Below, piece by piece: positions 1 to 64,000 of a stretch of DNA of 64,000 nucleotides. The position numbers were made by a program, and so were the translations under genes. The notes under the pieces were generated by a model. That model did no database searches, was not told where the DNA came from, and was given only the letters and a program-made list of their open reading frames with translations. The stretch is from positions 103,356,001 to 103,420,000 of the forward strand of contig NW_024704742.1 of NCBI RefSeq assembly GCF_018977255.1. Reading direction: 5' to 3'. Position 1 is the stretch's first letter, and every line of letters begins with the position of its first letter. This DNA comes from Callorhinchus milii (taxonomy: Eukaryota).

Positions 1-1273
1 AAAGGCAAATCTTGCCTAACAAATCTAATAGAATTTTTTGAAGAGGTGACTGCAAGGGTTGATGAAGGAAATGCGGTGGACGTTATTTATATGGATTTCA
101 AAAAGGCTTTTGACACAGTACCGCATAAGAGATTAATACAAAAATTAGAGGCTCACGGTATTAAGGGGACAGTGGCAGTTTGGATTAAGAACTGGCTGAG
201 TGACAGAAAGCAGAGGGTGGTGGTTAATGGGTGTTTCTCGAAATGGAAAAAAGGTGTGCAGCGGTGCCCCCAGGGATCGGTATTGGGACCACTGCTCTTT
301 CTAATATATATTACTGATCTGGACTTGGGCATAGAGAGCACCATTTCCAAATTTGCAGATGATACAATGTTAGGTAGGGTAGTAAATAGTGAGGAGGACT
401 GTAACCAATTGCAAGCAGACATACACAGAATGGTGGAATGGGCTGACATGTGGCAGATGGATTTCAATGTGGATAAGTGTGAGGTGATACACTTATGTAG
501 GAAAAATGATAGGAGGCAATATAGACTTGGTAGCTCAATCTTAAGGGGGGTGAACGTACAGAGAGATCTGGGTGTTCAAGTAAGCGAATCATTAAAGGTA
601 GTGGGGCAGGTAGATAAGGCAGTAAAAAAGGCATTTGGTGTACTGAGCTTTATTAGTAGGGGCATAGAGTATAAGAGCAGGGAGGTTATGGTTAATCTAT
701 ACAAAACACTGGTTAGGCCTCAGCTGGAGTACTGCATCCAGTTCTGGGCACCTTACTTCAGGAAGGACATTAAGGCACTGGAAAGGGTGCAGAGGAGATT
801 CACAAGAATGATAACAGGAATGGGGAACCTTAGCTATGAGGACAGGCTGGAGAAGTTAGGACTTTTCCCATTAGAGCAGAGAAGGTTACGCGGGGACCTG
901 ATAGAGGTCTTCAAGATCATGAAAGGTTTCGACAGGCGAGATAAGGAAAAGCTGTTTCCGCTGTTTCACGTGGTCACAGTCTTACGATATCTACCAAAGG
1001 AAGCAGAGGGGAGGTTAGAAGAAATTTTTTCACTCAGCGAGTTGTTCAAATTTGGAATGATCTGCCTGAAAGGGTAGTGAAGTCCGATTCGTTAACAGCT
1101 TTTAAGAGAGAACTGGATAGGTATCTGGGGAAGATGGGTTTGCAGGGTTATGGGGAGAAAGCTGGTGATTGGGGTTAGTGAAAGTGACTTGCTCTGTCAA
1201 AGAGCTGGCACAGATTCGATGGGCCGAATGGCCTCTTTCTGTGCCGTAACATTCTATGAATCTATGAATCTAT
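1..1273 (+). mobile_element. CR1 LINE, 3' part (RT C-terminal half + 3'UTR), defective
   Basis: ORF 46-1077 has CR1 RT motifs (YMDFKKAFDTVPH, PQGSVLGPLLF, FADDT, LVRPQLEYC, RRLRGDLIEVFKI). Frameshift near 960; ends in a TCTATGAA-type repeat tail. Confidence 0.95.
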
Positions 1274-1529
1274 AAGAATGTCTCTGGAAATAAAATCGGG
1301 ATTGGAAAGGTCCCTATTGTTGCCAAAATGTTTAAGCAATTAAGGATTTCCATGCTGATACTGGACATCATCATACTGGACTGACATCAGTTCTCAAATT
1401 GGCATCAGTCAGAATAATTCATAGATGCCATATGCTTTGTAGTTCCCTGGCGTGGACAGATGGTTTTCCTGCTTAATGCCACCATTGAATAAAGACTGTT
1501 TCATCACCAGCACATTTGACTTAATAACA

Positions 1530-2188
1530 TTTAAAGATAGGTTACATGAGGTCTCTGTGGTTTTAAGGAGTGAAGCGGGGTGATGTCCAGAGGAGTAGAA
1601 AATAAAAATAGGTAGGTAATGTTAGATTTATATAAAATCTTAAAGACACTACATTTGGAGTACTCGGCACAATTATGGTTGACGTGATATAGGAAGGATA
1701 TTGTAGCATTGGAGTACTGCATAAATTTATAAAGATCTTACCAAGGATGAGTGGATACAGCTAACAAGAAAGATTGGACAGATTTTTTTCTCTCCAGAGA
1801 TGAGACGATTGAGATGAGATCTAATAGAAGTATGTAAGATTCTGAAAGGGTTCAGTAAGGTGAACGATAATAAGCAGCTGGTGAATTCGAAATGAGAAGG
1901 CATAAATATAAGATATCTTGTAGCAGATCTGAAAGGGCGTTAAGGAAGAATGTCTTCATGCAGAGGGTGCTGGAATGTGGAACTCATTTTGGAAGCTTTA
2001 GTTGAAGCAAAACACATCAATGTATTTAAAGCGAAACTTGATTCCTACATGAGGGACAAATTAATAGATGGGTATATAAGAGGGGAATAGGAAGGGTGGG
2101 GATTTGGGTGCAGGATAAGCAGCGGTACGGAGCAGTTGGGCTGAATGGCCAGTTTCCATCCTGTATCATTCTATGTAATTCTATCATT
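1530..2188 (+). mobile_element. Old CR1 LINE 3' fragment
   Basis: Degraded match to the 3' part of the 1-1273 copy; ttctatgtaattctatc tail. Confidence 0.8.
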
Positions 2189-2477
2189 CCTGTAGTCCTA
2201 ATATCGACAAATAGAAATATTTTAGGATTTTACATAATAATTCAACTTCAGTAATTTAAATAGAAGTGAAGTAAATTAGAATTAGTCGTCTATCTAATAC
2301 AAAGAATTAAAATCCTTGTGCTTTTGGAGAGGAAAATGTCATATCTGATTATAGTAGGTAACCGGGCTTTAGAATTGGGCTAACATGTATGATATTGCAG
2401 CAGTGTAAGGAAATCTGGTTGATTTGGGCTGGAGAGGAACTCTTTGTGTTCTGGAATGTCTCTAGGATTTCATTGGG

Positions 2478-2792
2478 GTTGTTTGCCCTCAAAGCCCTCC
2501 ATGGCCTTGCTCCTCCCAACCTCTGTGACCTGCTAACTCTATAAAGACCTGTCCGCTCCCTCTACTCAGCGGGCTACAACCTGCTTCATGTCCCCCACCA
2601 GCCTGCCCCACCATCAGCGTCAAGCATTCAGCCTTTCTGCCCCCACTCTTTGGAACTCCATCCCGTAGTCCCTTCGCCTCGCCCCCTCTCTTGCCTCCTT
2701 TTCAACTGCATCTTCATCACCATCTTACCCTACCCTCCACCCCTCCTTATCCCACGTTGAAAGGCACTATACAAATGCAATTTGTTGTTGTT
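2478..2792 (+). mobile_element. L2 LINE 3' fragment
   Basis: Encodes KALHGLAP..LCDLL; ends atacaaatgcaatttgttgttg. Confidence 0.8.
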
Positions 2793-3436
2793 TCTTTCAA
2801 TTCAGTAACTTGAACCAACAGCAAGCATCATGGTCTCAGCTCGTGATAAGAGGTTGCTATGATCCTTGGAGAGCAGTTAATGGTCATTACCATGTTTTAG
2901 TAGCAAAGTCGGCATTAAAACTTACATTTACTATGCAGATGAGAAGATAACATTTTGATCGGGAGGTAGATACTAAAACAGGTTTTTGAGTTTATGTACA
3001 CATGGATTGGGGCTAGCAGTGAAAAAGTATCACTGGTCTCAGACATTTTGAACCATGGTCTATGTGATGATTACTTTCAGATAAAATCAGGTTTAATATT
3101 TTGGATTCTGATCATGGCATTTTAATTTCCCAATGGTTTGTGGGAAATTCACAGTTTGTGTCAACAACAATACTTTAGACAAGGAGGCAGATGGCAATGT
3201 TTCTAACTGAAATTGATTTCTCCATTTTTGACATGATTTAGTGAGGTAAAGGTAGAAAAGAGCAGATTATTAGTGCACCACATAAAAATCCCTATATGAG
3301 ATAATCCTTGCATTTGATATAGCTCCTTATCACATTCTTGAGATTTCTCAAGCGTACGGAATTTGCTGTAGAGTAGTTACTGCATTTGAGGCAAACTTGG
3401 CAGCTGTTTTGCCCACAGCTATAATTGCATTTGTGC

Positions 3437-3516
3437 TATAATCTGACCCACGATATAATGTGACCCACACTATAATCTGACCCATGCTATAATGTGACTC
3501 GTTCTATAGTCTGAGC
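3437..3516. repeat. 17-bp minisatellite (about 4.7 units)
   Basis: tataatctgacccacga / tataatgtgacccacac / tataatctgacccatgc / tataatgtgactcgttc / tatagtctgagc. Confidence 0.85.
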
Positions 3517-4392
3517 TATTATCTGCACCAAACAGAATTTCTGGGCTCAACTATAATTAGTTGAAGGCTTTTTTTGGTCAATGTGATTTAAATTTAAACA
3601 TTTTCCTGAAAGAGTAGTTTTGCCATCAGGATCGTTTCGAAGTACAGAATTTATGAATGAATGTAGGTCATCACAGCTATATTTTCAATTTCCTGTTTAA
3701 ACATGAATTGCTGATAAGTTAACCTGGAGGGGTTGCTGTCCTAACAACATGAAGGAGCTGAACTAACATGCGCATCTGAGAGGATGCTATGGCTGGAGGA
3801 CCATGGCTAATAGTTGCATGTCCACTCATGTTATTTCAGGTCTCTCAAACTGGCAGACTCGGAAACACAGTTCCTTGGATGAAGGCATGAGCCCTTCATG
3901 TTTTAAACAAAATATTCAAATTAAAATTAATCCTGTTTGTGATTTGCCGATTAACTCCAGTACCCACTGACTCCCATTTACAGATCACCACAGCGGAGGC
4001 AATTCCAACACAGGAGCTGGATTCAGCCAAATGTGAAGGAAGGCAGAGTGCAAGATAACTACATGATCCACAATACAGGACCATTTGTTTTCTTCAAGTA
4101 TGAAACCAATGTGTGTTTGTTACAGTCTCATGCAGCTGAAAACATTTATTTCAGCTTCTCCACCCCTCCCCTTCAGGAAAGTGGTTGTTGCAAGTTGAAT
4201 GATTCTACAAAATACATAGTGATTACGCTTTTTCGGTACTTTGTAGCCAGAACTGTCAAGCACTCTGGGACACTTTCTAACAAGAAAGGCAGTATGTCAG
4301 ATGCAAGAATTATTAATAATTTCCTCTGATATTAAACAATTAGTGCTGTTTCAGATTAATTTAATTTTTAGCTAGGAATTCTTTCTGTAGAT

Positions 4393-4605
4393 ATAATAAT
4401 AAATAATAATAATAATCCTTGCATTTGATACAACGCTTTTCACGTCCTCTAGACATCTCAAAGCGCTCCACAGAATATACTGTAAAGTAAATTGACTATA
4501 CTTGTGGTGAAACGCGGCAGCCAATTTATATATAATATAATATGATATATATATGATTGATATATAATGCATATATATATATATATAGATTATGTATTAT
4601 ATATC
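4393..4605 (-). mobile_element. 5'-truncated SINE 3' end adjoining a (TA)n-rich microsatellite
   Basis: aataataatccttgcatttgata...gcggcagccaatt, same tail as the full SINE copies, followed by an imperfect (TA)n tract. Confidence 0.8.
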
Positions 4606-6039
4606 AACTGTTCTTAAGTGTGTTAAATTCTGGTGCATCTAGTTTGGTCTCCTATACAGAGTGTACATGGTAGAATTATGACAAATGAGTTGCCCTTGGT
4701 TTTCCAGTCTTTGAACAGCAGTTGTATATCAGTTTCAGTGAATAGGTCTGAACTCTAACTGATTACTTTGTTGGTGGCATAGCATTGCCTGTTGTATTTT
4801 CCTGCTTATTATATTGCAAATTGGATTTTTAAAATATAAAATGTTTCTAGAAGATCACTAAATAAATCAGTTTGATTTGTACTCATATGCATGTATTATA
4901 CATTGATATAAAACAGCCGAATTGTATCGTGGATTACAGGCTCACTAAGTTGTTTGTTTGGTTAAATGTGTTTGGATACAATCACTATATTTTATAGTGA
5001 CTCCTATGAAGCACGTTAAGACAGCCTCCTGATGTGAAAGATGCTATATCAAATATAAGGATTATCATCGTTGTTAAACACACATCCAAGTTCTGAATAG
5101 TAGCGCCCAAACCTGGCTCAACCCTTCAACCATCTTGGATTCACCGTTAGAGGAGATCAGTTTGAGCAACAAAAAGGGCCATTGCAAGCTTGTTTAGTGG
5201 AAATCTTTGGGCAATCTGAGTTAAAATTATCATAATCTGCGTAAAATGCTGCACTTGGAAGGATAGGTGGAAAAATACCTGTTCTGTGTGGGTGGAAAGA
5301 TACTGATGTGCTTCGCATGGATCACCTGTATAGTTCAAGATGTGGTAGACAGTGGTTTAAGGTGACTGACAACACCTGCCTCTGTGATTTATAATGGTGA
5401 GAGGATGATTCTTACCACTCTGTTATATGTACTGGTCATAGGCTTTTACTGGCACTTTCCCAAAAGAGAGCACTGACTACAAGTTGCTTCAGTGCTGCTG
5501 AAAAGATCTGATGGCAATTTTCACTGTGCATCCCATCTGCTAGCCTCTTGTTCTGCAGCACTAACAATTGAGAACTCCCACTTTATATGAAGCTCCAATT
5601 ATTTATCAGAACCATTACCAGTCTTGCATTATAGTCCCAGTCAACTCATCATGTATAACACAACATTATATAAGTTCTTTCCAATGTCCTTTACTGAATT
5701 GCCAGCTTCAAGGCAATAGCGAACTGCAGAGCACGTCACCAAATTATAAGCTTCAAGATAAATCTTGGTCCCTCATAGGATAATTATTCATTAATGACTT
5801 AATTATTCTTAAAAGATAATTAAATGTTTTTCAGATTCCAGCTAACAGAAAGCCCCCTTCAGGATACACCATCTGTGAGCATTTCTCCATGAGCCATTCT
5901 TTGAACTGCTCGACATACAGTAAAACTCCAGTGCCTCGATGGTACAAGCCAGAGTGCTTGGCAATTCTCATCCAAAGTTAGTTATCACATTGTAAATGTC
6001 AAACCAATTGTGTACTTGAGTGAAAGTGGGACACACCTG

Positions 6040-6165
6040 CATGCAATTGGCTGCCGCGTTTTGCCTACAAAAATAGTCAATTCACGTTACAGAATATTCT
6101 GTGAAGCGTTTTAAGACGTTTTGAAGACGTGATGAGGCGCTATATCAAATGCAAGGATTATTATA
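6040..6165 (+). mobile_element. 5'-truncated SINE 3' end
   Basis: caattggctgccgcg...gcgctatatcaaatgcaaggattatt. Confidence 0.8.
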
Positions 6166-6941
6166 TAACAAAGTAGCATACACAAGTAGCAGTGATCCAC
6201 ATACCATGTACTTTTGACTTCAGAGGTTGACATTTCTCATGGTCTTGAGATTGTTGGAAACTCCTTAAATTCAACCTTCAATTTGACGTTTGATTGATAC
6301 TTTCGTTTTAAAACTGACTTTTCAGACTTCACTGTTGAGAATCATGTGGGAGGAATCGCAGGAAACAAGATGGAAAATCAAGGCTGGTTCAATTGTTACT
6401 CTCCTCTATCAAGTAATATCACCTTTGGATTGAAGCCAGAATTGCAAACTCCAGAATTTCAGACACTCAGAGTAGGTAATAGATTGGAGTGATGAATGGG
6501 CGACATAAATATTCAGTAGCCTCCTTCTCTCTTTCTGTCTTTCTTTCACTTTCCAAGCACTCTTCTGAATCCATGGGTTTCCCTTCACTGTCGGACCATT
6601 TTTCATGGTTCTCAGCCTTGAAGACCAGTTCTCAGTTTGGGAGCTTCAGGCTCAGCAAATTCTCATAATTTTAACAAGAGGCAAAAGAGGTCTGACATTT
6701 CACCTAGCCTATAAGAAAATTTTGCTTTAAAATATCAAATCGTGCAAAACGTAGGAGCGAGACGATTGTCTATTATTCTCTGTTTATTTTGACAGATTAC
6801 ATCCTATAAAGACAAATGTAATGAAAGTTTAATGTGTTTACATGGTGGAAATGAATTGTTTCAGTAGTGCATGCATAATTTGAGCAGATTTCCGTTGGAG
6901 AAAACCGGTTGGAATGTCAGACATGGTTACCATGCTAAATA

Positions 6942-7348
6942 GCAACAACAACAAATTACATTACATTTGTTTAGTATAACAAAATGCAAAATACCGCAGA
7001 TGCTTTCGATGTGACTTTCGTTCTCCAGCATCTACATTTTTTTAGTGCCTTTCACATCCGGAGGACATCGAAAGCGCTGGAAATCAAGGATTTTCACCCG
7101 AGCTGATGGTTGAGATCGGGAGGGGTGGAGAGTAGGAGGCTGACTTAAGGCATGGTCAACGAGGAAGGTATTGAAGGAGACAAGGCTGGGGCTGAGGCAA
7201 AGAGACTGTGAGATGGAGTTCAGAGGGTGGGGCAGAAAGGCTGAAGGCCTGACTTGGAGCAGGCCAGAGTCTGTGGAGCGGAGGGAAGCAGTCACAGAGG
7301 TAGGAGCAAGACCATGGGGGGCTTTGAAATCGAGGATGAGGATGACCT
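6942..7348 (-). mobile_element. L2 3' fragment interrupted by a 57-bp insert
   Basis: (caa)n tail at 6942; L2 coding remnant to about 7348; insert 6976-7032 flanked by a 14-bp duplication. Confidence 0.75.
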
Positions 7349-7983
7349 CATAAATATACTTTATGTATTTATGTATTTAATTTTTATGACTATTTCATGC
7401 CCGTCTTACTTCAAAGATGGTTAGAGTTCTGAAGGTATTAAATTTGAATGGGCATTACAGATGAGCTAAAAAAAAGGCAGATTTGGTCATGACATGTAGT
7501 CTATCTATATTAACTATGACTGCAAGCTAAACGTTAGCTAAATTTGCATAATTTTAGACATTTTGCACATTACAATGTATGATATTGGTAATAATTCAAT
7601 TACATAATCTAATTCTAATTTACTAACATTGAATTATTGTATCCTGAAGAGCTTTTAATTTAATTAATTTGATAAGTTTTTCATGAAGCGGTGACATTCC
7701 CTGACCATAGTTATTTCCAAATTCTGGTAACTGTGCCATTATCGTCTTCTCCCCTTCATTCTCTGCCTCTGCTGCTACAGACATAAAGAAAGAGAGATAC
7801 AATTATGATGTAGAGGAGAGTTCAGCAGTCTGCAATAAGTAGGATCATCTCTTGTTTTGTAGTGATCCCAACCATAGGATGAAATCAGTTAATGGTGTAA
7901 TTATATAACACTGAAGAACTTTTTTAAAAAAGGAAGCACCTCAAACAGACAAAAACAACATCATGCTGTAAGGACTGAAGTTA

Positions 7984-8295
7984 ATAAATAACAATCCTTG
8001 CATTTGATTATAGCACCAATAACCAAAAAGCACATCACACATCTAATTGCTCAGTGATGTTTGTATTTGTAGGCAAACACAACAGCCAGTTTACACACAG
8101 CAAGATACTATAAACAGTGGATGATGAATTTATCTGGAGGTTTATTGACCAGGACCTCTGGAAAAACTCTTCTCTTTTTGAATACTATCTTATTAACTTA
8201 GCACAGCTCCCAAGCATTCAAACCCTGGTGGAGGAATGAACCCACAACCGTTCAATCAAGAGGCAGGAGTGCTACCAAATGAGTCAAACTGATGT
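7984..8295 (-). mobile_element. Degraded Deu-type SINE
   Basis: SINE tail at 7984 and tRNA-like head near 8235-8290; similar to 61854-62293 with deletions. Confidence 0.6.
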
Positions 8296-9017
8296 TTCGA
8301 TTCAGCTTGTGGAGTTGTGATGTGAAGCAAAGTTCATACTGTTGAGGGATCTGTCCACTACCATATTGTCTGAATCCCTGTTCCTTTAAATAATACATGG
8401 ATTTTTTTTCTAGTATTTGCTATTTTTCTCACAGATCAGGAAATTGCTGTTGGTACAGGAACCTCCCTCCACATTGTGATGATTTTAATTTGAAATGCCA
8501 GAAAGATAATTTGGGGCACCCTACTGAAATCACAGTGAGGGGAATTATTAGACTTTTCAGAATTTGGGTTTCTTTTTAAATTCTGCGAAATTAACAGGAC
8601 GCCGTTTCAAGTACTAATTAGACTAATTGCTTCTGACTATGAAATGTGCTGACAAACCCCCAGTGAATGTTTCACTCAGCTTACTTGGGGACATTTGCAT
8701 TGCAAGTACAAGCCCTACTTACCTCTCAGCTCATTAACTTCGAGGTTAAATTGATATCGAGCGTGAAAAATATTAAACATGTGTAGCTATTCAGCACACT
8801 AGCAGGTCAAAAATCTACTTATCAAAAAAAAATGTCATTAGCTAGGTGATGTTCATATGTAGCTATGGTTGTGCAGATTAGCACAATCACCACACAGAAA
8901 GTTGCCACGGGAATCTTTAACCTTTTGAAATGCTTTTCAATCTTTGAGGAATGGTATTTTCAGACCTAAAGTGTAATACAATTTCCAAGCTTTATTGTGT
9001 GTTTCATGCCATAACTC

Positions 9018-9698
9018 TTTCTGCCTTCCATCTCCTCCACAACATCGCCCGGCTCCGCCACTGCCTTACCCATCAGGCTGCCGAAATCCTCATCCATACA
9101 TTTGTTGCATCTAGGCTTGACTACGCCAAATCCCAGCGTGCCAGCCTTCCCAAATCTTCCCTCCATAAGCTGCAGATCAGCCAGAACTCTACAGCTCGTG
9201 TCTTCTTCCCACCAGGCTCCATGACCATATCCCTCCCACACACAATCACCCAGCTCTGCTGGCTTGCCATCCCCCAGAGGATAGAGTTAAAAATCCTTGT
9301 TCTCGCCTTCAAAGCCCTCCACGGCCTTGCTCCTTCCTACCTCTGTGACCTGCTAACACTATATCAACCTGTCCGCTTCCTCTGCTCAGCAGGCTCCAGC
9401 CTGTTCCACGTCCCCCTCCCACCCTATCATCCGCGTTCGGGTCTTCATCCTCTCTGCCGCCATCCTATAGAATTCCATACCAAAGTCCCTTCGCCTTGCT
9501 CCCTCCTTTGCCTCCTTCAAGGCACATCTCAAGATACCACTTTGACCATGCCTTCTGTCACCCTCTTACCCCTACCCTCCCTGCCCCCCACCCCTCTTGA
9601 TTCCAATGCCCTGCTTGGGTCCCAATGCTTGACTATACAGCACCTTGGGACGCTATCCCGATATGAAAGGCGCTATACAAATGTAATTTGTTGTTGTT
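9018..9698 (+). mobile_element. L2 LINE 3' fragment
   Basis: SAFHLLHNIARLR...AEILIHTFVASRLDY...LCWLAIPQRIELKILVLAFKALHGLAPSYL; (ttg)n tail. Confidence 0.92.
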
Positions 9699-10455
9699 TA
9701 TATAATATTACAGAGTCACACTGGTAGAATGTTCCAAGGTTCCTGGTGCTGAATAATTTGACCCCTGTTTAGATTTAAACATTACGCTTCATGTGATGTG
9801 GAGAATTGATTAGCCGCTTGGCTGTGTGAAAGTGCTCTGTTCCATTGTTGTTTGAAAGCCATGGTCATGACTTTCACTTTCTGGCTCCAATCTCTAGCTG
9901 AGATGTCAACAGTGTAAGAATTTCTCCCTTCTGGTAATTGACCTGCAACTGAATCAGATTGGTAAGGCAGGTTGCTAGCACAGTGGAAGCCAGAATCGGA
10001 GGTAGGGAAATGCAATAGGAGCTGGGACCTGAAACAGAGTGGGGATGTGGGTGGAAGGGAGAGTGTGATGGAATTTGCAGTTCCAAGATACTATCCTGCA
10101 TGAAGGAGGCTATATAAGCACAGCTTTTGTTTGTTGTTGTTGCAAAGCATTTAACCCATCTGTCACTATATGGGCTTGTGATAACTATTGATTGAATGGC
10201 GTAAAATATAATCTGAACCATTTATTTCAAAGCAGGAAGCCAGCAATTAGTGGATTGTGATGCAGAACCATGCCTACCATTCCCTGGGATGTGTTCACTG
10301 ACCCAATACAATGCTGCTTCCACAGTTTATATATATTTACTATTATTTGACAGGTTGGTTCCCTCCCATGGTGCTGCTGCCTGAGGTTCTCCAAAGTTGA
10401 TCCACAGTGTGCAGCTAAACTAGGGATTGAAACCAGGACCTTCCCAATCTATATA

Positions 10456-10832
10456 ATAAAAATAATAATATTCCTTACATTTGGTATAGCACCTTTCACA
10501 TCTGCAGGACAGTTCAAAATGCTTCACGGAATATACTGTAAAGTGCAGGGACTAATTTTTATGGGCAAAGATGGCAGCCAATTTGTGTACAGTAATGTCC
10601 AACAATCAGCCATGGAGTGATCCATGGGATCTTCAACCTCCACCTCAAAAGGTAGACAGGGCCTCGGTTTAATATCTCATCCAAAGAATGGCACCTCTCA
10701 CTAAGAAGCACACCCCCACCGCTGCATTGGAGTGTCAGCCTAGAGTTTATGAGTTCTAATTCCTGATGTGGGTCTTGAACCTACAACCTTCTGACTCCGA
10801 GCAAGAATGCTACCAAATAAGCCAGCCTGACA
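10456..10832 (-). mobile_element. Deu-domain tRNA SINE (SacSINE1/AmnSINE1-like)
   Basis: tRNA head (10770-10830), Deu-like core gatgagatattaaaccgaggccctgtct...gaagatcccatgg on the minus strand, L2-type tail. Confidence 0.8.
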
Positions 10833-11741
10833 CATGATGACTCAGCTAGCCGACAGTTGAAGTTCCCCTTTTTTTTCATCTTCCATTTCAAAACCATTAC
10901 CAGCAAAAAGCCTCCAGCAGCAAAAAGATTTTCTGTACATGTTAGATACATTAAGCGTATTATATTTTTAGAGTGCAAAATTCAACGAAAAAAGCTATCA
11001 AGGGTCAGGGAGCTACCCACATAATAATAAGAAGGGCATACTGCCTTCAGTGTTTCCCGAGGAAACTCGTTTGAATTCTGCAACATTGTTATTTAGCCAG
11101 TGAAATACTCCACATAGATCCTAGAGGGGTTCCCAAGTGTAATCAGTATTGAACGGCAGTGCAAGATTTCCTTCAAATAGACCGATGTTATTTGGCACTT
11201 AGGCTCAGTTTCCTACTTGATTTCTATCACGGTAAGTGCACACACCCTCTAATATATTGAAAGCACTATTGGACCCTGAACAAATCAGTTATTGAATTAA
11301 GTGTTAAAGTTTGTTTCACTTAGCTATTAGCCCAGTCAGCATATTGTTGAATGATTGAGTGTACAAAGAGCAGCATTTCAGAGAAACTGGAAAATCATGC
11401 TTCATTGAAATATATGGCTTTTTAGATTATTTTTAAATTTCTCTCCTCCTGCTCGGACACCAAACCTCCCCACCAACCCCTCCATCGTTTTCCCTCTCTG
11501 TCCTCAAGGCAATGATTCCTGTTGCTCTGCATTTACACAGCTCGTAAGATAAAAATTGGAGTGCCAGCTTTCTAACAGGAGGTGATGATTCATTGAACAT
11601 CCATGATAATGGATTAATTCAGCCAGAACTTTCTACACACCTTATGACCCATTAGATCAGCATTTCTCAAATGCAGCCACCATGACCGCATGCAGTCACC
11701 AGTGATTGTATACATCCACAGCAGCACCCCCACCCAGTCAA

Positions 11742-13770
11742 TAACAACAACTATAGCAACTTGAATTTATATAGCACCCTCCACGCCAGATTGCGTCTTA
11801 GAGTGCTTTGAGCGCTTTACAGTAATGGATCCCGGGGCACGGTCGAAAAGAAAGATCTTCAGCTGAGACCTGAAAATAGGAAGAGAGGGGGCGAGGTGAA
11901 GGAAGTGGGGAGGGGAGTTCCAGAGCTTCGGGGCGTAATGGCTGAAGACATGCCGCCGAGGGTGGAGCGGAGGACTTGGGGGACAAAGAGGAGGCCAGAA
12001 ACTGTGGAACGAAGGCAACGGGCAATGTTTTGAGGAGAGAGGTCAGAGAGGTAGGGGGATGCAGAGGAGTGGAGGGATTTGAAGACAAGGGTGACAATCT
12101 TGAAGTCGATCCTCTCTGGGACAGGCAGCCAATGCAGTCTGGTAAGGTCTGGGGTAATCGGGGAGCGGAGTTTGGTGCAGGTGAGAATGCGGGTGGCAGA
12201 GTTTTGTATAATCTGGATTTTATGGATGGTAGTGGAGGGGAGACCGGCGAGAAGAGTATTTGAATAGTCCAGCCGAGAGGTGACAGAGGCATGGACCAGA
12301 GTTTCAGCGGCTTTTGGAGAGAGGTATTGGCAGAGACGGGCGATGCGTTGGAGGTGGAAGAAAGCGGTGGAGGCGGGGGAGCTGGGTGACCAGCAAGTTG
12401 GTAGGGAGGGGATCAAGGCAGCAGGTGGTGCATTTCATTGAGGTGATGGTGGGTGAAAGGGAGGAGGGAGAGATGGGGAGGAAGGAATGTAGGATGGGGG
12501 TGGCGGTAGGAGCAGATGATGGGGAGGGTGAGGGGGGCAGAGAGGGCATGGTGGTGGGTGATAAGAGGCAGGTGGATGATGTTGCCTGGCGGATGTTGTG
12601 TATTTTAGATGAAAAGTAGTCCATCATCTCCTCGCACTTGACATTGGATATGAAGATTGAGGAGGCCTCAGAGGGGGCACGGAGGATGTAGTAGGTGGTG
12701 AAAAAAAGATTCTAAGATTGTTTTTAGCCTCCAAGATGATTTTGGAGTAGAAGGCAGTCTTTGCACTGTCAAAGAACAGCGGTAGCTGTGGAGATGCTCG
12801 AGCCACAGTTGGTGGTGAGCTGTCAGACCGGTCTTCCACCATCTGTGCTCGAGCAGCCGGATTTGGGTTTTTAGGGAGCGGAGATGGTTGTTTTATCGGG
12901 GGATCGGGTGGGTTTGGAGATGGTCCTGGATTTCAGGGGGCATTGAAGTTGGAAGAAGGGTGGAAGGGGAGTTTAGGTGGAGGTTGAAATCGGCCATTAT
13001 GAGCAGGCGTTCAGAGCAGAGGGACAGAGGAGAGTAGAGATGTCTGTGTGGAAGGAGCCAGGAGGCTTAGGGAGGTGGCAGACTATGAGGGTTTTCAGTG
13101 GGAGAGAGGGATGTAAGAGGATGAGGTGCTCGAAGGAGGGGAAGCAGCCAGAGGAGTAGGGGGTAAGACCAAGGGAGGTTTTGGAGATGAGGGCCAGCCC
13201 GCTGCCACGTTGGTTTGGATGGGGGGTGTGGTGGAAGATGTAGCCTGGAGGGGAGGCTTCAACTAGGAGGATGGGGTCAATGGGGGAGAGCCAGGTTTCT
13301 GTGAGCCCAAGTATGTCAAGTTGCTCATTCAGGATGAGGTCGTGGATGGTGAGGGCTTTGTTTGAGAGGGAATGGACATTTTGGAGGGAAATGCAGGTGG
13401 GTTTTCTGGAGGGAGGAGAGAGTGATGCGGAGAGGATTTTAAGGTGTACAGGAGAGATGGTTGTGGAGAGTGGTATGAGTGGAGAGTTGGGGAGGATACG
13501 TATGAGGGAGGGGAAAGTTGTGTTTGCCTTGAGTGGAGGGAGTGAATGGTGGGACACTTGGGGTTGCTGCTCTGGGACAGCCAGTGCCGGGAGCCACGAT
13601 GGGCCCGGCGGAGGATGTCCAGGCTGGAGCAGAGGGAAGTAGTGACTGGGCCAAGGAGAGAGAGAAGGCAGGAAGGGCGGTGGGAGAGAAGGACAGAGTG
13701 GGAATAGCGGATAGAGGGAGTTGGGAGGAGAGACATTTAGAGTGGAGGGGAAGGCTCAGGTTGGGGCGGC
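11742..13770 (-). mobile_element. L2 LINE with intact 5' end and APE endonuclease, RT core deleted
   Basis: N-terminus MSLLPTPSIRYSHSVLL; APE motifs LQNVHSL, DILGLTETWL, GSGLALI; C-terminal [21 protein letters not shown]; deletion junctions near 12370 and 12950; (gtt)n tail. Confidence 0.93.
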
Positions 13771-14889
13771 ACTCAATACAGGTCATGCAAAGTGATTATA
13801 TAATTAAATAATAATAATAAAAAAAGTGATAGAACAAACTTGCGACTTTGTGTAGTCTAATAATTTAATAATAATCTAATAATAATGTAATCGACCACAG
13901 TGAAGTGCTCTGGGACACTACCCGGTATGAGGGGTGCTATGTAAATGCAAGTTGTTATTGTAATTGCTCTTAACTGCTAAGCAGATTTCAACCGTGGTGA
14001 CAATTCTGGTCACTAAGCGTAGCCATTTTATAATAATAATAATCCTTGCATTTGATGTAGCACCTTATCACATTATTGAGACGTCCCAAAGTTCTTCACA
14101 GAATATATTGTAATGTGAATTGATTGTGTTTATGCACATTTCAAATGGTTTTCATTTGTTGTGCTGTTCCTGTTACTCTCTGTACAAGGTTTTGTGCTAA
14201 AAGGATTTTTTCAAATGTGGTTTGTCAAATGTGCAGAAATAAATGAAAATTATTTGTGAGGTGCATATATCTATATTCCTCTTTTTATATGATTAACTAA
14301 AAAAATTTAGATAGAAAATAGCACCGAGGCCACTAGCAAGTATTGTTGAACGCACACTAAGCCATCAAAAATATGTGTTTGAGAACCACTGTGCTATGGT
14401 TAGCTCCTATGTCCCTATTACAACATTTACAACCTGCGCATTAACACACAACACATTTTCCAATCTTAGAAGGTCAGTGGAGAGTGGGAAATGTGATAAT
14501 TATATTATCTCCTATGTTGCTGGTCTGTAATCAGTTACCACCTTTCACTTGACCAGTGCCTTTTTTTCCCCCGTTGGACTATATTGTATTTGGTTCAGTT
14601 TGTGAGTACTTTGTATGAGTGCCTGCATTTCATTCAGATTTTGCCAACATGTGTTGCAAGAGTTCGACAGTGCTATATTGAGGAGGCATTCCAAAGCAGC
14701 CAACATTCCTTGTAGATTTGGGAGAAAAAATGAGTAACTCGGTTACCTGTGGAGAGACTTTTCATTCCTCTAGCCTGGGGCTGGCTATTGCTTTCTTGAT
14801 TAGTATTTGTTTGTTGGTTTGTTAGTTTTGGGGGCGCCCAAACCTCCCTGTATTTACTTCTCTTGACTTGCCAGTCTTGTTACGTATAG

Positions 14890-15120
14890 CCCAGCAATAC
14901 ATTACGATACAGCACCTCACACATTGGGAGCATGTCTCAAAGCACTACACTGCTGCTGGGTGCCCGAGCCAGGGTGTAGGAGCTGAGGAAGGTGGGGTTG
15001 AGAAAAATGACTGAAAACACAGTTAGAGGTAAATCTTGAGGCAGGCTTTGAAAGTGGGGAGGGAGGAGGGTGGTAGCAGGCAATGGCGGGTGGGGAAGGG
15101 GCAACCAAAAGTCACCCAAG
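14890..15120 (-). mobile_element. L2 3' end fragment
   Basis: Degraded L2 3'UTR resembling the 6942-7348 copy. Confidence 0.55.
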
Positions 15121-15207
15121 ATCTTCCTTTCTTTCCTTCGTCGGGCCCTAAAGTACATTTCCATACTGTTAGTGTTGTATTTTTAAAATTTTGTCCAGGA
15201 TGAACCC

Positions 15208-15777
15208 TGTCACCATTCGATTGACTAAATCCAATTTAAATCATGGAACTCAGGAACAGAGGGAGTCAGAGACAAAACACATCAATTTGAAATCTTTATT
15301 CCTTCTTTAAATATATATCTCAAGCAAGCATGCACACTAAGTATTAGCTTCTTTACTAAACTTTGTAAATATACAACATATACTCTTGCCATGTTCTGAA
15401 GAACATGGCATAGTTTAGCTGTTTAGCACCGTAGGAGGGAAGGCGGGAGTGCGGTTTGACAGTCTGCCTCAGAGTCACCTCTTCCTTGTTTACTTTACAC
15501 CCTTGTTGTTTACTACCATAATGTCCCTGGGTGTACAATTCATCACCTTATTTGGTAATCATTTCACATACGGAAAAGCTGAGTTCAGGCTTCCTTCGTA
15601 TCACAAGTTCCTGTTTTGCCGCCTAGTATAATTTGATCATATTTGATCAAACCATCACATGGTTTTGGTTCCTGACTTAATTTCAGACTAACAAGCAGTC
15701 TCTTTTGCACTCAGACCAACAAGCAATCTGTTTTGTACACAATATTAAACTCAGCAATAACAATTATAAGTATCACA
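15208..15777 (-). mobile_element. Candidate solo LTR (about 570 bp)
   Basis: TGT...ACA termini; AATAAA on the minus strand at 15295-15300 followed by a GT-rich tract about 90 nt from the end; no clean TSD. Confidence 0.4.
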
Positions 15778-16799
15778 ACATTGGCACTAAAGAGAAGGTG
15801 GAAATTCAAAACTTTCCCATAGCTCCACCATTTTGGTCACTGTTTGGTGTAACATGCTGCTGGTAACATTGCATTTAATAACTGACTATGCGAAAGTACA
15901 GTTCCTACAGTGCAGCTGGCTGCTACAGTGTTCCTGAAAACCTCAAGAGCCAACCTAATGTCAGCTTCCATCACAATGAATGATTGCTCACTTTACTTCC
16001 ACCCCGGAAATATATATTTAAACACCCTCTACAATTCACTTCTACAGCTTCACTGTGCACCTGAAGTTCTTCAGTCTGAACATTTATCAAACACCTCATT
16101 TGCATTTAATTGTCTCTGAAGTCACACAAAGTTGAACATTGAACAAATTAAGAGGGTTCACTTTTCATATTATAAGTGATGTATTCTGCTTAGTCAATTT
16201 GCATTAAAAGCTGCAAATCATTTGTTTGGAAATTTGCTTGGAAGGATTTCACTGTTAATTAGCTCTCACAAGGCATTCCTTGGAAATTAGTTACAGAAGA
16301 GGAACAGAAAGCAAATTACTGATTAGAAAAGATATTGCTCATTTCCAATTTCATTAAAGATGGCATACCCATTACTCATTTTCACACCATGTTTTGCTTC
16401 CTATCAATTTAAGTAATTAAGGTCAATTCTAGCAGCATAGTATGCTGATATGTTTTAGAGAAATCAGCTTTTGATAACATAAGCTGATCTTTAAGAGCAG
16501 AAATCAATCGGAAAACAGACTGAAATCATTGATTTTTCCCCTCTGTTAGTGAATTCCTTTCTCTCTATACACAAATGTGAAGTGAGACCTGCAAACATTT
16601 TTATTATAAACCAGTATTAGACCCATGCAGCTTAATTTGATTTAAGTGTCTGCCTAGCACTGCTGTGGAAACATTACTCCTGAAGAGGCTTCAGTCTGGT
16701 TAAACTATCCACTATACAGCAGCAGGTCTTGATTCCTTTTCATTGACTGATAAAGATTCCGAGGTACTAATATCTCGGAACAGTGGATGACAGTGGAGT

Positions 16800-16936
16800 C
16801 CTGCACAATTGGTTGCCGTGTTTCGCCCACAAAATATACAATTCATTTTACAGTATATTCTGTGAAGTGCTTTGAGACATCTCAAAGATGCAATAAAGCG
16901 CTATATCAAATGCAAGGATTATTATATTCTTATTAT
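16800..16936 (+). mobile_element. 5'-truncated SINE 3' end
   Basis: caattggttgccgtg...gcgctatatcaaatgcaaggattatt. Confidence 0.8.
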
Positions 16937-17142
16937 CTGCATCCTGTAAATATCTGGAAGATCGAGATCAAAGTGCTTTGTTCAACTCATGCTCTTTCGT
17001 GATCTTGTGATTCAAAACCATTCCTAAAAGAGAAAAACACATTTGAATCATATTTACATATGTATGGGTAGAGCAATGTGGAAAACATTTTGAACTGAAT
17101 TGTTTAATAATAAAACAAACTTAAGCCTTTAAAATACTCACA

Positions 17143-17708
17143 ATGAAACCATCCACCTGCTCCCTCAAACCCATCCCTACCCCTCTCCTTACCCCCCAGC
17201 TCTACCTCCTTGCCTCACTACTCACAGATATCATAAACCTCTCCCTGTCCACTGGCACCATTCCCACCCATTTAAAAATGGCTGTCATCACTCCTTTCCT
17301 TAAAAAACCCTCCCTGGACTAATCCTTGCTCTCAAATTACTGCTCTGTCTCCAACCTCCCTTTCCTTTCTAAGGTCCTGGAACAAGGCCTGGAGCTCCGG
17401 CCTGCTTCACATCCTCCGCCTTGCCCGCTCCACCATTGACGGGCGAGCCTTCAGTCACTCTGCCCCCACCATGTGGAACTCCATCCTGCAGTCCCTCTAC
17501 CTCATCCCTCCACATTGCCTCCTTCAAGACCCACCTCAAGACCCTCCTCTTTGACCATGCCTTCAGTCACTCTCCTTCCTCCCCTGCCCTCCACCATCCC
17601 TGATCCCGACCCCCAGTTCGGATCAGAAACAGTGAGTGTCCAGCGCCTTGGGACGTCCTCCCGACGTGAAAGGTGTTGTTATGCAAATGTAATTTTGTTG
17701 TTGTTGTT
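17143..17708 (+). mobile_element. Internally deleted L2 fragment
   Basis: IINLSLSTGTIP..AVITPFLKKPSLD..SNLPFLSKVLE joined at about 17390 directly to the C-terminal region, 3' stem-loop and (ttg)n tail. Confidence 0.88.
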
Positions 17709-17992
17709 TAAAATGTTTCAATATGATAAGTGCAATTAAATACAAGTTATTTCTTTTCAGGGAAGCATGTTTTTCAGGAAGATTTTTTTCACATGAGGAT
17801 TCACAAATACATTTCACAGTTCATCGCTTCATTCAACCACCACCGAGTAAATTTAAACGAAATCTACAAACTTTATAACGTTTTCACTCTTTCATCTTGT
17901 TTGGTCAGTGAAAGTATAAACATAATAGCTTGAGGAAGATGTTCAACATCAAGGACAGCTCCAATTTATAACAATAGAAACAGTAGAAAATA

Positions 17993-18410
17993 AGAATAAT
18001 ACTTCAATTTGATATTGCTCCTCATTACGTCGTTAAGACATATCAAAGCACTTCACAGGATTTTATTGTAAAGTGTAGTGATTGTGTATTTGTAGGTAAA
18101 TGTGGCAGTTAATTTGTACACAGTAATGTCCCACAAACAGTCATGAAGCAAGTAAGAAATTTGTATTTCAGGGCATTGTTGACAAGGACCCTGGGAGAAA
18201 TTCTCTTCTCTTTTCAAAAAGTGCCATAGGACTTTGAACAGGCAGATGTTTAACAACTCATCTGAAGGACAGCACCTCCAACAATACATGACACCCCTAG
18301 CACTGCATTGGAGTGCCAACCTAGAACACGAGTACAAAATCCCGAAGTGAGGCCTCACCCCAGCTTTTTAGCTCAGAGACAGGCGTGCTATTAATTGAGC
18401 CAGGCTGATA
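17993..18410 (-). mobile_element. Deu-domain tRNA SINE, degraded
   Basis: Same head/core/tail order as 61854-62293. Confidence 0.75.
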
Positions 18411-19559
18411 ACTCATATTCTCAAAGCAAGCAGAACTTGGGATCTCAGATTAAACAGATCTTAGGATCCCAGTGTAAAGTTGGGCACGTCTCAAGTTGAC
18501 ACTTTGACCGAATTAATGTATCAAAATCATTTATGAATTACATTGGAATGGTTAAGTGTCATCAGAAGAATGTTCATTAGAGAACAAAGTCATTTATTGT
18601 ACAATAGTCAATTGCACTTGAATAAAAAGGGAAGAACTTATGTTCCATTTTGAAATATTAATAACAAATATATTATTATTTATATGCAGCATGTAATATA
18701 TATTTCATGAGATGTCAATGCAGTGAAAATTTGAAATGACAATCGATTATTCTATATAGTAAATTATATGACACAGGTTAATAAGGTTAAGCTCACATTG
18801 GCTAAATGGTAAGGCGAGTCCCTGTTTGAGGGAGATTCTTCCCTATTCCAGCCAGACGACAAACTCGTTTAATTAAGTTTTAATGCAAATGTCAGTGCTG
18901 GAATTCCTTGCAATAGTAAAAGTGAGTTTAATTAAATGTTGCTTTTGTAAATCAACTCAATGAATTGGTTACCTGGGAACTAATAAAATATTTTTAATTA
19001 ATTTAAATAATTTTTTTACTAGATTGATTGATAAATGATTTATTTCTTTATTCATTGTAATTATAGACCAATGTTCTTTTGCACAATTCTGCATAAAGGT
19101 TTTGCTTCACTAATGGCTCTTTGTCTACTATTGCGTTGAAAGCACTGCAATGAATCCAGCGAGATCAGATAAGTCTAAGTTGTCTGTTGGTTTCCTCATT
19201 GCATAATGATGCTTTTCAAAAGAAAGCTGACATTCTTCATGTATTATATAGCAAACTTTCTGCAGACCTCCTGTAAAATATTCACGCTGAAGCGTAAATA
19301 TATATTCAATTGGGCATGACATATCGAGCCTTAAATTCAGTCTACATCATTGTAGTCATGATCTTTCCTCAGTCAGGGACACAGACATTCAGTACAAATC
19401 ATCAATACTCGACGTGTGCTTTCTGCAGAGCTTCAGGTTATGAGGTTTAAGGCCGATCACAATTCCATTAATTTTTTTTCTTTATTATGTTTTATCTTCC
19501 CATGCAATTTTAGAAATAATTAATTCATATTTTCATTTTCCAAATTCTTATTAAAACAG

Positions 19560-19780
19560 TAATCCATTGCTTTTATTTAGCACCTTTCATGTTGGAAGGA
19601 GGTCCCAAGGAGCTGGACATTCAAGGGTTTGCATCTGTCAAGGGTGGATTCAGGAGGGGTGGGTATCAAGCGGATGGGGATGAAGCTGTGGGGGGGAGAG
19701 AAAGATGACCAAAGGCATAGTTCTTGAGAAGGATCTTGAAGGAGATGAGGGAAGGTGCAAGGCAAAGGGATTCCAGGATG
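19560..19780 (-). mobile_element. L2 3' end fragment
   Basis: tagcacctttcatgttggaaggaggtcccaagg...gatcttgaaggag...gggattcca. Confidence 0.7.
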
Positions 19781-20302
19781 TTTTATTAGTTTCTCATAAC
19801 ACGCCTTGTCATTTTTATTCTTAAAATAAAGTACACAGCAAGTAACCGTGCCAATCTAAGTCAGGTACATTTGGAAGTACAATGCAATGTAAAAAATGTT
19901 TATTGTGTCCATGCAATGCTTTTTTAGTGTAACAAATGTGCCCTTGGATGTTATGCACTTGTTCTGATATGTGCTTCCCTGTGGAAGGAAGAGAGCTGTT
20001 GGATGGTTGCATTTCCAACTGAGGAACAACAGGGGAAGTAGAAAAGCTGCTCCTAGTAACTGTGACTAATCACTGCATCAGCACCAGAGGTCATTCCTGC
20101 TGCAGTTATTGTGCCACAGTGTTCTGAGAGATGAGGCCTGTCATTTGCCCAGGGTTACCTGATGTCACAGAAATTCTGCTGACTTGAGTGCTTGCTGGCT
20201 GTACCAGTACTGCTCCATTCATGCCAGCAGCAGAAGAAAATTTTCCAGCTGCTCACAAAAACAAAAAAGAGGAAAAAATACATTTTTAATAAAAATAAAT
20301 AA

Positions 20303-23159
20303 CCAATCCTTACACTTGATGTAGCGCCTTCCACATAAGGAGGACGAGCCAGGGGGAGGGGGAGGAAGGTGATTAAAGGCGCGGTTGAAAAGAAAGGTCT
20401 TCAGCTGAGACTTGAAAATAGGAAGAGAGGGGGTGAGGCGAAGGGAGTGAGGAAGGGAGTTCCAGAGCCTCGGGACGTAGTGGCTGAAAGCACGGCTGCC
20501 GAGGGTGGAGCAGAGGAATCGGGGGACAAGGAGGAGGCCAGACCCGGTGGAACAAAGGCAACGGGCACTGATATGAGGAGAGAGGAGGTCAGAAAGGTAG
20601 GGGGTTGCAGAAGAGTGGAGGGATTTGAAAACAAGGGTGATGATCTTGAAGTCGATCCTCTCTGGGATAGGCAGCCAGTGCAGTCTGGTAAGGACTGGGG
20701 TAATCGGGGAGTGGAGTTTGGTGTGGGTGAGAATGCAGGTGGCGGAGTTTTGTATGACCTGGATTCTATGGATGGTAGTGGAGGGGAGGCCGGCGAGGAG
20801 GGCATTTAAATAATCCAGCCGAGAGGTGACTCGGCATGGACCAGGGCTTTAGCGGCTTTTGGAATGAGGTATTGGCGGAGACGAGTGATGGGTCGGAGGT
20901 GGAAGAAAGCGGTGCTGGTGAGGGACAGGATGTGGGGGAGGAAGGATAATTGGGGGTCGAACCTGATGCCTAGATTGTGTACGGGTTCGGTGAGTTTTAG
21001 GGGGAGGTTGGGTAGGTGGAGGAGGTGAGAACCATGTGATTTTAGACGTCGACGAGAGCCAAAGAGTATGGTTTCCGTCTTGTCAAAGTTCAGCTGAAGG
21101 AAATTTTGCTGATCCAGCCCTTGAGGTCAAACAGGCAGGCTGACAGAACATCAGGGGACGGGGGGTCACAAAGAGAGGTGGAAAATAGAGTTGGGTGTCG
21201 TCCGCAAACATGTGGAAGTGTACCCCATGTCTGCGGATGACATCCCAAAGAGGGAGCATATAGATCAGAAAGAGGAGGGGTCCAGCCCTGGTCACAGATA
21301 GAGAGGATGTCATTGGTGAATTTAACAGGCGCAGTCTGTACTGTGGGCGGGGCGGAATCCAGACTGGAGAGGTTCGAAGAGGGAGTGGGAGGAGAGGTGT
21401 GCGCGAAGTTGATTTGCAACAACGCATTCTAGGACTTTTGTGAGGAAGGGCAAGTTAGAGACAGGCTGGGATTTGAGGGATCTAGGGAAGATTTTTTGAG
21501 GAGGGGGGTGATAACAGCAGTTTTGAGGGGGGCAGGGACTGATCCGGAGGAGAGGGACTGGTTGATCACATCAGCCAGCAGTGGGCAGAGAAGGGAGAGC
21601 TGGGTGACCAGCAAGCTGGTGGGGAGGGGGTTGAGGCAGCTGGTGGTGCATTGGCATTGAATGTGAAGATTGAGGAGGCCTGAGGCGGTGCACGGAGGAG
21701 GTAGTGGGTGATGGAAAAAAGGATTGTAGAGTTGTTTTTAGCCTCCAAGATGATGTTGGAGTAGAAGGCAGTTTTTGCACGTGTCAAAGAACAGCGGTAG
21801 CTGTGGAGATGCTCGAGCCACAGTTGGTGGTGAACTGTCAGGCCAGTCTTCCGCCATCTGCGCTCGAGCAGCCGGGTTTGGGTTTTTAGGGAGCAGAGAT
21901 GGTTGTTGTACCGGGGGATCGGGTGGGTTTGGAGATGGTCCTGGATTTCAGGGGACAAGGGAGTTGAAGGTGGAGGAGAGGCGATCATGGAGCAGCTGCT
22001 TCAGGATCTCCACAGGTGGAAGGCCAGAGGGATAGAATATTTGATGATGTGAGGGCCTTTGTGAGGGTCTCAGAGGGTAGCCTTTTCCAGGGGCGGTAGA
22101 GAATGGTTGAGGGCTTGGTGAAGGAGATAGGGGTGTGAGAGGAGAAGGAGATGAGGAAGTGATCCGAGATGGCCTTGTCCACTATGCTAAGGTTGGAAAT
22201 GTCAAGGTCGTGGGTCGAGGGCATGACCACGGTTGTGGGTTGGTGAATTTATGTGAAGGGTGATGTTTAGGGAGGAGAGGAGGGCAGTGAAGTCGGAAGA
22301 AGTGGTGCAAGGGGAGTTTAGGTGGAGGTTGAAATCGCCCATTATGAGCAGGCATTCGGAGCAGAGGGACAGAGGAGAGTAGAGATGGAAGGAGCTGGGA
22401 GGCTTAGGGGGGCAGTAGACTAGTAGAATTTTCAGTGGGAGAGAGGGATGGAAGAGGGTGAGGTGCTCGAAGGAGGGGAAGCAGTCAGAGGAGTAGCGGG
22501 TAAGACAAGGGAGGCTTTGGAGATGAGAGCCAGCCCGCCGCCACGTTGGTTTGGACGGGGGCTGTGGTGGAAGGTGTAGCCTGTAGGGGAGGCTTCACTA
22601 GGGGGATGGGATTAATGGGGCAGAGCCAGGTTTCTGTGAGCCCAAGAATGTCAAGGTGCTCATCCAGATAAGGTCATGAATGGTGAGGGCTTTGTTTGAG
22701 AGGGAACGGACATTTTGGAGGGAAATGCAGATGGGATTGCTGGAGGGAGGAGAGGGAGGAGAGAGTGATGCGGAGAGGATTTTAGGGTGTACAGGAGAGA
22801 TGGTTGTGGAGAGTGGTGTGAGTGGAGAGTTGGGGAGGGAACGTATGAGGGAGGGGGAAGTTGTGTTTGCCTTAAGGAAGCAGTTTGAGTGGAGGGAGTG
22901 AATGATTGGACACTTGGGGTTGCTGCTCTGGGCCAGCCAGTGCTGGGAGCCAGGATGGGCCCGGCGGAGGATGCCCAGGCTGGTGCAGTGGGAAGTGCTG
23001 ACGGGGTCGAGGAGAGAAGGAAGGCGGGGAGGGCGGTGGGAGAGAAGGACAGAGTGGGAGTAGTGGATAGAGGGGAGTGGGAGGAGAGACATTTAGAGTG
23101 GAGGGCAAGACTCGGGTCGGGGCGGCAGCCAAAACGTGCACACAGTGCGAACGCAGGGA
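20303..23159 (-). mobile_element. Near full-length single-ORF L2 LINE with internal deletions (pseudogenised)
   Basis: N-terminus MSLLPLPSIHYSHSVLL, APE (LQNVRSL, ISDHFLISF), RT remnants ([30 protein letters not shown]), C-terminal domain; many frameshifts. Confidence 0.94.
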
Positions 23160-23345
23160 GATTGAAAGCACAGTCGACGAGGAAGGTCTTGAGATGGGTC
23201 TTGAAGATGGCAAGCGGAGGGAGCGAGCAGGATGATAGGGGTTTTAGGAGATCGCAGAGGTAGGGGGGAGCAAGATGATGGAGGGCTTTGAAGGTAACGA
23301 CCAAGATCTTGAACTGTATGATGGTGATGGGAAGCCAGTAGGCAC
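23160..23345 (-). mobile_element. Older L2 C-terminal fragment abutting the 5' end of the long L2
   Basis: WLPITIIQFKILVVTFKALHHLAPPYLCDLL...FKTHLKTFL. Confidence 0.8.
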
Positions 23346-24374
23346 CTCTCATCTGAACTGAATGAAATATTTCAACATCAAATTGTATTGATAGCATTGT
23401 TTCAGCTGTCAGGGGTTAAAACTTTAGTCGTTACTAGAGTCCAACTTAAGATGATGGCCAAAATAGTTATTTTTTCCCTATGTCCTTATAAAGGGTGAAA
23501 TTCCATTCGAAAGACACATAAAGAAAAACGTCTTCATTAATCTGTGTTAATGAAGCCACCTTAAATTATGAGAGCCTGGACACTTTAATAGGATACTGAC
23601 CAACTTAACTATAACAATATGTTTAATATTCTATTCACAGGGAAACTTCGCTGGAAAGCATTATGTTTCACTAAGTGGCTGCCTTCAAAGAGAAGGTTTT
23701 GTGATTAAAAGACTAATGTTATATTGGATAAGTAGTGGAATGATATCAGACTCCTTTGAATCCACAAGCTTGTGTTAGAAATGGATTTTCATGATATCCA
23801 ATGCCAAGAGAGTAGTGATGGAGGCCACAAGATGTGCCTGAATATCAGGCTACTTTGCACCTGGCTTTTTCCGACTTGCACAACCGTTAATTGGGTAGCA
23901 GAGATTACAAAATAAATCTCTAATGGTATTCATTTGTTTTAACATCTGATATCATCCCACTGTTCATGCAAATTATGTGACAAGTGTGTATGTTTCTGAA
24001 ACATTCATTAATTTGGTCAATCTAAAAGGATTGTCTGCTGCTGCTTCCCATTGCCCTTCCCATTGGATGGGAAGGCAACCAATTACCTGCGCCTTACAGG
24101 TGACTGACAGCCACTTGTGAATGGTTGCCCACTCACCCAGTAATATGTGGCTCCGGCTGTCAATCAATCATGGTTTGACTCCTCCCATTTCCTCCCTTGT
24201 TCCTCCCCATTCCTCGACCCCCTCATTGATTGACAGTCCAACTCCAGCCACGGAACCACTCAACAAACAGCAGCAGGTAGAGGAGTGGGGAGCCGGCTGG
24301 TCGGAGAGGTAGGGATGTGCCAGGGTATGAAGTGATTTGTACACGAGCGTGAGGATCTTGAAATTGAATTCATA

Positions 24375-24852
24375 GTAATAATCCTTACAGTTGATATCAA
24401 ATGCAAGAATTATTGCTATAATATAGTGCCTTATCACGTCTCCAAGACATCTCAAAGCGCTTCACAGAATATACTGTAAAGTGAATTGATTGAATATAAG
24501 AATAATAATGATTGCATTTGCTATAACACCTGATCACATCTTCACGACGTCTCAAAGCGCTTCAGGGAATATATTGTAAAGTGAATTGACTGTATATTTT
24601 GTGGGCAAAATGCAGCAGGCAATTGTGCACAGCAGTGTCCTACAAACAGTCGTGGATTGAGTGACTAGATTTTTTTTTGAAGGAATTATTACCCCGGAAA
24701 AGTGATCTGTCAATCAACTAGCAATTGGGTTCCCTCATACACACATTCATAGCATCCAGGCTCACCCAAACTTGCCCAACGTTTTGCCCTGCCCAGGAAT
24801 CAAAGCCAGGCCCTCTCACTTGGGAGGCAAGTGCTCTAAGCTACAGGACTCA
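24375..24852 (-). mobile_element. Cluster of SINE tails plus an older tRNA-SINE copy with a longer middle region
   Basis: Three stacked tails (about 24375, 24405 and 24500); head gagtcctgtagc...agagcacttgc at 24790-24852 related to the tRNA-Ala SINE. Confidence 0.75.
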
Positions 24853-24964
24853 AAATTGTTCTGCAACTGGGTACCAGTAGTTTGTGAAGGACTGGACTAA
24901 CCAATATGGTACATTTTGAACAGTATGAATGATGTCCTTTTCAAAATGCTGATCGTGTCTTTTA

Positions 24965-25795
24965 CATGAACATAGGAACATAGGAACAGGAGGAGGCTAT
25001 TTAGCCCTTCGAGCCTGTTCCCCGATTTAATTAGATCATGGCTGATCTGTACCTCAACTAATCCTTTCAATTCCAATTTCCTGCTTTCTCCCCATATCCC
25101 TTGATACCCTGACCTACCAAAAAATCTATCAACCTCACTCTTGAAGGTATGGTTGGATCCAGCATCCACAGCCTTTTGGGGGAGAGAATTTCAGATTTCT
25201 ACCATGAATGCTTCCTGATTTCACGCTTAAATGGCCTGGTTCTAATTTTAAGACTATGCCCTCTTGTTTTGGATTCCCACCAGAGGAAATAGCTTTTCTG
25301 TATCTACCCTATCAAATTCCTTTATCATCTTAAATACTTCAATCAAATCACCCCTCAACCGTCTAAACTCAAGCGAATACAATCCAGGTTTATTGCAGCC
25401 TTTCCTTGTAACTTAACCCTTTTAGTCCTGGTAACATTCTGGTGAACCTACGCTGCACCCCCTCCAGTGGCAATATATCTTTCCTGAGGTGTGGTGCCCA
25501 AAACTAAACACGGTACTCCAGATGAGGTCTGACTAATGCTCTATACAGCTTAAGCATCATTTCTTTCCCTTTCTATTCCACGCCCCTTGAAATAAAGGCT
25601 AACAATCCATTCACCTTTTTGATTCCTTTTTTACCTGGGAGCTAGTTTTTAGTGATTTGTGGATATGGACACCCAAACCTCTTTGCTCCTCCACAGTTCT
25701 TAATTTCTCCCCATTAAGAAAATATTCTGCTTTATCTTTTTGTAGTCCATAGTGGTCGACCTCACATTTCCCTACATTGAGCTCCATGAACACTT
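24965..25795 (-). mobile_element. CR1 LINE 3' fragment
   Basis: (aacatagg)n tail on + strand; minus strand encodes LNVGKCEV..YFLNGEKL..QRGLGV and LVRPHLEY. Confidence 0.9.
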
Positions 25796-26829
25796 CACAC
25801 AAGATATGTGGTGGGACTGTAATTTGGTTTGGTTCAAATGCAGGAAATTTATTTTGTTCCAGAATGTGGAACTGTGTGGAATTTTGATTTGATTCAATGG
25901 CTACCTGGCTTGCTAATTTTCAGTTAGTGAAATAATATTAATACCATTAAATTTTCATCATGGTATTACTGATAAAAATAATAGGAGCACAGTACATGTA
26001 AACCAAGGTTATGCTGACAGAATGCTAATTTACTAATAAAAAATTCAACAGCTTAAAGCCAGTGGTTAATGCTTGATTGTTGACAAAGGCTTAAGCAGTT
26101 GTGACATGAAAAAGTCTATCTGTTGTCAGGGTGACCCCACCTCCACACACACTTCACACTCTTTCAGGACCTTTATCATGACACTTCCCTTTGTTAATTT
26201 TCAAAGTTTTCCTGAGGCTCCATAACAAGTAGGTCAGAGAATGATATTGATTCTTTTCTTAACTCATGAAATATTAGAGCAGTGATTTAAATTCCCAGAA
26301 GTCTGTAAGCTGAGGACACTCTGACATTTGTTATTAAACAAGGACTTTGGTCCTTTCCAGCTGGGATAACGTCATGAGAGCCACTCTGTGCAGTTACCTC
26401 ACTGCACACGTAATATTCTGCACATTTGTCTGTTTAACACAAATTTTCATTTCTTTGTAATTAGTGAACTTAATCCACAGCCAGATTCTCTAAGGTAAGC
26501 ATTCTCTGAAAGTTTGTAGCATGTTGCAGCTTTTATTTTCTCTTGCCCTGTAATAATATAGGCATTGTGTTTGAATTTGTGATATTTCTAGTTCAGATTC
26601 AATGTGTTAGTTGCCACTTCCAGTTTGTGAACGCATTAATTTACAAAATGCCCACAACAGTAATTACAGTTATTGTAATTCCTGGATGCCTGCAAAGGAT
26701 GGCAGCATCTGGAAAAAGGATGGCAAAATCTCAAAAGAAACATGGGGCCTTTCTCTGACTCTTTTTATTTTCACCTCCATACCAAATACATCCCCAAATT
26801 CAAATTAATTGAACATGGATCTCATTAAT

Positions 26830-27142
26830 AATAAAAACAGAAGTCGCTGGGGGGATGAGTTGGAGCCTGAGATAGTTGCTGAGAAAGGAGATGTGGCTGT
26901 GAAAGTGAGTTTTAGCGAAAACATCATCAAACATAAGAAGGGAAACAGATAGTAAAGAAGGTGAACAGGATGAAAGGGAAAAACAAAATTCGCGTCAAAA
27001 GGAAGAGCAGAACTTCTTCTACGTAGGCATTCCTGGAAGAGAAATGGCAGTGAATTAAACAATAAACAAAAGGTAAAATACTGTAGATGCTGGAAAGCCG
27101 AAATAAAAACAGAAGTCGCCGGGGGAATGAGTTGGAGCCTGA
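26830..27142 (-). mobile_element. Probable Penelope-like element terminal remnant with about 41-bp direct repeats
   Basis: ataaaaacagaagtcgc.gggg..atgagttggagcctga occurs at 26830 and 27103; includes aaaatactgtagatgctggaaa, which I recall from chondrichthyan Penelope-type repeat ends (unverified). Confidence 0.5.
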
Positions 27143-29371
27143 TACACATCTCAATAATGTTTATGGGCTATTTCTAGTACAGTTTAACCTATATTCATAT
27201 AATTTCTAATCAAATATGTTCAGAACATTCTTGAACATTTGTTTTTGCATGATATGGGGCTTTACAAATCCAATCCAAATACTTCTAAATCAGACAGGAG
27301 TGAACCAGGCTGACACCAGGTGTTGGGGTACTGCTGGTGTTTAACCAGTTTTAAACCCAAATAGCTTGCCATTGAGCTTGCTATAGCTTGCTATCTGACT
27401 GGTTACCACATAACCTTGCTCATTTGTGAGAGTGCAGAGCCACTGAGCTCAGGAATGTCTTGCTGTTAGCTCTCTGTTGGCTGATGTGGGGTTTACAGGT
27501 CCCTGATCTTAAGGAGTTTGATCCAACCCCAAAATGGAGAAGTGGAGAAATTGAAACATGGGCTACCTTGTTGGCTCTTGGTCTGTTGGCTCAGATTGGG
27601 ATTGGCCAGTCAGAGAGGTGATTTGGACGATTGATTTGCTGATGAGGTTGTGATGTTTGGTATCGGGCTCACGCTGTCCTTACAGTTTGAGTTCCAGATT
27701 TGGGTTTTAGGAGTTTGAGTTTTTGTTTAATTCAGCCTTCAGAGGTAAGTGGCGACAGCTTGTTTACCAAAAAAAAACTAGCAAGCTTCCCATTGCTTGT
27801 GTAACTAGGACCACCCAGAGCTTTGGCTTGTAGGAATAATAGGAACTGAGTCAATAGCATCCTTGCCCCCAGTGACTGGTCTGCTCTTCCATGCCCTGCC
27901 AATGAGCCAGGCTGGCTAATCTGTCATCAGCAGGGTCCTGGGGTCCAGGGTTGCGGATCCAACTGGCACAGGAACCGCCATGCCTCGATTCCAGCATTCA
28001 GTTTCTAGGCACACCACCCCATAGCCTGGTCAAAGAGAGACTGCTTTTCTCCCCTTGCCCAGGAGATACAGTTTCACATACATGAGTGACTGACAGGAGG
28101 ATAGTTCAGAAGGTGAAGTACTCCTGGTGCATTTGTGTAACCAAAGCATTCATTTCAAATTAGTGAACATGTATTTTTCTACATTGACAAGAAAAAAAAC
28201 TTTAATTAGGTTACTATAAATAACTTTTCTTTCTTAGGAAATTCAGTTCCAAAATCAACAGCGTCAGGAATAACTCCAAAAGGCACAAAAGGTTCAGTGG
28301 TTCAATTAATGACTGTTAATGAGGAAAAGTCACCCAGGACAAAGAAAAGTGGACATTTATCACATTAGAGGCTGTCAAAAAGTTGGTGAAGTATTGTGTT
28401 ATTTTAACAATAGAGTTCATAAAATCTTTCTGTAAGAGAGATTTGACCATCATTTGACACAGTTAATAAATGACCATCAGTTAACAGCTGTTCTCACAGT
28501 CCTTTATGGTCAAGTGGAAGCCATGACTTGAGGAAACATAGCAACTACACCCACAAACATTTCCATTGATAAACTACACAGGAGAGAATGCTAAATTGTT
28601 CATAGTCTTCTGCCATTACATTTCAAATAAATCAGAAAACTAATAGACACGAAATTGTGTTCTTATTTTCATCTTCACAAAATTTCTTCATAGGTTTATG
28701 GAAATCTATTGCAGAAAAATGAAAAAAGCAAAGATATTTTTCATAATATTGCAGTATTTTTCAGTAAATTGGTAATTTTTGATAAAAATTATTTACACAA
28801 GCTTTAATATTTAACAAAACGATGAGCTGTGGGTTGGAATACTAACCTTCAATGTTTGGAATCTGTGTTTTAACCCAATTCAAACTAAAGGATGAAAACT
28901 TCATTTCTTTGACTGTAAGGTTTCACATTGGTTTCCAAATTTAGGTAAGCAGGATGCAACCCTCGAAGGAGGGAGTGCACATTCCATTCCAACAATCTTA
29001 TCTCTGGGATTTCCACGTGTAGGTAGGATACATGGAATTCTCACTTTAGTTTGCATACTCTTAAGCATGGTGATGGGTTCCGCATGTGTCAGACACCTAG
29101 CTGACACCCCCCAAAAAAGTCAATAACCTTAAATTCTCCTTGGTGCTATGTTCTTTTCTATAATTTCTATAAGCATTTTGAGACATCCTATGTGAAAGGA
29201 ATTAATGCATATAAATATATGGAATGTTTGATCTCAGAGAGATGGTGTTACAATGGATCTCACTATTGGTGTTGGGACAGAAAAAATTCTGATCATGACC
29301 TTTGTTGCAAAGTATATTGTTTGTGTGTGTCAACTGAGGATTGGGCATGTTTGCTGAGATGCCTCCCACAC

Positions 29372-29705
29372 ACTTGCATTCAAGATCCTGGTCTTCATCT
29401 ACAAAGCCCTCCATGGCCTCGCCCCACCCTACCTCTGTGACCTCCTATCCCCCTACCAACCCACATGCTCCCTCTGGTCAGCCAGCTCTGGCCTGCTCCA
29501 CGTCCCCTGACCCACTCACCCCACCATTGGTGGGAGAGCCTTCAGCCACTCTGCCCCAATCACTCTGCCTCGCCCCCTCCTTAGCCTCCTTCAAGTCCCG
29601 CCTCAAAACCCTCCTCTTCGACCATGCCATCAGTCACCCCTCTTCACTTCCCCTCCCTTCTCCCCCCCTGACCCAGCTCAGGTCTGAAATGCTGTACACT
29701 GTCCA
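29372..29705 (+). mobile_element. L2 3' fragment
   Basis: FKILVFIYKALHGLAPPYLCDLL...FKSRLKTLLFDHA. Confidence 0.85.
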
Positions 29706-29739
29706 AGTGGTTGCATCAAAGCTAGGGTTTATAATTCAA

Positions 29740-30015
29740 AGGGGTGGAGAGAAGGGTGGTGGGGTGGGAGAATGACCAAACGCACAATCAAAAAGATCTT
29801 GAGATGGGCCTTGAAGGAGGCAAGGGAAAGGACGAGGTGTAGGATGGGGAGTCAGTTAAGCCAGATGAGGATGGGGGTGATCGACTCATGGAGTTTGGTG
29901 CGGGAGAGGACTTCAGCTGCAGAGTTCAAAATAATCTTAAGCTGGTGGAGGGAGGAGTTGGGAAGTCCGGCAAGCAGGGGCTTAGCAGAGTCAAGCCTGA
30001 ATGTGATGAAGGCAT
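29740..30015 (-). mobile_element. L2 fragment, inverted relative to 29372-29705
   Basis: Minus strand AFITFRLDSAK..L.GLP..SLHQL and FKAHLKIF remnants. Confidence 0.75.
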
Positions 30016-31289
30016 TTGAGTGCCAAGGTTGCCAGAGGAGAACCCAGATCAGTGTATGCAGGAGAAAATGTCACGACCCTCAGAACAGCGTCAGGGAGGA
30101 GAGCCAGGTGACCAGAAGGTTGACTTTTGATTCCAGAGGAAATATCTACTGTTTACTGAGCTCTTTTAGAACTCAGCCTGATGAGCACTGTGCAGTATTC
30201 CTTAACAGGATTCTTTAATAAAAAACCTAGGTTGTACAAATGGGGATCCCGTCCCGTAATCTTAAATACAAACATAAATAATATCCCATTTGATTAAATT
30301 TTATGTGGAATTCCACTCCAGGATTCCAGGATAAGGAATCTCAGTTAAGAAATACCGCACATTATATCACAACATGAGGTAGGAGGTAGGTGAGTCTGAA
30401 TTATGTAAACTGCATCTCATTAGCAATTATATTTCACAGGATATTACTGGGCTACATTGAATAGTGGAAACTCTTACCAATAACAATCAGAACTGAAGTG
30501 TTTAAAAGTTATAAATAAAAGGTAAAGTAATTAAAAGGAGAATACTTGCAACCTCTGACAAAGTACAGCAGGTTCTTTAGATCAACCTGGGTCAATTACA
30601 CTTCTTTTATTTGTTCACATGGCAATTTTAGATAGGCCACATTAGTAATGCATGGTTTATTGAATGTGGCCTTTGAGACACACTCTAATTGTGCAGACAG
30701 GTCAGCCAGCAGGTAAGTAAATTGACGTGAATGCGTAAACCCACTTTGTAGCTGTTTTCAATCTCACCGAGAAAAGAATCACTGGCAAAAGTGAGCTTCT
30801 GGAAGCAGTAAAGTCTTCAAACTTCTTCACAGTTCTCTGTCTGAACAGAAAGCTGCACCATGAACAAAGCAAACTAACCACATTACTGTTTCAGAAATTC
30901 TCTTAACCTCCAGAATCAAATTAATACAAGAGGAGTCTGGGCCATATTGCACATCAGTTGTTTCAGTTAATTTATATTTCACATTTTACTATTTATTCAT
31001 GCCAAATGTTGAGGCAACATTGCCTTTTTGGAACCAGGTGTTCGTTACTGTTTTAATAATCTGAAGGCAGGATCAGACATTGGCTGTGATGTTCTATTAC
31101 GTCAAATAGCCTGCCGAAACTCATCACCTAGGTTCACACATGAAAAATTAATGGTTGGATAATGGACAGAGGCCGACTTGCACTTAATGAAATTGCACCC
31201 CCGAATGTGTCAGAGGCTTGAAAAGTGGCAGTGAATTAGAGTGAAATATTATAAAAGATTACGAAGAGTTATGATTGAGCAAATAGTAA

Positions 31290-31603
31290 TTGATTAGTTT
31301 CACTCACCGGTGAGTCAGTAAGTAAAGAGTATAAATTTAACAAAAAGAATTGTTTAGAGGAAATAATCTTTACACAGAAGGTGGTGAGAATGAAGTATTC
31401 TCTTCTACAGACCGAAGTTGGGGAAAAAGTCCTCAGATTCTTTTTTAAGGGAATCGGATGGATTCTTGAAGATGACGACTGTTAACTTGCCTGAAGAGCA
31501 AGCAGGGAAGTGGAATTAGATTGGATCTTGTGGAGAAAAACACCAAATCAGGTTTGTTGGGCTCAATGGTCTGTTTCTGTGCTGTAATTTTCTATCATTC
31601 TAT
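31290..31603 (+). mobile_element. Old CR1 3' fragment
   Basis: tttacacagaaggtggtgagaatg...ctgtttctgtgctgtaattttctatcattctatt. Confidence 0.7.
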
Positions 31604-34223
31604 TAAAGAAAAATAGAAGATACGGAACTGACTGGACATGCTCATGAGATTGTCGTTCATTTCGTATATGGGCCGAGCTGCAAGATAAAATGGCCTTTCA
31701 CACCAGTATCCATGTGGCTTTTCTGCCATTCAGCATACAATAAAGCACCTTGCATCACACTCAAACCAAACATAATACGTGTAAAGTTGTTTTCTTGATA
31801 ACAACTGCAGTTCAGTGGCCACAGCAGTGTTTTGCTGTTGCGGCAGACTGTTTTCTGAGAAAAAATAATTCTATTTTCTTGTGATGCATTGAACCCTTTG
31901 AGGAAACCATTGTGCAACCGGCCTAAACTCAAAGGCTGAACATTTTTGCAAATGATTTCTTACCACCAGGGAGCAACCGAATTAAATTAAATTTAATGAT
32001 ACTTCATCAACCAAAATAGGTTTTATGTTGAGTGCAAAGGATCGTCATATTGTGAGAACATATGATACAAGGGAAGAAGATAGAAAGCACTGTACCAAGT
32101 TCCACTCCATTCAAGGGCAAACAAGGGATTTATAATCACTCTCCCAATTTCACAGTGTAGCAGCTTCAAATACGTTTATTTGCTCATTCGAGGGAGGACA
32201 ATTTTGTTGCACTTCAACTACATTAACTACTTGACAACTGAAGTTCATTTCATTTGTCGATCACTTTTTGAAATTGTCATTTGTCTGTTGTCTTTGAGTT
32301 GCTGTAAGCAGGCAGCTTGAATCACTCTGCAAATTGACATCCTATTTAAGGTCAACCACATGCAAAATTCAGTGGAATATTCAATAATATGCCGCAATGT
32401 ATGGATGCCATGGAATTAGAGCAAACTCAATTTTGAAAGGTTTGAATTTGAATGTTTTAGCGCACTGTAATGTACTTTGGGGTATCATGTACTAAAATCC
32501 TACAAATTGAAAGCATAAAATTAAATTTAATTAAATTTAATTAAAGAGCAAAATTAAAGTTAACTGTAACAATCAAATGATTAACAAAAAGATTTGCTAA
32601 TATGGGATGGTTGAAGTAGAAGCTAAATGATCATGATTATGACCATGGAAGCTTAATTCCTAGAAACAATATAGAAAACATAAAATTACATTTCATCTCT
32701 TATATAAAGCAAGGATGTTGGAATCAAGCACAATGAAACACCAACTTTGCTCCAAAGTACTTTCTAAGGGTGACGTGTTTAACTTGCTATGTGTCTATCT
32801 CTCTCTCTCTGACTTTCTGTATTCTATGTCTATCTCTAACCCTACAATGAACAAAAGTATTATACCATGAAGACCTACCTTTGCATTACCAGCAAGAAAA
32901 AATCCAACTGTGAGCATGCACAAAGTTGCACATGAAGTGATTTATGATTTGATTTCCACACTGCACAATTAAATTGTGCCCCTTGTAACTTCATGTGGAA
33001 CTCTCAGTTGAATTCAGATACTTTTAAGTATGGTGATTGTTTTTCACGTATGAAAAGAACTAGCTGATCAAAAGAAAAGTTAAAACAACTCTCAAGACCT
33101 CAAATCCTTGGTCCAAGGTCTCAATATATTCTGTGAAGCACTTTGAGACGTCTCAATGACATGATAAGCTGCAATATCAAACACAAAGGTTATTAAGTAT
33201 TAAAAGGATAAGCATTTGTTATAAAGCATTTTTATAGTGATTTTTCACTAATGCGTAATGCCAGTAACATACACTTTTGCTGTTCAAGCACTTTTTCAAT
33301 CCCACTAACAATGTTTTGGAAGATCAGAGAGCAGAAATGGTTATTTTTGCTTTAAGGCCAAAATGGTGAAAGATATTTACATAATATTTAATTTTTTTCC
33401 ATTATGTTTTTACTTCATCATTTTGTTCCTAGTGAGCCTGGAAAAAACACTGACAGGTTCATGGGCCATTTCCTTGACTGAGAAAAATGGAAAATAATAA
33501 AAGGAAAACTCTCACCCCGGTACCAAACATCCTGTACAGATCTTCAGTAATAAATATATTTACCAACTAATGGGTTAAAATGTGAGCAACAACAACAAAT
33601 TAAATTTGTATAGCACCTTTCATGTCAGGAAGACATCCCAAGGTGATGAAAGGCATAAAGGCATGGGATATTTCCATTAACATTTTGGAATTCTGCCATA
33701 ATGCATCGACTATGTATGTCAAAACGTCAAGCCTCTATGGCACTATCGAGAGAGAATGATAAAAAATCCTTGATAAAATTGGTATTGTAAGATATTGCTG
33801 TGCACAAATTAGCTGCTGTGTTCTACAAATACATTGTCAATGCACATCAATTACCTGTGAAGCACTTTGAGACGTTTGACATGATATATTAGATGCAATG
33901 ATTATTATTGTTTGGGAAAAAAAGTTTTTCTTGGGTGTCCGGTGGCCATCAATACCTTAGACAAATTGGCCAATCATGTTTATAGAACTATGCTGGAGAA
34001 AGAAGATGCCATGTTTACCTACAAAAAACAATTATTCTTATCAAAAAGTCACTTAACTTGACAATAATTATTTGTGAAAATACTTTTTGCATGATAGATG
34101 CTATACGAATAAAAATTCTTCATAGCAATGTTTTGTCTTTGTTGGGCAATGCCAGTCCAGACTGTTTACTTTTGGTCAGCCAGGTGTCTGACACATGCGG
34201 GCACTCAAAGTCATCTCCATGCT

Positions 34224-34542
34224 TAATAATAATAATAATAATCCTTGCATTTGATATAGCGCTTTTCACGTCGGGAGGACATCCCAAAGCGATTCACAGA
34301 ACACACTGTAAAGTGAATTGACTGTATATTTGTGGGCGAACGCGGCAGCCAATTGCGCACAGCAATGTCCCACAAACAGTCGTAGATTGAAAATGACCAA
34401 TTTATTATTGTTTTGGGTTTTTGGAGGGATTATTATTAGGCGTGTGGAGTAAGGAAACTTGCCCAAGGTTTCGCCCAGCCTGAAATTGAACTCAGGTCTC
34501 TCACTTGCAAACTGAGTGCTCTAACCACTGAGCTACAGGACT
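34224..34542 (-). mobile_element. Young tRNA-Ala-derived SINE, full length
   Basis: Head GTCCTGTAGCTCAGTGGTTAGAGCAC with Pol III A/B boxes, L2-type 3' stem-loop, (TTA)n tail; near-identical to 42314-42648 and 45516-45836. Confidence 0.93.
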
Positions 34543-34984
34543 TAAGAGTATCCAAACCAGATTGAGAGTTCCATGCAGACAGGAAGCACTCCCATGAGCC
34601 TGTGCAACTCACTAATATTCCATGCTAGAACAGCCTAAAGAGGTGTCCTATTTGGAACGGTAAAATAACATTGTTTATTATAGATATGTGATAGAAGTAT
34701 CAGTGAAACCTTGCACTTCTGTATTCCTTCTGGTCAAATTGTTTTTAAGAGTTTGCCATCAAAAGTGTCACATCATGGTGATGTCACAAATTGCGCACTC
34801 ACTGAGAACATTTATATATTTTTCAACAGAGAGACATTTTTCAATTTTACATGATGAAGGATCAATAACAAGTGAATTGTGCACCAGATTTTAAGATGAT
34901 TAGTAACAAGATACACTCACTCAATTGCAGTAATAAAATTCTTTAGTAAAACAATTGTTTGTGAATGCTTCATTTTTGGCGACA

Positions 34985-35290
34985 ATATAATCCTTGCATT
35001 TGATACGGTGGTTTATCATGTTATCGAGACGTCTCAAAACGCTTCACAGGATATACTGTAAAGTGTCATTTTAGGCTAACATAGCAGCCAATTATACACA
35101 GCAATGTTCCACAAACAACCATGAAGTGAGTGACCAATTTGATTTGGTGGATTGGTGGCCAGGAGAATGGGAGAAATTTCTTTCTCTTTTGAATTGCCAT
35201 GGAATCTTTAATGTCTACCTGAACAAGCAGACATGAATCCGAAGGACAACACTTCTGACAATGCAATTCATCCTTAGCACTGCATTGGCC
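34985..35290 (-). mobile_element. Deu-domain SINE, 5'-truncated
   Basis: Tail plus Deu core (gtagacattaaagattccatggca on the minus strand). Confidence 0.75.
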
Positions 35291-35364
35291 AGTGACCTAT
35301 CCTGCACCAGGCTCCTCAAACCTATCAACTCCATGCCCGCTTTGCTCCTCTACCTCCCCGTTCT

Positions 35365-35735
35365 ACAGTGGATTCAAGATCAACATTCTCGCCTTTAAAT
35401 CCCTCCACGCTCATCCCACCCTATTTAGGCCACCTCCTGCAACCCGAATGACCCAGCCTCTCCCTTCACTCAGGGTGGGGGACATATCCGCCCACTCTCA
35501 GCCATTATGACCCATCTCTCTGGAACTCCATCCCAGAATCCCTACAACTCTCTCCCTCCTCACATTCATAGTCTACTTTAAGACTTACTCCTTTGACTGT
35601 GCTTTCGGTCATCTTTCCCCTCCCTGTCCTCTTCAGCACCCAACCCCCCGAGCCAATTGCCCAACCAGCAGTGTGAAACACTTTGAGATGTCCTCCTGAT
35701 GTAAAGGGTTATGTTAAATGTAAATTGTACTGTAT
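35365..35735 (+). mobile_element. Degraded L2 3' fragment
   Basis: FKINILAFKSLH remnant; tggaactccatcc; 3' stem-loop remnant. Confidence 0.7.
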
Positions 35736-36154
35736 TGTAATACATTTTAACACTAAAGGAAAACAAAATGAAGATTGGGATGAATTCCAAAGTACACATT
35801 TCATTAGATTTTAGCAATAGTATGGTTCAGCCAGAGCAGTCATTTAATGGTTGGAGTACCAACTTACAGCGCCGAGGGCTGAGGTGAAGGGGTAAAGAAT
35901 CACTTGATTCAATTCTGAATTAGGGCAATTTTTGGATGCAGTAAAAGCTGGTTCTTTACCACACAAGAGGAAATCAGCTGGAAAGCCTCATCTGGACTCA
36001 GCTTCAGCAATTCCTAATGTTCAGAGCAGCATTGATAGGCCCATGGTCACTGTTGATTTATGGCACTTAGAACATCAAAAAATAAAATTGGGAGACTGGA
36101 GGGCTTCAGCCTTGCCAATAATCTTGTACATGTGCTATCAGTTTCTATAGTACA

Positions 36155-36520
36155 ACTTGGCTTTGTTCAAGGGGTAATCAACAGCTGGGATGGGCTGCCA
36201 GGAAGCATAGTTGAGGTGAGATCGCTGGACTCATTTAAGAAACAGCTTGATGCTGTAATGGGAGATGGTAGAGAGAGTGTTCTGAAAGAATCACAAGATC
36301 ACTTCGGTTGAAGAAGTTCCTTCAGCCCATCTGACCTTATCCCTCCAGAACACTCACAATATTGTCCTCCCAGCAGGGAATCAAACTGCTTTTTAAATTA
36401 TCCAATGGTCTGGCCTCAACTACTGTTCCTGGCAACAGTGAAGAAAAACTTCCTAGCATCTGTCCTGAAATTACCCTTTGCAAGTCTGAATCTATGACCT
36501 CTTGTTCTACTGTCTTGATG
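36155..36520. mobile_element. Two CR1 3' fragments in opposite orientation
   Basis: FVQGVINSWDGLP..VEVRSLDSFKKQLD on + (36155-36270); CR1 3' end on the minus strand from 36285. Confidence 0.7.
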
Positions 36521-36834
36521 AAATAGGTTTAAGAGCCGTTTTGGTGGTCTTGTCATGACGGTATGGTGCTGTACCAGCGCTTTGGGATGTCCTCTTGATG
36601 TGAAAGGCGCTATACAAATGTAATTTTGTTGTTATTGTACTAAAATCAATGAGGAACATAATCTCTTTAGTTCATTGGTTTCTAAATAAAGAATCATTTT
36701 CAACTGCTGCGGTGTATACTGCATTTGAAAGAGATTCTTGAAAGAGAATAGTTACACATTATGTTTAACAGTAAATTCCATCTTCAAATTTAATACAACA
36801 CAACACAATTGAAGAATGCAGACAAATGCACGCA

Positions 36835-37090
36835 TAGAATTACATAGAATGATATAGTATGGATTCAGATCATTCAGCACAACCAGTCCTTGCTGGTTTT
36901 TATACTCCACACAAATCCCAACCTTTTTGACTGCCCTCTCCTATACCCTTTTATTCTCTTCTCCGTCATATAGCATCAAGTTTTCTCTTAAATACGTTGA
37001 TTTGTTTTTGCTTCAACTGCAGCTTCCAGCTATGGGTTCCACATTCTCACCACCTTCTGCATGAAGAAGCTCCTTCTAACCTCCCCAGTA
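36835..37090 (-). mobile_element. CR1 3' fragment
   Basis: catagaattacatagaat tail; reverse match to 1940-2188. Confidence 0.75.
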
Positions 37091-38673
37091 GATCAAATAC
37101 CGCAATCCCTGTGCTTCCATACTTCTGTTCAGTCATGCCATAGGACCAGATGTAGTTTGACAAGGAAACGGTCAGTTACTACTGATACGAAAGGTCCTAG
37201 CATTAAACAACATTAAACACTGTTTTCAAATAAAATCTTATAGCTGACTAATAACTAAAATATTTAAAAAGTGCATACTGACTTCAGTCTAAAGATGAGT
37301 CAAGTTTTAAAATATAGCAACAAAACTAAATTATGTTGTTCGAAAAGTTATGATTTTAATAGCATTGCTTTATAATCTGTAAGCATATAACAAAATGATG
37401 AGTAGGAAACATGCAGAATATAATGCTACATTGCATCTTTTTGATCTGCCATTCGAGCTTTGAAACCGCCGTGCTATGAACTGAGAGTGGAAGGATGACA
37501 CCGTACAACCAATACAACCATATGTTGACTTATTGCCAAGCTTCTATTTTAAAATCTAAGTGAATCAGCTAGTCCATGTAGCACAGGTGTAATCTAATCA
37601 CAATGTTGAACTTGAAATGTGCTTAAAGATGTTCACGTGAATACCAAATACAATATCCTCTGCACTGAGCATTTTTATATTCAGTCTACTAGAATTTCAT
37701 CTGAGCTACAACCAGCAATCAATTCCATGGAGCCAGACTTCTTCACATTGGCTGAGGCAAGTTGCTAATAAGCAGCAGTAATGTACATTAAAGAAATCAA
37801 TGACTATTAATAAATTAATTAATAAATAGGGAGATATTGTTAATGTGATTTTGTCTTTTTTGATTTACCATTATAATACGGTTGAATGAAAAGCAGACGG
37901 CAAAGGTTCTACAGACCAGCTTTGCACCTATGACCATGCTCATTCATTGTTCGATTGACCTATATTCAAAATTTGCACTTACATTATTTGATGATGTACA
38001 GAATAGCTGAGAATAAATGTCAGTACACACCAGCCTAATTTTCCCTCAGGGCTTGCCTTCAGGTGATATTTTCTAGCTGTCAGCACTAGCACAGGAAGTT
38101 CAACTATTGCAACTCTCTTGAATTCCTCTTCCTTCCTTTATTCCATATCCCCACTTATAAAGCTCTCTTCCTATGGACGTTCCCATTGTGTAAAGANTTT
38201 TTTTGTACTCCCTTTCACCAGCTCAGCTGTAATTTTAAGGTCTTATCCTGGATTCCTCGACTGGAATGATGTACAGTTTCACATTCACTTGGCCAACACT
38301 TGTCATTATTTTGAACACATTTATCATATCAACCTAGAATTGTTGGAAAGATTATCAAGGGTTGCCTCACATGTCATTTCCTCATTAAATTTGATAACCA
38401 TAATTTCAGCAGCATTTTAATTTTCAGTGTAACATTATACATTTGCATTATAATGTATGGTATAATTTTAAAACCCTTCAAAGTCTTTTCTCTATAATTT
38501 AAATGCTAAGTATATAACTGACGTTTCCTTTGCCATCATTTTATAGGTTGTACGAATAAAATAATTCAGAAAACATCTGATATTTTCACTTCAAGGCAAT
38601 TTGACTGCAAGTGAACATAGCAATCTTTTTTCTCTACCTTTAAACAGTTAAAGGAAAACGGTAACCATATAAG

Positions 38674-39020
38674 TGTCAGCCCGATTCAATCGGTAGCACT
38701 CTCACCTCTAAGTCAAAAGGTTGTGAGTTCAAGCCCCATGGCAGGACTTTGAGCTCATATAGAATATACTCTAGTACAGTACTAGGGGACTGCTGCATTG
38801 TCAATGATCTTGTGCTTCAGATGAGACTGAGGTCCTGACTGAGGTCCGGACGTTAAAGATCCCATGGGACTATTTGAAAAGAGAAGGGCATTTCTACTGG
38901 TGTCCTGGCCAACAATCACCCAAATAAAATTTATCATTCACTCTATGGCTGTTTGTGGGTCACTGCTGTGGGCAAATTGGCTGCCGCATTTGGCTACAAA
39001 ATACATTCACTACAGATTAC
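38674..39020 (+). mobile_element. Deu-domain tRNA SINE
   Basis: ggtagcactctcacctctaagtcaaaaggttgtgagttcaagcccc head; cagatgagac..gaggtcc..aaagatcccatgg core. Confidence 0.8.
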
Positions 39021-39129
39021 AATGCCATATCACAGAGGTACAAATATGGTTCAGTCTCAGTGAGTGAATGTACATTAATACTGATGGTTGAATGCCAGAT
39101 GTTTTCTGTTCAATAAGCAAATGTTTTTC

Positions 39130-39370
39130 TATTTTTCTTCCTTTGTTCACTTCTCTTTCTCTCCTATGCTCTCCTTTCTCTTTTTTTTGATTCTTTAGTC
39201 TCCTTTATCCCTGTGAATACATCCTTATCTCCTTTCCATGTCTCTGCTTTCTAAATCCATGGTTCTTTCTCCCCCTCTCTCTCTTGCTTTGTCTCTCCAA
39301 ATTCTGTCTCTCTGAATCTACTGTCTATACATTTTTCTCTGTCTCTCCTCGACCTTCCTTTCTCTCTCAG
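39130..39370. repeat. CT-rich low-complexity tract
   Basis: Polypyrimidine (+) / polypurine (-) stretch with (ct)n runs. Confidence 0.7.
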
Positions 39371-39786
39371 TCCCATTCAGACATCTTGGCCAGTTCTTGA
39401 CTGGAATATTTTCACTGGTGCTATACAAAGAAGATGTTTTCACCAATCATCTCCCTTGGAAGCACCATATGAAATATATGAAATTGAAAGGACTGCACTT
39501 AAAAGAGCCAGCACAGACACAATGAGCTGGCTGGCCTTTTTCTGTGCTATACATTTCTATGGTTCCTTAAGATGAGTATAGCAGATTCGTTTCTTGGAAA
39601 AGCAGCTCAATTATAGCATGGGTTTTACATTTCAGGTCCTACTGTAAACTAGCCTCCGCTTTGTTTCACCACTTTCAGTTTGATCTCATTTCTACCTTTC
39701 AAGCAGGTTACAAGGTCATAGCTCACTAATGAAAGTCATAAATTTGGCAGACAAATCATGTGTGATAATGAATAGCATCCTCTATA

Positions 39787-39792
39787 TTTATT
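39787..39792 (-). promoter_or_regulatory. Candidate distal polyadenylation signal AATAAA
   Basis: tttatt on + strand about 555 nt after the stop codon. Confidence 0.55.
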
Positions 39793-40078
39793 AGTCTTAA
39801 CAGTCATTGAGTTATATATAATATATATGTATATATAAAATGTTTAATAACTTTTTTAAAATTAAGGTTAAGGTCAACATTGTATTCATCTAATGTTCAG
39901 ATAAACTACATGTTTACTTATTTGTGTTTAAAAAGGCATTAGTCAACATAATATTCAGAGTTAGAACAACATACACTTCCTTGTTCATTATTCTTTGAGC
40001 ACCTGAGTTCCGCAGAAGCTGCACCCACAAAGAAGAGGGTTTAAAACTGACCAAACAGAAATATGCAGAAATGTTCTT

Positions 40079-40084
40079 TTTATT
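40079..40084 (-). promoter_or_regulatory. Candidate proximal polyadenylation signal AATAAA
   Basis: tttatt on + strand about 265 nt after the stop; U/GU-rich sequence follows on the minus strand (ttctgtttggt). Confidence 0.4.
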
Positions 40085-40346
40085 ATATATTAGTAAAGTC
40101 AGTTGAAGTGCGTGAGTAAAAAGTCAAGTGAATTTTACAGAAGAAACAATCTACATAGCAATGTTAGGTGCATTCACTGTGCATCTGAAGGAGAGTCTGC
40201 ACTCCTTTTGGCCTAAAATATTTTTGTCAGGTTCCCTGGATTCTGACATCAGAATCTGGATAACACTGTTTAGTACTGTTAGGGCTTTACAATAAAAGCT
40301 AAAATATCAACCATATGATGGCAAAAAAAAGTTAAAATATTAATTT

Positions 40347-40634
40347 CTAGCTACTTTCCGATGAAGTCGGTGCCGCTGTAGAGGAGGATCTTCTTCTCCT
40401 GGTTGATGACCGTGACCGCTCAGCACTGTAGGTAATCTGTTTGTCATATTGTTGCATTTGAGCTTCGAGAAACTCCCTCTGCTGATGACTGATTGTCTGG
40501 CTAATCAATCCAGGTAGAGCTTGAATACTCCCGATTAATGTCTCTAGTTTGGTTTCCAATGTTACAATCCTTTTCTCAAGGTCTTCGCTCCTTTCATTCA
40601 GGTCTGAGATCATGTCGTACATAATGTTCTGTGT
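40347..40634 (-). CDS. KCNN2: KCNN2 terminal coding exon
   Basis: [48 protein letters not shown]...[23 protein letters not shown]; acceptor ctttgcag; TAG at 40347-40349. The C-terminus is SK2-specific and includes the RRRRSSS PKA cluster. Confidence 0.97.
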
Positions 40635-41419
40635 CTGCAAAGAGGGAAAGAATACAGTGTGAAACCTGTTGCTGGTTGGTTGTACGGTTTTGTTCCAATC
40701 TTACAGCTGTCATCAAAATCAGGTCCAGACGAAATGAAAATCTGCTAGTTTTTAATAAAATCTACTAATTGATAATGCATAACATATGAATATTATCACA
40801 TTTACAAAAAATTATAGTAAACATTGTTTTGCTGGTTGACAGCCTAAAATGACAATTAAGCTGGCAGAAAAATAATGCTTTTGACTCTTGCTCAATTTCT
40901 GAAGTTCAACCATCAGTGAATCGTATATGTAATCATATATACTTCATATATATGCACAGATGATTAAGCACAAATCTTCTCAGGTCCCAATTGTACCTTG
41001 GGCACCATCGTTGTTTTCTACATCAACCACAATGTTCAATTCTATTTTCTCAATTCCCAATATTGGGGAAGAGATTTATTCCTAATCGCATGAGGTGGTT
41101 GGTCTTGAAGTTACTCAAGTTAATCAAGTACATGGCAAAACAAAACTTGGAAATTATTTCAGAACAACAATTTGCATTTATATAGCATTTATGTAGCAAC
41201 CTTTATGTATGGCGAGATCTTAAGTGCTTTAAAAGTACATAAATTGCTTCAAAATAAAACATAATTTAGAAAAACACTTGAGATCCGAAATTCTTAATTT
41301 CCATTTTTTTAAAATTCTTAAAGTTCAGGCCTAATTTGGAAGTTGGAAGTAGAATTTGGGGCGTGCAGATGTTAAAAATGGATATTTTCTCCATGTCCAT
41401 GCTCGATGGGATACGTAAA

Positions 41420-41790
41420 AAGAGTATGTAGCATTCTTGCCTCTGAGTAAGAAGGGTGCTAGTCCCACACAGCGTACTTTGATTTTAAGAGTCTAGGTTA
41501 AGCGTAGTCTTGGGGAATGCTGCCCTGTTAGAAGTGCCATGTTTTGGTTGAATTGTTAAAGTGAGGTCCTATCTGCTTCTTAAGCTAGACAATTAAGAAC
41601 CAATGACCCTTTATCAAAAGGGAGTTTCTCTTGCGATTCTGGCAATCATTCTCCAAATAATTTGATCATTTACCTTTTGGGTGCTCGTGTACAAATTGCC
41701 TGGAGCATTTGCCGACAAACACTTATTAATAATTACTGTAATGCACTTTGAGATGTTTATTTATAGGCACTACATCAAATGTAGAGATTG
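41420..41790 (+). mobile_element. Highly degraded Deu-domain SINE (KCNN2 last intron)
   Basis: gtagcattcttgcctctgagt head; gttaaagtgaggtcctatctg core; tail remnant. Confidence 0.65.
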
Positions 41791-42313
41791 CTAATCAACT
41801 CTAGGAATAATTATGAAAATTACTTAAATTGTAAATTCAAACCCGTTAACTTTTAGGAAAAATAATAAAATTATAAAATTCCTCATAAAACATGCAATCT
41901 CAATCCTCAGAGAAATTTTTTTTTTCCCCTCTAGTGTCTGAAGTTTGCTCTTTGCTGACCAGCATTCAAAAGATGTCAATGTTTGGTCTCTTTAATTCCT
42001 GAAATCCCATTTTTTTATATAAATCCTAGCAGGAGTTCAGGGAATAAACATCACTGATCAGCCTTGACAGTCCAAATCTAACCTGGGTCATCATTCAGAC
42101 ATTAAGAATGGAACTGAAGTTGGTCCAAATTCTTCCCTCTTTAATAAAATAATACCAGAAGATAGCTTTCTGTGTCAGCAAAGTCTTCATACTTCTGGGT
42201 GTGGGAAGGCAGGGGCCTAATGCTGGAAAGTAATATTTTTTCATATCTTTTTCTCATTGGAACATAGGAACATTTAGATGAAAAAAGACCAAAGGTCCAT
42301 CCAGTCCACCTTC

Positions 42314-42648
42314 TAATAATAATAATAATCATTATAACAATCCTTGCATTTGATATAGCACTTTTCACGTCGGGAGGACGTCCCAAAGCGCTTCACAGAA
42401 CACACTGTAAATTGAATTGACTGTATATTTGTGGGCGAACGCGGCAGCCAATTGCGCACAGCAATGTCCCACAAACAATCGTAGATTGAAAGTGATCAAT
42501 TTATTATTGTTTTTGGTTTTGGAGGGATTATTATTAGGAGTGTGGAGTAAGGAAACTTGCCCAAGGTTTCGCCCTGACCTGCCTGGAATTGAACTCAGGT
42601 CTCTCGCTTGCAAAGCGAGTGCTCTAACCACTGAGCTACAGGACTCCC
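42314..42648 (-). mobile_element. Young tRNA-Ala-derived SINE, full length, inserted in a CR1 tail remnant
   Basis: Anticodon arm CTCGC-TTTGCAA-GCGAG (TGC = Ala), A box TAGCTCAGTGG, B box GTTCAATTCC; 3' stem-loop and (TTA)n tail. Confidence 0.93.
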
Positions 42649-42737
42649 ATCTACCATCCTGATAGTTGCATACTACAATAATGGAGATATTGTATGCATT
42701 AGTCTATCATCTGCTCATTTTGGATAATATTTGTATT

Positions 42738-42895
42738 TCATAGAATCATAGAATTATACAGCACTGTGTCTGCAGCTCTTTGAAAAGAGCTATCCAATTC
42801 AATCCCATTCCCCCGCTCTCTCCCCAAGACCCTGAAAACTTGTCCTCCCCAAACAAATATCTACTTCTCTCGTAAAACCTGTTATCGAATCTTAA
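42738..42895 (-). mobile_element. CR1 3'UTR fragment
   Basis: catagaatcatagaatt tail; reverse match to 1080-1260. Confidence 0.75.
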
Positions 42896-43470
42896 AAGCT
42901 GTTATCAAAAAATTTGTTTCTCAATTTTTCCATTTAGTGAGAAGGATATGTGTTCCCTGACCCTGATAATAAAATAATAATCATTGCATTTGACAGACCA
43001 CCTTTTAGGTCAGGAGTACATCTCAAAGCACTTTACAGGATTTATTGCAAAATATAGTGACTGCATTTTGTAAGCAAAAGCAGCAATCAATATGTGCACA
43101 ACAAGTTCTCACCACCAGCCAGAAGCGGTTATAGATTAAGAGCCTGGTAGCTTGGAGAAGGTTCTTCTTCATATAAGAACCTCCTTGTTTCAAGTCCACA
43201 ACTGATGGAACCCAATATCCTCTGAATCTGAATCTAACCATATTGATGGTCTTATTTCTAATGATTGTGGAAAATTGTCTATGACAAATTTTCAGAAGAA
43301 CTTGAGTTTTTCTCAGTTTGGGTTTTGGTTCTGTTGTCCTCTGGAGAGTTTTGCCAGAAGTACCTTCTTAAATGAAAATAGTCATGAAACATTATTTGTG
43401 AGAAACAAAATGCTGTAGTTTTTGTTTCAGTCAGAAACCAAGAAAAATCTCCATCTTGTTTATTCATTGC

Positions 43471-43647
43471 AGAAATTTCATCAGGGTCTAGATTTATTCA
43501 GTTTGTGCAGCATTTCAGAGTGTGCAGAATTTGGCAAATTGTTGAATTCAGCCTTAACTTCGAAGCCAGTTTACTGCATCTCTTAAAAAAAGTACTTATT
43601 GAAAATACCACATAAATAGAGTAAGTCTAGACCCAGATGGAATTTCT
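43471..43647. mobile_element. Palindromic MITE (family also at 58035 and 53927)
   Basis: Terminal inverted repeats agaaatttcatcagggtctagatttattc / gagtaagtctagacccagatggaatttct. Confidence 0.75.
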
Positions 43648-44754
43648 CATCACAGATTTACCAATTTGTTTTCAGTAATTATAGGGGGGGTTCTGAATAT
43701 TGCAGAAATCCTGTGGATTTGGGGTTCATTCCTGACTCCCATCTTGTTTCTCTACCTACACAATATCATAACTTACCACTGAAACAAATTAAAAACAAAT
43801 AAACAGAAACAGATGAGGAAAAAAGTGTGATTCAAAAGATCATCGCAATTCCTGTTCCAATTGTACTGTCAAAGACTGGTACATTTACCAACAAGAGTAG
43901 AACGCTATAACGCCAGTGCACATTTTATCCATGTCTGTAACAATATAAAACAAAATGTAAACCCAATAGGCTAAGTATACAGAATTGATCATTTTTAGGC
44001 TTGCATATCAGAGTTCTCAACAAATTATGCTTTACTTGTTCTTCTGCAGTTTAACATATTTTAAAACGATCATATCCAAGCCAGTAAAAAGGAATGAAGC
44101 ACAAGAACATTAGTCTTCGTACAAGCATGCACAAGAAACAGCACTTTCACATTTGAAATAAAGGCTAAAGTAACTGATGTATCCAATGTTCACATCGTAG
44201 AAGCAACCTTTTTGAGATTTGCAGAAAAAAAGTCATTTAGTCAGGGAAACACTGATATAACACAATATAATTTACATTTATTTAGCGCCTTTCAGATCGG
44301 GAGAATGTCTCAAAATGCTTGACAATGTTAGCTGAACACCCGAGCTGGGGGTGGGGGCCAAGGGGAGTGAGAAGGGGAAAGATGACCAAAGCAAGGTCAA
44401 AGTATGATTTAAGACAATCTAAAAACGCTGGTGCAGTCCTGTAATCAGGTCCATTAATTTGTGTCCCAGATCTTCACTCAAAAAATAAAATTTGAAAAAA
44501 AACTATACAACTGTAGCACTAAGGGCTAAAAATTTTAACTTCATTCTCCAACCCATATTTGAACAGACTAGATATTACATTTTGGTATCACTACATGTAG
44601 CCTGATGAAAATCAGGAATTGCTGTTTCGGAGACAGTGCCTTAGGGAGGCAGTCTGTATTGCACTTGAAACCTCATTTTATATATGAATGTAATATGCTG
44701 GTTTGAAGTTTCCAACAAAGGACACCAAGGAGATCTGTGGAGATGAACGAGGTC

Positions 44755-45154
44755 TAGCCAGGCTCCACTGGCTCACTATTGCCGAACGGATCAATTTCAA
44801 GATCCTCATTTTCAAATCTCTTCATGCCCTGGCACCTCTAGCACCTGCTTACCCCCCAACCCACAGTCTCCGCTCGACAGGCTCCGGTCCTATGCATGTC
44901 ACTCGTGCTTTCTGTTCCACCACTGGTGGCCATGCTTTCAGCCACTAAGCCCCGAAACTCTGGAAAACTTTTCCTCTATCCATCCATCTTGCCCCTTTCT
45001 TCCTCATCTTCAGGTCATGCCTGAAAAACTTCCTCTTCGACAGTGCCTACGGTCATCTCCCCCTCTTCCTGGCTTGACATTGTGCTCTGTATCTGTCAAG
45101 CGCTCTGGGAGGCTACCCTGTGTGAGGGGCGCTGTATAAATGCAAGTGTTGTTG
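44755..45154 (+). mobile_element. L2 3' fragment
   Basis: LARLHWLTIAERINFKILIFKSLHALAP; ataaatgcaagtgttgttg tail. Confidence 0.85.
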
Positions 45155-45515
45155 AGCCAATTCACTGGATGGAAGGGAAGAGAGAAGGAATACTGGAGGA
45201 CAAGTCAGGCCTCTCTCATCTACCAGGCACCAACCAGTTCAAACGGTGGCTTTTCAGAACCCCATAAGTCGTAACACATTGAATTGTGTTCCTACACAGC
45301 ATTCATTATAATGATAATAATCCTTGCATTTGATATAGCGCCTTATTACGTCTTCAAGACGTCTGAAAGTGCTTCACAGGATACACTGTAAGGTGTAGTG
45401 ACTGTGGGTTTTGTGGGCGAAACGTGGCAGCCAATTACTTTGTGTTTCATGTCCCAATGTCTGGAAAAGGACTGGGTACCTTGTCCCTTTGGCCCATAAT
45501 ACTAACTTAAACATA

Positions 45516-45836
45516 TAATAATAATAATAATAATAATCCTTGCATTTGATATAGCGCTTTTCACGTCGGGAGGACGTCCCAAAGCGCTTCACAGAACACA
45601 CTGTAAAGTGAATTGACTGTATATTTGTGGGCGAACGCGGCAGCCAATTGCGCACAGCAATGTCCCACAAACAGTCGTAGATTGAAAATGACCAATTTAT
45701 TATTGTTTTTGGTTTTTGGAGGGATTATTATTAGGCGTGTGGAGTAAGGAAACTTGCCCAAGGTTTCTCCCTGCCTGGGATTGAACTCAGGTCTCTTGCT
45801 TGCAAAGCGAGTGCTCTAACCACTGAGCTACAGGAC
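45516..45836 (-). mobile_element. Young tRNA-Ala-derived SINE, full length
   Basis: Near-identical to 34224-34542 and 42314-42648. Confidence 0.93.
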
Positions 45837-46335
45837 ATAGAATGATCAAAGCACTGAAGAGATGATCATAATGCCCCATGCCCTAACTCTAAGGTTTTAT
45901 GTACTGTATGGCAATTCTGAACAGGATTCCTTATTAACAAACCCCATGCACAAATGGGAATCCTGCCAGCAACAGGAAGTATGTTATGTTCAACTCAGGC
46001 AGGATCTACTTTTGGAGCCAAGTTCCTGTGTAACATATTTCCAGTTATTGAAAGGACGTTATATGCCTTTGAACTGTTAGTAAAGAATCCTGTTGGTAAA
46101 TGTCACAATTTAAACCTCCTTGCGTTTCTTCAAAAGAATGGGTATTTTATGTCCATCTCAACTTTCCTGTATGTGCATCCTAACCAATCAACCAGGCATG
46201 CATTGTGAGTAATAACTAAGCCAATTACACTATGGTTAAGTATCATAAGTGGTAAGCACTTACCACAGAATGCTCCTATGTATTTATTTTGTAAACAATA
46301 ACTCATAAAAATATTCACAATTACATGACCTGCTA

Positions 46336-46441
46336 CAGGGTGACCAAAAAGGTGTGATACCATTATAATGTCTAATAAGTCTTAAAGAAATGATGATATT
46401 TTGTTTTTTAGACTTTTCATCACGACTTTTTGGTCACCCTG
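46336..46441. mobile_element. Tc1/mariner-type MITE, 106 bp, TA target-site duplication
   Basis: TA|CAGGGTGACCAAAAAG...CTTTTTGGTCACCCTG|TA; 16-bp perfect TIR extending imperfectly to 23 bp. Confidence 0.85.
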
Positions 46442-47676
46442 TAGAATCATTCTTTTGTTCATTTTTAGCAACTACTCAGTAGAGACTGAAAGAATAAACG
46501 CTGTTACTTAAAAACTGTTATCCCACTGGCTTTAATGACTAGTATAACTGTACACCACTCTTCCCCCATTTACTTGACGGATTCACAGTTCAGATCAGTA
46601 AATGCCAACTTTTTTAAGTAATTGGTAACAAATACATAACTGTACAACAAATATATGGGAGTAAGTACTTACCACAATACTTATCCTAAGAACTATTTCT
46701 TCTTTAAGGTGGATGTTAATAGTTTGACCCACTGTATACAACTGATTACTGAGAACCTTCTATAGATATAAAATCTTCATACAGTGGGTGAACTAAAGGA
46801 AACAGTTTGGGTAAGCCTACCAATAGGTTAAGCTTTTCAAAGAGCCAGATATTGGGACTGGCAAAATTGGTCGATCAACACAGGGATTTGTGGTGCATTT
46901 TCATAATGTAATACCAGTCTCTCAGGATAACCAGGATTCTTTTGTCTAGCAGGGATATTTGTCCTGGGTAGGAATGAAACATGACTCCTATAAAGTTAAT
47001 CTTTTGGAAAGATTCTATTTAAAATGTTAACTAGAAGGACCAACTATCTGGAGATCAAAACCTCTGTTTAGTTTGCTCTCCTGGGTCTTTTCTTGTACTG
47101 TGTCCTCCCCAGGTATTGTAAATACTATCATTGCTGTCATTCATAGACATTTAAAGGGACCTGCAGTTTGAGCCTGGTTTCAACTCTTCCTTGCCAAGGT
47201 TCATAACAATCTTTCTTTTAAGCAATAAAAGCAACAATAGAAATAAAAAAACTCTTGCTAACTCCTAGATTTTGAACTTTATAATTTGTTTACTTACTTG
47301 CCCTGGGTAGGAGCCCTACATGATAAATGTACGACAGTGTTCCTTAATAGTCTGTTTTACCCATGCAGCTTTGGTCATCTGTGTCCAACAATTTGTATAA
47401 CCGATCCCTATGACTGAAGAAAAATAACTGGATGGAGCATATAGGGTGCAAAATAAGATGTAACAGGATGAATTCAGATGATGGAAAATGCAAATAATTC
47501 TGATCACTTGATTGTTTGATTACCCATCAATAAGAAAACCATGTGTTATGAGATCCTTACACAATACAAAAGAAATGCATTCAAATTCAAAAATGCTTAT
47601 AAAAAATCCAGAACCATATCTTTCAACTTTTAGAAGAACACAACATTTAAACAATGATACAAAAATTGCTACTGAC

Positions 47677-47746
47677 CTTAGCGAGATCCACCAAAGTGTT
47701 TGCCTGATCATTTAATTTTCTTTGTTCCATTTTTACACTTCGTAAC
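47677..47746 (-). CDS. KCNN2: KCNN2 exon (distal CaM-binding helix / coiled coil)
   Basis: 1 nt + [23 protein letters not shown]; 70 nt; acceptor attcag, donor gtcagt; phase fits the upstream split codon. Confidence 0.96.
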
Positions 47747-48649
47747 CTGAATGTAAGATTGAGTTAGTTAGGTGGTTTCATTTTTCCGTACAAAATTACC
47801 CCCAAAAGAACATGCAGTAACTTCACAAGGAGCAAACCACCTGTATGAACAATGAATTTTCCAAAGTTCGGTTCTCATCTATCTGGTAAATGAGGAGCAT
47901 GCTGCCTTGGCATGAAAAAAGTGGGTGGCAAAGAGAAATGTATGCTTTCTAAATATCATTAATGTTAGCTTCTGATGAAGTAACATAATAAAACTGTATA
48001 TTTTACACATGTCAGACCAAAGCTTTGGCATTCATTAAAAGTCTAAGTATCGTGACCAATAGACATAGGATGGAAGCGAGCCAAGTGCAGAACTATCCAC
48101 AAAACTATCCATAAGAGCTCATGGGAAAGTGTTTCCTTGAAACACAACACTTTAATGGTGACTCTATTCTTATTTGGAATCCCAAGGACACCTAAGGTAC
48201 AATTTGGTGTGGTATATACACACATATATATATATTTATTTCATACAATTAATAAAATGATATTAGTTTACCAACACCAGTAAATGCTTATCAAGGTAAG
48301 GGGCAGGGATATAAAAGAAATTAGCTAATCTACTTTGCGCTTGTTATAAGCGGAACCACCCTCAGCTCAAGGGTCAGATTTAGTGTGCACTGTATACTGC
48401 TCTAAATACATTTTAATTCAAGGTTTTTTTTTCTTATGGGATTTCGTGCAACTGTGCAATGAATTGGAACAATTTTGTGCTAACAAATCTGTAGTTAGAT
48501 GAATTCCCAAGACACATTCAAATGTTTAAAATTTGAACACCTAGTTGAGCTCCATATTAAAGCATGCTCAGAACTTCAGAAACGTGAAGCTACAAATTAA
48601 AAGTCTCCCTCAAAATTATATTGTTCTTTGTCTTTTTCTTTCATGCCTT

Positions 48650-49050
48650 CCCATCTTCTCTCTTCCTTTCTGGAAGACATTTTGGTTGACAACTCCATGA
48701 GCATGTAACACCCTTCCGGTGTTTTACTCAAGTGGCCATCTGTGAACTTGGTTCAGTTATTCAACTGAGAGGCACCACAGATGAGACTGATCCAGTCATT
48801 GCTCAACTCTTTCCTATGAGACTCTTCCGTCAAGAGAGGGTGGAGGGAAAGGGGTCAGTGGACAGTGTTTGGGGCTCTGGCTTAATTCTCCTCACTAGCT
48901 CAAGGAGCTGAAGTCTATAGTAGTGTCATTAATGCTACCCCATCTGAGATCTGCGCAAATTAGGGTTCAATGCTGTGACATGTTGGGTCTTGTGGGACAC
49001 ATTTTTAGTTCTGTGGGTGGCTTTACCAACAAAGCCATTAAGGGAGCTCT
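48650..49050 (-). mobile_element. Ancient tRNA-headed SINE (AmnSINE2-like, tentative)
   Basis: Minus-strand head agctcccttaatggctttgttggtaaagcc, then gcagatctcag and ccactgacccc blocks; probable relatives near 31065-31150, 10265-10445 and 60455-60560. Family name from memory. Confidence 0.45.
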
Positions 49051-50984
49051 CATATCCTCATGTGAATGCATCTAGCTTCCTCTTGAATGCATTCATACTA
49101 ATAATGAAACCAATGACATCACCGGGAGGGCAATATAAAGTTGAGGGGAAAAATTTTAAGTTCCGCTTGTAAAACTTTCAAAATGAATGAGGAACTTCTG
49201 ATAATTTTGACTACTGCTGTCTTATTTCTGGTGCACCAGCTTGCGTCAGCACCATACCAAATAAAATCCAGATTCAATCAGAGTTTCAAATGTTTCTGAG
49301 GCTGTTCTTCTTTGAAGGCTCCTGGACCCGCATAAGCAAGAGCTGTTCCTATGTCTGTGTGGCCAGATACCAGCCCTTTACAATCTGAAATGGATTCTAT
49401 TAAGAGAACTTTGTTTCCAATGTAAACTCAGTGATAAGTGAGATTCTTATTAAATCAATTAAATGTCTTGCAGCTAAGAGTCTCATAACATTGCCCTTTT
49501 GAACAATTTCCTTACAATCTAAATTATTTGGTGAAATTTTGTATTTATTAATATTTCAGCTTGGGGGTGGTCATCTTTTAATTTTATAATTTTTCGCCCG
49601 CAAGATACACAGTCACTCAACATAATAAGGCACAGTATCAAATGCAAGGATTATTATTATTATGAAATGGAATTATGCGGTATGAGGGAAATTTCAATAA
49701 TAATAATCATCATTATATATTCAAATGTTTGCTAGAACTAAATAATATTGAAGAATTACTACTTCAAGGAAACAATTCAAAGAACGCTTCAAGAATTGAA
49801 GATTATCCTGTTTGTTGCTTTCTGAATCTTGCATTTATTTACAGCCACACCTATCTGAGAATATGATTTATTTCAACCTAATTTTTAAGTCAACTTCATT
49901 TGTAAAATGAAAGTAAAAATTCGACAAATGGTAACGTTTTGGAATGTGAATAGTAATTAGAGGAAGCTGTTTTAATTCATAAACAGATACTTGAGATGTG
50001 GTACTTTATAGGTAAAGTTATTCTTTTAAAAAACATTTAACATTTATAATGTTTTTGGCCATTCATATTGGATGTTTGATAGGAAAGTTTAATTTAGCAC
50101 AAGAATAAAATGCAGACTGTTAAACAGCTCTTGCACTGAAATTTTGGGTGGATACTCAAAAGTATTGGTATATTCTATAGATCAAAACATCACAGGCTGG
50201 ATCATTTCTTTATATTGTCACTATTTTGTGCTGTTCCGTTTTAAGATGATCTACAATATCATGACTTCTGATCCCAACTTCATGCCATTTCCTTATCAGC
50301 AATTTCACTCTTCAGAGTGGATGGGGTTGACGTTTCCAATGCAAACTCCTAAAAGAGCATTCATAACTAACAACCCATATGTAGTGAGATGCCATCTGTG
50401 AATGCTAATTCTAAAGCACATCTTAAAATTGCCAGTACGTTTTGTCAGCACGGTTTGTCAGCATGTTCATTTTGTTCTCAGGATGCCTGGCAAAGTAATT
50501 TTTAAGTGGAAAAGCTGAACGCTGCCATCCAGTAACTATAGTGATTGAACACTTGTGGCCCTGAACAGGAGTTGATGGATCCTTTTATTTCACTTACATC
50601 AACACCAAATTTATGCATTTGAGATAACAACCAACCATGATCTACCAGCACTTTGAAGGGGAGAAAACAACAGCTGCTTGCTAACTCTTGCTATCAGTGA
50701 GCATTAATTGTAACCATGCCAATTCATTCACATTCTAGGACATCAACAGTGGAAATAAATTCCTCTCAGGCATGAGTAGTCACCCATTGGAAAACAGATT
50801 CAAAAAACTTATTCAACCATGGAATTCTAAGCAAATTCAGACCCCAATAACCAAATCTCCAAATACACTCCACCAATACACCCTCTACAACAACCAAATG
50901 GCAATGATAATATATTGAGGGCAATAATGGCAACTGTCAACAAAACAAGTATTTTTACATATGACTCAAGACTGTGACACAACA

Positions 50985-51290
50985 AAAAAGACAACTTGCA
51001 TTTGTATAGCGCTCCTCACGCAGGGCAGTGACCCAGAGTGCTTGACAATGGTGGAACATGATGCTGAGCCAGTGGGAGGTGACTGTAGGCACGGTCAAAG
51101 AAGAAGGTCTTCAGGAGCGGCCTGAAGATCAGCAAGGAAGGGGCAAGGCGGAGGGATTGAGGGAGAGTGTTCCAGAGTTTCAGGGCTGAAAATCAGGCCA
51201 CTAATGATGGAATAGAGAGCATCAGGGACAAGCAGGAGGCCGGAGCCATTTGAGTGGAGGCAACGAGTAGTGGGTTGGTGAAGTAAGCAG
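50985..51290 (-). mobile_element. L2 3' fragment
   Basis: acaacttgcatttgtatagcgc tail; [12 protein letters not shown] remnant. Confidence 0.8.
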
Positions 51291-53542
51291 GACACTCCCT
51301 ACCTAATATATCCCACTCACAATATGTTTTTGTTTCATTTATATGCATGCCACAGAAAGGTGAAACATTGTACTGTTATCAGTAGAATATTATGCATGGA
51401 GGTGTTGAACACTTTGGTTATATTCTAGATGTGAAAGAGATCTGACCAGCTTATTTAGTTATAAACTTCCAATCACTTGTGGAATGAATAGTGTGTTCAA
51501 CACCTTTATGTGCAGTATCCTCTGTGGGTTTATTGCATGAAATTAGCTTGCAAAAAACAGACTGACTCTCAAGATAATCTCCCGGTTTCTTTGAAGATCC
51601 TCTTAAACTGCATTATTGATCACTGTCTGCTTTTGCCCAAGGAACAAATTGCTACAAGTGCTTGATCTCCATCTGTTACATCTGTAACTGTGGCAATAGA
51701 TGGGCTGCCAACCAAGAGTGATGTGAGTGTGTTAGAAATTGCTCTTCCAAATATAGTCATCTGGATTACTTGTCCCTGAAGTGATTATTCAAGCAAGTAA
51801 GAACCATTGTTTTGAAATGACTTTTATACTGAAACTGATTGTTTTTAGAATCCTCAATATTAATGAAGATCTTTTTAAAGCAATTCTCCATGCTACTTGA
51901 AGGAGAAAGAAACTTGGAAAACAAATAAATGTATTTGTTTGGGGCTAACCATATTTAAGAGTATCCAAACCAGATTAGGAGTTCCAGATATGCACACCGC
52001 CTATGCATGGAAATTTCCCATTTGTCTGCAATGAAGTCTGCAACTCTTTCACCAGAGGGATGCACACTGTGTACCTAATTCTGGAAAGTATTTGGTGCAG
52101 GATGGCAGGAACCAGGGCTTGAGGACCTTAGAATATGCAAGAGGGTCCAGCTAGAGTTTAACCAGCTAAAACCGCTTAGCTTACCATCATAAGCTTTGTC
52201 TGATAAGTTATTCGCAATACTCGTCCAGCTAGGACCACCCTACTCAATAAAAGCTTTGGTTTGCAGGATTAACAGGAGCTTAATGGGAAAATCCTACCTC
52301 AAGTCTGTCCCAACCAGTTCTGCTGATGAGTCAAACTGGTTGGTCTGTCATCATGTCTCGATAACCAGATGACCAAGACACTCCCACAAAGGACTGATTC
52401 GATTCCTGTGGCAAATGATGAACTTCCACATATGAAATTCAGATGTTGGAACTTTCCTTCCAACGTTTCGCAAGATTCACTATCATTATTTGGCAACAAG
52501 GGGACATCTCAAAAAGCATACTAACAGAATGCATATCCATTAACATCTTGACATTATCATGATATGTACATAGTATTGTCAAGACACAGGCATGGGTGCA
52601 AGATGTCAGTGTCCCTAATCATCTGGAACTCCTACTTTACAATATCAAGTCAGATCTTTAGAACATCTGATATCAGACTCCGATTTTCTGGATCTGGCAG
52701 CAGAATGAACACCCATTTAACACTGCTCATTGCCTCCAGAGACAGGCTGCCCGCCTGAGACAATCCAGTAATGTAAAAGGACAAATGTATAAAAGAGGGA
52801 CCTGAGGGATAAAAGAATCAATGTGAGAAAGAGATCAGAGAGAACCAGAGTGAAAGCAAATAGAGGGGTGAAAACTGTGATGTCTGTGAAATACCGCAAT
52901 TTCCAGTTGATAAGTAAAGAACACCTCTCACCTGCAATGCAAGTGGATTCCACCTCCGTCCTACTTGAGCTTGGGGTAGTTTGGCTAATCGAGCTGACTC
53001 ACCATCGGCCAGCTACACTCTGATGCTTTTCATCTAACACAATATCTTCATTGATCACACATTGCCTTCAAATGCAACAGAGTAACCAGTCTCTCAAAGC
53101 TCCGCAGACCTGTGTGTACTCACCCATTACCCATAACTATAATGGACATCAAAACCAAATAAAGTCATAGTGCGAAGCAGCACCAGAAAAAGTGTCACTA
53201 ATAACTCACTTAAGTCATCCCTAAAGAACACTACTTACCTCAGCGATTAACAACAGTTGCTGCTATTATGCTTGTGCCACTCATGAATGCACTATAAGCA
53301 TAATCCAAGAAACAAAAAGCCAATGGAGACACAACATGTTTTTTCCAAAGCTTTTAACTGCAATAAACAAACTCCCGGGAACCCTCTGAAACAAAGAATG
53401 TAAAATCAACTGCACAATTATCAAACCTTGAAATACTACAATGTTAAGTAATGAAATAAACAAAATCCACAAGAAACAACAGGTTATAAACGTAACCAAG
53501 CAGATTCTCTTCCTAATTCCCATTCTTTACCAAACGCCAGTG

Positions 53543-53765
53543 TCATAGAATCATAGTAATTTACTGTGCAGAAGGAGGCCATTCGACCCAATAATTCAGC
53601 ACAGGCTTCCAGAGCAAGCTGTTCATTCATACCTATATCCCCATAGGCCCTCTAGGCCTCTATTTTTCTTACACCTGTCTACTTGCCTCTTGAAACCTAC
53701 AAATGGACTCTGCCTCTACTACCTTACTTGGCAGAGCATTCTACATCCCAACAACTCTGTGAAAA
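53543..53765 (-). mobile_element. CR1 3' fragment
   Basis: catagaatcatag tail; cacagagttgttgggatgtagaatgctctgcc on the minus strand. Confidence 0.75.
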
Positions 53766-53975
53766 ATGAGACATCTCAGAAAACATCAGAACTTTGCAAG
53801 ACACACTACAACTAACATTAGCTCACACCTATTTACCCACCTAGATCAATAACATGCTCAATCTTTACCAAACGCCAGTGTCATAGAATCATAGCAATTT
53901 ACTGTGCAGAAGGAGGCCTATGGGATAGAAATTCCATGTGGGTTAAGATGTTTTTGATTTTCTTAGCATTTCATA

Positions 53976-54719
53976 CAACAACAACTTGCATTTATATAGC
54001 GCACTCTATGCCAGGTGGCATCCAGAGCGCTTAAAATGGCAAAGCCTGATGTTGAGCCAGAGGGAGGGGGAAGGTGACACACGGTGACCCATAGGCATGG
54101 TCAAAGAGGAAGGTCTTTAGGCGTAACCTGAAAATGGGGCAAGAGGTGGCAAGGCAAAGGGATTGAGGGAGGGAGTTCCATAGTTTCAGGGTGTAGTGGC
54201 TGAAGGTGGAGCGGAGCATTCGAGGGACAAGGAGGAGGCTGGAGCCAGTAGAATAGAGGCAGTGGGTAGTGCTGTTAGGAGAGAGGGGGTTGGAGAGATA
54301 GAGGGGTGCCAAGGCGTGGAAGGATTTAAACACTAAAGTGAGGATCTTGAAGTCGATCCACTCTGTGACAGGGAGCCAGTGGAGTTTGGCAAGGACTGGA
54401 GTAATCCGGGTGCAGAGTTTGGTGCAGGTGAGAATGTGGACGGCGGAGTTTTGGATGAGTTGAATTTTGTGAATAGTGGAAGAGGTGAGGAGGGCGTTTG
54501 AGTAGTCCAGCCTAGAGGTGACAAAGGCATGGACAAGAGTTTCGGCAGCTGGTGGGATGAGGTATTGTCGGACGCGAGCAATGTGGTGGAGGTGGAGGAA
54601 AGCGGTCCTGAGCCAGGGACCGGATATGGGGGAAGGAAGGATAACTGGGGATCAAACCTGAGGCCTATGTTGTGCATGGGTTCAGAGAGCTTTAAGGACA
54701 GATTGGGTAGGTTGAGGAG
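53976..54719 (-). mobile_element. 5'-truncated L2 with a 10-bp TSD, nested in a MITE
   Basis: FKSFHALAPLYLS..LWNSLPQSL..LKTFLFDHAY; flanked by GCATTTCATA at 53966-53975 and 54720-54729. Confidence 0.9.
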
Positions 54720-55426
54720 GCATTTCATAGCATCCACAATTTGACAATTCTTAAATGCCCATCTTAATTTTGAAGCTGATTTTCTGTATTTTCTTTTAAG
54801 TACAATGAAAACTTTTTAGAACAACACTAGTGTGGACAGCTGTTAAAAAGTATTCAGGAGAAGGTCATCCATTAGCTAACAGATTCAGTTCAATGCAATG
54901 TGGATCAGGAGGTGAATATCAGGCTTTGACTGCAAAACATAGTCAGATGCTCTGGATAAACACAGCAGAAATCACAATACCCTTTAAAACCTAAGTAATT
55001 AAAATGCTATGAACAGATACTTCATTAATAGTTGCTGGCAGTGAGGAGTTTCTATCGGTCTGTAACCCTTAATAAAAGGTATTAAACTATTTTGACAAAG
55101 TACAATCTGTATTTTCCATTAGTACATTCCAAGATTATCATTTGTTTTATATAACAGATTTTTTTGCTGGCAGTTATTTAGCTTCAAGGGAATAATAAAT
55201 AAAAACTATTCTGCAGAGGAGAACTGTTTAGCTGCAAGAGCTATTGAATAAAAGTAGTGCATTGCTGGGTTAAAGCTGTATCTAGGCTATCTTTTTAATA
55301 ATATTCGTCTTATTGTCATTTCATTCCTGCTGAATTTCACTTATCACAGATACGATCATGTTTCTGATCACGTTTCCATGGGTGTGCTCATACCATCAGA
55401 TTCACAACAGTAAGACCTCTTTCTGG

Positions 55427-55432
55427 CATGCA
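55427..55432 (-). promoter_or_regulatory. RBFOX-binding motif TGCATG downstream of the ARK microexon
   Basis: catgca on + strand, about 53 nt into the intron downstream of the microexon donor. Confidence 0.55.
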
Positions 55433-55484
55433 TACGGGTTTGAAAAATCTTTGGAATGTATGAGAAACAGCACATAAAACTTAC

Positions 55485-55493
55485 TTTCGAGCT
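55485..55493 (-). CDS. KCNN2: KCNN2 9-nt alternative microexon (ARK insert)
   Basis: Minus strand ...gaaactag|AGCTCGAAA|gtaagt. Inclusion gives CA|A GCT CGA AA|G TTA CGA = Q-A-R-K-L-R, matching the known SK2-ARK variant. Long U-rich tract upstream. Confidence 0.88.
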
Positions 55494-56336
55494 CTAGTTT
55501 CATTTTGTTGAAATAAAAAAAGACAAACAAAAAAGAAATTAAATATAAAATAAGGTACACCAGAAAACAAGGCACAAAGCAATATAAATTTCACAATTCG
55601 TATCATCACACTTATCTAAACAAAAAGGTATAAGCAAACACCTAACATATCTTTCATTTAACCCTTTGAGAAAATGAACCATTGTTTTGTTAAAACAAAT
55701 CTGTTTCCTTAAATCACTCTCCAAAAGTGATTATCTGAATTGCTGTCATGTTAGCTATTTTAGTGCACAATGAGCATGTGCCATAAATGTGCAAAACAAG
55801 AACAAGCTACAGCCAAATAAGCTGATTCCAAATATGTAAAAGATTACTATCTTTTTAGGTGATCTTGTTTGGAATAATGTTCTGTGTCTTCAAAGAGTTA
55901 AACAAGGGACCGACGTAAAACTCAACGAAAAATAATTAAAGGTCATGCATTAGTTTTCACAAAATTAGCAAAGAACATTTAAAAGTACAGTATCATACAG
56001 TATTAAATTGCACAAAAAGGAACCCAACTACTATTTTGTGTGTTTAGTTGCAAGTGATCAACCTGTGACAAACAATGAATGATTTAAGTCAACATTATTC
56101 AAAGTGTTTGTGGATTTTAAAATAAATTCAGCAGGTTTTATACTAAGGATGCAATGCTAAGGTATCAGTTAGACACAAGTCAAAATACTATCGAAAGTAG
56201 ATGCCAACAGTAGCATGAAAAGTACTTTTTTTTCACAAATAGGTGCACTTAAAACAGCAGACATAAAAGCAGTTACTTGGTGAGACAACATAGTTTCTAC
56301 AATACAAGAGCGTCAGAAGAACAGAATTAATACTCA

Positions 56337-56495
<159 letters not shown>

Positions 56496-58034
56496 TTATC
56501 TTTTGAGAATATAACACACGTTTAAAATACGTAAGAAGTTAAAACAGATAGATAAAAAATAAATCTAATGAGTCTTACACGGTACGGTCTAAATTTGGGA
56601 TAGTTTGGAAAGGGATTCTTTAATCGATTAGAGTTCCCATTGACCTGCAGAAACTCCACTCTGGATATTGTGCAAATTCACTGCTCTGTGCAGTGCCAGA
56701 ACACATGAATTCTGGGCTGTCACTGGAGGAGGTAAGAGGAGACTTGAAATACAGTGCTTAGCTTTCATTCTGTTACATATTGTTAGTATTACAAATTGTA
56801 CTGACACTCCCACTAATGGCTCACTGATAGATACTAAGGCTGAAGCCCACATCTTCCCTTATGGGGATGGGCAGTAATTACATTGCACTTCCATTCTCAG
56901 AGGTTATCAACAGTAATTGGGACCTCCATATTCTCCAGACTCCTGATGATTTGCCTGGCAGCTGCAGAGAAAGAATCCAAATGCTTGCAAGTTCTTGTGG
57001 ATTAAGCAGCCGAGGACCCACTAAATACCAGCCTGGTAGGAATTACGGATGTCCCCTTAGCTCTGGAATCCAAATTGGTTGGCTCTGGAATCCAAGATAG
57101 CCCACAGGATGTCTCTGGCTTGTAGCTGTCTCTATTCTGGTAGTCAATGTGTTAGATCATATCATGAATCCTCTTCTTTCCTTTTCTGCTCTCCACTGTA
57201 CCATTCTTTTCCAGGCTTAATGTGCAACACACATTTTCATTCCTTGAGTTTGGTGATCTTAATTTCTGACAATGTAGGGATGTCTTCAGTACACATTCTC
57301 TTTTATAAACAATTCAGGACCATACAGGCTGGTAGCAGACCAATGGCCCTTTCCCCTTTAGAACAAGCAAGGAGAAATGAATCATTTGATATTGTTTTCT
57401 TATTGAGTGAATGAAAAAAAATCCTTGCATTTCATGTAGCGCTGTTCACATCAGGAGGACATCTTGGTGGGAATAGTACACAAGATTAGTTCAGATGAAG
57501 AAGGCCTTTTGTCCCATCGATTTTATCCTTTCAGAATACCCACCCTATCATCTACATATCATAGCATGAAGCTACTGTTTAAATTAGTTTCGTGTCCTGG
57601 CCTCAACCATCCTTCCTCGTAACCTATTCTAGCGCTAATTACCCTTTGAGTAAAGAAATACTTCCTGGTTTCTGCCCTGAAACTGCCCTTTGCAACTCTG
57701 AACCTTCGTCCTCTTGTTCAACTACCTTGGTGCATCTGAAAGTATTGTTCTTGTCTTACTTTTGCATCCCATTTAAAATATTATACACCTCTATGTATAA
57801 ATAAGGAGTAATCTCAAGCAGGAGTCTAGTTAGCTTTGAGTGCTGGTATGGGAGCTCAGCAACAGTTACCAGAAAGGGACAACACTTGAGATGTTAATTA
57901 ATTGATGGTTCAAAACGTGCTAAATAAAATCTGGGCCTATTAATTTCAGTTTTGCTATTCTGAGACCTTAGTCTAGAAGATGCAAAGTTAAACACATTAC
58001 CAGCAAATTGCCTTCTAAGGGACACAAAGACTGG

Positions 58035-58263
58035 GAAATTCCACCTGGGTCCAGATTTACTCTAGTTCTGCAGCATTTCAAAGTTTGCAGAATTTGACAA
58101 ATTCTTAGATATAGTTTTAATTTTGAAAGCAGCTTTCTATAAATTCTTTTTAGAATTACTGAAAGCTGGCTTCAAATTTAAGACTGAATTCAACAATTTG
58201 CCAAGTTCTGGATGCTTTGAAATGCTAAATAAATAGAGTAAATAAAGACTTAAGTGGAATTTC
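58035..58263. mobile_element. Palindromic MITE, about 230 bp
   Basis: gaaattccac...gtggaatttc termini with internal arms tttactcta/tagagtaaa, agcatttcaaag/ctttgaaatgct and cagctttc/gaaagctg. Confidence 0.8.
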
Positions 58264-59066
58264 TCTCTCCCATTTTCTAAGCTATTGGAGAGATACTGCT
58301 GAGTTTATGAGGATGAGTTCACTCTAAGGAGTACCTAACCAAACACTTTCTTATCACTTACTGCTGCAGCCCCAGTGACACGAAAATGTACATCTTTCTT
58401 TGGTCAAAACATTTGGTACTATTCACAGAGACTGTGAATTGCCATTGCTACCTACTTTTCTTTGTGACCTTTTAGGATGCTTCGACTGAATCTGTTTGCT
58501 GGTGATGAGGAACAATGTATCATGTTTGGAATTGCTTGTGCATTTAATTTTACTACAATACAATTACAATCACAAAATAAAAGGTTAATTTGAACTCTGG
58601 ATGGAGGTAGCGTTCATCCCATGTGGTGTCAATCCCATTGTACTGAATCACCTTATATTTCCACAGTCATTCTCAAAGCTGGATCCAGATTCTTGGATGA
58701 ATTGTCTAAGACACAGTGTGTTGCCATCTCTCATTTGCCCTAGGCAATCTTACACTTCACACTGCATTTTAACAAGCAATTGAGAGCATGCAGAAAGTGA
58801 GAGAAATGTACGCTGTGTGCCACCGGGATTCTATGTATAATAATAGTCAAGCACTGAAACATTAGTGCAATATCAAAATAAATCACGATGTGCAACATTG
58901 CTGTAGAATAAATGCTTTGCAGCAGAGAAATGTGACTGGATAGTGATTTTTTCGCATCGTTCTGCTGTTTGATTTGAGTTCCTGAATTGAATATGGAGGA
59001 GATATTCTGTTCCTGAAAACAGTTTAGGAAGATAATTGTACAGTTTTCATTCTAATTTCACCTCTA

Positions 59067-59213
<147 letters not shown>

Positions 59214-59467
59214 CTATAATGTAACAAGCAACAAGGAAATAGTTCAAAATGTTATTCCATTTAAAATATTTAGACATTGGTTTTAGGAGGTGCACTGCGT
59301 TATGAATGTCCTTTCATTTTGGGTGTTCTTGCTTGAATTGAGGCCAGACTGATGAGAGGAAGTGTTGCTCCCTCTTCCTTCCACAGGAAAAAAATTGTTA
59401 ACAGTTTGGTAGACTCCTCAGAGAAGGACAGTCAGTGTCGGAAATGGGCCTCCCGCCCCATCCCTGC

Positions 59468-59512
59468 ACACGCACACACATACACGCTCTCTCACACACA
59501 CACTCACACACA
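59468..59512. repeat. Imperfect (CA)n microsatellite
   Basis: acacgcacacacatacacgctctctcacacacacactcacacaca. Confidence 0.8.
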
Positions 59513-60274
59513 AACTGTAAGGTGCTGGTTAAGGCAAATGGTTCACGAGAGAAGAGGGAACTTTGCCTCATCCAATTTACCTGACCTGGAAGATGCCCAA
59601 AATAGAAATCTCAGTAGAGAAATCCTTCACCTCAAGTGGTCTGAGATACTGGTCTGAGGTGGTCTCCACCAGTTACCACTTACCTGAATATGCATTGATT
59701 CAATGTGAAAAATACATTAAGCTAACACAACCAGCAATATAAATGGCCTGCAACTATGTCATATATCTAACACAGAGGACAATGAATTCATAAAAAATAC
59801 ATATTCTAAAGTATAGCACTGACTCGGAACGTATCTTTCACACTGAGGATCTGAATGACAAAAAACATAAATGAATAAAAGAAATGCCAAGAACTACCCA
59901 TATTGTTGGAGAAGTAAAGTGCTCTCACTATACAGTAATTGCCTTTGGCTTCGATGCACTTTTAGTGGTCTGGATGCTTTTTGCTGCACAATATAAAGTA
60001 TGCCCTGAAGCAAACAGAGTGAAGCATCACAATTCCTGATATGAAGTCAGAAGTATATCCCTCAAATACCCCTCAGAGTGCTTCACAGGATTTTCCTGTA
60101 AAGTGACTTTTTATTTGTAGGTGAACATAGCAGTCCATGAAATCAATGCCCAATTTTTTTTAATCTGGAGAATTCTTGCCCAAGACATGGGAGAAACTCC
60201 CATAGAATGTACCATTTTAGTAACACAATTTCACAATTTTTAGCAACACAACACAAAATTTTACACAATTTAAT

Positions 60275-60406
60275 ACAATTGGCTGCCGCGTTTTGCCCAC
60301 AAAATATACAGTCAATTCACTTTACAGTATATCCTATGAAGTGCTTTGAAACATCTCGAAGATGTGATAAGGCGCTATATCAAATGCAAGGATTATTATT
60401 ATTATT
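60275..60406 (+). mobile_element. 5'-truncated SINE 3' end
   Basis: caattggctgccgcg...gcgctatatcaaatgcaaggattattattattatt. Confidence 0.85.
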
Positions 60407-60998
60407 CCAGCAGAGATTATTGAAAATGTGTTAGAAACAGGAATCCTGTCTCATTATTTCCTCTCCCTTTCCCAAGAAATCTGAGGCAAAATGTAATACT
60501 TCTACTGCTAATCTGGTTACAGTCAGGTAAATCAGCACAGACCAGCGATGAAACCAGGAAGCTATTGAGGAATCTTGCCATTATATATCTAAATAGTAAA
60601 TAATAATCCTTACATTTGACATAGCACCTTTCATGTCAGAAGGACATTTAATAGTGCCTTACAGCATCTTATTGCAATGTGCCATGACTGTGTATATTGT
60701 AGTAGAATGCAGCAGCCAATTTGTATAGAACAACAGTACCTGAAAGCAAAGTGGCTTCTGTTCTTAGAAAAAATTGCAAGGAGTTCAGGATCAATTTATA
60801 AAGCATTTCTGAGTGTCGATTTTAACAATTCCAGATCTATATATTTCCAGGAATCTTGTGATAATTTGTATTGTTTTGACTTCCTGGTACAAAAAAGACC
60901 TTTATACATTTACATAAAAAATCTAGGAATTTGCACATAGCCCAGTTGTATTGATATGATGATGTCCTTCATATATAGGATACAATATATGATTATTA

Positions 60999-61172
<174 letters not shown>

Positions 61173-61853
61173 TTACAATATTATTACAGGAAGACAGGCT
61201 TGGATCCCACTGAATAGAAAGGGTACATTCCATGTAAAATCCTTTAAGGATTAATGATAATCTTTGCATTCGAGATAGTGCCTGTAACATTAAAAGATCT
61301 CAAAGTCTTTAGAGTAATTACTGTTAAGTATAGGACTGTTAAGAGTATTTCTCGGCACACCCAAAGCCAATTTACACGCAACACTGTCCCACAAATAGCC
61401 AGTAGGTGAACACTCATTATATCTAGACATTCTTGACCAGGAGAAACTCACCTCCCTTTTCAAATAAATGGGCACTTCCAGGTGGTTAGGTCACCATTGA
61501 CATTATATCCTGCATGCTGGACGCAGGATATGCAGGAAGTGTCGCTGTTGTCATTTCCTGCATGTATCACACATGCACAGCACACGTAAAGTGACATCAG
61601 TTTTGATCAGTCAACCTGTAAGTTGGCCATTTTTTCATGATTTGATCAAAGCATGCTATTTGGGATATTGGACTCAGGCAACCGCATTCATTCTTTCCTC
61701 TAAAGAAACCTATCAGAGTTAAAGATATAATTAAACATTGAGAAGGATACCAAAACAAATTATAGAAGCAATGGAGTTTATGAATGCTGATCATCAAGAT
61801 TAGAAAACCAATTGTTAGCCAGCAGAATTATAATAGGAAATTAACGTTACATA

Positions 61854-62293
61854 CAGCCTGGTTCAGTGGTAGTGCTCTTACCCTTGAGTCAGAAGGTTGG
61901 GGTTCAAGCCCCACATCGGGACTCGGAATCACATAGTCTAAGCTAACACTCCAATGCATTGCTAGGGTTGTATTGCATTGTTGGAGGTCCCGTCCTTCGG
62001 ATGAGATGTTAAACTGAGGTCCAGTCTGTCAGTTCAAGTGGATGTTAAAGATTGCATGGCACTATTCTAAAAGAAAAGGGAGTTTCTCCGGGTGTCCTGG
62101 GCAACAATCCCCAAATAAAATTGGTCACTTACTCCATGGCTGTTTGTGGGTCATTGCTGTATGCAACTGGCTGCCATGTTTCGCTCACAAAATACACAGT
62201 GAAACCACTTTATAGTGTATCCTGTGAAGTATTTTTGAGATGCCTGGATGATGTGATATGCTGCTATATCAAATGCAAGGATTATTATTATAA
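61854..62293 (+). mobile_element. Full-length Deu-domain tRNA SINE (SacSINE1/AmnSINE1-like)
   Basis: tRNA head, Deu core (ggaggtcccgtccttcggatgagatgttaaactgaggtcc...gtggatgttaaagattgcatggcactatt), L2-type tail ending (tta)n. Confidence 0.85.
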
Positions 62294-63007
62294 TAAACTC
62301 GAAACAATAATGGAGCTACTAAAGCCACTACTCACAGTAAAACTGAGCCTAAATAGGATGCTCCCAAGTTCAATGTTGGGTTAGATGATTTCTGCCTGGT
62401 CAATAACTATATTTGGTCTTAGTACACCTGTGCTAAAAAGGAAGATTTCTGATCACTATCTAGGCATCTGCTTGAAAGTGCTTAATAGCAGATAAAAAAT
62501 GTGGACAAGATCAGACTGAGCGGTAAATCTCTCCCTCAACTTCCCCATCATGGGATACACATCCTTCAAATGACCATCCATCGGTTATGTGATTATCGTC
62601 ATTGTGCATTTGATATGGTAAACGTTACCTACAATAGACTATCACTAACAGCATTTTGGATGCCCAGTGAGCAGAACCCATCTTCACACAACTTGCAGTT
62701 CCTAACATTAAGGGAACTGCTGAATAGCCAAGCCCCCACCCCCTCCCAAAGCCCCCCACCCTCCCATACTGTTACAAAAAAACACATATCATAACAATAT
62801 TAGAATTAATATACAGAACTTCAAATACTTAATAACATTTCTACAGTAAATAAGTATCTCGCACTGAAATTTGTGTAAGTGCAAAAGGGTTGAAAGACTA
62901 CATGGGCTTTATTCTCCGCTCTCCGAAAAATATAGTGACCCTCTTGCAATATTTTGCTTGGAACATAATACGAGCTGTTCTCCCCAGGTCAGATTTTTAC
63001 TCTCTTA

Positions 63008-63245
63008 GAACGTGGGCAACATTAGTAGGGCCAGCATTTATTGCTGATCTCTAATTATCCAGTCTGAGTGTTTTTGCTTGGCCGTTTCAGAGCACATTCA
63101 AAGACAACCACATAGTGTGGGCCTGGAAAAATGTGTAGGCCAGACTGGGTAAGGATGGCAGAATTTCTTCCCTGAAAGACTTTCGTGAATCATTTAAGTT
63201 TTTGCAACAATCTGTCAGTTTTTATAGCCTTTTTTCTAGCGCCAA
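63008..63245 (-). mobile_element. SINE with MetaSINE-like core (tentative)
   Basis: Minus strand gggaagaaattctgccatccttacccagtctggcctacac...atgtggttgtctttgaatgtgctctgaaacggcc...caataaatgctggcc resembles the Meta domain as I recall it. Confidence 0.5.
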
Positions 63246-63251
63246 CTTAAA

Positions 63252-63651
63252 TTACAATGAAGTCCCGCTATAACATGGTCATTGGAGATTCCCAATAACC
63301 CAACTGGCTTTATAATGCGATAGCCAGATTCACTGTACATGTGCACGACCAACCGATTTGGTTCTTGCACTTCCCAGTCATCGGGTTACCAATGATGTCA
63401 CTTCCTATGTGTTGCGCATGCGTAAAGCAGGAAACGATGTCGACAGCAACCAAATTACTAGAAAGTCAACCATTTAGTTGGTTATCAGGTACCTACTGAA
63501 ATCACTTCCTGCTATTTGAGTGCGCGAGCGGTTTTGTGTGTGAGAGGCAAACAGGCTGGCTGCATGCAATTGTGGCGAATGGAGTCCACGGTGTAGCATC
63601 AAAACCGAATCATCACTATAAGTTAACATATTATAAAGGGACAAAACTGCA
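63252..63651. mobile_element. Possible Tigger/pogo-like non-autonomous DNA element
   Basis: Degenerate TIRs tacaatgaagtcccgctataac / attataaagggacaaaactgca; CpG-richer interior. Confidence 0.4.
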
Positions 63652-64000
63652 CAAAATTTTGGAATTAAAACACAACATTACAGAGTGGGCCTTGAATCCA
63701 TGACTTATGGGATACTGTTCCATAAGTACAGTTGTTTGTCAGCATGCACAGTTACAATAAGAATTCCCACTATAAGAACAGTATGAACTCTTTGGTCTTA
63801 ATGGCAGACACACATGCACACTCCTGCTCCCAGTGATTTAAATACAAGTTTCCAAATGAGACTGTTGAGGGAGTACTGGCCGAAGTAATCATCGTGAAGA
63901 TATTTGAATATTACTGTAAATAACACTGAAGTTATCATTACTCAGCCATTACAATAAATTTCAAAGCTATTTTCTCTAAGTTTAATTAAAACCCATTTAT

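What the first reader, a model, noticed from the sequence alone, without database searches (positions are those of the whole stretch)
55380..55612. Hidden 9-nt ARK microexon of KCNN2 with its splicing-control architecture
Seen: minus strand tag|AGCTCGAAA|gtaagt at 55485-55493. It is in frame between the ...AIH(Q) and LRSVK exons and gives Q-A-R-K-L-R. There is no AG for 115 nt upstream (55496-55610), the U-rich tract is displaced about 15 nt from the acceptor, and TGCATG lies about 53 nt downstream. The nearest UGC motifs are about 80 nt upstream, not next to the acceptor as in classic SRRM3/4 targets. Known: the SK2-ARK (SK2-b) variant of birds and mammals alters calmodulin binding and Ca2+ gating, and downstream RBFOX sites usually promote inclusion. 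Inference: if this is a cartilaginous fish, the switch predates the bony/cartilaginous split and may be RBFOX-driven. Gene predictors often miss exons this small.
Basis: partly seen in the sequence, partly recalled or inferred. Interest (0 to 1): 0.8.

Follow-up and report, generated by a model that had tools for sequence, protein, structure and literature searches.

The report
Known KCNN2 ARK microexon, chimaera copy
This is the elephant-shark copy of a tiny, already published optional exon that adds three amino acids (Ala-Arg-Lys) to the calmodulin-binding part of the SK2 potassium channel; it is real and very old, but not a new kind of thing.

Summary
On the minus strand, tag|AGCTCGAAA|gtaagt lies at 55493-55485, in the 8,591-nt intron between the KCNN2 exon ending ..AIH(Q) and the exon starting LRSVK. 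It is in frame and gives Q-A-R-K.

It is not chance. The coding-plus-splice-site pattern occurs once in the window against 0.04 expected. An unnamed vertebrate contig aligns over 227 nt around it at 76% identity, E 2e-34.

The window matches Callorhinchus milii KCNN2, so it is a cartilaginous fish. The second SK gene of this genome has a 9-nt AQK exon in the same intron. That exon shares a >100-nt AG-free zone, a gtaagt donor and a TGCATG at +57, against +53 here.

The exon is known: chicken, rat and mouse SK2-ARK/SK2-b, a mouse retina micro-exon and a human brain micro-exon. RefSeq already has skate KCNN2 isoforms that differ only by ARK. The two C. milii KCNN2 models I saw lack it.

No RNA reads could be laid, so inclusion in this species and RBFOX control remain inferred. 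Verdict: an ortholog missing from those models, of low novelty.

The parts
56338..56465 (-). KCNN2 exon encoding [42 protein letters not shown](Q), the first part of the calmodulin-binding domain. It ends in phase 2 (..CA|gtgagt).
   Evidence: Pfam CaMBD PF02888, E 9.7e-20. 41/41 identical to SK2 PDB chains.
55331..55552 (-). Conserved intronic element that contains the microexon, from -59 to +154 relative to it.
   Evidence: blastn against the unnamed vertebrate contig locus L018: 227 columns, 76% identity, E 2e-34; alignment.
55496..55610 (-). AG-free zone of 115 nt upstream of the acceptor.
   Evidence: Gaps this long are 0.29% of AG gaps on this strand.
55510..55538 (-). U-rich (polypyrimidine) tract, set 17 nt back from the exon.
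   Evidence: Pyrimidine content is 8-9 per 10 nt from -50 to -21.
55496..55509 (-). A-rich spacer AACAAAATGAAACT between the U tract and the acceptor AG. It holds UGA where the paralog and ortholog L016 hold UGC.
   Evidence: It differs from L018 at one base.
55494..55495 (-). Acceptor AG.
55485..55493 (-). 9-nt microexon AGCTCGAAA, which gives (Q)-A-R-K in frame.
55479..55484 (-). Donor gtaagt. Read through, it gives AAg taa, a stop straight after K.
   Evidence: A bamboo-shark RefSeq model ends ...AIHQARK (P0105).
55427..55432 (-). TGCATG, an RBFOX-type motif, at +53.
   Evidence: It aligns in register in L018 and L016. The paralog has one at +57.
55331..55381 (-). Conserved downstream block (+104 to +154) of unknown role.
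   Evidence: 46 of 53 aligned columns are identical to L018, by my count on the alignment printed; coordinates.
47677..47746 (-). Next KCNN2 exon, (Q)[23 protein letters not shown], the second part of the calmodulin-binding domain.
   Evidence: Pfam CaMBD, E 1.1e-06. PDB matches.

Best explanation
This is the Callorhinchus milii ortholog of the known 9-nt cassette microexon of KCNN2 (SK2). When it is spliced in, Ala-Arg-Lys is inserted between ..AIHQ and LRSVK.. in the calmodulin-binding domain. This gives the SK2-ARK (SK2-b) isoform, which in rat and chicken channels is less Ca2+-sensitive and reaches the surface less well.

Shown here: the exon, its frame, its splice sites, its position in KCNN2 and its conservation.

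Inferred: how it is used. The exon has a consensus-like donor but a weak acceptor region, because the U-rich tract is set back behind an A-rich spacer within a long AG-free zone. I infer that the exon is skipped by default and is included where activators are present. The best-supported candidate activator is RBFOX, bound to the conserved UGCAUG 53 nt downstream. SRRM3/4 may help, and PTBP1 may repress through the U/C-rich tract.

My odds: about 0.93 that it is the true ortholog and can be spliced, about 0.75 that it is alternative rather than constitutive in this species, and about 0.5-0.55 that RBFOX is the main activator.
For: Position and frame. Chance: 1 match against 0.04 expected, and 1 of 452 AG-N9-GT sites with the full architecture.

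Same junction as the solved SK2 splice variant: in 3sjq_C the two exon matches end at residue 51 and start at 55. In the 8 other SK2 sequences that match both exons they are contiguous. The rat sequence P0007 reads AIHQ-ARK-LRSVK.

Orthology: the quick tree places the window's product in the KCNN2 clade with SH-aLRT 99. C. milii models match at 96/96 and 95/96 in the last exon.

Conservation:
- L018 aligns over 227 nt at 76% identity, E 2e-34. L016 aligns over 42 nt at 83%, E 1.8e-6. Both encode ARK.
- Of 107 proteins newly returned by the search around the insert, 40 carry ARK. They are KCNN2 of mammals, birds, a gecko, frogs, a caecilian, many teleosts and a skate. Another 47 parsed by the script carry AQK, plus 2 more read by eye.
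- Skate X1 and X2 differ only by ARK.

Paralog: C21 has ...aatgcag|AGCCCAGAA|gtaagt, giving AQK. Its AG-free zone is 106 nt and TGCATG lies at +57, the only TGCATG on that strand of the 8.4-kb locus. The C. milii RefSeq X1 and X2 of that gene differ only by AQK.

Function and regulation from papers (passages read):
- ARK right-shifts the Ca2+ response (apparent KD 0.48 to 0.61 uM), changes CaM binding and lowers surface levels; its share rises during development (PMC4048344).
- SK2-b reduces Ca2+ sensitivity (PMC6048120).
- The 9-nt Kcnn2 cassette is abundant in both forms in mouse retina and lies in conserved intron sequence (PMC3664805).
- The human 9-nt KCNN2 exon is listed among novel brain micro-exons. 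Downstream RBFOX binding enhances micro-exons, PTBP1 represses them, and alternative micro-exons have T-rich sequence more than 20 nt upstream (PMC4317164).
Against: No RNA evidence exists for this species.

Both C. milii KCNN2 protein models that I saw lack ARK (P0088 and P0240).

The two orthologous contigs were found with a pattern that required GTAAGT and TGCATG. They cannot show how often the motif is kept.

An unbiased blastn of the two paralogous introns found nothing significant at the microexon; the best hit was E 0.2, elsewhere.

The long AG-free zone is not universal: it is 48 nt in L018.

No paper found in my searches links this exon to RBFOX, SRRM4 or PTBP1. The target tables of the RBFOX CLIP paper and of the 2014 microexon paper were not held.
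Confidence: 0.85

Rival explanations
1. The exon is real, but SRRM3/4 is its main activator and RBFOX is not. This would make it a typical neural microexon, with the downstream TGCATG secondary or irrelevant.
For: The architecture matches what is described for SRRM3/4-dependent microexons: very short, a multiple of three, a strong donor, and a Py tract and branch point far from the AG (bioRxiv 10.1101/2024.09.17.613571, passages). The homologous spacer position carries UGC in the paralog, which has TGC at -16 and -5, and in ortholog L016. The same preprint reports that a UGC is found in 74-79% of such microexons and is not strictly needed.
Against: In this gene the nearest UGC is 81 nt upstream. 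The spacer reads UGA where the others read UGC, and the ortholog L018 shares the UGA. The TGCATG is kept in all four sequences compared. No SRRM4 data for this exon were found.
Confidence: 0.35
2. In this species the exon is constitutive, so every KCNN2 mRNA carries ARK and there is no switch.
For: [quoted passage not shown] Many of the ARK-bearing proteins returned are teleost KCNN2 models. The donor is a perfect gtaagt.
Against: Skate KCNN2 has both forms, differing only by ARK, and the C. milii paralog has both forms, differing only by AQK. Both C. milii KCNN2 models lack ARK. The acceptor region is weak: the U tract is set back and an A-rich spacer precedes the AG. Several teleost ARK entries are labelled as numbered isoforms, which does not show constitutive use.
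Confidence: 0.15
3. It is a chance look-alike or a decayed pseudo-exon that the chimaera no longer splices.
For: No RNA evidence could be obtained here. Public C. milii KCNN2 models lack it.
Against: The expected number of such patterns is 0.04 per window. The splice sites and coding potential are intact. A 227-nt block around it is conserved with another vertebrate, E 2e-34. The paralog shows the same design.
Confidence: 0.03

Closest known systems
SK2-ARK / SK2-b splice variant of chicken, rat, mouse and human KCNN2 (PDB 3SJQ; Scholl et al. 2014, PMC4048344; mouse retina micro-exon in Wu et al. 2013, PMC3664805; human brain micro-exon in Li et al. 2015, PMC4317164, Supplemental File 1)
   Same: The same gene, the same exon junction, the same length of 9 nt and the same residues A-R-K. 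It is embedded in conserved intron sequence, as reported for mouse.
   Different: The species differs: a holocephalan, where the two protein models I saw omit the exon. Here the spacer before the acceptor has no UGC. Expression and function were not tested in this species.
KCNN2 isoforms X1 and X2 of the skate Amblyraja radiata (XP_032873334.1, XP_032873335.1)
   Same: A cartilaginous fish KCNN2 with and without ARK; the two models differ only by these three residues.
   Different: This is an elasmobranch, not a chimaera. I saw only the proteins, not the skate DNA, so the flanking architecture could not be compared.
AQK microexon of KCNN1-type genes (mammalian SK1 per PMC4048344; C. milii XP_007897053.1 and XP_007897052.1 on contig C21 of this genome)
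   Same: A 9-nt exon in the homologous intron and the same phase. It shares the gtaagt donor, an AG-free zone of more than 100 nt, a U tract followed by an A-rich spacer, and a TGCATG at +57 against +53.
   Different: It is a paralog, on the KCNN1 side of the tree, and it encodes Q instead of R. It has UGC at -16 and -5. There is no extended DNA similarity of the flanks.

Membership tests
KCNN2 ARK (SK2-b) microexon, orthologous copy | The host gene is a KCNN2 ortholog. | tested here: met
   The CaMBD exon is 41/41 identical to SK2 chains. Pfam finds Ion_trans_2 and CaMBD. The gene sits in the KCNN2 clade with SH-aLRT 99 in a quick tree. C. milii KCNN2 models match at 96/96 and 95/96 in the last exon.
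KCNN2 ARK (SK2-b) microexon, orthologous copy | It lies in the intron between the exon ending AIH(Q) and the exon starting LRSVK. | tested here: met
   The intron runs 56337-47747 and the microexon occupies intron positions 845-853. The solved variant 3sjq_C has its 3 extra residues at this junction.
KCNN2 ARK (SK2-b) microexon, orthologous copy | It is 9 nt long, preserves the frame and encodes A-R-K with Q kept. | tested here: met
KCNN2 ARK (SK2-b) microexon, orthologous copy | It has canonical AG and GT splice sites. | tested here: met
   tag| and |gtaagt.
KCNN2 ARK (SK2-b) microexon, orthologous copy | The exon and its sites are conserved at the orthologous position in other vertebrates. 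| tested here: met
   L018 aligns over 227 nt at 76% identity, E 2e-34, and L016 over 42 nt at 83%. 40 of 107 newly returned proteins carry ARK. The organisms behind L016 and L018 are unknown.
KCNN2 ARK (SK2-b) microexon, orthologous copy | It is included in mRNA of this species. | not testable with these tools
   The one read-laying run allowed per session was used and nothing was laid, so no read evidence could be obtained.
KCNN2 ARK (SK2-b) microexon, orthologous copy | It lowers the Ca2+ sensitivity of the channel. | not tested
   Known only from papers on chicken and rat channels.
RBFOX-enhanced cassette exon | (U)GCAUG lies in the proximal downstream intron. | tested here: met
   TGCATG at +53. 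The chance of one starting in a given 31-nt stretch of this strand is 0.014.
RBFOX-enhanced cassette exon | The motif is conserved in relatives. | tested here: met
   The paralog has one at +57, the only TGCATG on that strand of the 8.4-kb locus; this comparison is unbiased. It is in register in L018 and L016, but those were found with a pattern that required it.
RBFOX-enhanced cassette exon | RBFOX binds, and inclusion depends on RBFOX. | not testable with these tools
   This needs CLIP or a minigene. The RBFOX CLIP paper's target tables were not held.
SRRM3/4-dependent neural microexon | At most 27 nt, a multiple of 3, a strong donor, and a Py tract and branch point set back from the AG. | tested here: met
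   The architecture is as described in the passages read.
SRRM3/4-dependent neural microexon | A UGC lies between the Py tract and the acceptor AG. | tested here: not met
   The nearest TGC are at -81 and -88. The paralog (-16, -5) and L016 do have it. The preprint read says it is not strictly required.
SRRM3/4-dependent neural microexon | Inclusion is neural or endocrine and depends on SRRM3/4. | not testable with these tools
   No RNA data could be reached.

The most novel reading that the evidence does not exclude
The calmodulin-binding-domain microexon may have existed, together with its regulatory design, before the duplication that separated KCNN1 from KCNN2/KCNN3. That design is a set-back U tract, an A-rich spacer with a UGC, a gtaagt donor and a UGCAUG about 55 nt downstream. 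On this reading KCNN3 later lost the exon. Chimaera KCNN2, and at least one other vertebrate lineage, changed the spacer UGC to UGA. That change would shift control from SRRM3/4 towards RBFOX, and possibly widen inclusion to RBFOX-positive non-neural excitable tissues such as muscle, heart or sensory organs.
Probability: 0.3. Interest if true: 0.45.

Novelty: new member of a known kind. Interest (0 to 1): 0.25.

Why it matters
The ARK insert tunes how SK2 channels answer to calcium and how many reach the membrane, so it affects the firing of neurons and hair cells. Finding the exon intact in a chimaera, beside a twin exon in the KCNN1-type paralog, dates this switch to at least the common ancestor of jawed vertebrates. 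It also corrects the two C. milii KCNN2 protein models that I saw. The conserved TGCATG, the UGC/UGA difference in the spacer and the conserved 51-nt block downstream give concrete elements for a minigene test. Beyond that, it adds little to what is published.

Tried and rejected
RNA evidence. The look-up of sequencing runs listed 12 runs of one coded organism. I did not resend.

Paralog intron comparison. blastn of the C1 intron against the C21 intron gave 17 hits, all E >= 0.2 and none at the microexon. The paralog likeness is therefore at the level of motifs and design, not extended sequence.

RNA structure. RNAalifold on the window and L018 (2 sequences) predicts a weak hairpin that pairs the U tract with the A-rich spacer and the exon. 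Only 2 of 44 pairs have compensatory changes, and neither lies in that hairpin. I do not build on it.

Other strand and other features. There was no Rfam match at E <= 1 in 54500-56600. Only short stop-to-stop frames of 41-63 aa overlap the region. No tandem repeat lies in 47000-59400.

Earlier findings of this scan gave nothing relevant.

Papers not held: PMC3992522 (RBFOX CLIP targets), PMC4390143 (the 2014 microexon programme) and PMC3372094 (the SK2-b structure paper). Their tables may name this exon as a target, and I could not see them.

Records behind L016 and L018 could not be searched for the neighbouring exons, so their organisms and the rest of their genes are unknown. L017 from the same scan is a chance hit, with no Py tract, an AG 34 nt upstream and a different composition.

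The careful tree did not finish in the time allowed, so the quick tree is used.

Searches for a C. milii KCNN2 protein with ARK found none in three protein searches and one cluster look-up. Because clusters are shown by one representative, this is weak evidence of absence.
Full report
WHAT IS THERE

On the minus strand the window reads ...tttttttatttcaacaaaatgaaactag|AGCTCGAAA|gtaagttttatg... The 9-mer is at 55493-55485.

A six-frame scan and local translations show a KCNN-type gene on the minus strand. Its exons in the window are:
- a pore exon, 61160-61020;
- an exon at 59213-59103 (GAGCTALVV...DTQLTKR);
- the first calmodulin-binding-domain exon, 56465-56338, which ends ..ATT CAT CA|gtgagt;
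- an exon at 47746-47677, which begins cag|G TTA CGA AGT GTA AAA (LRSVK...);
- the last coding exon, 40634-40347.

Pfam finds Ion_trans_2 in the pore exon and CaMBD in both flanking exons.

The intron between the two CaMBD exons is 8,591 nt. The 9-mer sits at intron positions 845-853. With it, the message reads CA+A GCT CGA AA+G = Q-A-R-K. Without it, CA+G = Q.

IS IT MORE THAN CHANCE?

A pattern that asks only for AG, the codons for (Q)A-R/S-K in this phase, and GT occurs once in the window on both strands. The mean in 100 shuffles is 0.04.

The intron holds 32 AG-N9-GT sites, and only this one has a gtaagt donor in the listing. Across the whole window there are 452 such sites on both strands. 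One of them combines an AG-free zone of at least 100 nt, GTAAGT and a TGCATG within 100 nt downstream, and it is this one.

- no AG from 55610 to 55496;
- a U-rich tract at 55538-55510 that ends 17 nt before the exon;
- an A-rich spacer at 55509-55496;
- TGCATG at +53;
- the nearest TGC at -81 and -88.

WHICH GENE, WHICH ORGANISM

The CaMBD exon is 41/41 identical to rat and human SK2 chains in the PDB.

The last coding exon is 96/96 identical to one UniRef Callorhinchus milii KCNN2 model (P0240) and 95/96 to another (P0088). Identity is 92-96% to sharks and lower to other vertebrates.

The own genome has 991.5 Mb. Its contig C21 has the same length, 10,696,575 bp, as the contig that carries a named C. 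milii RefSeq protein. So the window is from a holocephalan, C. milii by these matches.

A quick maximum-likelihood tree was built from 28 rows that I picked from the hits, with one nematode outgroup on a very long branch. The careful search did not finish. The tree puts the window's product in the KCNN2 clade (SH-aLRT 99) with the other cartilaginous-fish KCNN2.

IS IT THE KNOWN ARK EXON?

In PDB chain 3sjq_C, an SK2 entry, the match to the upstream exon ends at residue 51 and the match to the downstream exon starts at 55. In the 8 other SK2 sequences that match both exons, the two matches are contiguous. The same 87-residue rat sequence (P0007) reads AIHQ-ARK-LRSVK.

I read passages of Scholl et al. 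2014 (PMC4048344). They describe the 3-residue ARK insert in chicken hair-cell SK2 and in mouse brain. [quoted passage not shown] ARK right-shifts the Ca2+ response (apparent KD 0.48 to 0.61 uM), changes calmodulin binding and lowers surface levels.

A 2018 paper states that the SK2-b variant of rat or chicken reduces Ca2+ sensitivity (PMC6048120, passage).

Wu et al. 2013 show a 9-nt cassette micro-exon in mouse Kcnn2. Both forms are abundant in retina, and it lies in a long stretch of conserved sequence (PMC3664805, passages).

Li et al. 2015 list a 9-nt KCNN2 exon on human chr5 among 310 novel brain micro-exons (PMC4317164, Supplemental File 1).

I could not read the structure paper behind 3SJQ. 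I know it only from the reference list seen and from recall.

CONSERVATION: PROTEINS

A search centred on the insert returned 120 proteins, of which 107 were new.
- 40 carry ARK. They are KCNN2 of mammals (one cluster of 448 members), birds, a gecko, frogs, a caecilian, many teleosts including trout TSK2, and the skate Amblyraja radiata.
- 47 carry AQK, plus 2 more that my script did not parse but that read AQK. They are KCNN1 of mammals, birds, turtles, frogs, teleosts and gar, and one C. milii protein.
- 2 carry GQK: a catshark protein and a skate SK1.
- 1 carries ASTR.
- 14 have no insert. Ten of these are KCNN3-type and 4 are KCNN1-type.
- 1 could not be parsed.

The cluster look-up shows that skate KCNN2 X1 (718 aa) and X2 (715 aa) differ only by ARK. 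The C. milii proteins XP_007897053.1 (537 aa) and XP_007897052.1 (534 aa) differ only by AQK. A bamboo-shark model ends ...AIHQARK. This is what the window would give if the donor were read through (AAg taa).

The ARK switch in a cartilaginous fish is therefore already in public annotation. For C. milii KCNN2 itself, the two models I found lack ARK. No ARK form turned up in three searches. Because clusters are shown by one representative, that is weak evidence of absence.

CONSERVATION: THE PARALOG IN THE SAME GENOME

Four exon queries found only one other SK1-3-type locus, on C21. Its homologous intron is 8,013 nt. It holds ...ctttttgttttgccaaatcaatgcag|AGCCCAGAA|gtaagt, which gives Q-A-Q-K, at L007:3773-3781.

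The design is shared:
- The AG-free zone is 106 nt, against 117 nt here. Gaps of at least 106 nt are 5 of 532 in that locus and 24 of 3,851 on the window's minus strand.
- Both have a U tract followed by an A-rich spacer.
- Both have a gtaagt donor.
- TGCATG lies at +57, against +53 here. It is the only TGCATG on that strand of the 8.4-kb locus.

The tree puts this gene with the catshark GQK and skate SK1 proteins (SH-aLRT 96). They fall outside the KCNN2+KCNN3 clade (99), on the KCNN1 side, although RefSeq calls it SK2.

An unbiased blastn of the two introns found no significant similarity at the microexon. The likeness is one of design, not of extended sequence.

CONSERVATION: ORTHOLOGOUS DNA

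One scan of metagenome contigs used the exon, the donor and a TGCATG 30-60 nt further on as its pattern. It gave 3 loci.
- L017 is a chance hit.
- L018 aligns to window 55552-55331 over 227 columns at 76% identity, E 2e-34. It encodes ARK as AGCTCGGAA. The spacer TTTCAACAAAATGAAA.TAG differs at one base. A block at +104 to +154 (55381-55331) that was not part of the pattern is identical in 46 of 53 columns, by my count on the alignment printed.
- L016 aligns over 42 nt at 83% identity, E 1.8e-6. It encodes ARK, with an AG-free zone of 97 nt and a UGC 7 nt before the AG.

The organisms are unknown, and the records could not be searched further. Because the pattern required TGCATG, these two loci show that the motif is in register in a homologous alignment. 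They do not show how often it is kept.

HOW IT MOST LIKELY WORKS

Shown: an intact, conserved, frame-preserving 9-nt exon with a consensus-like donor, and an acceptor whose pyrimidine tract is set back behind a conserved A-rich spacer.

From the literature (passages read):
- Alternative micro-exons tend to have T-rich sequence more than 20 nt upstream. Downstream RBFOX binding enhances them and PTBP1 represses them.
- Neural microexons have strong donors and distant Py tracts and branch points. A UGC enhancer is present in 74-79% of SRRM3/4 targets, but it is not strictly needed.

Inferred:
- The exon is skipped by default and is included where RBFOX binds the UGCAUG at +53. SRRM3/4 and relief from PTBP1 are possible co-inputs.
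- The alignments show that the spacer position reading UGA here and in L018 reads UGC in the paralog and in L016. A UGC element is therefore probably ancestral and was lost in this gene.

I cannot place the branch point. The long AG-free zone is only 48 nt in L018, so a very distant branch point is not required.

WHAT REMAINS OPEN

It is not shown whether the exon is used, or is alternative, in this species.

I found no paper that ties this exon to RBFOX, SRRM4 or PTBP1 in text searches. The two papers whose target tables would say so are not held.

VERDICT

It is the chimaera ortholog of a published exon, absent from the two C. milii KCNN2 models that I saw. Its antiquity was already implied by skate RefSeq isoforms, by trout SK2 and by the AQK exon of KCNN1.

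The modest new points are:
- the twin design of the two paralogous microexons in one genome;
- the UGC/UGA difference in the spacer;
- a conserved downstream block of unknown role.

Noticed in passing
L007:3773-3781 (own genome C21:8619572-8619580, + strand): The paralogous SK gene has a 9-nt AQK microexon in the homologous intron. It has an AG-free zone of 106 nt, TGC at -16 and -5, and the only TGCATG of the 8.4-kb locus at +57. RefSeq names this gene SK2 (XP_007897053.1 and XP_007897052.1), but the quick tree puts it on the KCNN1 side.
   Followed up: yes
own genome G000: Four exon queries found only two SK1-3-type loci, on C1 and C21. The next pore-exon hit has E 0.02. No KCNN3-type gene was seen, so it may be missing from the assembly, lost, or missed by the search's first look.
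   Followed up: partly
window 55331-55381 (-): A 51-nt block lies 104-154 nt downstream of the microexon. It is identical to the unnamed vertebrate contig L018 in 46 of 53 aligned columns, by my count. It holds no GCAUG, and its role is unknown.
   Followed up: partly
window 56335-56338 and 55481-55486 (-): Reading through either donor gives an immediate stop (CAg tga; AAg taa). Several shark RefSeq models end exactly at ...AIHQ (P0065, P0235, P0236) or ...AIHQARK (P0105). This suggests truncated transcripts that end in this intron and lack the second half of the calmodulin-binding domain.
   Followed up: partly
window about 40635-40673 (-): One UniRef C. milii KCNN2 model (P0240, 392 aa) skips the LRSVK exon. 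It enters the last exon through an acceptor about 39 nt upstream (..ccaaccag|), which adds [13 protein letters not shown]. It may be a modelling artefact or a minor isoform.
   Followed up: partly
KCNN3-type proteins: All 10 KCNN3-type proteins among the listed hits lack any insert at this junction, while KCNN1 and KCNN2 have AQK/GQK or ARK. This fits loss of the microexon in KCNN3, or a lack of annotation.
   Followed up: no
window 12001-14000 and 20001-24000: These stretches have higher G+C (0.49-0.53) and strong positive GC skew (0.41-0.54) on the + strand, unlike the rest of the window. I did not examine them.
   Followed up: no
window 38197: A single N in the window.
   Followed up: no
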